DNA of 44,824 nucleotides, from NCBI GenBank assembly GCA_031265035.1, contig JAISDE010000108.1, positions 1-44,824 on the forward strand, in the 5' to 3' direction. Below the pieces are notes generated by a model. The model saw only the letters and a list, made by a program, of their open reading frames with translations. It made no database searches and was not told where the DNA came from. Source of the stretch: Peptococcaceae bacterium (GTDB lineage Bacteria > Bacillota > Peptococcia > DRI-13 > UBA5745). This document shows, piece after piece, positions 1-44,824 of the stretch (position 1 is its first letter; each line of letters opens with the position of its first letter). The position numbers and the translations under genes were made by a program.

Positions 1-210
1 GTCGTCAGGCAAGGCGGAGGAAGGAGGCATACCCGGGGCGGTATGGCGACTGACGACAACGCGGCCTGGCGGCGAAATAGCAAGCGAAAAACATCAATTT
101 ATTGTTTGACGAGTCCTAAAGTCGGGAGCGGCTGAATGGCTGAAAAGGGCTTTGGCTAAAGAGCGAAAAAGGATCTAGCTATATCGAGTCCAATTGTGAT
201 TTGGTGAGGC

Positions 211-239
211 TTGACGTTTATGGTAAAGATTGATAATAT
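211..239 (+). promoter_or_regulatory. candidate sigma-70-type promoter for the MATE gene
   Basis: TTGACG (211-216), 17-nt spacer, TAATAT (234-239); about 30 nt upstream of ATG 271. Confidence 0.4.
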
Positions 240-270
240 GATATAAGGTAAACGACAAGCGGGATAAATC

Positions 271-1722
271 ATGAGGCGGGCGGCGAGTCAAGCGATGGAT
301 CAAGATATGGATCAATATATGGGTCAAGAGTTGGATCAGGCGGCAGGTCAGGCGACGGATCAGGCTACGGATCAGGCGGCGGCGGGGCTGAACGAGAAAT
401 ACCTCAAAATGACCACGGGCTCGGTGGAAAAGCTGGTTTGCCAGCTGGCGGTGCCCACTATCACGATCATGATGGTATCCGCCATGTATAATATGGCGGA
501 TACCTATTTTGTCGGCTCGCTGGGCACCAGCGCCACGGCGGCCGTCGGCGTCACCTTTTCCCTGATGACCATATTGCAGGCGATTGGCTTTTTCTTTGGC
601 AACGGCGCGGGCAATTATATCGCCCGGGCCTTGGGCGCGCAAAAGCGGGGCGACGCCGCCAAAATGGCGACCACCGGCTTTGTCTCCGCCTTTTTGATCG
701 GCTGCGTCCTGGCGGCGGCGGGCCTGCTTGCCTTGTCCCCCCTGGCCCGGTTGCTGGGCGCCACCGATACCATCCTGCCCTACGCCCGGGAATATCTGTT
801 TTTCATACTGCTGGGCGCGCCATTCATAGTCTCCTCTTTCACGCTCAACAATTTGCTTCGTTTTCAGGGCAACAGCTTTTTCGGCATGATCGGCATGGTC
901 AGCGGCGCGGTATTGAATATCGCTCTGGATCCCTTGTTTATTTTCGTTTTTCATTGGGGGGTCGCCGGCGCCGCTTCCGCCACGATGATCAGCCAGGTAG
1001 TGAGTTTTATTTGCCTTTTGCTAGGCAGCGGCAAAGGGGGCAGCATCCGGATTTCCCTCCGGGATTTCTTGCCCCGGCCAGACATGTACAAGAATATCGC
1101 CCAGGGCGGTATGCCGTCGCTTTTGCGGCAGACGCTGCTCAGTCTGGCCACCGTGCTGCTGAACCGGGCCGCCGGCGGCTACAGCGACGCTGTGATCGCG
1201 GCCATCGCCATCGTCAACCGGATCGTGATGATCAGCGGCGCCGCCATGCTCGGCTTCGGCCAGGGCTTTCAGCCTGTCTGCGGCTTTAATTATGGCGCCA
1301 AGCAGTATGATCGGGTAAAAAGGGCTTTTCGGTTTTGCGTCATGGTATCCACGGTGTTTTTGGCGGTGCTGGCGGTGATTTGCTTTATTTTCGCGCCGGA
1401 TATCATCGGGTGGTTCAGAAAAGACGACCTGGAGGTAATCAGCGTCGGCGCTTTCACCCTGCGGGCGCAATGCCTGGCCTTGCCGCTGGCTGGCTGGATC
1501 ATCTCCAACAATATGTTTCTGCAAACCATCGGCAAGGTGGTACCCGCCAGTGTCTTGGCCCTTTCCAGACAGGGGCTGTTCCTGATCCCCCTGCTTTTCG
1601 GCCTGGAGTCGGCCATGGGACTGACCGGGATTCAGATTTGCGTCCCCATAGCGGATGTCTGCACGTTTTTGCTGGCGACCCCTCTGGGCATAACGGCGCT
1701 ACGCCAGATGCGAACAGGGTGA
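271..1722 (+). CDS. MATE family efflux transporter
   Basis: 483-aa ORF that is hydrophobic throughout. The typical MATE N-terminus (VEKLVCQLAVPTITIMMVSAMYNMADTYFVGSLG) begins only after Met47 (ATG 409). Residues 6-37 are a repeat-encoded low-complexity tail, so the true start is either 271 or 409. Confidence 0.9.
   Translation: MRRAASQAMDQDMDQYMGQELDQAAGQATDQATDQAAAGLNEKYLKMTTGSVEKLVCQLAVPTITIMMVSAMYNMADTYFVGSLGTSATAAVGVTFSLMTILQAIGFFFGNGAGNYIARALGAQKRGDAAKMATTGFVSAFLIGCVLAAAGLLALSPLARLLGATDTILPYAREYLFFILLGAPFIVSSFTLNNLLRFQGNSFFGMIGMVSGAVLNIALDPLFIFVFHWGVAGAASATMISQVVSFICLLLGSGKGGSIRISLRDFLPRPDMYKNIAQGGMPSLLRQTLLSLATVLLNRAAGGYSDAVIAAIAIVNRIVMISGAAMLGFGQGFQPVCGFNYGAKQYDRVKRAFRFCVMVSTVFLAVLAVICFIFAPDIIGWFRKDDLEVISVGAFTLRAQCLALPLAGWIISNNMFLQTIGKVVPASVLALSRQGLFLIPLLFGLESAMGLTGIQICVPIADVCTFLLATPLGITALRQMRTG
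286..381 (+). repeat. 8 x 12-nt head-to-tail tandem repeat (core RTCARGNNNNNG, later units GATCAGGCGGCN)
   Basis: AGTCAAGCGATG GATCAAGATATG GATCAATATATG GGTCAAGAGTTG GATCAGGCGGCA GGTCAGGCGACG GATCAGGCTACG GATCAGGCGGCG. In frame this reads SQAM DQDM DQYM GQEL DQAA GQAT DQAT DQAA. Confidence 0.9.
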
Positions 1723-1744
1723 GAACAGGGTGAGAACAGGGTCA
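1712..1744 (+). repeat. 3 x 11-nt tandem repeat spanning the MATE stop codon
   Basis: GAACAGGGTGA GAACAGGGTGA GAACAGGGTCA; the stop TGA 1720-1722 lies in copy 1. Confidence 0.9.
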
Positions 1745-1767
1745 GGCGGCCGCTTACGGCCGCCTGA
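1742..1767. terminator. GC-rich hairpin between convergent genes (possible bidirectional terminator)
   Basis: Perfect 11-bp stem TCAGGCGGCCG / CGGCCGCCTGA with a CTTA loop. There is no U-tract on either side, so function is uncertain. Confidence 0.4.
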
Positions 1768-1773
1768 GGTCGC

Positions 1774-3678
1774 CTAACGGGGCGATACGTATTCGGAGCT
1801 TTCCGGATCCTTGGTGGGATCATATTCCGGGCTGGTGGGATCCAACTGGGGATTGTAGGCCGGGTTGTAGGGATCCCTGGCCGGCTGGTATTCCGAGCTG
1901 CTGGGATCCTTGCGGGGATCATAGGCCGGCGGATAGATGATCGTCACGCGGTAAATGCAGATCAGCCGCTGGTCGGCGTCATACATGGTTTCCATGCCAA
2001 AAGCGGTGGCCAGCGCCCGCAGCGGCAGCACAATCCGCCCCTCCCGCAGCCCGGCGGGCACATCGCTGGTGTATTGCTTTACCGGGTCGCTTCTCTCCCG
2101 CTGGAGAATGATCGGGCTGCCCGCCGACATGGAGGTTTCCGTCTGATTGTAGATAAAGGTGGCGGTACGGCTGGCTTGATCCCACCGGGTCAAGGCATTG
2201 AGGGTATCCGCCAAGGGCCTGGCGGTGAGCATGGTACGGCCTTGCTGGATAAAGGGCGGGATGTCCACCTCAATATTTTGATCATTGGCGATGGCGTTTT
2301 CGTCGCCGATGGCGCAAAGCAGGTATTCCCCCCAGTTGCGGGCGCCAAAGACATACATGCCGCTGCCCAGAAGGCCGCAGGCTTCCTCGCTGACCGTCCC
2401 GTCCAGATAGCCCTTTAATTGCTCCGGCGTGCCCAGGCCCACGGCGTAGCGGCCCAGGCAGATATCCTTGGAGGCCAGCCGAAAAGCGAAAGCGCCGCCG
2501 TCGCTGGTGGTCAGGGTCGTGCTTTTGTCCAGGCTGCCCGCCGTCGCGTAGGCGCTCACCAAATGCTCCTTGCGCACCGGCTGATCGTCCTCCGACATGG
2601 CGACGCCGCTGATGATCAGTTTATCCCAGCCGTCCTCCGTCGTCGGCAGATTGTAACGGAAATTATTGCCATATTCCAGCCCCTTGGGCTTGGAAAGGCT
2701 GACCCGGGTATGGGCCCGACTGATTTCCGGCTTTTCCTCCTCGTATTCTTCCTCCGGATCGGCGCCGTAGTCATCCGTAGTCATATCGAAGACATTTTCC
2801 GGCAGATCCACAAAAATAAACTCGCCAAATTGCTGACCGTCCACCGAGGCGGTGATCTCAAAATCCCCCAGCTCCGCCGCCCGCACCACAAAGGAGGCCT
2901 GGCCCTGGGCGTTGGTCGTTATCACGGTGCTGGCGCCGGTTTCCTGCCCGGGGGCGGAGACAGTGGGATAGAGGGTGAGGCCCGGCTTGTCCGAGCTGAT
3001 CCGAACCCTTTTATTGGCCACCGGCTGATCAATCTCGGTACGGAGGGAGATCGTGCCGATGGCGTTGTCCGAGATGCCGTCGCCGGTGACGGCGATGGTG
3101 TCTTTGTCAAACTCCATCACGCAAAACTCGGCGTTCAGGCTGCCGGCGATAAAATAGAGGGGGAAAATATCCCGGCCCGCCGCGCCCTGGATGATCCGGC
3201 CGGGGACGGCGCCGATTTCTCCCCGCAGAAATTGGGCCGCCGCGTCCTGGGAGGTCAGGGAAAAGGCGACCCAGGAGACACCCGGCTTGGAGCTGGTAAT
3301 GGTAACCTTAAATAGGCCCGCCTGGCCGCCGCTGACGCTGACGCTGTCCTCTTTGCGGCTGGAGGCGCCGTAAACCGGCCCGGTCAGAAAGCCGCCGCTT
3401 GAGTTGCGGTCGAAAAGCATGAGCTCTATTTCCGCCGCGTCGCTGCCGTCGGCCAGCGCCGTATCCACCACCACATAGGCACGGGAGTCAAATTGGGCGT
3501 AATCCTCGGCCAGCGCTGGCAAGGGGAAGACGATGGCCAGCAGGAGCGGCAGGGCGGCCAAAATCGCGCCGAGGCGCCGGGGGAAACCATGCCCTCTACC
3601 CGAATGGCCCCTACCAGAATGCCCCCTATCCGAATGTCTCGTATCCGATCCCGATGGCTGCCTGCCGCTCATACTCAT
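1774..3678 (-). CDS. secreted protein with an Ig-like (Big/invasin-type) region and a copper-amine-oxidase-N-terminal-like domain
   Basis: The ORF runs 1774-3684 from a GTG; ATG 3678 lies 5 nt after GGGAGGG. Signal peptide LGAILAALPLLLAIVFPLPALA. (GHSGR)x3 repeat near the N-terminus. C-terminal GRTMLTARPLADTL ... GRIVLPLRALATAFG pair typical of Cu_amine_oxidN1 domains. P/Y/D-rich tail. Confidence 0.75.
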   Translation of the reverse strand: MSMSGRQPSGSDTRHSDRGHSGRGHSGRGHGFPRRLGAILAALPLLLAIVFPLPALAEDYAQFDSRAYVVVDTALADGSDAAEIELMLFDRNSSGGFLTGPVYGASSRKEDSVSVSGGQAGLFKVTITSSKPGVSWVAFSLTSQDAAAQFLRGEIGAVPGRIIQGAAGRDIFPLYFIAGSLNAEFCVMEFDKDTIAVTGDGISDNAIGTISLRTEIDQPVANKRVRISSDKPGLTLYPTVSAPGQETGASTVITTNAQGQASFVVRAAELGDFEITASVDGQQFGEFIFVDLPENVFDMTTDDYGADPEEEYEEEKPEISRAHTRVSLSKPKGLEYGNNFRYNLPTTEDGWDKLIISGVAMSEDDQPVRKEHLVSAYATAGSLDKSTTLTTSDGGAFAFRLASKDICLGRYAVGLGTPEQLKGYLDGTVSEEACGLLGSGMYVFGARNWGEYLLCAIGDENAIANDQNIEVDIPPFIQQGRTMLTARPLADTLNALTRWDQASRTATFIYNQTETSMSAGSPIILQRERSDPVKQYTSDVPAGLREGRIVLPLRALATAFGMETMYDADQRLICIYRVTIIYPPAYDPRKDPSSSEYQPARDPYNPAYNPQLDPTSPEYDPTKDPESSEYVSPR

Positions 3679-3704
3679 TACCACCCTCCCAAACTACCCC
3701 TCAA

Positions 3705-6518
3705 TCAATCCTCCGCGGAGGTCTTGCCGCAGCATTTCTTGTATTTTTTGCCGCTGCCGCAAGGGCATAACTCATTGCGCCTCACCTTGCTGCTCACCGC
3801 CGGCTGCTTTTTTGCCGCCGGCGGCTGTCCTAACGCCCGGCCGCCGGCGGCGGCGCCCCGGTTCCTGGCGGCCTGCCTGATCGCTGCGCCAGAGCCGGCC
3901 GAGCCGGCAGTTCCGCCGCTGGCGCCAAAAGCGCCGCCGGCCGAGTCGTTGTGGCTGGCCACCAGATTGCGCCGCTCCTGGGGCCGCTCCACTACATTGA
4001 CAAAATAGACAAAGCGGGTGATTTCCTCCTGAATATCGGCGATCATACCGCTAAACATCGCGTAAGCCTCATGGCGGTACTCCACCAGGGGATCCCGCTG
4101 CCCGATGGCTCGCAGGCCGATGCCCTGCCGCATCTGATCCATGGCGTCCAGATGATCCATCCATTTTTGATCTACTGTCCGCAAGGTGATCATCCGCTCC
4201 AGATCCCGCATCATCTCCGGACCCAGGCTGTTTTCCCTGGCCTCATAGTCAGCCAGCGCCGCCGTCAGGATAAGCTCCCTGACTTCCTCGGGAGTCAGCT
4301 GACCGGCGCTAAGATCCTCCGCGCGCACCGAGCGGGAGGGCAGGAAATGGTTGTAGGCGTAGTCCAGCATCCCGCTTAAATCCCATTCCTCCACATATTT
4401 CTGCCCGCCGGCGAAACGATCCACCGTCCGCTCCGTCACCTTCTCGATCATATCCACCACGGTGGCCCGCAAATCCTCATTTTCCAACACCCGGCGGCGC
4501 TGGTCATAGATCACCCGCCGCTGCTCGTTCATCACGTCGTCATATTCCAGCACGTTCTTGCGGAGCTCAAAGTTCCTGGCCTCCACCCGGCGCTGGGCGC
4601 CCTCCAGGGCCTTGGTGATCATATTGTTTTCCAGGGGCATATCGTCGTCCATGCCCAGCTTGTCCATGATCCCGATCAGGTTGTCGCCGCCGAAAAGCCG
4701 CATCAGGTCGTCTTCCATGGAGATATAAAACTGGCTGGAGCCCATGTCGCCCTGCCGGCCGGAACGGCCCCGGAGCTGATTGTCGATGCGGCGGCTCTCA
4801 TGGCGCTCGGTGCCGATAATGTGCAGGCCGCCGGCGGCCACGACCCGCTCATGCTCCGCGTCCGTCTCCCGCTTTACCGTCGCCAATTGCTCCTGATAGT
4901 GGCGCCTGGCCTCCTGATGCTCTGTCGCCGCCGCCTCAATGACGCTGTGACTGGCGGCGATCTCCACCACCTCGGGGGGCAGGCCCGCCACCAGCATATT
5001 TTGGCGCACTATAAATTCCGGATTGCCCCCCAGAATGATATCGGTGCCCCGGCCCGCCATATTGGTGGATACCGTCACCGCCCCTAGCCGCCCGGCTTGG
5101 GCGACGATGACCGCCTCCTGCTCATGGAATTTGGCGTTCAGCACATTGTGGGTGATCCCTTTTTGGCGCAGCAGGTCGCTTAACAGCTCCGACCGCTCAA
5201 TAGAGATCGTGCCCACCAGCACCGGCTGGCCGGTATCATGGCGCCTGGCGATATCCTCCACCACCGAGTGAAATTTGCCCGCCTCCGAACGGTAGATGAT
5301 ATCCGGCATATCCCGGCGCACCATCGGCATATTGGTTGGAACGGTCACCACATCCAGTTTGTAGATTTTGCGAAATTCTTCTTCCTCCGTCATGGCGGTG
5401 CCGGTCATACCCGCCAGCTTGCCGTACATCCGGAAATAATTTTGGAAGGTAATAGACGCCAGGGTCTGAGACTCTTTTTCCACCTGAACATTTTCTTTCG
5501 CCTCAATGGCCTGATGTAAGCCCTCGTTGTAACGGCGGCCAAACATCAGGCGGCCGGTAAACTCGTCCACGATGATGATCTGCCCATCCTTTACCACATA
5601 GTCCACATCCCGTTTCATCAGGGCGCGGGCGTGGAGGGCCTGATTGACATGGTGGGCCGCCTCGGCGTTTTCCGGATCATAGAGATTCGTCAAATTCAGC
5701 AGACGCTCCATTTTGGCCACGCCGTCCTCGGTGAGGACGGAGCGCTTGGCCTTCTCGTCCACCGTAAAGTCCTGCTCCTCTTTCAGCCGGCGGATCAGAT
5801 CCGCCATCTGCCTGTACATGGGCTTGGGCGCGTCGCCCTGACCGGAGATGATCAGCGGCGTCCTGGCCTCGTCGATCAGGATGCTGTCCACCTCGTCCAC
5901 GATAGCGTAACTCAGCGGCCGCTGCGCCATCTGCTCCGGCCGGAAAACCATATTGTCCCGGAGGTAATCAAAGCCAAACTCATTGTTGGTGCCATAGGTG
6001 ATGTCCGCCCCGTAGGAGCGGCGCCGGGCCGAGTTGTCCAGCCCATGCACGATCACGCCCGTCTCCAGGCCCAGGAACTGATGGATTTGCCCCATCCACT
6101 CCGCGTCCCGCCGGGCCAGATAATCGTTGACAGTCACGATATGCACGCCGTCGCCCGCCAAGGCGTTGAGATAAGCTGGCAAGGTGGCCACCAGGGTCTT
6201 GCCCTCGCCGGTCTTCATCTCGGCGATCTTGCCGTCATGCAGCACCATGCCGCCAATGAGCTGCACGTCAAAATGCCGCATCCCCAGCGCCCGCCGGGAA
6301 GCCTCCCGCACGACGGCGAAGGCTTCCGGCAACAGTTGATCCAGGCTCTCACCGCCGGACAGCCGCCGGCGAAATTCCTGGGTTTTTGCCCGCAGATCAT
6401 CGTCGCCCAAAGCTTGGATCCCAGGCTCCAGGTCGTTGATGATCGCCGCCCGCTTTTCCAGACGGCGGATTTCCCTGCGATTGGTATCTAAAATTGATTT
6501 CAGCAAACCTAAGGCCAT
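3705..6518 (-). CDS. secA: preprotein translocase ATPase SecA
   Basis: The ORF track gives 3705-6527 (GTG); ATG 6518 gives [10 protein letters not shown]. Motifs [41 protein letters not shown], and the C-terminal zinc motif [14 protein letters not shown]. Confidence 0.97.
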
Positions 6519-6665
6519 AGGGAACACACCTGCTTTCTATGACCTTCATTATACGCGGTTTGCCCGGAAAATACAACCTGAAACGAAGTGAAACAATTTC
6601 GTTTGTTGTTCGGGGCTGTCAATCTGACAACTTCGCCCGCCTCTGTCGACCGTTTTTTCGGCCGC

Positions 6666-7970
6666 TCATCGCTCAACCGCCGGCTCATCCAGCATGATAC
6701 GCAGGATTTCCGCGTCCGTCTCCCGCATACCGTCCCGGCCGAGCCTGCCCACGCCCTGAATGGTGTTTTCCACGCCTTTTTTGATGATGCCGTCGCCGCC
6801 GCGAAATTGCGCGCCGCATTGGTACATTTGGAATCCCATGATGCCGGCCTCCACCGCCATGGCGATTTTGGCGGCGCAGGACGGTTTGGCGCCGTCGCAG
6901 ATCATGCCGGATAAAATAGCCAGGGCGTTGACCAGCGCGTGGGCCACCTCTCGCCGGCCGCCGCCCAGCAGATAGGCGATCCCGGCGCCGGCGGCGGCGC
7001 CGGCGCAGACCACGCCGCAGTAGGCGGACAGGCGGCCGATATATCTTTTTTGATGCAGCGCGATCAGATCGGAAAGGGCTACCGCCCGGATCAGCCTGTC
7101 CGTTCCCACGCCCCGGGCGCGAGCGTATTCCGCGATGGGCAAAGAAGCCGTGATCCCCTGATTGCCGCTGCCGGACAAAATGATGACCGGCAGCTCGCAG
7201 CCGCTCATGCGGGCGTCGGAAGCCGCCGCCGCCATCGCTTTGGCCCTGGCTCTGGGATCCCCTTCGCTGTCTCGCAGCAGCAGACGGCCAATCCCCGCCC
7301 CGTAGCTTCCCGCCAAGCCCTCCAGGGCGACGGCGGTATTGTAATCGATCTGCCGTTGGATCAGCGGCTGGAGGTCTTCCAGCCGCGCGCCATCCGCGAA
7401 AGCGACAATATCGTCCACATTCAGCAGCCCGTCGTCGCTTTCCGATCCGGAGCCGGCGCCTGTTTCCCCCGCGGGGAGATCCAGCAGGATCTCCCCGTCC
7501 CGCTCCAGATAAACGATATGGGTATGCTGGTCGCTGATGCGCAGCTTCGCCTCGGCGGCCCCCGCCCCCGCGGTGATCAGGATGTCCAGGATCGGGCCGG
7601 GCGGGGCTTGGGTGACGGTGATTTCCCCGTCGGCCAGGTATCGCCGGATCTCGGCCTTTTGACTTTCGCTGATCCGGGAGATGACCTCCAGGCCCAGTTC
7701 CCCGTCCCCGGCGATCAGGCCGGCGGCCACCGCGGCGGGGATGCCTTTCATACCGCCGGTATTGGGCACGACGACGCTTTTGGCGTTTTTGATGATATTG
7801 CCGCTCACAGCTACGGCGACCCGCTCGGGCACACAGCCCAGCAGCGCCCGGATTTTGGCAGCCGCGAAGGCCAGGGCGACAGGCTCCGTGCAGCCCATAG
7901 CCGGCAGCAACTCCCGGGCCAGGACGCGCAGGTAAGCCTCATATTTTGGATCCCCATAACAGACGCTCAT
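6666..7970 (-). CDS. L-cysteine desulfidase family protein (UPF0597 / YhaM-like)
   Basis: 434 aa. N-terminal LLPAMGCTEPVALAFAAAK and ILSGSGNQG motifs characteristic of this family. GGGAGG RBS upstream of ATG 7970. Confidence 0.8.
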   Translation of the reverse strand: MSVCYGDPKYEAYLRVLARELLPAMGCTEPVALAFAAAKIRALLGCVPERVAVAVSGNIIKNAKSVVVPNTGGMKGIPAAVAAGLIAGDGELGLEVISRISESQKAEIRRYLADGEITVTQAPPGPILDILITAGAGAAEAKLRISDQHTHIVYLERDGEILLDLPAGETGAGSGSESDDGLLNVDDIVAFADGARLEDLQPLIQRQIDYNTAVALEGLAGSYGAGIGRLLLRDSEGDPRARAKAMAAAASDARMSGCELPVIILSGSGNQGITASLPIAEYARARGVGTDRLIRAVALSDLIALHQKRYIGRLSAYCGVVCAGAAAGAGIAYLLGGGRREVAHALVNALAILSGMICDGAKPSCAAKIAMAVEAGIMGFQMYQCGAQFRGGDGIIKKGVENTIQGVGRLGRDGMRETDAEILRIMLDEPAVER

Positions 7971-8259
7971 AACTATTACCTCCCAAAGCGTATATGAGCA
8001 TTTTAACAGACAGCGCCAAAAAAGGGTAGAGCGGATCCACTACATAGCTTCGCGCCAAGAATGTCAAGAAATTTTATCTTAGAGTGAATTGTTAAACACA
8101 TGTAAGGCCCAGAGGGTCTTGACATTACGGCCAGTGTTGTGTTAGACTAACTTAGGGAATGAATATTATACGTATACGGGACGGATACAAAACAGCCACA
8201 AGGCAACGAGTCGGCCGGCGCTGGCCCGGATACCCGAAAGGAGCGGATCGCTGATAAAT

Positions 8260-9105
8260 GTGACAGTCAATGAATTGATCTCCTATTATGGCGCCGCGCA
8301 GCCCTTGCTTTTGGATACCTGGCTGGAGCAATATCGGGCTGTGGGGCGGTTGGACGGCGACCAGACAAATTTGGCCGGCAGCGGTCTGCTGATCCCTTTG
8401 TCGGGCCGGGCTCAGTACACGCTCAACGGGACTGTGTATGACTTGCGCCCGGGCGTAGTCCTTCACGCCGGAGCCTCTATGAAATTAAGCAAAAAATCCG
8501 TTGGCGACAAGCCTTGGCGCTACATGGTGCTGCATTACAAAATCGCGGCCGGCGCCGCCGAGCTGCGACAGTATCACGATTCTCATTTCCTGATCACTAC
8601 GGGCGTCAGCGCCCAAATCGCCGATATGGCCCTGCGGCTTCACAATGGGCGGCAGCTGCCCGATGAGTTGGCCGGTCTGCGGAGCAAAACGGTTTTCGCC
8701 GCCTTGATTGAGGAAATCGTCGCCGCCGCCCTGCGATACAGCAGCGACAGCCGGGAATCGCTCATGGATGAGGCGATCAACATACTGCGAACGCGGTATC
8801 GGGAAAGCATCACCATTGGGCGGCTGGCGGCTGATAGCGGTATGAGCCTGAAACAATTCAGCGCTTTGTTCCGCAAAAAAATGGGGGTAGCCGCTATCGA
8901 CTACCTGACGGATTTGCGGCTGCGGCAGGCCAGGGAGCTGCTGATCACCGGCGAGCACAGCGTCCGGCAAGTGGCGGCAAGCGTGGGGTATGAAGACAGC
9001 TACTATTTCAGTCGCCTGTTTAAGCGACGAGTCGGCCTTTCCCCCAGCGCGCTGACGGCGGGTCGGGAGATCGGCGCCAGTCCCGAGGGCCGAAAAACGG
9101 ATTGA
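8260..9105 (+). CDS. AraC family transcriptional regulator
   Basis: 281 aa, GTG start. C-terminal double helix-turn-helix (ITIGRLAADSGMSLKQFSALFRKKMG ... VRQVAASVGYEDSYYFSRLFKRRVGLSPS). Confidence 0.85.
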   Translation: MTVNELISYYGAAQPLLLDTWLEQYRAVGRLDGDQTNLAGSGLLIPLSGRAQYTLNGTVYDLRPGVVLHAGASMKLSKKSVGDKPWRYMVLHYKIAAGAAELRQYHDSHFLITTGVSAQIADMALRLHNGRQLPDELAGLRSKTVFAALIEEIVAAALRYSSDSRESLMDEAINILRTRYRESITIGRLAADSGMSLKQFSALFRKKMGVAAIDYLTDLRLRQARELLITGEHSVRQVAASVGYEDSYYFSRLFKRRVGLSPSALTAGREIGASPEGRKTD

Positions 9106-9137
9106 GAAAAAATCTGAAAAAATCTAAAGAAAAAATC
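9103..9137 (+). repeat. three tandem A-rich units starting at the AraC stop codon
   Basis: TGAGAAAAAATC TGAAAAAATC TAAAGAAAAAATC; stop TGA = 9103-9105. Confidence 0.8.
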
Positions 9138-9247
9138 CATCCTTCCGAGGAATTCCTCCATTTTCCCGAGGCGGGTTTCCTGTTATAATCGGCTCATTTG
9201 ATTTATGATGTTATCTAAAACTAACATCTTTGAAGGAGCGAGTAAAC

Positions 9248-10339
9248 ATGATTAAAAAACCCTTGGCCATTTTAATGAGCGCGGCTATCTCTCTGGCGGC
9301 GCTGACGGGCGCCTGTTCCGCCGGCGGCTCTCCCGCCCAAAACCCGGCGGGCGCCGGGTCTGAGACGCCGCCCGCCGCCGCTGTCGCGGCGCCCCCCGCC
9401 GCCTCGGCTGCCCAGCCCCCGGACTCGACGGACGCCGCCGCCCGGACGGTTTATCCGCTGACCATTGATAATTACGACGCGGACGGCGGCGCCTTTGTCC
9501 AGGTATTCCCGAAAGCCCCGGAGCGGGTGGTCGCCACCACTCAGGCCAACATCGAGATAATGCTGAAGCTGGGCTTGGGGGACAGGCTGGTAGGCGTCGC
9601 CAACATCATCAGTGATTTCCCGGCGGATTTACAGGCGGAGGCCGCCTCCCTCAACGAGATTTCCAAGCAGTGGCCGCCGATGGAGGTGGTATTGGGCGTA
9701 TCCCCGGACTTTGTAATGGGCCGAGCCTTCGATTTCAATGAGGGCGAATATGGCCTGGGCACCGTGCGCTCTTACAGCGACATGGGCATCAACACCTTTA
9801 TCTGGGCCTCCAGCAGTATTACCGGCGATCCCACTATGGAGGACATTATCAGCGATATCCGCGTCATCGGCCAGATCTTCGACGCGCAGGCCAGGGCCAA
9901 CGCTTTCGCCGACGAGCTGCAGGCTCGGCTGGATCAGGTAAAGGCGTCCCTTCCCGCCCAGGCGGGCGAGAAGAAGGCCCTGATGATTACCGACTTTGAC
10001 GGCAGCACCTATGGCCAATACGGCGCCAAGGCCAAGCTGCAAAACGACCTGCTGGCCAAGCTGGGCTACGTCAACGCCACGGAGCAGGCGGGCAATTCTC
10101 TGGGCCTGGAGACCATGGTGGCCATTTCCCCGGATATTATCATCTATATCGAGTATGACGGCAGCGCGCTGGAGCCCCAGGAGGCCATCAATAGCCTCTT
10201 GGCCCAGGACGCTTTGCGGGGTGTCCCGGCCATCGCGAACAACGCGGTTTACCGGGTGCCTTTCAACAACATTATGGGCCACGGCTACTGCACCATCGAG
10301 GGGCTGACCCAGTTGGCGGAGCAGATTTACCCCAATTAG
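9248..10339 (+). CDS. ABC transporter substrate-binding lipoprotein, Fe-siderophore/cobalamin (FecB/BtuF) class
   Basis: The ORF track starts at TTG 9230; ATG 9248 follows GAAGGAG. Lipobox LTGAC. Ala/Pro-rich linker. Lies in an operon with a FecCD permease and a FepC-like ATPase. Confidence 0.85.
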   Translation: MIKKPLAILMSAAISLAALTGACSAGGSPAQNPAGAGSETPPAAAVAAPPAASAAQPPDSTDAAARTVYPLTIDNYDADGGAFVQVFPKAPERVVATTQANIEIMLKLGLGDRLVGVANIISDFPADLQAEAASLNEISKQWPPMEVVLGVSPDFVMGRAFDFNEGEYGLGTVRSYSDMGINTFIWASSSITGDPTMEDIISDIRVIGQIFDAQARANAFADELQARLDQVKASLPAQAGEKKALMITDFDGSTYGQYGAKAKLQNDLLAKLGYVNATEQAGNSLGLETMVAISPDIIIYIEYDGSALEPQEAINSLLAQDALRGVPAIANNAVYRVPFNNIMGHGYCTIEGLTQLAEQIYPN

Positions 10340-10371
10340 GACGATTAACCCTAAGGCGGAAAGGTTACGCG

Positions 10372-11469
10372 ATGCGCTCACTCATCTCCCGCGGACAAGG
10401 CGAGGCCGCGCCGTCTCTCGTCAAATCCTTGGTTCCAGTGGTGGCGGCGCTGCTGGCGCTGAATATTGTCTCCTTGGTGATCGCCGTCTCCGTGGGGCAG
10501 GTGGCCATCCCCGCCGAGCTATCCTACAAGATCTTGCTATATCGGCTGACCGGCGCCGTAGTGGGGGATAAGGGGGCGCTGACGGCGGGAACTTTTATGA
10601 ATATAGTCTGGGATATCCGGTTTCCCAGGGCTCTGACATCTATGCTGGTAGGGGCGGGGCTGGCGGTTTGCGGCGTGATTATGCAGGCGTCGGTGAAAAA
10701 CCCCCTGGCCGATCCCTATATCCTGGGCGTGTCCTCCGGCGCCTCCCTGGGCGCTACCTTCGCGATTTTGATCGGCTTTGGCTCGTTGGATCTGCTGTCC
10801 CAGGCGGGGGTTTCTTTCGGGGCCTTCACCGGGGCGCTCATCGCGTCTTTGGGGGTGCTGACGCTGGCGGAGACGAGCGGGCGGGCCACCTCCACCAAGC
10901 TGGTGCTGTCCGGCATGGTCATCAACGCTTTGTGCAACGCCTTCTCCAACTTTATTGTCTATTTCGCCAGCGACTCGGAGGGGATCAAAAGCGTGACCTT
11001 TTGGACGATGGGCAGCCTGGCGTCGGCCAAGTGGGAAAAGCTGCCCCTGCTGGCGGCGGTCGTGGGCGCGGCGCTGCTGTTTTCCCTGCCCCAGGCCCGG
11101 GTTCTCAACATTATGCTGATCGGGGATGAGGCGGCGATTACGCTGGGGATCAGGCTGTCCTCTTACCGGCGGGGCTACATGATCGTGTCGGCCCTGGTGA
11201 CGGGGGTCATTGTGTCCTATTGCGGCATGATTGGCTTTGTGGGGCTGATTGTCCCCCATATCGCCCGGGGCTTTGTCGGCTCGGATCACCGGCGGGTCAT
11301 CCCCATCAGCATGGGAATAGGCTCACTGTTTTTAGTTTGGGCGGACGTTATCGCCCGGGTGGCGATCCCCAAAAGCGAGGTGCCCATCGGTATTATCACC
11401 GCGATGATCGGCGCGCCGGTCTTTATTTACATGCTGGTAAAACGGGGCTACGGATTCGGGAAGGAATAA
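10372..11469 (+). CDS. FecCD-family iron-siderophore/B12 ABC transporter permease
   Basis: 365 aa, multi-TM. Conserved FecCD stretches (NPLADPYILGVSSGASLGA, GMIGFVGLIVPHIAR, PIGIITAMIGAPVFIYML). Confidence 0.9.
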   Translation: MRSLISRGQGEAAPSLVKSLVPVVAALLALNIVSLVIAVSVGQVAIPAELSYKILLYRLTGAVVGDKGALTAGTFMNIVWDIRFPRALTSMLVGAGLAVCGVIMQASVKNPLADPYILGVSSGASLGATFAILIGFGSLDLLSQAGVSFGAFTGALIASLGVLTLAETSGRATSTKLVLSGMVINALCNAFSNFIVYFASDSEGIKSVTFWTMGSLASAKWEKLPLLAAVVGAALLFSLPQARVLNIMLIGDEAAITLGIRLSSYRRGYMIVSALVTGVIVSYCGMIGFVGLIVPHIARGFVGSDHRRVIPISMGIGSLFLVWADVIARVAIPKSEVPIGIITAMIGAPVFIYMLVKRGYGFGKE

Positions 11470-11498
11470 ATTGGCGGATTCGGGAAGGAACAATCTGT
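11451..11498 (+). repeat. 2 x 24-nt tandem duplication across the permease stop / ATPase RBS
   Basis: CGGATTCGGGAAGGAATAAATTGG then CGGATTCGGGAAGGAACAATCTGT; the first 16 nt are identical. Copy 1 holds stop TAA 11467-11469. Copy 2 supplies GGGAAGGAA ahead of ATG 11499. Confidence 0.9.
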
Positions 11499-12260
11499 AT
11501 GTCACTGACAGTCGAGGGTCTTTATGTCCATCTGTCCGGCAAGGAGATCATCCGCGATGTGTCGCTGCGGGTGGAAAAAGGGCGCTTTGTCGGCCTGATC
11601 GGACCCAACGGCAGCGGCAAATCCACCTTGCTGCGGGCGGTTTACAAAGTGCTGCCGCCCAAAGAAGGCGCCATTTTGCTGTTTGGCCGGGATGTCGCGC
11701 GGGCCAGCCCTAAAACCGTGGCCAAACAAATGGCGGTGGTAGGGCAGTTTAATGATCTGGAATTCGATTTCACGGTCATGGAGATGGTCATGATGGGGCG
11801 AAGTCCCCACAAATCCCTGCTGGAGGGAGATTCCCAAGAGGATTTCCAGATTGCCGGGGAGGCGCTGCGCCAGGTGGATATGGCGGACTACAGCCAGCGG
11901 GATTTCCTATCCCTTTCCGGCGGCGAGCGGCAGCGAGTGATTTTGGCCCGAGCCATCGCCCAGCAGCCGGAGTTTCTTGTGCTGGATGAGCCGACCAACC
12001 ATCTGGATATCAAGTTCCAGATTCATTTGTTGTCCGCCGTCAAAAATCTGGGCGTGGGCGTATTGGCCGCCCTCCATGATTTGGAATTGGCGGCTGAGTA
12101 CTGCGATTACCTGTATGTGCTCAACCGCGGGCAGGTGGTGGCGGGGGGCGAGCCTGCCGCTATCCTGACCAAGGAGTTGATCGAGGAAGTGTACGGCGTT
12201 CATTGCGAGCCGTATGTCAACCCGATCACCGGCGGCTTCGCGGTGGCTTATTTGCGCTAA
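11499..12260 (+). CDS. ABC transporter ATP-binding protein (FepC/FecE/BtuD-like)
   Basis: The track ORF 11220-12260 is an upstream extension overlapping the permease; ATG 11499 gives MSLTVEGLYV. Motifs GPNGSGKST, LSGGERQRV, LVLDEPTNHLD. Confidence 0.9.
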   Translation: MSLTVEGLYVHLSGKEIIRDVSLRVEKGRFVGLIGPNGSGKSTLLRAVYKVLPPKEGAILLFGRDVARASPKTVAKQMAVVGQFNDLEFDFTVMEMVMMGRSPHKSLLEGDSQEDFQIAGEALRQVDMADYSQRDFLSLSGGERQRVILARAIAQQPEFLVLDEPTNHLDIKFQIHLLSAVKNLGVGVLAALHDLELAAEYCDYLYVLNRGQVVAGGEPAAILTKELIEEVYGVHCEPYVNPITGGFAVAYLR

Positions 12261-12313
12261 GAGCGTGATAGGTGTATGATAGGAGTATAATATAAGTCAT
12301 GCTAGGAGCATGA
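12258..12313 (+). repeat. degenerate 11-12-nt tandem units starting at the ATPase stop codon
   Basis: TAAGAGCGTGA TAGGTGTATGA TAGGAGTATAA TATAAGTCATGC TAGGAGCATGA. Confidence 0.6.
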
Positions 12314-12353
12314 TACATGAAACGCGGTAAGCATATAAGGGAGTGATATCGTA

Positions 12354-14264
12354 TTGCTGCTGATGAATCGGACACTCCTGCGACTTTCCCGGGGGCTGTG
12401 GCCGCGTATTTTTTTGATCGTGGCCGTCAAGCTGGTTGTGTTGGTCGGCACAGCCAGGTTCGCGGGCAATGTGGCCGAGCTGCTGGGGGATTTTCTTGAG
12501 CCCCGGCTGACCGGCGGGCAATTCAGGCAGGCGGTTCTCGCCGCTTTCCTGGCCGCCGCCGTCGTGCTGTTGGGCGAGGTTTTGGCGGGGGAGGCGGAGT
12601 TTCTCTGCGCCGCCAAGGCCCGCCGGTCGCTGCGGGAAAAACTCTTTTCCAGACTGCTGGCTCTCGACGCCGTCGGGGCGGATAGCCTCGGCGTGACCGC
12701 CGCCGTCACGGCTACCGCGGATGGGGTGGAAGCGCTGCAAACTTACTACAGCAGGTATCTGCCAGCCCTGTTCTACAGCCTGACGGCGCCGGTTTATTTA
12801 TTTTTCGCGCTGCGGGATATTTCCCTGCCCGGGGCGGCGCTGCTGCTGGCGACAGCCTACTGTGTAACGCCCCTCAACAGCCTGTTTCGCCAAAAAGTGG
12901 AGCGGCTGAAAAAAGGTTATTGGAATGGCTTTCAACAATTGACGGCTTATTATCTGGAGAGCCTGCGCGGGCTCACTACCGTTAAGCTTTTTAATCAGGA
13001 CGAAACCAGGGGGAATGCCCTGGCGGCCAAAGCGGAGAATTTCAACAGCAGAATCATGGATATGATGAGGCTGAATTTTTCGGCCTTTCTGTTTACCGAT
13101 ACGCTGGTACATCTGGCGGAGGCGGCGGCGCTGATTTTAGTGTGCGTTCAGGCTGGCCGGGGAGCGATAAGTCTACCGGCCGCGCTGATGGTGTTTATGC
13201 TGGCCCACAGCTTCTTTGCCTCCGTGGGCCAGTTGATGAGCGCGACCCATCAGGCGATTGCCGGCGTGGCGGCCTCCGAGCAGGCGGCCGTGATTTTGGG
13301 CGAGGCGCCGGACGAGGCGCCGCCGCGCGCCGCGGCCCCTGAGCCGGCCGGGCCGAGGCGAGCTGAGGCCGCCGCGCCGGCCGGGGCGGCTGTCGCGGCG
13401 GGGTCACAGCGGCCTGAGCCAGTCGCGACCGACGCTCCCGCGGCGCCGGCAGCCCCGGCCGCTCCTGTAGCGCCGGCCGCGCCGCCGCCCGGCGGGGCAA
13501 GGAAGGGCGGCGCCTTTGCCGGCATTGAGATACGGGGCGTTTCTTATCGCTATGGCGACAGGCGGGCAGCGCTTCGTCAGGTAAACCTACAAATCCCCCA
13601 AGGCTCCAAGGTGGCCCTGGTGGGACAGTCCGGCTGCGGGAAAAGCACGCTGGCCGCCTTGCTGATGGGCTTTCTCACCCCGGCTGGGGGAGAGATTTTT
13701 ATTGACGGAGCGGACAGCGCCGGGCTTGCCCCGGAGCGGCGGCGGGGCCAAATTGTGCTGGTGCCCCAGACGGTGGGGCTTTTTAGCGGCAACGTCGCCG
13801 ACAATCTGCGGATCGCCAGGCCGGACGCGAGTGAGGCCGTCTTGCTGGGCGCGTTGGAGCAGGCGCGCCTGAGAGAATGGGTGGCGTCTCAGCCCAAGGG
13901 GCTGGGGACGGAAGTCGGCGACGCCGGCACCAAGCTGTCCGGCGGACAGCGGCAGAAGATGGGCATCGCCCGGGCTTTTCTTACCGGCGCGCCTTACCTG
14001 ATTTTTGATGAGGCCACCTCCAGCGTGGATCCGGAAAGCGAGCGGGAAATTTGGGCCTGTATTGAGGATCTGGCCGCCTCCCGCACAATAATTATCATTT
14101 CTCACCGCTTGGCCGCCATTAGCGCCGCCGACCGGATTTACGTCTTGTCCGACGGCGCGATAGCCCAATGGGGGACGCACGGCGAGCTGATGGGGCAAGA
14201 AGGGCTGTACCGCCGATTGGTGACGGAGCAAGCCGAGTTGGAACGTTACGGATTAGTTCAATAA
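12354..14264 (+). CDS. ABC exporter, fused permease/ATPase subunit (CydD-like)
   Basis: 636 aa. TTG 12354 lies 10 nt after AAGGGAG (alternative ATG 12363). N-terminal 6-TM domain. NBD motifs GQSGCGKST, LSGGQRQKM, LIFDEATSSVD. A roughly 70-aa Ala/Pro-rich insert sits at the TMD-NBD junction. Confidence 0.85.
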   Translation: MLLMNRTLLRLSRGLWPRIFLIVAVKLVVLVGTARFAGNVAELLGDFLEPRLTGGQFRQAVLAAFLAAAVVLLGEVLAGEAEFLCAAKARRSLREKLFSRLLALDAVGADSLGVTAAVTATADGVEALQTYYSRYLPALFYSLTAPVYLFFALRDISLPGAALLLATAYCVTPLNSLFRQKVERLKKGYWNGFQQLTAYYLESLRGLTTVKLFNQDETRGNALAAKAENFNSRIMDMMRLNFSAFLFTDTLVHLAEAAALILVCVQAGRGAISLPAALMVFMLAHSFFASVGQLMSATHQAIAGVAASEQAAVILGEAPDEAPPRAAAPEPAGPRRAEAAAPAGAAVAAGSQRPEPVATDAPAAPAAPAAPVAPAAPPPGGARKGGAFAGIEIRGVSYRYGDRRAALRQVNLQIPQGSKVALVGQSGCGKSTLAALLMGFLTPAGGEIFIDGADSAGLAPERRRGQIVLVPQTVGLFSGNVADNLRIARPDASEAVLLGALEQARLREWVASQPKGLGTEVGDAGTKLSGGQRQKMGIARAFLTGAPYLIFDEATSSVDPESEREIWACIEDLAASRTIIIISHRLAAISAADRIYVLSDGAIAQWGTHGELMGQEGLYRRLVTEQAELERYGLVQ

Positions 14265-14328
14265 TGAGTCGTTAATAAGTCGTTAATAAGTCGTTGAAAA
14301 GTTGTTGAACTAGTTGTTGAACTAGTTC
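14255..14328 (+). repeat. about 6 tandem 11-12-nt AT-rich units starting in the last codons/stop of the CydD-like gene
   Basis: AGTTCAATAATG AGTCGTTAATA AGTCGTTAATA AGTCGTTGAAA AGTTGTTGAACT AGTTGTTGAACT AGTTC...; stop TAA 14262-14264 lies in unit 1. Confidence 0.9.
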
Positions 14329-14347
14329 TAAGGGGAGGAATCAGTCT

Positions 14348-16051
14348 ATGGCTGGGCAAAAAAAGCGCAGCCTGCGCCGCTTGACCGCGCGATTGCTCCG
14401 GCGGGTCGGCGATCAGGGCCAGACGCTGTTTCAATCTACCGCGGCCAGTGTGGTGGGCAATCTAAGCCAGCTGGGCCTGATGGGCTTTGGGGCGCTTTTG
14501 ATTTTGCGCTGTACCGGTCACACAGCCTCAGGCTCTCCCCCGCTGTGGGGCGCCCTGGCCGCGTTGAGCTCGGCCTTGATCGTCCTGTGCCGGTATTGGG
14601 AGGGCTATTTGTCCCACGCCGGAGCCTATCGGCTGCTGGCCCGGGAGCGAATCAGCCTGTACCGCGTTTTGGGCAGGCTGGCGCCCGCCTGCCTGACAGA
14701 TCGCCAAAAGGGCGATATCCTCTCAATCGCCACGGCCGATATTGAGACCATTGAGTTCTTTTTCGCCCATACCATTGGGCCGGCTATTACGGTGATCCTG
14801 CTGCCTTTGATCACCTTGACGATCGCCGGCCGCTGCCATCCTTTATTTGTTTGGGCGCTGCTGCCGGTCTATATCTGCATGAGCGTCCTGCTTCCCTTAG
14901 CGGCCATGGGCGCCGGGCGGGATGTGGGGACGCGCCGCCGGGAGCAGCTGGGCGACATGAAATCCTTGATCCTGGAAAGCGTCTGCGGTCTGCGGGATAT
15001 TCAAATTTTTGGGCACGCCGCCAGGCGTCTGGCGATTGTGGCGGCGAAAGACGCCGAGATCAACCGATCAACCCATTGGCTGACCCTGCACCGGCAGATT
15101 GTCACCGCCGCCCCCGTTTTTTTAGTGTATCTGGCGAGGATCGCGCTGCTGGCGATCGCCTCTTACCTCGCTCCCCAGGGCAATGGCGACCCGGTGGCCT
15201 TGGTGGCGCTGTCTTTTGTGGTATCGGCGTCTTTTTCCTCCACACAATCGCTGACCACCGTCATATCGAGCCTGCTGGAGACCTACGCGGCCGCGGAGCG
15301 GATCTTCGCCCTGGAGGACGCCGAGCCGGCCGTCGCGGAGGCTGAGGACGCCAGGATATTGACCGCTGTGGAAGAGATCGCCTTTCATGATGTCTCCTTC
15401 CGATATGAGGCTGACGCCGACCTGATTCTGGATCATCTGAGCCTTACGATTCGTAAGGGTGAGACCATAGGCATTATGGGAGAGAGCGGCATCGGGAAAT
15501 CCACGATTTTGCGCCTTTTGCTCCGTTTTTGGGATGTCAGCGGCGGCAGTATCACCGTCAACGGCATCCCCTTGCGGCAGTTATCCCCGCGGAGCCTGCG
15601 CTCCCGTATCGCGTTGCTGGAGCAGGATGTTTTCCTTTTTGATGATACCATCGCCGCCAACATCGCTTTTGGCAAGCCCCAAGCCAGCCCGGAGGAGATC
15701 GCCCGGGCGGCGGGGCGGGCGCGTCTCCACGATTTTATTATGACCTTGCCCGACGGCTATGAGACGCGAATGGGCGAGACCGCGAGCCGCCTGTCCGGCG
15801 GGGAAAGGCAGCGCGTTGGCGTCGCGCGGATAATGTTGATCGATCCGGATGTGATCGTGATGGATGAGCCGACCAGCAATCTGGATATCTTTAATGAAAA
15901 AGGGCTGCTGAAGACCTTGAGCGAGGTGTACAGTGATAAAACGGTGATCATCGTGTCTCACCGCGTCTCCGCCCTGGCCGGCTGCGACCGCGTCCTCGAT
16001 CTGCGAGATGGCAGGTTGGTGGAGCGGCGGAGCGGGAGCGAAAGCGAATGA
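14348..16051 (+). CDS. ABC exporter, fused permease/ATPase subunit (CydC-like partner)
   Basis: 567 aa; AGGGGAGGAA RBS before ATG 14348. Motifs GESGIGKST, LSGGERQRV, IVMDEPTSNLD. Confidence 0.85.
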   Translation: MAGQKKRSLRRLTARLLRRVGDQGQTLFQSTAASVVGNLSQLGLMGFGALLILRCTGHTASGSPPLWGALAALSSALIVLCRYWEGYLSHAGAYRLLARERISLYRVLGRLAPACLTDRQKGDILSIATADIETIEFFFAHTIGPAITVILLPLITLTIAGRCHPLFVWALLPVYICMSVLLPLAAMGAGRDVGTRRREQLGDMKSLILESVCGLRDIQIFGHAARRLAIVAAKDAEINRSTHWLTLHRQIVTAAPVFLVYLARIALLAIASYLAPQGNGDPVALVALSFVVSASFSSTQSLTTVISSLLETYAAAERIFALEDAEPAVAEAEDARILTAVEEIAFHDVSFRYEADADLILDHLSLTIRKGETIGIMGESGIGKSTILRLLLRFWDVSGGSITVNGIPLRQLSPRSLRSRIALLEQDVFLFDDTIAANIAFGKPQASPEEIARAAGRARLHDFIMTLPDGYETRMGETASRLSGGERQRVGVARIMLIDPDVIVMDEPTSNLDIFNEKGLLKTLSEVYSDKTVIIVSHRVSALAGCDRVLDLRDGRLVERRSGSESE

Positions 16052-16121
16052 TTTAGCGCGGAACCCGTTGCGGCGCCCGCCATTTCAAGGTATACTATGA
16101 GCAGAGAGGGAGTTGATCGCC

Positions 16122-16586
16122 ATGCGCGTGCCGCGCGTTTATATTGAATCCTCAGTCTTTAACTTTATGTTCGCTGACGACGCGCCGGATAAACGTAATG
16201 ATACCCAAAAGCTATTTGATGAGATTAAGGCGGGGTTGTATGAGCCATACACATCTGAATATGTTGTGCGGGAACTTTCAGCGGCGCGGGCACCAAAAAG
16301 AGAGAATATGCTCAGCCTGATCAAGCAATATGACATAATCCCACTACCAGCCGACGAAGAAACTGAGCGGTTAGCCGCTATATATGTGATGGAAGGCGTT
16401 ATCCCCGCCAAGTACGGTACCGACGCGATTCATATCGCTTGCGTGACAGTAAATGACCTAGACTTTATCGTCAGTTTTAATTTCAAACATATAGTAAAAC
16501 GTAAGACTATGCTGATGACGGGGGCGATTAATTTGCGCGAGGGCTATAAGCAGATTGGGATTTTCTCGCCGACGGAGGTGATTTAG
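16122..16586 (+). CDS. PIN-domain protein (VapC-like toxin candidate)
   Basis: ATG 16122 lies 9 nt after AGAGGGAG (the track starts at TTG 16113). PIN-like landmarks VYIESSVF, SEYVVRELS, GTDAIHIAC, FIVSFNFKHI. Visibly AT-richer than its flanks. Confidence 0.65.
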   Translation: MRVPRVYIESSVFNFMFADDAPDKRNDTQKLFDEIKAGLYEPYTSEYVVRELSAARAPKRENMLSLIKQYDIIPLPADEETERLAAIYVMEGVIPAKYGTDAIHIACVTVNDLDFIVSFNFKHIVKRKTMLMTGAINLREGYKQIGIFSPTEVI

Positions 16587-16587
16587 G

Positions 16588-16809
16588 ATGAATGATTTAG
16601 ATAAATATATGAATGACCCTGATATTATTGATGAGCCCATGCCTATGCGAGAGATTCACGCTATCCGGCTGATGATTCAAGCCGAGACTAAGGAAATGTC
16701 CCCGGCTGAGCGCGCCCGGCACACTCATGAGCAGGCGCAAAAGGTGATGGAGGAATATGGCTTGACAGAGCGACAGCCAAAATCGCGCGGGGTAAGAAAA
16801 ATTATGTAA
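16588..16809 (+). CDS. small acidic/helical partner protein of the PIN gene (antitoxin candidate)
   Basis: 73 aa. ATG 16588 lies 1 nt after the PIN stop, with a GGAGG RBS inside the PIN 3' end. I recognise no family. Confidence 0.55.
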   Translation: MNDLDKYMNDPDIIDEPMPMREIHAIRLMIQAETKEMSPAERARHTHEQAQKVMEEYGLTERQPKSRGVRKIM

Positions 16810-16825
16810 GGGAAATATTCTTTAA

Positions 16826-18646
16826 ATGCGGGATCATATGAGCGAGAGCGGCGAGAGCAAAAAAGATGAGGGTATATTGGACACCGGCATATTCTATGAG
16901 ATGGAGTACGCTTCTAGTCCCGCGCCGGGCATTGAGAGGCTCGTCTCGGGTCTCCAAAAGATCCCGCCGCCGATCCGGGACGCGAGGCGGGAGATCTTCA
17001 GCCAAATGCGGGATATCGCGCGGAAATACCGCCTCGGGCCCAATTACCCGCGGTCTTTTGACCAAAAGCTCCAGGGCGACAACGGGATCATCTTTTATAA
17101 GCAAGGCATGTTTATGAGAGATTTCTCGGATGATTACTCCGGCCACGCGGGGTTCGCGCGATATTTCCCCTTTTATCAGATGATGGGCTATGAGCAGCTG
17201 CGCACGTATTTTACCTGGCGGACGGCGGTCAGAAAAGGCAGCGTCCGGGAAATCTCACCGGCTTACGCTTTTTTGTATGTCTATGAGCTGCTGGCCAATA
17301 TCGGGGCGGACGACCCGGCGGACGGCCTGGCGAAGCTGCTGTTTTTTTGGCGGGCCTTCAGCGCGTATGACAATACCCTGGACAAGTATATTTTCCGCTG
17401 GCTGAAAGATTATCATATCTACTACGAGCTGCCCCTGTCCTTCCGGGAGTTCACCGAAAAGAACAACCTTACCGGGCATTATCCGGAGCTGGCCGCCACT
17501 GGCAATCCCGGGGACGATTTTGATTTGCTCTGCGGGATCTCCAAGTACGACCTCAGGGCTTCCGCCTTTTTTACCGCCGGTAACGGGGAACTGATCAAGG
17601 ATTGCTTTTACTTCGTGACCGATCGGCTCCGACAGGTATTCCGGGACAAAGGCGAAGATTTCGACGGTTATATATTTCAGTCCCCTCAGCGAATGTCGGC
17701 CTGGGCGCCGTTTAGGGACGCCTTATTTTATCAGTGGCTGCGGCAGCCGGACAGGCGGGTGATTTTGTCCCCCAGAGAAATCTATATTTGCCGCCAAAAT
17801 AAATGGATTTTCAGCCCGGTCATAACCACCGAGAGCGGCAGGCTGCTGCTGGGTTATATCATGCGGCAAATGGAGTCCGCTCTGCGGGCAGCCGCGAAAT
17901 ATAAATTCAAGCTGAGGGCCGGTATCCACAGCCTGGCGCCCAGCAGCGGCGCCGCCCCGCCTGACGCGGCCGATAAATTGGCCGGGGCGGGATTATCCCT
18001 GGAGAATGTCATCAACGGCGGGGTCAGGGAGTTTTACCGAGAGGCGACCCAAACGGTCGTCAAGCTTGATCCCGACGCGTTGGCCAGCATCCGGCGGGAG
18101 GCCCTGGTCACACAGGAAAGGCTGCTTGTGCCGGAGGGGGAAGCAGGCTCCGGGGCGGTAGCGGCGGCGGTAGCGTTTGCTCTGCCGCCAAAGCTGGTGC
18201 CAGAGCAAACGCCGTCCGCGACACCGGAGGCAACGCTGTTGCCAGTGGCGGCGCCACCAGAGCTGGCGCCAGTACCGGAACTGCCGGCGGCGGCAGCGGC
18301 GGCGGCGGTAGCTCCGGCGCAGACGCCAGCGCCAGCATCGGAGTCGGAACTGCCGCCGCCGACACCGCCGCCAACCCCGGCGCCTGAAAGCCCACCGGCG
18401 GCGGCCGCCGGCATCTGGGCGAGCCTCCAAGCCGCGCTGACCGAGACTGAGCTACAGGCCCTGGCGGCGCTGGCCCAGGGCGAACAAGACATCAGGGAAT
18501 TCGCCGGCGCGCGGGGTGTCCTGCCGGAGGTTTTGCTGGACGGGATCAACGGGAAGGCGCTGGATATTATCGGCGACAGCCTTACGGACGCCGAGTTCGT
18601 TTTATACAGTGACTACAAAGATCAAGTAAAGGAATTGGTCAGATGA
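16826..18646 (+). CDS. sngA: TerB-N / TerB-C domain protein (Shango SngA-like)
   Basis: 606 aa. TerB-N-type block YFPFYQMMGYEQLRTYFTWRTAVRKGSVREISPAYAFLYVYELLANIG. A roughly 90-aa Ala/Pro linker. TerB-C-type tail LTETELQALAALAQGEQDIREFAGARGVLPEVLLDGINGKALDIIGDSL. Confidence 0.8.
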   Translation: MRDHMSESGESKKDEGILDTGIFYEMEYASSPAPGIERLVSGLQKIPPPIRDARREIFSQMRDIARKYRLGPNYPRSFDQKLQGDNGIIFYKQGMFMRDFSDDYSGHAGFARYFPFYQMMGYEQLRTYFTWRTAVRKGSVREISPAYAFLYVYELLANIGADDPADGLAKLLFFWRAFSAYDNTLDKYIFRWLKDYHIYYELPLSFREFTEKNNLTGHYPELAATGNPGDDFDLLCGISKYDLRASAFFTAGNGELIKDCFYFVTDRLRQVFRDKGEDFDGYIFQSPQRMSAWAPFRDALFYQWLRQPDRRVILSPREIYICRQNKWIFSPVITTESGRLLLGYIMRQMESALRAAAKYKFKLRAGIHSLAPSSGAAPPDAADKLAGAGLSLENVINGGVREFYREATQTVVKLDPDALASIRREALVTQERLLVPEGEAGSGAVAAAVAFALPPKLVPEQTPSATPEATLLPVAAPPELAPVPELPAAAAAAAVAPAQTPAPASESELPPPTPPPTPAPESPPAAAAGIWASLQAALTETELQALAALAQGEQDIREFAGARGVLPEVLLDGINGKALDIIGDSLTDAEFVLYSDYKDQVKELVR

Positions 18647-20085
18647 GCGAGGTCAGTCAGGCGGAGAATCGGGCGGCGAGTCAGGCGGAGGGTCAGGCGG
18701 CGAGTCAGGCGGAGGGTCAGGCGCCAAATCAGGTGTCCGGCCAGGCGCCTGACCAGCCAGCGACTCAGGCGCCAAGCCGGGCGCCAAACAGGATCGCCCA
18801 TATCCTGCTCAACGCTTTGCAGGGCGGCGTGGTGCCCCGGGTGGGGCTGGAATACATCACGGTGGGACGGGCGGAGGAAATCGCCGCCATACTGCGGGAT
18901 ATTGAGATGATCGGGGAAGGCGGCGCCGCCTTCCGTTTTATCGTGGGCAAATACGGCAGCGGCAAGAGCTTTTTGCTCCAAACCATCCGCAATTACGCCG
19001 CGGCCAGGGGTTTCGCGGTGGTGGACGCCGACCTCTCGCCCGAGCGCCGTTTCGCCGGGACCAAAGGGCAGGGCCTGGCCACCTATAAAGAATTGATCCG
19101 GAATCTGTCCACCAAATCAAAACCCGACGGCGGCGCCCTGCCCTTGATCCTGGAAAAGTGGATCGCCGGTATTCAAACGGCGGTGAGAACCGGCTCCGAC
19201 GCTGACGGCCCGGCCTTTGACGATCTGGTGGAGCGGCGAATTTACGCGGTGGCCGGCTCCCTCGAGGGGATGGTCAACGGCTTTGAGTTCGCCAGGGCGG
19301 TGGCCATATACTGGCAATCCTACCGGCAGGGCGACGAGGCGATGAAATCCAAGGCGCTCAGATGGTTCCGGGGCGAGTATCCCTCCCGGAAAGAGGCCAA
19401 GGACGATTTGGGGATCAATTTCATTGTCACCGACGAGACCTGGTACGACTTCCTGAAAATATTCGCCGCCTTCCTGGTTGGCGCGGGCTACAAAGGTCTG
19501 CTCGTCGTCATAGACGAGCTGGTCAATATTTTCCGGATCTCCCACTCCGTCACCAGGGCGAATAATTATGAGAAAATCCTCACCATGTACAACGACGTAT
19601 TGCAGGGCAAAGCCAGCCATATCGGCTTTTTGATGGGCGGCACGCCCCAGTGCGTGGAGGACAAATACAAGGGTGTTTTCAGCTATGAGGCGTTGCGCTC
19701 TCGCCTGGCCGACGGCCATTTCGCCGCCGCCGGCCTCAAAGACCTGACCTCCCCGGTCATCAGGCTGCGCATGCTCTCCCAGGCGGAAATGTATATCCTG
19801 GTGGAGAAGCTGCTCCACCTCCACGCCCGGCTCTACAATTACGCCCCGGCCTTATCCCATGAGGATCTGGTTTATTTCCTCACGGTGGAATACAACCGGG
19901 TAGGCGCCGAGACCCATATTACCCCGAGGGAGATCATCCGGGATTTTATCGGGCTGATCAATATCCTGCGCCAGAATCCCCACCAGAGCGTAGCCGGGAT
20001 TTTGGGCGACAACAGCTTTGAGCTGGCCAAAGGCGGCCTCAGCGATGAGGATATCCACAGCGAGTTCCAGGAATTCGAGGTCTGA
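18643..20085 (+). CDS. sngB: BrxD/DUF2791-like P-loop ATPase (Shango SngB-like)
   Basis: 480 aa; ATGA start/stop overlap with the upstream gene. Motifs VPRVGLEYITVGR, Walker A GKYGSGKS, Walker B LLVVIDELVN. Confidence 0.8.
   Translation: MSEVSQAENRAASQAEGQAASQAEGQAPNQVSGQAPDQPATQAPSRAPNRIAHILLNALQGGVVPRVGLEYITVGRAEEIAAILRDIEMIGEGGAAFRFIVGKYGSGKSFLLQTIRNYAAARGFAVVDADLSPERRFAGTKGQGLATYKELIRNLSTKSKPDGGALPLILEKWIAGIQTAVRTGSDADGPAFDDLVERRIYAVAGSLEGMVNGFEFARAVAIYWQSYRQGDEAMKSKALRWFRGEYPSRKEAKDDLGINFIVTDETWYDFLKIFAAFLVGAGYKGLLVVIDELVNIFRISHSVTRANNYEKILTMYNDVLQGKASHIGFLMGGTPQCVEDKYKGVFSYEALRSRLADGHFAAAGLKDLTSPVIRLRMLSQAEMYILVEKLLHLHARLYNYAPALSHEDLVYFLTVEYNRVGAETHITPREIIRDFIGLINILRQNPHQSVAGILGDNSFELAKGGLSDEDIHSEFQEFEV
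18655..18786 (+). repeat. 11 x 12-nt tandem repeat (core RGTCAGGCGGNG) inside the ATPase 5' end
   Basis: AGTCAGGCGGAG AATCGGGCGGCG AGTCAGGCGGAG GGTCAGGCGGCG AGTCAGGCGGAG GGTCAGGCGCCA AATCAGGTGTCC GGCCAGGCGCCT GACCAGCCAGCG ACTCAGGCGCCA AGCCGGGCGCCA. This encodes SQAE NRAA SQAE GQAA SQAE GQAP NQVS GQAP DQPA TQAP SRAP. Confidence 0.9.
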
Positions 20086-20135
20086 GAATTGGGATGAGGC
20101 ATGAGAATTGGCATAGGGATTGAGGTCTGAGCATT

Positions 20136-22409
20136 ATGGATGTATTTGACAGGCTGGCCCCCTTTATTCAGGACTTTATTTACCAAAACAAATGGGAAGC
20201 GCTACGGGGCATCCAGGTAGCCGCCTGCGAGGTCATCCTCGACAGCGACGACAACCTGCTCCTTTCCTCCGGCACGGCTTCCGGCAAGACGGAGGCGGCT
20301 TTTCTGCCGGTTCTGACGGAGCTACACAACAAGCCCTCCGCCTCGGTGGGCGTCATGTATATATCGCCCTTGAAGGCGCTGATCAATGACCAGTTCAACC
20401 GGCTGGGGCAGATGCTTTTGGACTCCGATATCCCCGTCACGAAATGGCACGGGGACGCGTCAATGACCCAAAAGAGCAAGCTCGTCAAGAACCCCCGGGG
20501 CCTGCTCCAAATAACGCCGGAGTCGTTGGAGAGCCTGATCAGCAATAAACGGGGCGCCTGCCTGTCGCTGTTCGCCGATTTGCGGTTTGTCGTCATTGAC
20601 GAGGTGCATTACTTCATGCGGGATATCCGGGGCTTGCAGCTTTTGTGCGTGCTGGAGCGGCTGAGCCGGCTGACCGGCGTCAAGCCCCGGCGGATCGGCC
20701 TGTCGGCCACCCTGGGCGACCTTTCCCTGGCCCAGGCCTGGTTGAGCGCCGGCACCGGCCGCGCGTGCGCCGCCCCCGCGGCGGCGGCCGAGAAAAAGCG
20801 GATCGGGCTGCATATTGAGCGCTTCGTGAATTACGCCGAGGAAAGGGATCTGGTCGAGAAAGACAGCGGCGGCGGCGCGGTGAGCGTCAACGCCGGCGAT
20901 TTCGGCGATCTGGAGCATTATGAGTATCTTTTCAAGCATACCCTGGATAAAAAGACGATCATCTTTACCAACAGCCGGGAGGAAACCGAGCTGGTCATGG
21001 CCCGCCTGCGGGATGTGGCCCTGAAAAATAAGGCCCCCGATGTCTATCGCGTCCATCACGGCAATGTCTCGGCCCTGTTGCGGGAAAGCGCGGAGGACGA
21101 GATGCGATCCGCCGACGAGAAAATCGTTACCGGCGCCACCGTGACCCTGGAATTGGGCATCGACATCGGCTCCCTTGACCAGGCCGTCCAAATCGGCGCC
21201 CCCCTCAATGTCTCCAGTTTCGCGCAGCGCTTGGGCCGCTGCGGGCGGCGGGGGCAAATCCCCCGGCTGCTCTTTACTTTTGTGGAAAGCGTCAAGATCA
21301 ACTCCGACGACCCCCTCGGGCCTATCAACTGGGATTTCCTCCGCACCATAGCGATCCTTGAGCTTTATCTCAAAGACCACTGGCTGGAGCCGATCCCCCC
21401 GCAGCGCCACGCCTACAATCTTCTGTATCACCAAACCATGAGCTGCCTCAAAAGCAACGGGGAAATGTCCCCCGCCGGGCTGGCGACGGCGGTTTTGTCG
21501 CTCAGTTGTTTCCAAAATATCTCCCAGGCCGACTACCATAGGCTGCTTTCCCACCTGATTAGCGCGAACCAATTGCAGCGGACGGAGCGGGACGGGCTGA
21601 TCATCGGCCGGGAGGGGGAGAAGGTCGTCAACAGCTACAAATTCCTGACGGTATTTCTGACGCCGGAATACCTGCTGGTCAAGGACGAGAACCGGGCCAT
21701 CGGCACGGTGGACAAGGTTTATCCGGTGGGCGTCCGCTTCGCCTTGGCGGGCCTGACCTGGGAGACGGTGGCTGTGAATGAGAAGTCCAAGGTGATATTT
21801 GTCAAACAGGTGCCGGGCATAGCCGTGGTGGACTGGAATGTTGACTTCACCGCCGAGCTGCATACCGTTTTGGTCCGGAAAATTCGTAGCGTACTGCGGG
21901 AGGACGGCGCTTATCCCTATTTGAGCCAGCGCTGCGGCCCGCGCCTGGCCGAGATCCAATATATCGCCCGGGGCAGCGGCATCCTGGACAATTTGGTGAC
22001 CCCGCTGTCCCATCGAAAATACGCCGTCTTTCCCTGGGTGGGGACAAGACAGCTCATGACATTGAATTATCTTTTGCGGCGCCGGGGCGTCAAGAGCAAG
22101 CTGCCCTGGATCACCTGCCTCTACCTTGAGGTGATCTTTGAGGGGACGGGGGAGGAATTGGCGGGCGTCGTCGCGGACAGCCTCAGCGGCGAGCCTGACC
22201 TTTATGATTTGCCACTGCCCGACAAGGTACAGATTGCCGGGAAATACAACGAGTTCGTCCCCCCCGACCTTTTGCGCAAGCAATTTATCGAGGATTATCT
22301 CGACTTCGATGGTCTGCGGGAGGCGCTTGCCCCGCTCAGTCATTCCGGCTTGTCTCAGAATCCAAAAACGGCAGACAGTAGAATGGATTCCGGCATAAAG
22401 CCAGAATGA
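20136..22409 (+). CDS. sngC: Lhr-like superfamily-2 DEAD/DEAH-box helicase (Shango SngC-like; BrxHI-like)
   Basis: 757 aa. Motif I SGTASGKTEAAF, Ia ISPLKALINDQ, II VIDEVHYF, III LSATLG, V ATVTLELGIDIG, VI QRLGRCGRRG. Confidence 0.9.
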   Translation: MDVFDRLAPFIQDFIYQNKWEALRGIQVAACEVILDSDDNLLLSSGTASGKTEAAFLPVLTELHNKPSASVGVMYISPLKALINDQFNRLGQMLLDSDIPVTKWHGDASMTQKSKLVKNPRGLLQITPESLESLISNKRGACLSLFADLRFVVIDEVHYFMRDIRGLQLLCVLERLSRLTGVKPRRIGLSATLGDLSLAQAWLSAGTGRACAAPAAAAEKKRIGLHIERFVNYAEERDLVEKDSGGGAVSVNAGDFGDLEHYEYLFKHTLDKKTIIFTNSREETELVMARLRDVALKNKAPDVYRVHHGNVSALLRESAEDEMRSADEKIVTGATVTLELGIDIGSLDQAVQIGAPLNVSSFAQRLGRCGRRGQIPRLLFTFVESVKINSDDPLGPINWDFLRTIAILELYLKDHWLEPIPPQRHAYNLLYHQTMSCLKSNGEMSPAGLATAVLSLSCFQNISQADYHRLLSHLISANQLQRTERDGLIIGREGEKVVNSYKFLTVFLTPEYLLVKDENRAIGTVDKVYPVGVRFALAGLTWETVAVNEKSKVIFVKQVPGIAVVDWNVDFTAELHTVLVRKIRSVLREDGAYPYLSQRCGPRLAEIQYIARGSGILDNLVTPLSHRKYAVFPWVGTRQLMTLNYLLRRRGVKSKLPWITCLYLEVIFEGTGEELAGVVADSLSGEPDLYDLPLPDKVQIAGKYNEFVPPDLLRKQFIEDYLDFDGLREALAPLSHSGLSQNPKTADSRMDSGIKPE

Positions 22410-22495
22410 CGGCGGGAGCGATCCACCTATGAACTACTACTGTAACAGCGACTTGTGACTTTTTATATCTGCAACCACCGAAAAAATTGTAGGCA

Positions 22496-22541
22496 TTCGC
22501 TAAAGGCATAAAGGCATTTGCTAAAGGACGTTCGCTAAAGG
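22496..22541 (+). promoter_or_regulatory. direct-repeat array (TTYGCTAAAGG x3 plus one TAAAGG half unit) abutting the -35
   Basis: TTCGCTAAAGG 22496-22506, TTTGCTAAAGG 22517-22527, TTCGCTAAAGG 22531-22541, and an extra CATAAAGGCA at 22507-22516. Confidence 0.6.
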
Positions 22542-22543
22542 AT

Positions 22544-22572
22544 TTGACAATTTTGCTGGTTGGATGTAACAT
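22544..22572 (+). promoter_or_regulatory. candidate sigma-70-type promoter of the comFB-ABC operon
   Basis: TTGACA (22544-22549), 17-nt spacer, TAACAT (22567-22572); 51 nt upstream of ATG 22624. Confidence 0.55.
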
Positions 22573-22623
22573 AAAGTCGTCGATTCAATTTTCCTGATTT
22601 TTAGCGGGGACTGGGGGCCGGGT

Positions 22624-22968
22624 ATGGCAAAGCCGGACAGTGGGTTGGAGCGTGGCGCCAGATATATTTTGCGCAATAGTTACGAGGAAATGGTCAGGAT
22701 CAGGACGAAGGAGATCATGTCCAGAATGGATATGTGCTGTTGCGAGAAATGCTATTTGGATGTCTGCGCCTTGGTGTTGAATCAATTACAGCCCAGGTAT
22801 GTGACGACGGAAAAAGGCTCGCTGATCGCCAAGCTGCCGGAAATGTCGAAACGCAAGGAACTGGAGATGACCGTTTTGATCAGCCGGGCGGCGAAAATGG
22901 TGCGAGACCATCCCAGTCACGACGCGAAAATGGCGCGGGACAATCCTAATCATGACGCGAAAATGTGA
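22624..22968 (+). CDS. comFB: ComFB-family (late competence development protein ComFB domain) small protein
   Basis: 114 aa. Family signature MDMCCCEKCYLDVCALVLNQLQPRYV. C-terminus carries a tandem MVRDHPSHDAK / MARDNPNHDAK repeat. Confidence 0.75.
   Translation: MAKPDSGLERGARYILRNSYEEMVRIRTKEIMSRMDMCCCEKCYLDVCALVLNQLQPRYVTTEKGSLIAKLPEMSKRKELEMTVLISRAAKMVRDHPSHDAKMARDNPNHDAKM
22891..22968 (+). repeat. 2.4 x 33-nt in-frame tandem duplication at the comFB 3' end
   Basis: GCGAAAATGGTGCGAGACCATCCCAGTCACGAC / GCGAAAATGGCGCGGGACAATCCTAATCATGAC / GCGAAAATGTGA. ATG 22952 of the next gene lies in copy 2. Confidence 0.9.
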
Positions 22969-24943
22969 GGCGCCGGAGGAAAATACAGGCCGGGAGCGGC
23001 GCCGTCCACAGAGAACTCAGACACGGTTGCGGATTTTGTCACATTACGCCAAAGGCGCCAAGGGTTTGCTCTTGCTGTCGTTGATCGCTTCGGTTTTATC
23101 GATCGGATGCTATTTTTTGATGCCCCAAGTGATTTTGCTCACGGTGGATTCTGTGATCGGGGAAGCGGATTTCCGTTTGCCTGATTTTTTGTTGGCGGGG
23201 ATAAATCAGGCCGGGCTACGGGCCTATCTGCGGCAAAATCTTGTCTGGTGTCTGGCGGTGATTTTGCTGTTCGACATTTTGTCCGGGTTTTTTACCTATC
23301 TGCGCCGGGCGTCTATGGCCAAGGGAGCGGAAGGTATTATCCGCCGCCTGCGGATCGGGCTGTACGGGCATATCCAGCGGCTGCCCTATCTTTGGCACGC
23401 CGAACACAAGACAGGGGATATCCTGCAGCGCTGCACCGCCGACGTGGATGTGATCCGGCTGTTTATCAGCGGGCAGGCGCTGGAGCTTTTTCGCGCGGTG
23501 TCCCTGGTGATTTTGGCGCTGGCCGTCATGTTTACCATGAATATCAAAATGACCCTGGCGGCGGCCGGTTTTTTGCCGCTGATCGCGATTTACTCCTACG
23601 TGTTTTATGGCCGGATCGCCAAACGGTTTCGGGCCGCCGATGAGGCGGAGGGCGAGTTGTCCGCGGCGGTGCAGGAGAACCTGTCCAGCGTTCGGGTGGT
23701 GCGGGCTTTTGGGCGGGAGCGATATGAGGTGGAGCGGTTTGACGCGAAAAACCTGCGTTTCACCGACCTGTGGATGAGATTGGGTTATGTGCTGGGTCTG
23801 TATTGGGGGTTGGGCGATTTGCTCACCGGCTTGCAGGTTATGACAGTGGTAGGGATGGGCGCTTTGCTGTCGACGACGGGCGAGTTGACCATGGGGCAGT
23901 TTTTGGCTTTTGTGTCTTATAATGCCCAGCTGGTGTGGCCGATCCGGGGCCTGGGCCGGATTTTGTCGGAAATGAGCAAGGCCGGCGTGTCCCTGGATCG
24001 GATCGGCGCCATACTGACGTATCCGGCGGAGGACTCCGACGAGGCGGAGCCGAGCGAGGTGGAGTCGAGCGAGGCGGCCGCGGCCGCCAACGGCAACGTC
24101 GGCGAGGCCGACAGCGCCAACGGTGCCGGAACCGACGCTGGCGCCGCGGGCACCGAGGCCGACGACGAGCTTTTTGCCGGGGATATCGCGTTTGACATCA
24201 GGCGATTCGCCTATCCGGGCGGCAAGCCGATTTTGCGGGATATCCGGGTAACGATCCCCGGCGGCTCCACTCTGGGCATACTGGGCGGCACGGGGACGGG
24301 CAAGTCCACCTTGATGCACCTGCTGGATCGACTTTACGACTTGCCGCCGGCCATGGGCCGGATCACCGTTGGCGGCGTGGATATCCAAAGCCTCCGGCGC
24401 CGGCGGTTGCGGCGGCACATTGGATTCGCGCTGCAAGAGCCTTTTTTATTTTCCCGCACGATTCGGGAGAATATCAGCGCTTTCCGGCCGGGCGCCCCTC
24501 TGGCGGCGGCCCGCCGGGCGGCGGCCATCGCCTGCGTGGACGGCGCCATCGAGGGATTTGCCGACGGATATGACACCATGGTCGGCGAGCGGGGCGTCAC
24601 CCTTTCCGGCGGCCAAAAGCAACGGGTAGCCATTGCCCGGATGCTGACGCAGCAGGCGCCCATCATGATTTTTGACGATTCCCTCTCGGCGGTGGACGGG
24701 GAGACCGACGCCCGAATTCGGGCGTCCCTGCGGGAAAATCTGGGCCGGGCCACAGTCATCCTGATTTCCCACCGGGTCGCCACCTTGATGACGGCGGATA
24801 ATATCTTGGTGCTGGATAACGGCCAGGTCACCGAGATGGGTACCCACGCGGAATTGCTGGCCCGGGAGGGTATTTACCGGCGGGTTTTCGATATTCAGGG
24901 CGGCGGCGAGGTGACGCCGGCGGGGGGTGAGCTGGATGTTTGA
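22952..24943 (+). CDS. ABC exporter, fused permease/ATPase subunit 1
   Basis: 663 aa. The start overlaps the comFB 3' end by 17 nt and has no strong RBS, so the start is uncertain. 6-TM domain. Motifs GGTGTGKST, LSGGQKQRV, MIFDDSLSAVD. An acidic roughly 50-aa insert sits at the TMD-NBD junction. Confidence 0.85.
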   Translation: MTRKCEAPEENTGRERRRPQRTQTRLRILSHYAKGAKGLLLLSLIASVLSIGCYFLMPQVILLTVDSVIGEADFRLPDFLLAGINQAGLRAYLRQNLVWCLAVILLFDILSGFFTYLRRASMAKGAEGIIRRLRIGLYGHIQRLPYLWHAEHKTGDILQRCTADVDVIRLFISGQALELFRAVSLVILALAVMFTMNIKMTLAAAGFLPLIAIYSYVFYGRIAKRFRAADEAEGELSAAVQENLSSVRVVRAFGRERYEVERFDAKNLRFTDLWMRLGYVLGLYWGLGDLLTGLQVMTVVGMGALLSTTGELTMGQFLAFVSYNAQLVWPIRGLGRILSEMSKAGVSLDRIGAILTYPAEDSDEAEPSEVESSEAAAAANGNVGEADSANGAGTDAGAAGTEADDELFAGDIAFDIRRFAYPGGKPILRDIRVTIPGGSTLGILGGTGTGKSTLMHLLDRLYDLPPAMGRITVGGVDIQSLRRRRLRRHIGFALQEPFLFSRTIRENISAFRPGAPLAAARRAAAIACVDGAIEGFADGYDTMVGERGVTLSGGQKQRVAIARMLTQQAPIMIFDDSLSAVDGETDARIRASLRENLGRATVILISHRVATLMTADNILVLDNGQVTEMGTHAELLAREGIYRRVFDIQGGGEVTPAGGELDV

Positions 24944-26789
24944 GGAAGAAATGGCCCGCCATCGCTCTTTTGACCTGCGGATTTGGCGCAAGCTGCTGCC
25001 TTTTTTGCGTCCGCGCCGGGCCTTGCTGGCGACGATCATGGGGCTGATGCTGCTTTCCGCCGGCCTGGATGTGGCGATCCCCCTATTTCAACGTTACGCC
25101 ATCGACCGGTTTATCACGCCGGCGACGACGGAGGGCCTGGGCGGCTATCTCGGCGTTTACGCCTTGACGGTTTTGGCGCAGTCCCTGATAGTTCTGTTGT
25201 TCGTCAAGCGCTCGCTGACGGCGGAAATGCTGCTGGGGCGGGACATGAAGCGGGCCTGTTTTGTGCATCTGCAAAAGCTGTCCCTGTCCTATTACAACAC
25301 GACGCCGGTGGGTTATATGATGTCTCGGGTGATGAGCGATACCAACCGGCTGTCCGGGCTGATCGCCTGGGGGGTGGTGGACGCTTTCTGGGCGGCGGCC
25401 TACGTCAGCGGCGCCTTTGTCGCTATGCTGCTGCTGCATTGGCGGCTGGCCCTGGTGGTCATGACGGTGGCGCCTTGTATCGCCCTGCTCACCTGGTATT
25501 TCCAAAATAAGATCCTGGCTTGCAACCGGCAGGTGCGCAAGGAGAATTCCCGGCTCACCGCCGCCTACAACGAGGGCGTCATGGGGGCCAGAACCGCCAA
25601 AATCCTGGTGATGGAGGAAAACAATACGGCGGAGTTTACCGGCATCGCCGGCGAGATGTACCGGTATTCGGTGCGGGCGGCGATATTGAACGGTCTCTAT
25701 ATACCGATTGTCTCCTTTTTCAGCTCGCTGGCGGTGGCCCTGGTGCTGACCAGGGGCGGCTACCTGGTCATGGCGGACGGGCTGCGGTTTGGCACCTTCG
25801 CCGCGTTTATCACCTATGGCGTGGGAATTTTTGAGCCGATTCAGCAATTGGCCAGAATCCTGGCCGATACCATCTCCGCCCAGGCCAATATTGAGCGGGT
25901 GGCCGGCCTGCTGGAGCAAAAGCCGGGGATCGCGGATCGGCCGGAGGTGACGGCGAGATACGGCGATCAGTTCGAGCCCAAAACGGAGAATTGGGAGCCG
26001 ATCCGGGGCGATATTGAGTTTCAGGACGTATCCTTCCAATACCCGGACGGGAAAGAATGTGTGCTGGAGCATTTCAACCTGCGGATTCCCGCCGGCGCCG
26101 CCATCGCCATCGTCGGGGAGACCGGGGCGGGCAAAAGCACCCTGGTCAATCTGGTCTGCCGCTTTTTTGAGCCGACCGGGGGGCAAATCCTCATTGATGG
26201 CCGGGATTACCGGGAACGCTCCCAGCTGTGGCTGCGGGGCAATATCGGCTATGTGCTGCAGACGCCTCATCTGTTTTCCGGCACCATCCGGGAAAATATC
26301 CGCTACGGCAACCTGGACGCCAGCGACGAGCAGGTGGAGGCGGCGGCCCGACAGGTATCGGCCCACACTGTGGCGGAGCGCCTGGAAAAAGGCTACGACA
26401 GCGACGTGGGCGAGGGCGGGGATCGGCTGTCCACAGGGGAAAAGCAGCTGATTTCCTTTGCCCGCGCGGTATTGGCGGATCCCCGGATTTTTGTGTTGGA
26501 TGAGGCCACATCCTCTGTGGACACAGCTACGGAAAAGCTGATTCAGGAGGCCATAGCCCATATTTTGCGGGGCCGCACCTCCTTTGTCATAGCGCACCGG
26601 CTGTCCACCGTCCGGCACGCCGGCCATATCCTGGCGGTGCGGGACGGCAAGATCGTCGAGCAGGGCCGGCATGAGGAATTGATGGAGCGCAAGGGCTATT
26701 ATTATCAGCTGTACACCCGTCAATTCGCCTGGGAGGCCACCACCGGCGCGCTGAGAGACTCTAAAGAGCCCGAGCCAGCCCTTCCATAG
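24936..26789 (+). CDS. ABC exporter, fused permease/ATPase subunit 2
   Basis: The track starts at GTG 24927; ATG 24936 overlaps the upstream stop (ATGTTTGA). Motifs GETGAGKST, LSTGEKQLI, FVLDEATSSVD. Confidence 0.88.
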   Translation: MFEEEMARHRSFDLRIWRKLLPFLRPRRALLATIMGLMLLSAGLDVAIPLFQRYAIDRFITPATTEGLGGYLGVYALTVLAQSLIVLLFVKRSLTAEMLLGRDMKRACFVHLQKLSLSYYNTTPVGYMMSRVMSDTNRLSGLIAWGVVDAFWAAAYVSGAFVAMLLLHWRLALVVMTVAPCIALLTWYFQNKILACNRQVRKENSRLTAAYNEGVMGARTAKILVMEENNTAEFTGIAGEMYRYSVRAAILNGLYIPIVSFFSSLAVALVLTRGGYLVMADGLRFGTFAAFITYGVGIFEPIQQLARILADTISAQANIERVAGLLEQKPGIADRPEVTARYGDQFEPKTENWEPIRGDIEFQDVSFQYPDGKECVLEHFNLRIPAGAAIAIVGETGAGKSTLVNLVCRFFEPTGGQILIDGRDYRERSQLWLRGNIGYVLQTPHLFSGTIRENIRYGNLDASDEQVEAAARQVSAHTVAERLEKGYDSDVGEGGDRLSTGEKQLISFARAVLADPRIFVLDEATSSVDTATEKLIQEAIAHILRGRTSFVIAHRLSTVRHAGHILAVRDGKIVEQGRHEELMERKGYYYQLYTRQFAWEATTGALRDSKEPEPALP

Positions 26790-27954
26790 CCAGCGTCAGG
26801 GTTGGGCGGGGACAGGCCAGGTTGAGGCGCTGAAAGCCGGCGCCGCCGGCGCCAAATTTGACGCCGGTATAAAGCCAAATATTACCCTTTTCGACAATCC
26901 GCTGATCCAGTTCCTCCTGGCTCAGGCCCAGCTCCCGGCAGTCCAGCCAGAGCATATAGGTGCCCTCCCGCCGGCCCGGCTTGATTCGCGGCAGGCGGCG
27001 GGCCAAAAATTCCCCCACATAGTCGGTGTTGCCGGCGAGATAATCCAATAAAGCCTCCAGCCAGGGGCGGCCTTGCTCATAAGCGGCCCGGCAGGCCACC
27101 ATGCCCATGACATTGGCCTCGTCATAACCGGTGGCGGCGACCTGCGCCTGAAAGGCCGCCCGCATCCCCGCCTCGGCGATAAACGCCTGGGAGCATTGCA
27201 GGCCGGCCAGATTGAAGGTTTTGCTGGGTGAGACGCAGGTGACGGTGATCCGCTCCAATTCCGGCGCCAGGCCGGCAAAGACAAAATGGGGATGGCCCGG
27301 CGTGGTGAAATCCCCGTGGATCTCGTCGGCCAGCACAGTGACGCCGTATTTCAGGCAAATCTCCCCCAGGCGCAGCAGTTCCGGCTTGGTCCAGACCCGG
27401 CCGCCGGGATTGTGGGGGCTGCAAAGGACGAGCATCTTGACCCGGTGTTTTTTGATTTTGGCCTCAACGTCGTCAAAGTCAATCCGGTAATTGCCTTGCT
27501 CATAAATCAGCTCGCTGGCGATTTGCCGCCGCTGGTTGTTGCTGATGAGGCTGAAAAACGGGTAATATACCGGGGTTTGGAGCATTACGGCGTCGCCGGG
27601 CCGGCTGAAAGCCCGGAGGGCGGCGTTGAGGGAAAAAACGACGCCCGGGGTGGTGACAATCCAATCCGCGGCCACCGAATAGTTGAAGTAGTCTCGCCAC
27701 CAGTTTTGGATCGCCTGATAATAGGAGGCGCCCAAATCCACATAGCCGAAAATGCCGTGCTCCACCCTGGCCCGCAAAGCCTCCAGCACAGGCGGCGGCG
27801 CGGGGAAGTCCATATCCGCCACCCAAAAAGGCCGGACATCCGCCGGCATCCCCCTTTTGACGGCGGCGTCGTATTTAAGGGAGTCGGTATGACGGCGGTC
27901 AATCACCTGATCAAAGTTGAAGGGCGACGGGTTGGGCGGCTGTGTATGGGGCAT
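26761..27954 (-). CDS. MalY/PatB-family PLP-dependent C-S lyase (cystathionine beta-lyase-like aminotransferase class I/II)
   Basis: 397 aa. Motifs FWVADMDFPAPPPV, LCSPHNPGGRVW, and SPSKTFNLAGL (PLP lysine). Its 3' end overlaps the convergent ABC gene by 29 nt. Confidence 0.85.
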   Translation of the reverse strand: MPHTQPPNPSPFNFDQVIDRRHTDSLKYDAAVKRGMPADVRPFWVADMDFPAPPPVLEALRARVEHGIFGYVDLGASYYQAIQNWWRDYFNYSVAADWIVTTPGVVFSLNAALRAFSRPGDAVMLQTPVYYPFFSLISNNQRRQIASELIYEQGNYRIDFDDVEAKIKKHRVKMLVLCSPHNPGGRVWTKPELLRLGEICLKYGVTVLADEIHGDFTTPGHPHFVFAGLAPELERITVTCVSPSKTFNLAGLQCSQAFIAEAGMRAAFQAQVAATGYDEANVMGMVACRAAYEQGRPWLEALLDYLAGNTDYVGEFLARRLPRIKPGRREGTYMLWLDCRELGLSQEELDQRIVEKGNIWLYTGVKFGAGGAGFQRLNLACPRPTLTLAMEGLARAL

Positions 27955-28000
27955 CAGTATCTCATCCTTTCTCCTTAGGACTCGTCAAACAATAAGCGGC

Positions 28001-29104
28001 TCAGCCTCGCCGCAGGTTTTGCCAGGCCGGCAGGCCGCCGGCGGGGGCCGCCGCTTTGATAGCCTTGATGATCGCGCGTTCTACGGTGATCGCCGCCATT
28101 TCGCCGGCGGCGTCCACGGAGGCCGGCATAGCGCCGGTGGCCAAGGCAAAAAGCATATCGCCGTCAGCGGTGGTATGCACAGGGCGGATGGCCCTGGCCA
28201 TGCCGTTGTGGCCCATGGCGGCAATTTTGCCGCATTGGGCCTTGCTGAATTTGCCGTTGCAGGCGATAATGCCGATGGTGGTATTTTGCCCGACGAAAGC
28301 GCCATCGCCGGCGACCGCGCCGGCATTGCTGTCGGAGCCGTTGCCTGCTCCATCGGCGCCAGAGCCGTCGCCACCGCCGTCGGCTCCGCTACCGTCGGCT
28401 GGGCCGCTGAAGCCTACACTGCCGCCGCCGCCGGCCAGCTCCAGCAGACAGCGGACACTGTCCGCGAAGCCGCCGCTGTCCGGTTCCAGCAGGCCGGCGA
28501 TAATCCGCCCGTCCTCGTAAATATCGCCCAGGGCGTTGACCGCCACCAGCGCGCCCACGGTAAACCCGTTGGCCAGCCGCAATGAGGCCGAGCCGATGCC
28601 GCTTTTCATGGCGCCCCGGCCGCCTCGTAGCTTGCCGACGGTGGCCCCGCAGCCGGCGCCAAAATTGCCCTGCGCCAGATCCTCGCCCCGGGCCGAGGCC
28701 CGCCGGCACGCCTCCCTGGCCATAGCCGCGTCCGGCCTGATCCGGCTGCTGCCTACAGCCAAATCAAACAGCACCGCCTGGGGTACCAGCGGCACCTTGG
28801 TAACGCCCACATCAAAGCCGATGCCTTGTTCCTCCAGCCAGGCCATGACCCCGCCGGCGGCGTCCAGCCCGAAAGCGGAGCCGCCGGAAAGGGTGACGGC
28901 GTGTACCTGCTCAGTCGTAGTACGGGGATCCAACAAATTAAGCTCCCTGATACCGCTGCCGCCGCCCCGCAGATCGCCGCCGGCCACCGCGCCGGCCGGC
29001 GCCAAAAGTACGGTGATGCCGGTAAGGGCCTCGCTGTCTTCCGCCTGCCCTACCAGCAACCCGCCCACATCCAGGATCGTATCTGTCTCACCGGCGCTGT
29101 ACAT
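28001..29104 (-). CDS. P1 (S58, DmpA/BapA-type) self-processing aminopeptidase family protein
   Basis: ATG 29104 lies 8 nt after GGAGG (the track starts at 29119). Motifs GITVLLAP, SGGSAFGLDAA, and GQNTTIGIIA (nucleophile region), preceded by a G/D/S/A-rich insert. Confidence 0.8.
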   Translation of the reverse strand: MYSAGETDTILDVGGLLVGQAEDSEALTGITVLLAPAGAVAGGDLRGGGSGIRELNLLDPRTTTEQVHAVTLSGGSAFGLDAAGGVMAWLEEQGIGFDVGVTKVPLVPQAVLFDLAVGSSRIRPDAAMAREACRRASARGEDLAQGNFGAGCGATVGKLRGGRGAMKSGIGSASLRLANGFTVGALVAVNALGDIYEDGRIIAGLLEPDSGGFADSVRCLLELAGGGGSVGFSGPADGSGADGGGDGSGADGAGNGSDSNAGAVAGDGAFVGQNTTIGIIACNGKFSKAQCGKIAAMGHNGMARAIRPVHTTADGDMLFALATGAMPASVDAAGEMAAITVERAIIKAIKAAAPAGGLPAWQNLRRG

Positions 29105-29244
29105 TCGCCCCGCCTCCATTCCCCAAGAGCATCGCTTTGTCTAGAACTAGTCCTTAGTATAGCAGACCGTAGCTGTCGGGGCAACTTTTTCGCAACGTTT
29201 GAGGGTTATTTTGGTAAAAAATGAAAAAAATTGAAAAATAGGGC

Positions 29245-29273
29245 TTGATATGACGGAAGCGTCATGCTATCTT
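29245..29273 (+). promoter_or_regulatory. candidate promoter ahead of the fold-back element
   Basis: TTGATA (29245-29250), 17-nt spacer containing the palindrome TGACGgaagCGTCA, then TATCTT (29268-29273). Confidence 0.35.
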
Positions 29274-29280
29274 ATATGTG

Positions 29281-29506
29281 GGTCAGGTGGATCCCGCCGG
29301 GCGGCTGCCCGGGAAGGACGGGATGCCATGAAGGAAGTGGTCCTGGTGGTAATCGCTATGGTGGATTTCGCTTTTAGGCTGTATGACCGCTGGAGGCAGC
29401 GGAAAAAGGCCAAAAAAGAGGACAAACCGCCGTAGCTGGCGGTAAGTCCTCGAAGCCAATAAGCTGACAGGGCGGCCGCCACGCATAGGCGGGATCCCAT
29501 CTGACC
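29281..29506 (+). repeat. about 226-nt element closed by a 29-bp long-range inverted repeat (structured RNA / type I toxin-like mRNA, or a MITE)
   Basis: The 5' arm GGTCAGGTGGATCCCGCC (29281-29298) pairs with GGCGGGATCCCATCTGACC (29488-29506): 18 bp with one bulged C. GGCGGCTGCCC (29300-29310) pairs with GGGCGGCCGCC (29470-29480): 11 bp with one G-U. Confidence 0.6.
29328..29435 (+). CDS. 35-codon ORF inside the fold-back: MKEVVLVVIAMVDFAFRLYDRWRQRKKAKKEDKPP
   Basis: ATG 29328 follows a GGAAGGA RBS-like sequence. Hydrophobic N-half and strongly basic C-half. Translation is unproven. Confidence 0.3.
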   Translation: MKEVVLVVIAMVDFAFRLYDRWRQRKKAKKEDKPP

Positions 29507-29553
29507 GTATCTTACTACAGCAAAGGCGGTGATGTCAATAGGGGGTAAGTAAG

Positions 29554-29994
29554 TTACAGCAGCAGCCAATCAATCCCGATATAGCGGGCGGTCAATTTGG
29601 TCGCCAACTCGCCCGACAGCATATAGGCATTTGAGCCGGTGATATAAATATCCAGGTTCTTTTTAAGAAAAAGGCTTGAGACCGCTTTCTCGTAATCCCG
29701 GCAGTTTTGGATCTCGTCGATGAAAACATAGATCCATTCGCTTGTGACAATACGGGCCTTCACATATTCGTGCAGCTTCCTGTAATCCAGAAGCTCGGAA
29801 AAGTCCTCATCATCTAAATTGACAAAGATTATTTGCTCGTCGCTTACGCCAGCGTCTTTTAGCCGTTTGATATATAATTCAAGGAGCGTGGATTTGCCGC
29901 AGCGGCGAACGCCTGTGACAACCTTGATCATTTCTTCCTCGCGCCACATATCTAATTGATCTAAATAGGCGGCGCGCTCAATAAGCTCGCTCAT
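29554..29994 (-). pseudogene. truncated AAA ATPase (AAA_14/DUF4143 family), N-terminal third only
   Basis: 146 aa with VVTGVRRCGKSTLL (Walker A) and YVFIDEIQ (Walker B). It ends just after GELATKLTARY, where full-length family members continue for about 250 more aa. There is no room for the remainder downstream. Confidence 0.65.
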
Positions 29995-30073
29995 TTCCCG
30001 TCACTCCTTTCCAGTACTCTGTAACACCCATCAATCCGCTACTGCCCTTCATCACAATAAATACCCGCAAAAA

Positions 30074-30109
30074 ACGCAAGTATTTTTCGAAATGAGAAAA
30101 TACTCGCGT
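30074..30109 (-). terminator. bidirectional intrinsic terminator downstream of the lipoprotein gene
   Basis: 13-bp stem ACGCAAGTATTTT / AAAATACTCGCGT (one mismatch), 10-nt loop, with an A-run on the left and a T-run on the right. Confidence 0.65.
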
Positions 30110-30111
30110 TT

Positions 30112-30197
30112 TTATTGTTTTTATTCTTTTAGGTTCCTTATTCTTTTGTTTCCCTTATTGTTTTTATTCTCTTATGTTCCCTTATTCTCCGGCTTCT
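30112..30197. repeat. 2 x about 43-nt T-rich tandem duplication between the lipoprotein stop and its terminator
   Basis: TTATTGTTTTTATTCTTTTAGGTTCC... (30112) and TTATTGTTTTTATTCTCTTATGTTCC... (30155); 24 of the first 26 nt are identical. Confidence 0.8.
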
Positions 30198-30211
30198 CGA
30201 ATCTCCGTCAT

Positions 30212-31261
30212 TTAGAAGGTTGGGTACCAGGCGTCGGCGGCGTCGCCGGTCTTGAGGGCGTCGATGATATATTGCAGCGGCTCGGGATCGCCGTCGTCAT
30301 AGGCGGGAACCGTGCCAAAGGGATCGTCGGCGCTCTTCATGGAAATCTCGTTGGCGGCGAAGCCGTCCGCGTTGAGGGTAAACAGGTCGATCTCGGGAAT
30401 GGTCAGAGTCGCGCCGTCCGTGAACACAAGATGCACCTCATAATACTCCGCCACCGGGCGAACGAAGAAGCTGAACACGTACTCCCCGCCTTTGCCGGTC
30501 AGCCAGGGCCTCGCTACTGGGACAAGCGCGCCGTCCTCGTCAAATACCTTGACATGGTCGATCATGTTGTTGTACTTGCTGTAATCGGCGCCTTCCTCAT
30601 AGAGGTAGAACTCGTCGATGTCCTTGCCGGTCTTGTTCTTGATTTCCAGGCCCAGCACCGCGTAATCGCCATAGAAATTGTCGGTGGTTCTGCCCGCCGC
30701 GACGATAGCGTCGACGTCGGCGATCTCCCCGTCGTCGTCCATTGGCTCATGCTCCCAGGTGGCCGGATCCACACCGTCTTTCATCGAGAACTTGTCATGG
30801 TTGATGATGGTCAGATCCGGCAAGGTCGCGCTGGTGCCGTCCTCCCACTCGACGAAAAGATCAAGGGTTGTGTCAGTCGGGCGGACAAGGTAGGTCAGGA
30901 TCATGGACGCTTCTTTGTCGTCGTCCGCGTCCGGCCACACCGGCGGGCAAATGCTGTTGCCTTTGTCCGCCGCGCCGCTCTCATAGAGATATAGCCCGGT
31001 AATGGTCACGCCCGTCTTGTTCTTGAATTGAACCGCGTAGGGCGCGTAGGTGACTTCCTTGGCGGCTGGCTCGGCCGGGGCCGCCGGCTCGGCCGGGGCC
31101 GGATCCGCTGGGGTTACGCTGGTCGCCGGCGTGCCCGACGACGCCGGCGGCGCCGCCGGCTGAGTGCTCGCGCCATTGTTGGCCGCCGCGGCCTGCCCGC
31201 CGCAACCGGCTAGGGATAAGAGTAATAGTGACACCAACAGGATGGCAAGATGCTTTTTCAT
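30212..31261 (-). CDS. lipoprotein of unknown function with two internally repeated domains
   Basis: AGAAGGAGG RBS. Signal/lipobox MKKHLAILLVSLLLLSLAGC. Ala/Pro linker. Two similar modules (VQFKNKTGVTITGLYLYESGA... and LEIKNKTGKDIDEFYLYEEGA...). Confidence 0.7.
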   Translation of the reverse strand: MKKHLAILLVSLLLLSLAGCGGQAAAANNGASTQPAAPPASSGTPATSVTPADPAPAEPAAPAEPAAKEVTYAPYAVQFKNKTGVTITGLYLYESGAADKGNSICPPVWPDADDDKEASMILTYLVRPTDTTLDLFVEWEDGTSATLPDLTIINHDKFSMKDGVDPATWEHEPMDDDGEIADVDAIVAAGRTTDNFYGDYAVLGLEIKNKTGKDIDEFYLYEEGADYSKYNNMIDHVKVFDEDGALVPVARPWLTGKGGEYVFSFFVRPVAEYYEVHLVFTDGATLTIPEIDLFTLNADGFAANEISMKSADDPFGTVPAYDDGDPEPLQYIIDALKTGDAADAWYPTF

Positions 31262-31339
31262 AAAAATCCTCCTTCTGTTTGTTGATTTACACAGCCCTCG
31301 GCGCCAGCCTTCCTGGCGGGAAGGGCAGGGTAACGAAAT

Positions 31340-32281
31340 TTACGGGCTGATTATCGTCCCGTCCTCCTTGACGACAAACCGCGCGGCGTCCCGGGTCGCG
31401 GCGGGGTAAGACGGAAGCTCCTTATTCTCGGTGCAGAGGATATTGGGTACGTGGCGCTGTAAAAGCGCCATGACATCCTCGCAGGGACGGTCTTTCTTTT
31501 GCGTAGGGTTGTTCTGGCAGGAAATTACGGCGAAAGAGGGCCGCAGGGATTGGATCAGTTTCTCGGTCATGGACTTGCTGTCGCCGTGATGCGGCACCTT
31601 CAGAATGTCGCAGGGGAGAAACTCCAAATTTTCCAGACAACTCGCGTAAGCGTCGCCGGTGAGCAGGACGCTTCTGCCGGCGTACTCCGCCCGAATAATT
31701 AAGCTGGAACAGTTCCGCTCCTTGGATACCCGAAACATCTCGTCTTCCGGCGGCGTCTCGCCCAGGTAGAGCGATTGAAACACAGACCTTTGCCGTTCGA
31801 TCAGATCCGGATCGGGCAGGAGAAACCTAAGTCGCAAGTCGCCGAGTTCCAAGCTCCCACCCTTTTGTATCTCCTGGCATATGACGCCCAGATCATCGGC
31901 GAAGTCAACCGTGTCGCGCCATAAATTAAGCACATCACACATGCCGACGACGGTTTTGACCTCTCGCCTGGGGAGGTGAATCCAGCGGGAATTTTTCGGG
32001 GGCAGGCGGAGCGCGACTAGCCGCGCGACGGGAATATTGCGCAGCACGGCCAGCGCGCCGCCGATATGGTCGAGGTGTAAGTGAGTCAGAACCAGGAGAT
32101 CAATTCTCGTCACCCCCTCATCCATGAGGTAGGTGATACAAGACCGTTTCTCGGATCCCTCGGCAAACTCCACATAGGGCCGGCCGCAATCCACCAGCAC
32201 CGTATAGGTGTCGTCATTTTCCCCGCGACGGAGCAGGATAGCGTCCCCGTCGCCCACATTGATAAAATCAACTTTTAACAT
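31340..32281 (-). CDS. MBL-fold metallo-hydrolase (ComEC C-terminal-domain-like)
   Basis: The track ORF extends to 32533 by read-through into the upstream gene; ATG 32281 gives MLKVDFINVGDGDAILL. Motifs THLHLDHIGG, LLTGDA, VPHHGD. Confidence 0.8.
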   Translation of the reverse strand: MLKVDFINVGDGDAILLRRGENDDTYTVLVDCGRPYVEFAEGSEKRSCITYLMDEGVTRIDLLVLTHLHLDHIGGALAVLRNIPVARLVALRLPPKNSRWIHLPRREVKTVVGMCDVLNLWRDTVDFADDLGVICQEIQKGGSLELGDLRLRFLLPDPDLIERQRSVFQSLYLGETPPEDEMFRVSKERNCSSLIIRAEYAGRSVLLTGDAYASCLENLEFLPCDILKVPHHGDSKSMTEKLIQSLRPSFAVISCQNNPTQKKDRPCEDVMALLQRHVPNILCTENKELPSYPAATRDAARFVVKEDGTIISP

Positions 32282-32793
32282 ACTTTGTCCGCCTGCCGTT
32301 TCTGTGGGATTTGCCCGGGCCGCCAACGTATATACATGAGCCAGCTGAACCCGGCGCCGGAGATCAGACCCGTCGGGACCAACAACAGGAAAATATACAG
32401 CGCTGCGTCTCTGGATCCCCTCTCCGTCAGGGCCAGCAGGGTAATGACCGCGGCAAGGGCAAAAACCGTCAGCCAAGCGTAAACCCGGAGCGGATAGGTC
32501 TTGTCCTTGAATACGAGGCAGAGACCGCAACACAGGACACTGCCCGCGAGACCGGGTACCATCGCCTCAAAAAGGTTGCGCAGGGCGGGGGAAAAGGCGG
32601 CCAGCGCCTGCTCCAGGGGATCGATCAAAAACCAATAGCAGAGGCCGTATACCAGCATAAACACTATGCTCAGGCAAAACGAGTAAAGCAGCTTCGCGCT
32701 TTTTGGGCGGCCTTCCGGTGTCAGAAACACGCTGGCCCAAAAACGATCCAACTTTTTACGCCATTCTGTCGGTGGCCGAGGGGCAGCGGGCAT
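32275..32793 (-). CDS. hypothetical 4-TM membrane protein
   Basis: 172 aa with four hydrophobic segments. Its stop overlaps the MBL gene start (ATGTTAA). I recognise no family. Confidence 0.55.
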   Translation of the reverse strand: MPAAPRPPTEWRKKLDRFWASVFLTPEGRPKSAKLLYSFCLSIVFMLVYGLCYWFLIDPLEQALAAFSPALRNLFEAMVPGLAGSVLCCGLCLVFKDKTYPLRVYAWLTVFALAAVITLLALTERGSRDAALYIFLLLVPTGLISGAGFSWLMYIRWRPGQIPQKRQADKVC

Positions 32794-32888
32794 ACAGACT
32801 TTCCTTTCCGCTTAGGCTTCTGTGGACTAATTTGGCTGGCTGATAAATCTCGGATGCCGCGAAGCGTCGGTACCCCGCGTCGGCGCGA

Positions 32889-34211
32889 TTAGGGGGTAAG
32901 GCTGCGCCAGTAGAGCCAGTAAGCCTTGACATTGGGATAGTAGCTGTAAATCTCCTCAAAGTCGGGGCTTTTCAGATTCACTTCTTCTATGGTATAAGGG
33001 GCTTTGTCAAAAACCACGTCGTCCCGGGAAGACCAGTAGGTACCCCGGCTGTTGAGCGGGTCCAAAGCGCCGTTTTTCCCGTCGTCGCCGCCCAGGCTGT
33101 AGAGGATAAAGAAACGGGAGCCGGCGGGGTTGTCGCTGCCTTTTACGACATAGAGATAGTCGCAGCCCATAAACGCCGTGTAAGGCTGCAAGCCGGTTAC
33201 CCAGTCGATCTTGGCGCCGCTGTTGATATTGTCCCTTTTGCCGGCGGAGCAAAGGCCCAGGGTGGGTCCCGACAGGGACTGGTCAACGGCCAGCACCACC
33301 TGGTCGCCGTCGTCCAACTCCGTCATTTTCATCTGAGTGAAGCGCCAGAACAGCTCCACGCCGCCGTTGTTCTCGGGGAATTCCATGACGCCGGGGGAGT
33401 TTTGCAAGTGCTTCATGTAAGTGAACTCCAGAGGCTGGCCGAATTGGGACTCGTATTGCTGAGTCATAAGGTCGCCGTCCGCGATCAGCTGCCCCCACAA
33501 GGCGGCATAGGAGGCGGAGGTGATGTCCTTGGTAAAGATCGTCCAAAACTGCGTGTCGTTGCCGGCGGCGTCCTTATAGGTGCCTGTGCTGGCGTTATAG
33601 CCTTCCACGATGTCCCACCAGCTGGTCAGGGGGCAACCGTCGGGATACGTCTCGGTATTGTAATACCAGGGGCTGAAGGAGGCGTAGGCGGGCATGCCGT
33701 ATTTCAGCAGGAGGGGGTCAACCTGCGCGGCGACGCTGGTCGGCTGATAGATTTCCAGATAATCGTAGCCGACCAGCTCATAGAAGACCTCGCCGCTGTT
33801 GTCCTTGACCTGGAGAATATCGGCGTTAATGTTGCCGGACTCGCTCTCCATAGTGATACGGTCGGCCACATTGTTGGTGTCGCACTCCACATAGACGAAT
33901 TTACCTTTCAGATCGGGGTAAGCTCTCTCGATGTTTTTGACGGCCGTGTAAGCGTTGGTGGTAGTTGAGTAGATGGTCACCGTGCCTGGTTCCTCCAGGG
34001 CCAACTGATACAGTTCCTCCAAGGTAAGATTGACATAATCGGGACCCGCTGGGGTGGCGTCGCCTCCTGGCGCTGGGGTGGGCGTGTCGTCGCCGGCTGC
34101 CAGGGCGGAACCCGCGCCTTGGGAGGCGGCGTTGCCGCAGCCAGGGATCAGGATCAACGAGACGGACAGCAAAAGCACAATCAAACAAGCGGTAAATTTC
34201 CTGGTAGTCAT
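32889..34211 (-). CDS. ABC transporter substrate-binding lipoprotein (family-1 extracellular solute-binding, Fe3+/polyamine/thiamine-like class)
   Basis: The track ORF extends to 34349; ATG 34211 follows GGAAGGAG and gives MTTRKFTACLIVLLLSVSLILIPGC (lipobox). Confidence 0.8.
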   Translation of the reverse strand: MTTRKFTACLIVLLLSVSLILIPGCGNAASQGAGSALAAGDDTPTPAPGGDATPAGPDYVNLTLEELYQLALEEPGTVTIYSTTTNAYTAVKNIERAYPDLKGKFVYVECDTNNVADRITMESESGNINADILQVKDNSGEVFYELVGYDYLEIYQPTSVAAQVDPLLLKYGMPAYASFSPWYYNTETYPDGCPLTSWWDIVEGYNASTGTYKDAAGNDTQFWTIFTKDITSASYAALWGQLIADGDLMTQQYESQFGQPLEFTYMKHLQNSPGVMEFPENNGGVELFWRFTQMKMTELDDGDQVVLAVDQSLSGPTLGLCSAGKRDNINSGAKIDWVTGLQPYTAFMGCDYLYVVKGSDNPAGSRFFILYSLGGDDGKNGALDPLNSRGTYWSSRDDVVFDKAPYTIEEVNLKSPDFEEIYSYYPNVKAYWLYWRSLTP

Positions 34212-34290
34212 GAACACATTCTCCTTCCTCTGAATAGCTTTTTGGTCGAGTCGGACTTCGCGATAGACAGGGTTAGGTGTGCTGGCATAC

Positions 34291-35433
34291 TTAGGGTTGG
34301 GTTGTGTGCGCGTACTTGATGAGACGTGTGGTTTGCTTGTTGTAGACATTCATACGGTTGGGATGAAGGGTGGCGTAAATTTTTTGGTTTACGTCGTAGT
34401 CTTTCAGCCCGATTTGAATCACTAGAAGCTCGGCGTCCTTGACGGTGATGGTTACAAGGGTCTCGCTGCCAGCGGGCTGGCTGGCGTACACGGTGGCATC
34501 GACGGTGTTCTTGCGCTCCGGGTTCTCCAGGGACAGTTCTATTGTCTCGGGGCGGATGCCCAGCACACACTCAAATTCGACTCCCAGAGGACATTCCTCA
34601 TCGGCCTTTATGTCCTTCCCAGGGAAATTATATTCCCCCAGCGGGCTTTTGACAAGCAGAGAATCGCCGTTATACAGCGCGGTCCCGTCCACGAAGTTGA
34701 TCCGCGGGTTGCCAATAAAGTCCGCCGCCTGCAAATCTATGGGATTGGTGTAGATATCCAGCGGCGTATCCAGCTGGGATATCTCCCCCTCCTTGAACAG
34801 CGCGATTTTGGTGGACATGGTCAGCGCCTCCACCTGATCGTGGGTGACATAGATGATGGTAGTGCCTGTTTCCTTGTGCAGCCGTTTGAGCTCGGCCCGC
34901 ATATCTATGCGCAGCCTGGCGTCCAGATTGGACAATGGCTCGTCCAGGAGCAGCAGTTTGGGGCTGGTGGCGATGGCCCGGGCGATGGCCACCCGCTGCT
35001 GCTGCCCGCCTGATAGCTCGTTGGGATAACGATCTTTATATTCCTCGATGCGCATTACCTTCAGGGCGCTCATCACCCGGTCGTTGACCTCATTCTTGGG
35101 CAGGCGCTTGATTTTCAGCCCGAAGGCCACGTTGCCGTAGGTCGTCATGTGGGGCCAGAGAGCATAACTCTGAAATACCAAGTTGAGTCCCCGCTTGCTG
35201 GGCACCTCGTAAAAGGCCGCGTCCGCGTCAATAATAGGCCGGTCGTCCATAAACATCTTGCCCTCCTGGGGCTTTTCCAGACCGGAGATGACCCGCAGCG
35301 TCGTGGTCTTGCCGCAGCCGGAGGGACCGAGCAGGGTCATAAAGTCGCCGTCCTCAATGATGAGATTTATGTCCCGCAGAACGTGGTTGCTGCCGTAAAA
35401 CTTGTCAATGTGCTCCAAGACGATTTTACTCAT
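34291..35433 (-). CDS. ABC transporter ATP-binding protein (PotA/MalK/FbpC-like, with a C-terminal regulatory domain)
   Basis: 380 aa. Motifs GPSGCGKTT, LSGGQQQRV, LLLDEPLSNLD. Confidence 0.9.
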   Translation of the reverse strand: MSKIVLEHIDKFYGSNHVLRDINLIIEDGDFMTLLGPSGCGKTTTLRVISGLEKPQEGKMFMDDRPIIDADAAFYEVPSKRGLNLVFQSYALWPHMTTYGNVAFGLKIKRLPKNEVNDRVMSALKVMRIEEYKDRYPNELSGGQQQRVAIARAIATSPKLLLLDEPLSNLDARLRIDMRAELKRLHKETGTTIIYVTHDQVEALTMSTKIALFKEGEISQLDTPLDIYTNPIDLQAADFIGNPRINFVDGTALYNGDSLLVKSPLGEYNFPGKDIKADEECPLGVEFECVLGIRPETIELSLENPERKNTVDATVYASQPAGSETLVTITVKDAELLVIQIGLKDYDVNQKIYATLHPNRMNVYNKQTTRLIKYAHTTQP

Positions 35434-35496
35434 AATATACCCCCCTTATAATAAAACCCCTGAACTGACATCGCGCCTCCCGCGGACGCCGGGGCG

Positions 35497-37326
35497 TCAA
35501 CCCCAGCTCTTGCCCACGTCGGCGCCGAGCAGGTTGGCGATAGTGTAGCAAAGCAGAATAAACAGCAGAATAATGATGGCCACCGCGTCCGCGCCCTGGG
35601 GCATATTTTTGGAGTACTCAAAGGCCAAAAAGGGCAATGTGCGGTTGGCCGGCGTCATCAGCACGGCGATCAGATCCAGCTCCTTGGCGATGGAGATAAA
35701 CACCAGCATCAGGCCGGAGATAAAGCCGTTTTTCGCCAGGGGGATGACAATTTTGGCGATTCTGGTCCAGAAGCTGGCCCCGGCGATTTCCGCCGCCTCC
35801 TCCAGCTCGGTGCTGATCTGCATCATGCTGGCCGTGCCGGAACGGCTGGCGAAAGGAAAGTGCTTGACGATGGACACCAGCACAATCAAGGTAAAAGTGC
35901 CGTAGAGGGACGGGATCAGGCCGCCCAGCCGGGGCTGGGAGAACATGGCGAAGTAGATCGCGCCGAAAGCGACCCCAGGCATGAGATAGGGGACGAAGAC
36001 CAGCTGCTCCGTCCATTTGCCATACCATTTGCCCCGTCCCCGGGTGGAGATATAGCCCAGGAACTGCCCGCAGAAAGCGGTAATGACGGAGGCGATCACC
36101 GACAGCTTGACGGTGTTCACCAGGGCGCCCTTAAAGTCGGCGTTATGGAGCAAGCCGTCGTAGGTATAGAACTCCAAAGGGCGGTTTTCCCAGTCCCCGA
36201 TCCAGGCATACAGCGTCAGGTTTTCCAAACCGTAGCCGCCGCCCGTTCTGAGTTGAAAGCTCTCCATCACCAGCGCGAACATGGGCATGACCATAGCGGC
36301 GAACAGAAATACCAACAGGAAAGCCACCAAGGGGTATCTGGCCGCCCCCAGGCGCATGGGGTTGTTTCTGGTGCCCTTGCCGCCGATGGTGGCATAACTC
36401 TTGCGCACGCCGATCAGCTTTTGGTTTGCGATGATGGTGCCCGACGCCATGATGATCAGCAGAATGCTTATCACATAGCCCACCCGCTGGGGGGTGCCGT
36501 TCAGGAAATATTTCAGTAGGGTGGAAAGCACCTGATAATTGGTGAACTGCCCCAGACTGGCCGCCACGCCATAGGAGCCGATAGACTTGGAGATCGTCAT
36601 GATGGCGGCGGAGAGCAGGGCCGGCAGTATCAGCGGAAAGGTAATGCTTTTTAAAATCTGTATTTTGTTGGCGCCCTGAATCTCGCCCATTTCCTCCAGC
36701 TCCGAGTTGACGGAGCGGAGGGAGCCTGAGACCATCAAATAGGCGAAAGCGTAATAATGCAGCGTCATTACCAGGATAATCGCTATCGGCCCGTAGGCCA
36801 GCCAGTCAGGGACAGGAACCCCCAGGCCGGAGAGCAGGCCCAGATTCCCGGCGGTTTTATTCCGGAATAGAGCCAGCCAGGCCAGGGATTTGCACCAGGA
36901 CGGGATCATATAGGGTATGATGATCAGCATTCCCAGGAGCTTCTTGCCCGGCAGATCCGAGCGCACCATGAGCCAGGCCATGACCGCCCCCAGGGGCATG
37001 GAGATGATGGTGACAAAAAAGCCGATCATCAGGGAGTTGGCCAGCGCCGGGAGAAAGACGCTGGTGCCCAGCACCGTGGCGAAAAGATACTTCCAATAAA
37101 ACAGCGTCAGGTCGCCGATCTCCAAGTCGGGCAATTGCCTGAGCTCCGCCTTGGCGATCATAAAGGTATTGCCAACCATCGTGAGCAGCGGGATCACGAT
37201 CAGGCAGAAAAGCATAACCAGGCTGATAAAAACAATCACATTGAACGGATTACTTACCACCCCCAAAAGTTGATTTTTCAGTCTTAGCCAGGTGAAGGAT
37301 TTCTGTTGCCGTAGATTTTTTACCAT
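35497..37326 (-). CDS. fused double ABC importer permease (two BPD-transporter modules, FbpB/ThiP-like architecture)
   Basis: 609 aa, about 12 TM segments, with two EAA-type loops (ELEEMGEIQGANK... and ELEEAAEIAGASF...). Confidence 0.9.
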   Translation of the reverse strand: MVKNLRQQKSFTWLRLKNQLLGVVSNPFNVIVFISLVMLFCLIVIPLLTMVGNTFMIAKAELRQLPDLEIGDLTLFYWKYLFATVLGTSVFLPALANSLMIGFFVTIISMPLGAVMAWLMVRSDLPGKKLLGMLIIIPYMIPSWCKSLAWLALFRNKTAGNLGLLSGLGVPVPDWLAYGPIAIILVMTLHYYAFAYLMVSGSLRSVNSELEEMGEIQGANKIQILKSITFPLILPALLSAAIMTISKSIGSYGVAASLGQFTNYQVLSTLLKYFLNGTPQRVGYVISILLIIMASGTIIANQKLIGVRKSYATIGGKGTRNNPMRLGAARYPLVAFLLVFLFAAMVMPMFALVMESFQLRTGGGYGLENLTLYAWIGDWENRPLEFYTYDGLLHNADFKGALVNTVKLSVIASVITAFCGQFLGYISTRGRGKWYGKWTEQLVFVPYLMPGVAFGAIYFAMFSQPRLGGLIPSLYGTFTLIVLVSIVKHFPFASRSGTASMMQISTELEEAAEIAGASFWTRIAKIVIPLAKNGFISGLMLVFISIAKELDLIAVLMTPANRTLPFLAFEYSKNMPQGADAVAIIILLFILLCYTIANLLGADVGKSWG

Positions 37327-37351
37327 GTCGTCACCCCAATCCGAATTATAG

Positions 37352-38125
37352 CTATTGAGAGGAAGATGTTAGTTCCCGCTTCAGGATGGTGTATACATCG
37401 TAAATATCCGTAATCTCGTGATCCGGGGCGCAGCCGCCGTATTCCCCCGTATCCTTCAGGGGCGTGAGGAAAGAGCCGATCTTGAATACCTTGCCAAAGC
37501 CCAGCTTACGCGGCCCCACCACATCCCGGGAGACGGTGTCGCCCACAAAAGCGCATTCCGACGCCGGCAAGCGGGCCTGACACAGAGCTATGCGAAAGAT
37601 ATTTGGGTGGGGCTTGCGGTAGCCGACGATGCTGGAGAGCGTGATGTCGTCGAAATACTGCCGCACGCCGTAGCCCTCCAAGGTGGAGAAAACCTGAAAA
37701 ACGCTGGCGGTATTGCTGACAGCCGCGATATAAAGCCCCAGCTCCTTGAGTCCTTTCAGCATCTCGGCAGCGTGTTCCCGCAGCGAGCGATCATAGTAGG
37801 TGATTTCCCACATATGAGCGATTTCCTCACTGGCGGCGATCAGCTTTTCCCGATCCACCGGAATACCCCGAAACCCGTAATCGGGCCAGATTTGCTCCGG
37901 CTTCAGCTCCATCAAGGTTTGCTCGGACTCGGCTTTGTAGGCCAGCACCTGGGGGAACACCTTCCGCCACAACTCCCAGGGGTCGCTGTACGGTACGGAG
38001 ATACCCCGCTGATTTAAAATCTGGGATAGCTTCGCCGCGCACTCCCGCTCGTTTTTTTCCGCCGAATACAGATCCTCCAGTGTGCCGCCCATATCGAACA
38101 TGACAGCCTTAATCAAAAATCCCAC
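37352..38125 (-). CDS. HAD-superfamily hydrolase (subfamily IA-like)
   Basis: 257 aa, GTG start. Motif I reads FDMGGTL (the second Asp is replaced by Gly). Motif II AAVSNT. Motif IV VGDTVSRDV. Confidence 0.75.
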   Translation of the reverse strand: MGFLIKAVMFDMGGTLEDLYSAEKNERECAAKLSQILNQRGISVPYSDPWELWRKVFPQVLAYKAESEQTLMELKPEQIWPDYGFRGIPVDREKLIAASEEIAHMWEITYYDRSLREHAAEMLKGLKELGLYIAAVSNTASVFQVFSTLEGYGVRQYFDDITLSSIVGYRKPHPNIFRIALCQARLPASECAFVGDTVSRDVVGPRKLGFGKVFKIGSFLTPLKDTGEYGGCAPDHEITDIYDVYTILKRELTSSSQ

Positions 38126-38134
38126 ATCCTTTAT

Positions 38135-38219
38135 ATGGCTTTCTATAGATGGCTTTCAGATGGCTTCCCAGATGGCTTTCTGTCTTTCTTTAATTATGGC
38201 TTTCTATATGGTTTTCAGG
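38135..38219 (-). repeat. about 6 degenerate 11-14-nt tandem units from the DUF47 stop to the HAD start
   Basis: On the minus strand: ATAGAAAGCCAT AATTAAAGAAAGAC AGAAAGCCATCT GGGAAGCCATCT GAAAGCCATCT ATAGAAAGCCAT. The stop TAG (38204-38206) lies in the first unit. Confidence 0.85.
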
Positions 38220-38818
38220 ACAATACGCTTGACATAATTCGCGGCGTGATCCACCCGGTCAGCCAGGTTGCTGATATGCCGGTAGACCTCCCGCATCATC
38301 AGTATGTAGCGAAAGTCTTCTTCCTTGAGCAGTTCCTTGATCTCGCTGCGATAAAGTCTCTCGACGACGTTTTCCAGCCTCTTGGCCTGGGTAGCGTTTT
38401 CCGCGGAGAGGGTCTTGTGCAGCTTGAGGTGCTTGATGGCGGTATTGAGCAGATCCGTGGCGTTTAGCAGCGAGCTTACCATTTCTCTCAAGCCGTCGTT
38501 GGGTTTCAACTCAAAAACATCCATTTCCTCCACCGTGGAGCGCGCGTAGTCCAGAATGTCGTCCATCGCGTTGGAGATATTGTAGATGTCCTCGCGGTCG
38601 ATCGGCGTGACTAAGGAGCGATCCAGGCAATCCAGCAAAACCCGGCGCATCTCGTCGGCCTGCCGCTCAATAGCGATAATTTTTTTGCCGATCTCGGGGT
38701 CGCCCGCCACCATGTATCCGTTTAGCAGGCCCATGCACTCCAGCGCCACCTGGGAATGGTCGTATAATAAGGCGTAAAAATCCTCACCTCGCGCGAAAAA
38801 CCGCTGAAAAACATTCAC
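38204..38818 (-). CDS. DUF47-family protein (PhoU-like phosphate transport regulator paired with PiT)
   Basis: 204 aa. GTG start 8 nt after GGAGG. Adjacent to and co-oriented with the PiT gene, as is usual for this family. Confidence 0.8.
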   Translation of the reverse strand: MNVFQRFFARGEDFYALLYDHSQVALECMGLLNGYMVAGDPEIGKKIIAIERQADEMRRVLLDCLDRSLVTPIDREDIYNISNAMDDILDYARSTVEEMDVFELKPNDGLREMVSSLLNATDLLNTAIKHLKLHKTLSAENATQAKRLENVVERLYRSEIKELLKEEDFRYILMMREVYRHISNLADRVDHAANYVKRIVLKTI

Positions 38819-38834
38819 CTTCTTTTCCTCCTCT

Positions 38835-39851
38835 CTAAAAGATACCGCAGAGCTTGATTACAGGCAACGCGATAAGAAATAGCGCGGCAGATACCGCGAA
38901 GGCGGCCGGGATGGTAAGAAGCCAGGAAAGCGCGATGCTCTTGGCGGAATTCCACTTCACCATACGAAAATTGTTGGCGGAACCCACTCCCATGATCGTG
39001 GAGCTGACGACCTGGCTTGTGCTGACGGCGCCACCCAGCATGGTCGCGCCGTAAACGACGGCGGCGGCGGATATCTGGGCGGTGAGAGAGTGCAGCGGTT
39101 GGAGCTTGAAGATGCCGCCGCCAACGGTGAGGATAATGCGCCAGCCGCAGAAGAAAAGGCCGAGGGCCAGGGCCGCCGACGAGGCGATCTCTACCCAGAA
39201 CGGAACCTCAAAGCTGGTTATTTTGCCGGAGAACAGGAGTACCAGCGTAATAACGCCCATCGTCTTCTGCGAGTCGGCGGAGCTGTGGGCGCAGGCCATC
39301 AATGTCATGCTGAGGTAGTGGGAGCGCTTGATTATCCGGTTGGCGCTCTTGTTCAGACGCCTGAAAAGCAGCATGAGCAGCTTTTGGATGAGGAAGCCCG
39401 CGGCGAAGCCGATGAAAGGCGTGGCGACAAGCACCAGGATTATCTTTTTGAATAGAATCTCCCACTCCACGGAAAAAAAACCGAAAGACACGACGCCGGC
39501 GCCGATCAACCCGCCGATCAAAGCGTGGGAGGAACTGGAGGGCAGACCAAGCTTCCAAGTAATCAAATTCCAGAGCATGGCGCCCAGCAAAGCGCACATG
39601 ATAACCAGTAAAGAGATTTCCGTGTCGGCGGCGGCCAGCGTCGCCTCGCTGAGGATCCCCTTGCCTATGGTGGAGGCCACCGCCGTGCCGCCGATCAGGG
39701 GGAAACCGAATTCCACCAGCGTACAGAGGATCAGCGCCGCCGCCGGGTGCACAGAACGGGAGGAAACCGCGGTGGCGAACACGTTGCCCCCATCATGGAA
39801 GCCGTTTATGAAGGCAAAGAGGATAGCGACCGCGATAACAGATAGCAGCAC
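38835..39851 (-). CDS. inorganic phosphate transporter, PiT (PHO4) family
   Basis: 338 aa, multi-TM. Signature FINGFHDGGNVFATAVSS near the N-terminus. GTG start. Confidence 0.9.
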   Translation of the reverse strand: MLLSVIAVAILFAFINGFHDGGNVFATAVSSRSVHPAAALILCTLVEFGFPLIGGTAVASTIGKGILSEATLAAADTEISLLVIMCALLGAMLWNLITWKLGLPSSSSHALIGGLIGAGVVSFGFFSVEWEILFKKIILVLVATPFIGFAAGFLIQKLLMLLFRRLNKSANRIIKRSHYLSMTLMACAHSSADSQKTMGVITLVLLFSGKITSFEVPFWVEIASSAALALGLFFCGWRIILTVGGGIFKLQPLHSLTAQISAAAVVYGATMLGGAVSTSQVVSSTIMGVGSANNFRMVKWNSAKSIALSWLLTIPAAFAVSAALFLIALPVIKLCGIF

Positions 39852-39871
39852 GACGCTTTACACTCCTTTTG

Positions 39872-39895
39872 ACTGATAGATTAACTGATAGATTA
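39872..39895 (-). repeat. 2 x 12-nt perfect tandem repeat beginning with the PfkB stop codon
   Basis: On the minus strand TAATCTATCAGT TAATCTATCAGT; stop TAA = 39893-39895. Confidence 0.95.
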
Positions 39896-40780
39896 ATTAT
39901 AAAATTCGTTGATGTAGTTCTCCGCGTCCCGCCTTGTGCCGGTGAAAGGCCCCGGCGTCTCCATTTTGAGGGAGACCAGCGCGGCCGCGAAAAGCAAGGC
40001 CGACGGGATATCCCGGGTCAGGCGCTCCGTGATATAGGCTGAGAAACAGGTGTCCCCCCTGCCGGTGCGGCCGGCGAGACTTCGGGGGCGCAGGGGCTGT
40101 GTATAGACCGTCTCGCCGTCATAGACCAAAACCTCGGAATTGTGGGTGATCATGATCTCTTTCGCCCCCCAGTCGTACAGCGTTTTCGCGGCCGCCGCCC
40201 GGTCGGTCAGCCCGGTGAGAACGCTGGCCTCCGCCGCGTCGGTCTTCAGAAAACGAATCAGGGGCAAAAATTCCCGTTTTTCCGCCCAGTCGCGGAAGAC
40301 GAGGCTACCGTCCGGCTCCCGGCAGCGCAGCAGGCACTGAACGTCTACGGCGGTATCGCCCCGGCTGGCGCAGGCCGCGATCATGTCGTCGCCGATATCG
40401 CCTTTGACCAGCCCCGCCAGGTGATAAAGCCTGGCGTCTATGGCGGGGATTTCCTCCGGCCGGTAAGGCTCAATCATGCCGGCGCAACGGCTGTCCCGCC
40501 TCTCCCGGTCGGCGGTAAAGAATACGCTGGTCATTTCCGTATCGCTGGGTGAGTAAACCGGGTACACGGTGATATTGGGCTGACCGCCAAAGACGGAGGT
40601 ATAATCACTCCCGGCGCCCTTGGGCAGCACGGCGACCCTGTGGCCGATGGCCGCCGCCGCGTGGCCCGAGTAGAGAACCGCGCCGCCCGGCATCTGAAAT
40701 ACCGCGCCGTCGTAATCCGTATTGTGATCCCGGCATACCTGCCCGATGATCAACGTGTCGTAACTCATATCAGAACTCAT
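39893..40780 (-). CDS. PfkB-family (ribokinase-like) carbohydrate/nucleoside kinase
   Basis: 295 aa. N-terminal GGAVLYSGHAAAAIG region and C-terminal GRTGRGDTCFSAYI (PfkB signature 2-like). Confidence 0.8.
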   Translation of the reverse strand: MSSDMSYDTLIIGQVCRDHNTDYDGAVFQMPGGAVLYSGHAAAAIGHRVAVLPKGAGSDYTSVFGGQPNITVYPVYSPSDTEMTSVFFTADRERRDSRCAGMIEPYRPEEIPAIDARLYHLAGLVKGDIGDDMIAACASRGDTAVDVQCLLRCREPDGSLVFRDWAEKREFLPLIRFLKTDAAEASVLTGLTDRAAAAKTLYDWGAKEIMITHNSEVLVYDGETVYTQPLRPRSLAGRTGRGDTCFSAYITERLTRDIPSALLFAAALVSLKMETPGPFTGTRRDAENYINEFYN

Positions 40781-40807
40781 ATTTTTTCCTTTTTTTTCCT
40801 TCGCCGC

Positions 40808-41524
40808 TCACACTTTTCCCGCGCATGGCCGGATGACCTCTTCCCAGACGGGGCACCAAAGGGAGAAGGAACGCTTCTCAATGGCGGCCTTCATCTCGTA
40901 GGAATCCTTGACAGGATTCGGCAGGATAATGCCGGCTTGCCCCTCGTCGCCCCACTGGTGGGTGTCCGACGCGCAGACGCGGATCAACTCCGGGTGGGAC
41001 AGCGCCAGCTCTACAGCCAGCTCATTGCGGTTTTTCTGCCGAGGGTTGCAGTTGGCGACCTCCAGGCCGTGTATGCAGTCGCTGAGGACGGGAAACTTAT
41101 CCCGGTAGGGGTGAGCCTGCAAAATCAGGACACTGTCCCCGTACTTGTGAAAAAATTCCCTGTGGGTCACATGGCAGACAAAGGGGCGCGACCGGAGCCA
41201 GTCCTCATCAATGCCAAACAGCAGAAAATCGTTGTCGTTTTCCGTAAAACGGATCTCCGCCCCGAAAATAACGTCCAGGCCCGCCGCGTCCCCGGCTTCT
41301 TTAGCCAGCTTGTAACCGTACATGAAACGGTCGATACATTTCTGCCAGTCGTCATGCCATTCCATAATATCGAAGTAAAAATCGTGCAAATGATCTGTGA
41401 TACAGATTCCCGCGTAACCCAGCTTTTTGTAAGCGTTTACGATCTCCGCCGCTTTCAGGTGCCCGCAGCGGCTGGTCTCAGCCGTATGGATATGAATGTC
41501 GTATTTGTACACCGAAAACCTCAT
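40808..41524 (-). CDS. PHP-domain metal-dependent phosphoesterase
   Basis: 238 aa. N-terminal YDIHIHTAETSRCG and ICITDH His clusters typical of PHP domains. Confidence 0.8.
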   Translation of the reverse strand: MRFSVYKYDIHIHTAETSRCGHLKAAEIVNAYKKLGYAGICITDHLHDFYFDIMEWHDDWQKCIDRFMYGYKLAKEAGDAAGLDVIFGAEIRFTENDNDFLLFGIDEDWLRSRPFVCHVTHREFFHKYGDSVLILQAHPYRDKFPVLSDCIHGLEVANCNPRQKNRNELAVELALSHPELIRVCASDTHQWGDEGQAGIILPNPVKDSYEMKAAIEKRSFSLWCPVWEEVIRPCAGKV

Positions 41525-41542
41525 CCCCCAATTCTTTATTTC

Positions 41543-42562
41543 TTAATTATTTTGACAACTCAACCTTTGGCAGGAACCCCGCTCCACCAGCGAGGGCGCC
41601 AGAATGATGTGGGAATAGGCCGTCATTGGATTGTTAATCCTGTCCAGCAGCATGTCAACCGCCGTGGTGGCCATCGCCTCTTTGGGCTGGCGAATGGTGG
41701 TGAGATTGATGACAGGCAGCCCGGCGTAGATAATGTCGTCAAAACCGAGAAGGGAAAGATCCTCCGGGATCCTCACGCCGGCCTCACCGGCGGCCTGGAG
41801 CATACCGATGGCGAGAGAGTCCGTGGCGGCCGCCACAGCCGTGTAAGCCAAGGGCCGGGCGAATAATTCCCTGGCCAGCGCGTAACCTTTTTGAATGGAG
41901 CTGAACGGATGGTCGCTATCCATAAACGATGGCTCCATGCCCAATTCCCGGCAGGCGTCCATATAGCCTTGTGCCCGGAGCTGATGGGTTGTGCTGTGCT
42001 TGCGCCGCCCAAAATAGAGAATTTTTCTGTGGTTGAGCCTGTGCAGATATTCCGTGCCCAAACGCGTACCCTCCCGGTTGTCAACCGCGATGTAACTCTC
42101 GGGCAGATCCCGCAGGTTCTCGCTCATAAACACGGTGGGCACGCCGTCGATAAAGGGCTTTAAATTGTCATAGGAAGTGGAGAAGGAGGGGAAGAAAATG
42201 ATGCCGTCGACCTGTCTTCCCACCAGCAAACGAAAAACCTCGTCTTCCTGCTTCTCGTTGTGGGAAGTGGTACACACCATAAGGTTGTAGCCTTTTTCCC
42301 GCGCGTACCGCTCAATATAATCGGAAAGCTCGCTCATAAAGGGATTGTCCATACTGGACACGATAAGCCCGATTATTTCCGTTTTGCCCATCACCATGGA
42401 TTTGGCGACATAATTGGCTGTGTAACCATACTCGCGGCAGGCGGCCAAGACCTTTTCCCGCGTCTCAAGACTGATCTCCGGACTTTTGGAGAGTGAGCGG
42501 GAAACTGTGGAGTATGAGACGCCAACGGCTTTAGCGATATCTTTAATAGTGACTTTCCTCAT
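41543..42562 (-). CDS. LacI/GalR-family transcriptional regulator
   Basis: 339 aa. N-terminal HTH VTIKDIAKAVGVSYSTVSRSL followed by a periplasmic-binding-like sugar-binding fold. Confidence 0.9.
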   Translation of the reverse strand: MRKVTIKDIAKAVGVSYSTVSRSLSKSPEISLETREKVLAACREYGYTANYVAKSMVMGKTEIIGLIVSSMDNPFMSELSDYIERYAREKGYNLMVCTTSHNEKQEDEVFRLLVGRQVDGIIFFPSFSTSYDNLKPFIDGVPTVFMSENLRDLPESYIAVDNREGTRLGTEYLHRLNHRKILYFGRRKHSTTHQLRAQGYMDACRELGMEPSFMDSDHPFSSIQKGYALARELFARPLAYTAVAAATDSLAIGMLQAAGEAGVRIPEDLSLLGFDDIIYAGLPVINLTTIRQPKEAMATTAVDMLLDRINNPMTAYSHIILAPSLVERGSCQRLSCQNN

Positions 42563-42629
42563 TAGAAAATACCGAACCTAACGCAGATCCCTCAAAGGCG
42601 TCCGGCGCCCCCAAAAGCGGGCCACCCTT

Positions 42630-42643
42630 CGCAAACGTTTCCG
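42630..42643. promoter_or_regulatory. LacI-type operator O1 (CGCAAACGTTTCCG) just downstream of the lacI-operon -10
   Basis: 14-mer identical to the one at 42852-42865. 12/14 palindromic around the AAACGTTT core. Confidence 0.65.
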
Positions 42644-42653
42644 CTTTTTATTG

Positions 42654-42682
42654 ATCATACCGCATGATCTCCGCTTTGTCAA
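42654..42682 (-). promoter_or_regulatory. near-consensus promoter for the LacI-headed minus-strand operon
   Basis: On the minus strand: TTGACA (42682-42677), 17-nt spacer, TATGAT (42659-42654). Confidence 0.65.
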
Positions 42683-42816
42683 CATAAAAAATTCCCGGCA
42701 TCCAGCCGCCTGAGTATAAGCGAATATAACCAAGTATAGGTAAGCATAAGTCGGTATAATCTCGGAATGACGCTGTTATCAGGCGAAGCGGGAGGGAAAA
42801 TGCCGGAAATTCCATC

Positions 42817-42845
42817 TTGACAAGGGAAAATCCGCGAATTATAAT
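42817..42845 (+). promoter_or_regulatory. consensus promoter for the divergent secreted GLUG/PAP-N gene
   Basis: TTGACA (42817-42822), 17-nt spacer, TATAAT (42840-42845). Confidence 0.7.
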
Positions 42846-42851
42846 GAATAG

Positions 42852-42865
42852 CGCAAACGTTTCCG
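42852..42865. promoter_or_regulatory. LacI-type operator O2 (CGCAAACGTTTCCG), 7 nt after the -10
   Basis: Identical 14-mer to 42630-42643. Confidence 0.65.
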
Positions 42866-42963
42866 AAAAACCCTGGCAGTCGGCAAACAGCGAAACAGTG
42901 AAACGCGCGGGGCGGGCTTGGCCGCGCGCCCCGGCGCTCCAAAAGCGGGAGGGATGGTTGATT

Positions 42964-44824
42964 ATGAAAGTCAAGCGTATGCTCGCCACGGTATTGTCGC
43001 TCATCTTGTTATTGTCCATTTGCCCGGTGGCGGCTTGGGCCGCCCCGGACAAGCAGTGGTACGAAAACGACTATTGGGAATTGGAGCAGCTTCTCTCGCT
43101 GGGCGCGGCGTTGCCTGTATACAACGCCGCCGCCGGGCAGTATGAGATCAGTACGCCGGAACAGCTCCTTTTCCTCAGCGGGCTTTGGAAACCCGAGGAC
43201 AGCGACGGCGACGGCGCGCCGGACGCCCCCAACAACGGCTTTTATGTCCTCACCGCCGATCTGGATATGGCGCCGCTGATGGCGCGGATCGGCGGGGCTA
43301 TCAGCGCGGCCGCCGGCGAGAGCCGGGTCGGCTATATGCCCCCCATCGGCAGTGAGACCGACCAGACGGGCAAGGATCCTTTAGACACCAAATGCGCCTT
43401 CTTTGGCACCTTTGACGGGCAGGGACACGCCATACGCAATCTGAGGGTGGAGCGTATGGGTGACAAATACGCCGGTTTTTTCGGCAATATTGGGCATGAT
43501 TACGGCGAGGGCTATGTACGGAACCTCGCTGTTTTGGATATGTCCTTAAAGTCCGTCGCCTCCTGCGGCCTCCTGGCCGGCGCGATCTACGGCGATGTGG
43601 ACAATTGCGTGGTCACCGGTACCATAGAGTGCGACGAGAAAACGGTAGGCGGCCTGGCCGGGAAAATAAAAAAGAACGAGAACGGCTATATCGGCATAGC
43701 CCGCAACTGCTTTGCCTACGCGGAAATAGTGATTCACGGGCTTGGCAGTGAGAACGGCGCCTGCGGGGGGATCACCAGCGCCCAGAGCGACGGCGGCGCT
43801 ATAGAGAACTGCTTTGCCGCCGGCAGTATCACCGTCGAGGGCAGCAAGGCCGAGAGCGTCGGCGGCGTCAGCGGCAACCTCAATGGCGGCCAGACTGTCA
43901 CCGGCAATGTCATGGCGCTGAAAAGCATTCTGGTGGAGAGTGGCACGGACGTAGGCCTGCTGGCCGGAAACTACAGCGGCGCCAACGGCTCCGGCGTCTC
44001 CAACAATTATGTCTGGAACGGCACGGCGCTTACGGGCAATATATCCAGCGAGCATCCCGACGAGGCCGCTTTCGTCGCCGTCACCGCCGACGACCTGTTG
44101 AGCCAAAGCTTTTACGCCACTACCGTCGGCTGGGAATTTGATCAGGTCTGGGCCTGGGCGGGAGAAGCGACCCGGGGTGTGCCCATCCCCCGGCCTTTTG
44201 GTGAGATCGGCGCCGAGTTGGTTGACCTTTTGGCCGCCGACCTGGTGGTCAAAGACGTTATCCTCCGACCCAGCGAGCCGATGACCAACGCGGGCTATGA
44301 GGGCGAGCCCATTCCCCTGGTCGCCACCCTCACCCTGCCAGAGGCTCTCGCCGGGCAGGCGGCCGCTGTGACCCTGCATTACGGCGGGGAGAAAAATGGC
44401 GGGTCATTCACAAAGTCCGCCCCGATGCGGGACGGCGGCGACGGGATCTACAGCGTCGATTTCCCGGAAAACGCGGCGGGGGACTGGTATTATTACTTTT
44501 CCGCCGCGGTGGGCGATCTGGAGATCACCTGCCCCAGCGATACCGGCGTCGCGCTGCGGCTTTCCATTCAGCCCCGCTCCGCCAGAAAAACGCCTCAATA
44601 CATAACGGTCAATCCCGGCGAGACCTTTGATCGAATCGGGCTGGCCTGGATCACCCAGGACGGCGGGCTGAGCGCCAAGGTACTCTGGCGGGCGTCCGGC
44701 GGGGAGAATTGGACAGAGGTCGCCGCCAGCGATATCCGGGACGTGGCTCTCGGCGCCCGGGGGAATTACGTCAGCTATGAGGCCGAGTTGGAGGGACTGG
44801 CGGCTTCCACCGTATACGAGTACC
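42964..44824 (+). CDS. secreted GLUG-motif protein with a purple-acid-phosphatase-N-type (FN3-like) domain; partial, continues beyond the window
   Basis: Absent from the ORF track because it has no in-window stop; I translated it by hand. GGGAGGG RBS before ATG 42964. Signal peptide MKVKRMLATVLSLILLLSICPVAAWA. GLUG-like repeats (KTVGGLAGK..., ESVGGVSGN..., IENCFAAGSI). Then PQYITVNPGETFDRIGLAWITQDG...VLWRASGGENWTEV...LEGLAASTVYEY. Confidence 0.8.
   Translation, partial: MKVKRMLATVLSLILLLSICPVAAWAAPDKQWYENDYWELEQLLSLGAALPVYNAAAGQYEISTPEQLLFLSGLWKPEDSDGDGAPDAPNNGFYVLTADLDMAPLMARIGGAISAAAGESRVGYMPPIGSETDQTGKDPLDTKCAFFGTFDGQGHAIRNLRVERMGDKYAGFFGNIGHDYGEGYVRNLAVLDMSLKSVASCGLLAGAIYGDVDNCVVTGTIECDEKTVGGLAGKIKKNENGYIGIARNCFAYAEIVIHGLGSENGACGGITSAQSDGGAIENCFAAGSITVEGSKAESVGGVSGNLNGGQTVTGNVMALKSILVESGTDVGLLAGNYSGANGSGVSNNYVWNGTALTGNISSEHPDEAAFVAVTADDLLSQSFYATTVGWEFDQVWAWAGEATRGVPIPRPFGEIGAELVDLLAADLVVKDVILRPSEPMTNAGYEGEPIPLVATLTLPEALAGQAAAVTLHYGGEKNGGSFTKSAPMRDGGDGIYSVDFPENAAGDWYYYFSAAVGDLEITCPSDTGVALRLSIQPRSARKTPQYITVNPGETFDRIGLAWITQDGGLSAKVLWRASGGENWTEVAASDIRDVALGARGNYVSYEAELEGLAASTVYEY

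What the first reader, a model, noticed from the sequence alone, without database searches (positions are those of the whole stretch)
16826..22409. Stand-alone TerB-N/TerB-C + BrxD-like ATPase + Lhr-like helicase triad (Shango-type anti-phage system of unknown mechanism)
Seen:
- Gene 1 has a TerB-N-type block (YFPFYQMMGYEQLRTYFTWR...YAFLYVYELLANIG) and a TerB-C-type tail, separated by an Ala/Pro linker.
- Gene 2 is a P-loop ATPase (GKYGSGKS, LLVVIDELV) with the VPRVGL..ITVGR N-terminal block of DUF2791/BrxC-BrxD-type proteins, and it overlaps gene 1 by ATGA.
- Gene 3 is an SF2 helicase with Lhr-type motifs (GTASGKT, DEVH, SAT, LELGIDIG, QRLGRCGR).

Established: this TerB-like / ATPase / helicase triad is the architecture named Shango (SngA/B/C) in the systematic defence-island screens. 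The ATPase-helicase pair resembles BrxD/BrxHI of type-2 BREX.

No methyltransferase, PglZ, nuclease or other effector is present here, so how the triad senses and stops phage is open. Local peculiarities are the repeat-encoded tail on SngB and the PIN pair directly upstream.
Basis: partly seen in the sequence, partly recalled or inferred. Interest (0 to 1): 0.7.

Follow-up and report, generated by a model that had tools for sequence, protein, structure and literature searches.

The report
Ordinary Shango anti-phage gene trio
The three genes are a complete, intact copy of the already described Shango anti-phage system in a Clostridia-type chromosome, so this is a correct but ordinary identification of a system whose mechanism is still unknown.

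Summary
Three co-directional ORFs (16826-18646, 18643-20085, 20136-22409) match the PADLOC SngA, SngB and SngC models over their full length (E 7e-59, 1e-174, 3e-215). Pfam finds TerB_N+TerB_C, BrxC_BrxD and DEAD+Helicase_C. All ATPase and helicase motifs are intact. No BREX core gene or nuclease lies anywhere in the 44.8-kb window, which otherwise carries housekeeping genes.

Shango has already been validated in E. coli and P. aeruginosa. No paper that I found gives its mechanism. The SngA family is large (2,246 clusters at 50% identity). This is therefore a new member of a known kind.

- **SngA evolves faster than its partners.** It is 50% identical to relatives, against 82-84% for SngB/SngC, and dN/dS is 0.15 against 0.02. 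This fits a sensor or adaptor role in front of a conserved loader-helicase motor.
- **Many relatives carry a repressor that the window lacks.** In 34 of 75 informative related loci a LexA/CI-like XRE-S24 repressor with twin operators sits directly upstream of SngA.
- **The upstream pair is not a Shango partner.** The window has a weakly PIN-like two-gene module at that position. It occurs next to Shango in 0 of 85 other loci.
- **The repeats are local.** The SngB repeat is a 40-residue N-terminal expansion. The Ala/Pro linker interrupts TerB_C. Similar insertions occur in neighbouring transporter genes.

The parts
16826..18646 (+). sngA: TerB_N/TerB_C protein, 606 aa (alternative start at 16838 gives 602 aa)
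   Evidence: PADLOC SngA E 6.6e-59, residues 21-604 on profile 51-526/528. Pfam TerB_N 4e-25 and TerB_C 4e-8. 474 homologues, the nearest about 50% identical. AF2 model confident for residues 120-440 and 530-606.
17069..17464 (+). TerB_N match within SngA (residues 82-213); residues 121-140 are the best-conserved stretch of the protein
   Evidence: Pfam. Conservation profile: majority-residue frequency 0.94 at residues 121-140.
18146..18409 (+). Ala/Pro-rich disordered linker (SngA residues 441-528), inserted inside the TerB_C match
   Evidence: Gap fraction 0.5-0.9 in 59 homologues. pLDDT 30-42. Short tandem repeats at 18283-18384. Ala+Pro fraction 0.70 over 40 aa.
18410..18643 (+). C-terminal half of TerB_C (SngA residues 529-606): a small, confidently folded, strongly acidic helical domain
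   Evidence: Pfam TerB_C 6e-7 on this fragment alone. pLDDT 86-95. Net charge -8 here, family mean -11.8. The whole-model Foldseek search gave only weak local similarity (about 70 columns) to winged-helix domains (E about 1). The tool does not report which SngA residues matched, so placing that similarity in this domain is my inference from its helix-helix-helix-hairpin pattern.
18643..20085 (+). sngB: BrxC_BrxD-family (ORC/Cdc6-type AAA+) ATPase, 480 aa, overlapping sngA by ATGA
   Evidence: PADLOC SngB 1.2e-174, against BrxD 3.8e-43. Pfam BrxC_BrxD 7.6e-156. Walker A at residue 102 and Walker B at residue 287. 84% identical to relatives.
18655..18777 (+). Local N-terminal repeat expansion of SngB (residues 5-45; 12/24-nt units encoding SQAEGQAA-like octapeptides)
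   Evidence: TRF period 24, 2.9 copies, 93% matches at 18655-18723. Relatives are 440 aa and lack it. Sequence read directly.
20086..20135 (+). 50-nt sngB-sngC spacer, bounded by a direct repeat GAGGTCTGAG (20078-20087 and 20121-20130); relatives have only 2-5 nt here
   Evidence: Sequence read directly. Gene coordinates in relatives.
20136..22409 (+). sngC: Lhr/BrxHI-type SF2 helicase, 757 aa
   Evidence: PADLOC SngC 2.7e-215, against BrxHI 1.7e-113. DEAD and Helicase_C. Weak WH_Lhr. Best PDB sequence matches are Lhr 5v9x/7lhl and MrfA 6znp. Best Foldseek match is Lhr 5v9x, E 3.7e-12, from a low-confidence model. 79-83% identical to relatives across Clostridia.
16122..16586 (+). Adjacent gene, not a conserved Shango part: PIN-like protein (154 aa from ATG 16122; the ORF opens at 16113)
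   Evidence: Pfam PIN_3 0.007 and PIN 0.05, both below cut-off. 397 homologues at about 65% identity, a few with precomputed PF01850, one named VapC. No PDB hit with a profile. Absent from 85 other Shango loci.
16588..16809 (+). Adjacent gene: 73-aa partner of the PIN-like gene. It starts 1 nt after that gene and ends 16 nt before sngA.
   Evidence: No family hit. Homologous (31% identity, E 1e-9) to the 61-aa gene that overlaps the PIN-like homologue in L169, a locus without Shango.

Best explanation
**What it is (shown).** This is a complete, apparently functional, stand-alone Shango system (sngA-sngB-sngC). It sits as a compact cassette among housekeeping genes on a Clostridia-type chromosome; NCBI labels the identical SngC as coming from a Peptococcaceae MAG.

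**How it most likely works (inferred, about 0.3 confidence for this part).**
- SngB is an ORC/Cdc6-type AAA+ ATPase of the BrxD family. SngC is an Lhr/BrxHI-type 3'-to-5' helicase with a winged-helix region and a C-terminal domain. Together they form a very conserved loader-plus-motor pair that acts on phage DNA or on its replication or recombination intermediates.
- SngA evolves about three times faster in sequence, with about sevenfold higher dN/dS. It is the specificity, sensor or adaptor subunit that decides when or where the motor engages.
- SngA has a basic folded core. A strongly acidic C-terminal domain is tethered to it by a linker of variable length. This layout would suit an autoinhibitory or partner-binding switch.
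- The cassette encodes no nuclease. Interference would therefore come from ATP-driven unwinding or stripping of phage replication intermediates, or from handing the DNA to host nucleases.

**Regulation.** In about 45% of related loci the cassette sits behind a self-cleaving LexA/CI-type repressor with twin operators, which implies expression gated by damage or RecA. This window lacks that switch. Its cassette is probably read through from the promoter of the upstream PIN-like two-gene module.
For: **Identity.**
- Full-length PADLOC SngA/B/C matches and the matching Pfam domains.
- Order A-B-C on one strand, with the same ATGA A/B overlap as relatives.
- Intact Walker A/B and helicase motifs II, III and VI.
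- Purifying selection on all three genes.

**Known system.** Millman 2022 and Johnson 2023 validated Shango.

**Motor pair.**
- SngB and SngC are 84% and 82% identical to relatives.
- A 2026 NAR analysis classifies BrxD as ORC/Cdc6 AAA+ and describes BrxD-BrxHI as a tightly linked dyad and proposed helicase loader.
- SngC's best structural and sequence relatives are Lhr and MrfA.

**SngA as the variable subunit.**
- It is 50% identical to relatives.
- It is less conserved than SngC in 153 of 153 locus pairs, with a median divergence ratio of 2.84 and r = 0.81.
- dN/dS is 0.149 for SngA against 0.021 and 0.022 for SngB and SngC, at similar dS.

**SngA layout.** AF2 model and segment charges.

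**No nuclease or BREX core.**

**No transmembrane segment.**

**S24 switch in relatives.**
- 34 of 75 informative loci carry it.
- Pfam S24 at 1e-19, and a UmuD match covering the Ser motif (SGNSM in the L085 copy against SGDSM in UmuD) and the Lys motif (LKKL against VKKL).
- Operators at about -100 and -70 in 28 of 30 loci, against a background of 0.26 per 160 nt.
Against: - No experiment on this locus or its clade exists. The validated Shango systems are proteobacterial, and I did not compare sequences with them directly, only through HMMs built from the family.
- The loader-helicase idea is borrowed from an in-silico analysis of BREX type 2.
- Faster SngA evolution is equally compatible with relaxed constraint on a scaffold. 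dN/dS of 0.15 still indicates purifying selection.
- The SngC model is poor (mean pLDDT 54), so its C-terminal domains rest on weak evidence.
- SngA has no significant structural neighbour.
- Co-transcription with the PIN-like pair is inferred only from spacing and from the absence of a predicted terminator.
Confidence: 0.85

Rival explanations
1. The trio is a DNA-damage response or repair module (an Lhr/MrfA-like helicase with an accessory ATPase and a Ter-type stress protein). It would not be an anti-phage system in this lineage.
For: - The window is purely housekeeping, not a defence island.
- SngC's nearest characterised relatives are the repair helicases Lhr and MrfA.
- In 45% of related loci the cassette lies behind a LexA/UmuD-type self-cleaving repressor with operators, which is the hallmark of SOS-type regulation.
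- SngB and SngC are conserved at about 80-94%, like core enzymes.
Against: - Homologous triads protect E. coli and P. aeruginosa from phages.
- The cassette sits in a different genomic context in nearly every locus, with no recurrent neighbour. This is the behaviour of a mobile accessory element, not a core repair gene.
- One relative is degraded by an insertion.
- SngA evolves fast.
- Damage-inducible regulation is also compatible with defence.
Confidence: 0.07
2. In this window Shango works as a five-gene unit. The PIN-like protein is the missing effector (an RNase released or activated by SngABC), or its two-gene module replaces the S24 repressor as the trigger or regulator.
For: - The pair lies on the same strand, with 1-nt and 16-nt gaps and no predicted terminator before sngA.
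- It occupies exactly the position that the S24 repressor gene holds in 34 related loci.
- The Shango genes themselves encode no recognisable effector.
Against: - No PIN-like or 73-aa homologue lies next to Shango in 85 other loci.
- The PIN-like gene and its small partner occur as a pair elsewhere without Shango.
- The PIN assignment is sub-threshold, and the fourth acidic position is an invariant Asn.
- Validated Shango systems work with three genes.
Confidence: 0.06
3. The locus is a remnant of a type-2 BREX (Pgl) system that has kept only the BrxD-BrxHI pair.
For: SngB matches the BrxD models (PADLOC 3.8e-43, NCBIfam 1e-43). SngC matches BrxHI (1.7e-113).
Against: - The Shango models score far higher (580 against 146 bits, 715 against 378 bits).
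- The BrxD equivalog scores 150 bits, far below its 350-bit cut-off.
- No PglX, PglZ, BrxC or PglW lies anywhere in the 44.8 kb.
- The same three-gene layout recurs in every related locus long enough to show the downstream genes.
Confidence: 0.01

Closest known systems
Shango (SngA/SngB/SngC) of E. coli (Millman et al. 2022) and P. aeruginosa PA14 cDHS1 (Johnson et al. 2023)
   Same: The three protein families, gene order and strand are the same. All three PADLOC models match over their full length. No nuclease or modification enzyme is present.
   Different: - The host is Gram-positive (Clostridia) and the setting is housekeeping, not a defence hotspot.
- SngA carries an 88-residue Ala/Pro linker and SngB a 40-residue N-terminal repeat.
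- A PIN-like two-gene module lies directly upstream.
- I made no direct pairwise comparison with the validated proteins.
- Activity is untested.
The S24-repressor + SngABC four-gene cassette found in related Clostridia loci
   Same: SngB and SngC are 82-84% identical and SngA 50% identical. The A/B overlap and gene order are identical.
   Different: The window has neither the XRE-S24 gene nor its TGCAG-N3-CTGCA-type operators anywhere in its 44.8 kb.
BrxD-BrxHI dyad of type-2 BREX (Pgl)
   Same: The ATPase is of the same ORC/Cdc6-type AAA+ family (PF10923) and the helicase of the same Lhr-like SF2 clade. Both occur as a tightly linked pair.
   Different: The BREX core (PglX, PglZ, BrxC, PglW) is absent. 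The match falls below the BrxD equivalog threshold. The pair is joined to a TerB_N/TerB_C protein instead.
Lhr and MrfA/YprA repair helicases
   Same: These are the best solved-structure relatives of SngC. There is a weak WH_Lhr match after the helicase core.
   Different: Identity is only about 16-25% over the core. SngC lacks the MrfA DUF1998 and the Lhr long C-terminal extension. It has different partners and an accessory-gene distribution.
Other TerB-type defence proteins (Bunzi BnzA, Dionysus DinB)
   Same: They share a Ter-superfamily label and an unknown molecular role.
   Different: SngA has TerB_N and TerB_C but no classic TerB (PF05099) match and no transmembrane segment. Its partners are an ATPase and a helicase, not membrane or pore proteins.

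Membership tests
Shango | SngA: a protein with TerB_N and TerB_C that matches the SngA profile | tested here: met
   PADLOC SngA E 6.6e-59, 199 bits, residues 21-604 on profile 51-526/528. Pfam TerB_N 89 bits and TerB_C 34 bits, both above their gathering scores.
Shango | SngB: a P-loop ATPase of the BrxC_BrxD/DUF2791 family that matches the SngB profile | tested here: met
   PADLOC SngB E 1.2e-174, 580 bits, near full length. PF10923 at 520 bits. Walker A and B present.
Shango | SngC: an SF2 DEAD/DEAH helicase that matches the SngC profile | tested here: met
   PADLOC SngC E 2.7e-215, 715 bits, residues 3-730 on profile 5-716/720. DEVH, SAT and QRLGRCGR present.
Shango | All three genes adjacent and co-directional | tested here: met
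   Coordinates 16826-18646, 18643-20085 and 20136-22409, all on the + strand. The layout is the same in the related loci that were read gene by gene.
Shango | Protects cells against phage infection | not testable with these tools
   Protection is shown only for the E. coli and P. aeruginosa homologues.
BREX type 2 (Pgl) | Core genes PglX methyltransferase, PglZ, BrxC/PglY and PglW alongside BrxD and BrxHI | tested here: not met
   Pfam scans of the 26 largest ORFs of the window find transporters, SecA, metabolic enzymes and ComFB only.
BrxD (NCBIfam NF033438 equivalog) | Score at or above the curated cut-off of 350 bits | tested here: not met
   150 bits.
Classic TerB (PF05099) tellurite-resistance domain | Match to the TerB domain itself | tested here: not met
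   Only TerB_N and TerB_C are reported at E <= 0.01. Fragments 1-110 and 211-405 match nothing even at E <= 10.
PIN-domain toxin (VapC-like) for the upstream gene | Match to a PIN model above threshold, with four conserved acidic residues | tested here: inconclusive
   - PIN_3 scores 17.6 bits (cut-off 27) and PIN 14.7 bits (cut-off 23.6).
- Family-invariant residues are E9, E34/E51 and D101, but N120 occupies the position where the fourth acidic residue is expected.
- A profile search against PDB sequences finds nothing.
- Some homologues carry a precomputed PF01850 hit.

The most novel reading that the evidence does not exclude
In this Clostridial clade Shango would be a gated system. A self-cleaving LexA/CI-type repressor with twin operators normally keeps the cassette silent until RecA-type signals appear. 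SngA, with its acidic domain on a variable tether, would be the fast-evolving phage-facing switch for an almost invariant SngB-SngC loader-helicase motor. The window would then show a natural 'front-end swap', with the repressor replaced by a PIN-like toxin-antitoxin-type module that now controls the same motor or supplies an RNase effector to it.
Probability: 0.1. Interest if true: 0.55.

Novelty: new member of a known kind. Interest (0 to 1): 0.3.

Why it matters
As it stands, the locus adds one more Gram-positive example to a large, already named family. SngA alone has 2,246 clusters at 50% identity.

The comparative results give concrete handles on the open question of how Shango works:
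- The contrast between a nearly frozen SngB-SngC pair and a fast-evolving SngA points to SngA as the component to swap or mutate when looking for phage specificity.
- The LexA-like repressor with operators in nearly half of the related cassettes predicts damage-inducible expression, which can be tested directly.

Neither point depends on this particular window.

Tried and rejected
**Look-ups that failed.**
- Exact-sequence look-ups of the window's SngB and SngA, and of one PIN-like homologue, found nothing on record.
- The 2012 Anantharaman/Iyer/Aravind Ter paper is not held, so I do not cite its description of TerB-N/TerB-C.

**Structure searches.**
- PDB sequence searches found nothing for SngA or SngB.
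- The SngA AF2 model has no significant PDB neighbour. The weak local similarity to winged-helix DNA-binding domains (E about 1) is not reported with query coordinates. I assign it to the C-terminal domain only from that domain's secondary-structure pattern. I rejected it as evidence of DNA binding because the domain is strongly acidic.
- The SngC AF2 model was poor (pLDDT 54) because the available homologues are about 80% identical. Its Foldseek result therefore supports only 'Lhr-like'.

**Insertion-site comparison.** I looked for an empty-site relative by fetching 80 genomic loci with the flanking ABC exporter. Synteny ends at the ABC1-ABC2 pair, so no insertion boundary could be defined.

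**Other negative results.**
- A scan of IMG/VR viral contigs found no SngA relative, so there is no sign that the cassette is phage-borne.
- A search of the window for the S24 gene or its operators found none.
- My first, too strict, palindrome definition missed most operators. A looser one with a background control was used instead.
- My first estimate of SngA starts mis-scored S24 adjacency and was redone.
- A literature search for S24-type regulators of defence systems found nothing relevant.

**Rejected reading.** The 627-aa antisense ORF at 20460-22343 inside sngC has no evidence behind it. I treat it as a by-product of high G+C content.

Full report

Yes. The window has three co-directional ORFs at 16826-18646 (606 aa), 18643-20085 (480 aa) and 20136-22409 (757 aa). 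The first two overlap by ATGA, read directly as 'cagATGAgc'.

Pfam gives the following:
- Gene 1: TerB_N (E 4e-25, residues 82-213) and TerB_C (E 4e-8, residues 406-589).
- Gene 2: BrxC_BrxD (E 8e-156).
- Gene 3: DEAD (5e-27) and Helicase_C (1e-13), plus a weak WH_Lhr match.

**2. What is it?**

The PADLOC models for SngA, SngB and SngC all match end to end, with E 6.6e-59, 1.2e-174 and 2.7e-215. The next-best models are the BREX type-2 proteins BrxD (3.8e-43) and BrxHI (1.7e-113). Against NCBI's BrxD equivalog model the ATPase scores 150 bits, where the cut-off is 350.

Pfam scans of the other large ORFs of the window find no PglX, PglZ, BrxC, PglW or nuclease. They find:
- an AraC regulator;
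- a Peripla_BP_2/FecCD/ABC uptake set;
- two pairs of ABC exporters flanking the locus;
- ComFB, an aminotransferase, an S58 peptidase, SecA, MatE, serine dehydratase, PHO4 and further transporters.

The locus is therefore a stand-alone Shango triad in a housekeeping chromosomal setting.

The window is an entire JGI metagenome contig. An identical SngC is named in NCBI as coming from a Peptococcaceae MAG. The closest relative of the flanking ABC gene is also from a Peptococcaceae MAG, at 72% identity.

**3. What is known about Shango?**

- Millman et al. named Shango and Johnson et al. validated it in P. aeruginosa PA14, with a 10-100-fold drop in plating efficiency.
- A 2025 preprint still says it is unclear how TerB-domain defence proteins protect.
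- The Hachiman paper places SngC with BrxHI, DruE and DpdJ in a separate SF2 clade.
- A 2026 NAR analysis classifies BrxD as a stand-alone ORC/Cdc6-type AAA+ ATPase. It calls BrxD-BrxHI a tightly linked dyad and proposes a helicase-loader role. It describes BrxHI as SF2 core + winged helix + beta-barrel + Lhr-like C-terminal domain.
- I found no structural or mechanistic paper on Shango itself.
- No solved structure matches SngA or SngB by sequence. SngC's best matches are Lhr (5v9x, 7lhl) and MrfA (6znp).

**4. Anatomy of the three proteins**

*SngA.* An AlphaFold2 model built on 60 sequences (mean pLDDT 72) is confident for residues 120-440 and 530-606. It is disordered for 1-47, 69-110 and 440-527.

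The Ala/Pro linker (441-528) is absent or variable in homologues, with a gap fraction of 0.5-0.9. It lies inside the Pfam TerB_C match rather than between TerB_N and TerB_C. Residues 214-405 are conserved and well folded but belong to no Pfam family.

Foldseek finds no significant PDB neighbour. It reports only local resemblances of about 70 columns to winged-helix domains, at E about 1, and it does not say which SngA residues matched. I assign the resemblance to the C-terminal domain (529-606) only because its predicted helix-helix-helix-hairpin pattern fits. That domain is strongly acidic, with net charge -8 here and a family mean of -11.8. The 216-365 region is basic, with a family mean of +4.7. 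I therefore do not read the C-terminal domain as DNA-binding.

No transmembrane segment is predicted in any of the three proteins by simple hydropathy.

*SngB.* It is 40 residues longer than its relatives at the N-terminus. The ancestral 'SQVPNR' segment has been expanded by tandem duplication of a 24-nt unit.

*SngC.* The model was poor (pLDDT 54) because the available homologues are all about 80% identical. Its best fold match is nevertheless Lhr, at E 3.7e-12 over the whole length. Its predicted secondary structure after the helicase core runs helical, then beta-rich, then alpha/beta. This agrees with the BrxHI description.

**5. Comparative results**

(a) *Rate asymmetry.* Against two related loci, SngA is 49-50% identical while SngB is 84% and SngC 82%. 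SngA is the less conserved of the two in 153 of 153 locus pairs. The median divergence ratio is 2.84, and the two identities correlate at r = 0.81. For a close pair of loci with similar dS (0.09-0.14), dN/dS is 0.149 for sngA against 0.021 and 0.022 for sngB and sngC. SngA is still under purifying selection but far less constrained.

(b) *A fourth gene in relatives.* In five loci from unrelated genomic contexts, a 186-aa gene lies directly upstream of sngA on the same strand.
- It matches Peptidase_S24 (1e-19) and XRE-type HTH models, and UmuD.
- It carries a candidate Ala-Gly cleavage site (VSAG), a GDSM/GNSM serine motif and an LKKLGK lysine motif.
- It is 76-84% identical between loci.

I then surveyed 86 loci: these five, 80 from a metagenome scan, and the window. 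Of the 75 with enough upstream sequence, 34 have this gene adjacent. The other 41 have heterogeneous housekeeping neighbours with no recurrent partner.

Upstream of the S24 gene, 28 of 30 distinct loci carry palindromes of the type TGCAG-N3-CTGCA or TGCGCA-N5-TGCGCA at about -100 and -70. The second abuts a TTGcat...TGTATAAT promoter. The background is 0.26 per 160 nt.

This is the layout of an autoregulated, self-cleaving LexA/CI-type repressor. It implies damage- or RecA-gated expression in about 45% of this clade. None of the Shango papers I read mentions it. The window has neither the gene nor the operators.

(c) *The 'PIN pair'.*
- The 154/157-aa protein reaches only sub-threshold PIN scores.
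- A profile of 28 homologues finds nothing in PDB sequences.
- Its invariant residues are E9, E34/E51, D101, S118 and N120.
- It belongs to a family of about 400 sequences, a few annotated as PIN or VapC.
- In an unrelated locus the homologue is again followed by an overlapping small gene homologous to the window's 73-aa ORF (31% identity, E 1e-9), with no Shango nearby.
- None of the 85 other Shango loci has either gene.

The pair is therefore an independent two-gene, toxin-antitoxin-like module. It happens to sit 16 nt upstream of sngA, in the place the S24 gene occupies elsewhere. Given the 1-nt and 16-nt gaps and the lack of a predicted terminator, co-transcription with sngABC is plausible but not shown.

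(d) *Low-complexity insertions.* The Ala/Pro/Gly-rich insertions are not special to Shango. The neighbouring ABC1 protein has a 75-residue insertion (Ala+Pro 0.72) that relatives lack, and ABC3 has a similar acidic/Ala-rich one.

(e) *Family size and mobility.* A full HMMER scan of 1.84 billion representatives finds 2,246 SngA-like clusters at E <= 0.001 and 401 at E <= 1e-30. No relative was found in IMG/VR viral contigs. I could not define an insertion boundary, because synteny in relatives ends at the ABC1-ABC2 pair.

**6. Mechanism**

*Shown:* family membership, intact catalytic motifs, purifying selection, absence of a nuclease or modification partner, absence of membrane segments, and the rate asymmetry.

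*Inferred:* SngB-SngC act as an ORC/Cdc6-type loader with an Lhr-type 3'-to-5' motor on phage DNA or its replication intermediates. This is by analogy with the BrxD-BrxHI proposal and with Lhr/MrfA biochemistry. SngA is the variable sensor or adaptor, and its tethered acidic domain is a possible autoinhibitory element. Interference occurs by remodelling or by recruiting host nucleases.

I put about 0.95 on the identity and about 0.3 on this mechanistic outline.

*Rivals:*
- An SOS-type repair module. The S24 regulation and the Lhr kinship support it. The mobile, patchy distribution and the published phage assays count against it.
- A five-gene unit in which the PIN-like protein is effector or switch. 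Only the spacing supports it. The 0-of-85 co-occurrence counts against it.
- A BREX type-2 remnant, which is effectively refuted.

**7. Verdict**

The system is a new member of a known kind.

This locus does not make Shango's open mechanism more tractable than the validated E. coli and Pseudomonas systems do. Its two 'peculiarities' are incidental. The more useful outcomes are clade-level: the fast-evolving SngA, and the LexA-like repressor with operators in nearly half of the related cassettes.

Interest is 0.3.

Noticed in passing
Related loci L001, L003/L004, L085-L087 and 29 of L089-L168 (e.g. L085:4323-4883, with operators about 70 and 100 nt upstream of its start): A 186-aa XRE-HTH + Peptidase_S24 (LexA/CI/UmuD-like) gene lies directly upstream of sngA in 34 of 75 informative loci. 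It has a candidate Ala-Gly cleavage site and Ser/Lys motifs. Twin palindromic operators (TGCAG-N3-CTGCA or TGCGCA-N5-TGCGCA) abut a TTGcat...TGTATAAT promoter. The Shango papers I read do not mention it. The window lacks it.
   Followed up: yes
window 20136-22409 and 18643-20085, against P0122-P0240, L001, L003, L085-L087: SngC and SngB are unusually conserved: 79-84% identical to the window and 88-94% among relatives. The relatives are named as Anaerocolumna, Oscillospiraceae, Saccharofermentanales, Paenibacillus and Peptococcaceae. SngA in the same loci is only 50-75% identical.
   Followed up: yes
window 12354-14264 (ABC1, residues about 316-390), 22952-24943 (ABC3, residues about 355-400), 18146-18409 and 18655-18777: Several unrelated proteins on this contig carry Ala/Pro/Gly-rich low-complexity insertions at domain boundaries that their relatives lack. 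This looks like a habit of the lineage, not a Shango adaptation.
   Followed up: partly
window 22410-22623: The spacer between sngC and the ComFB gene holds three to four direct repeats containing GCTAAAGG (22491-22542). They lie immediately before a promoter-like TTGACA-17-TAACAT (22544-22572). This may be an operator array for the ComFB/ABC3-ABC4 genes.
   Followed up: no
window 22624-22968: A ComFB-family protein (Pfam 2e-19) has a C-terminal tandem repeat of 33 nt, 2.3 copies (22891-22965, encoding AKMxRDxPxHD). Its 3' end overlaps the start of the ABC3 exporter gene (22952).
   Followed up: no
window 20078-20130: The sngB-sngC spacer is 50 nt where relatives have 2-5 nt. It is bounded by a perfect 10-nt direct repeat GAGGTCTGAG, as if about 43 nt had been inserted or duplicated across the sngB stop codon.
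   Followed up: no
L088 (GCA_900198705.1, FZPS01000049.1), about 5001-11344: This is a degraded Shango. SngA is intact and SngB is truncated to 357 aa. It is followed by an oppositely oriented gene with a weak Eco57I-like match and an HTH_38 gene where SngC should be.
   Followed up: no
window 16113-16809 and L169:3001-3652: The weakly PIN-like 154-158-aa protein and its small downstream partner (61-73 aa) form a conserved two-gene module of about 400 known members with no Pfam family above threshold. The order 'toxin-like gene first' and the invariant Asn at the fourth acidic position are unusual for VapBC-type modules.
   Followed up: partly
window 20460-22343, minus strand: A 627-aa open reading frame runs antisense through almost all of sngC. 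Similar long antisense ORFs lie in other genes of this G+C-rich contig. I treat it as a compositional artefact.
   Followed up: no
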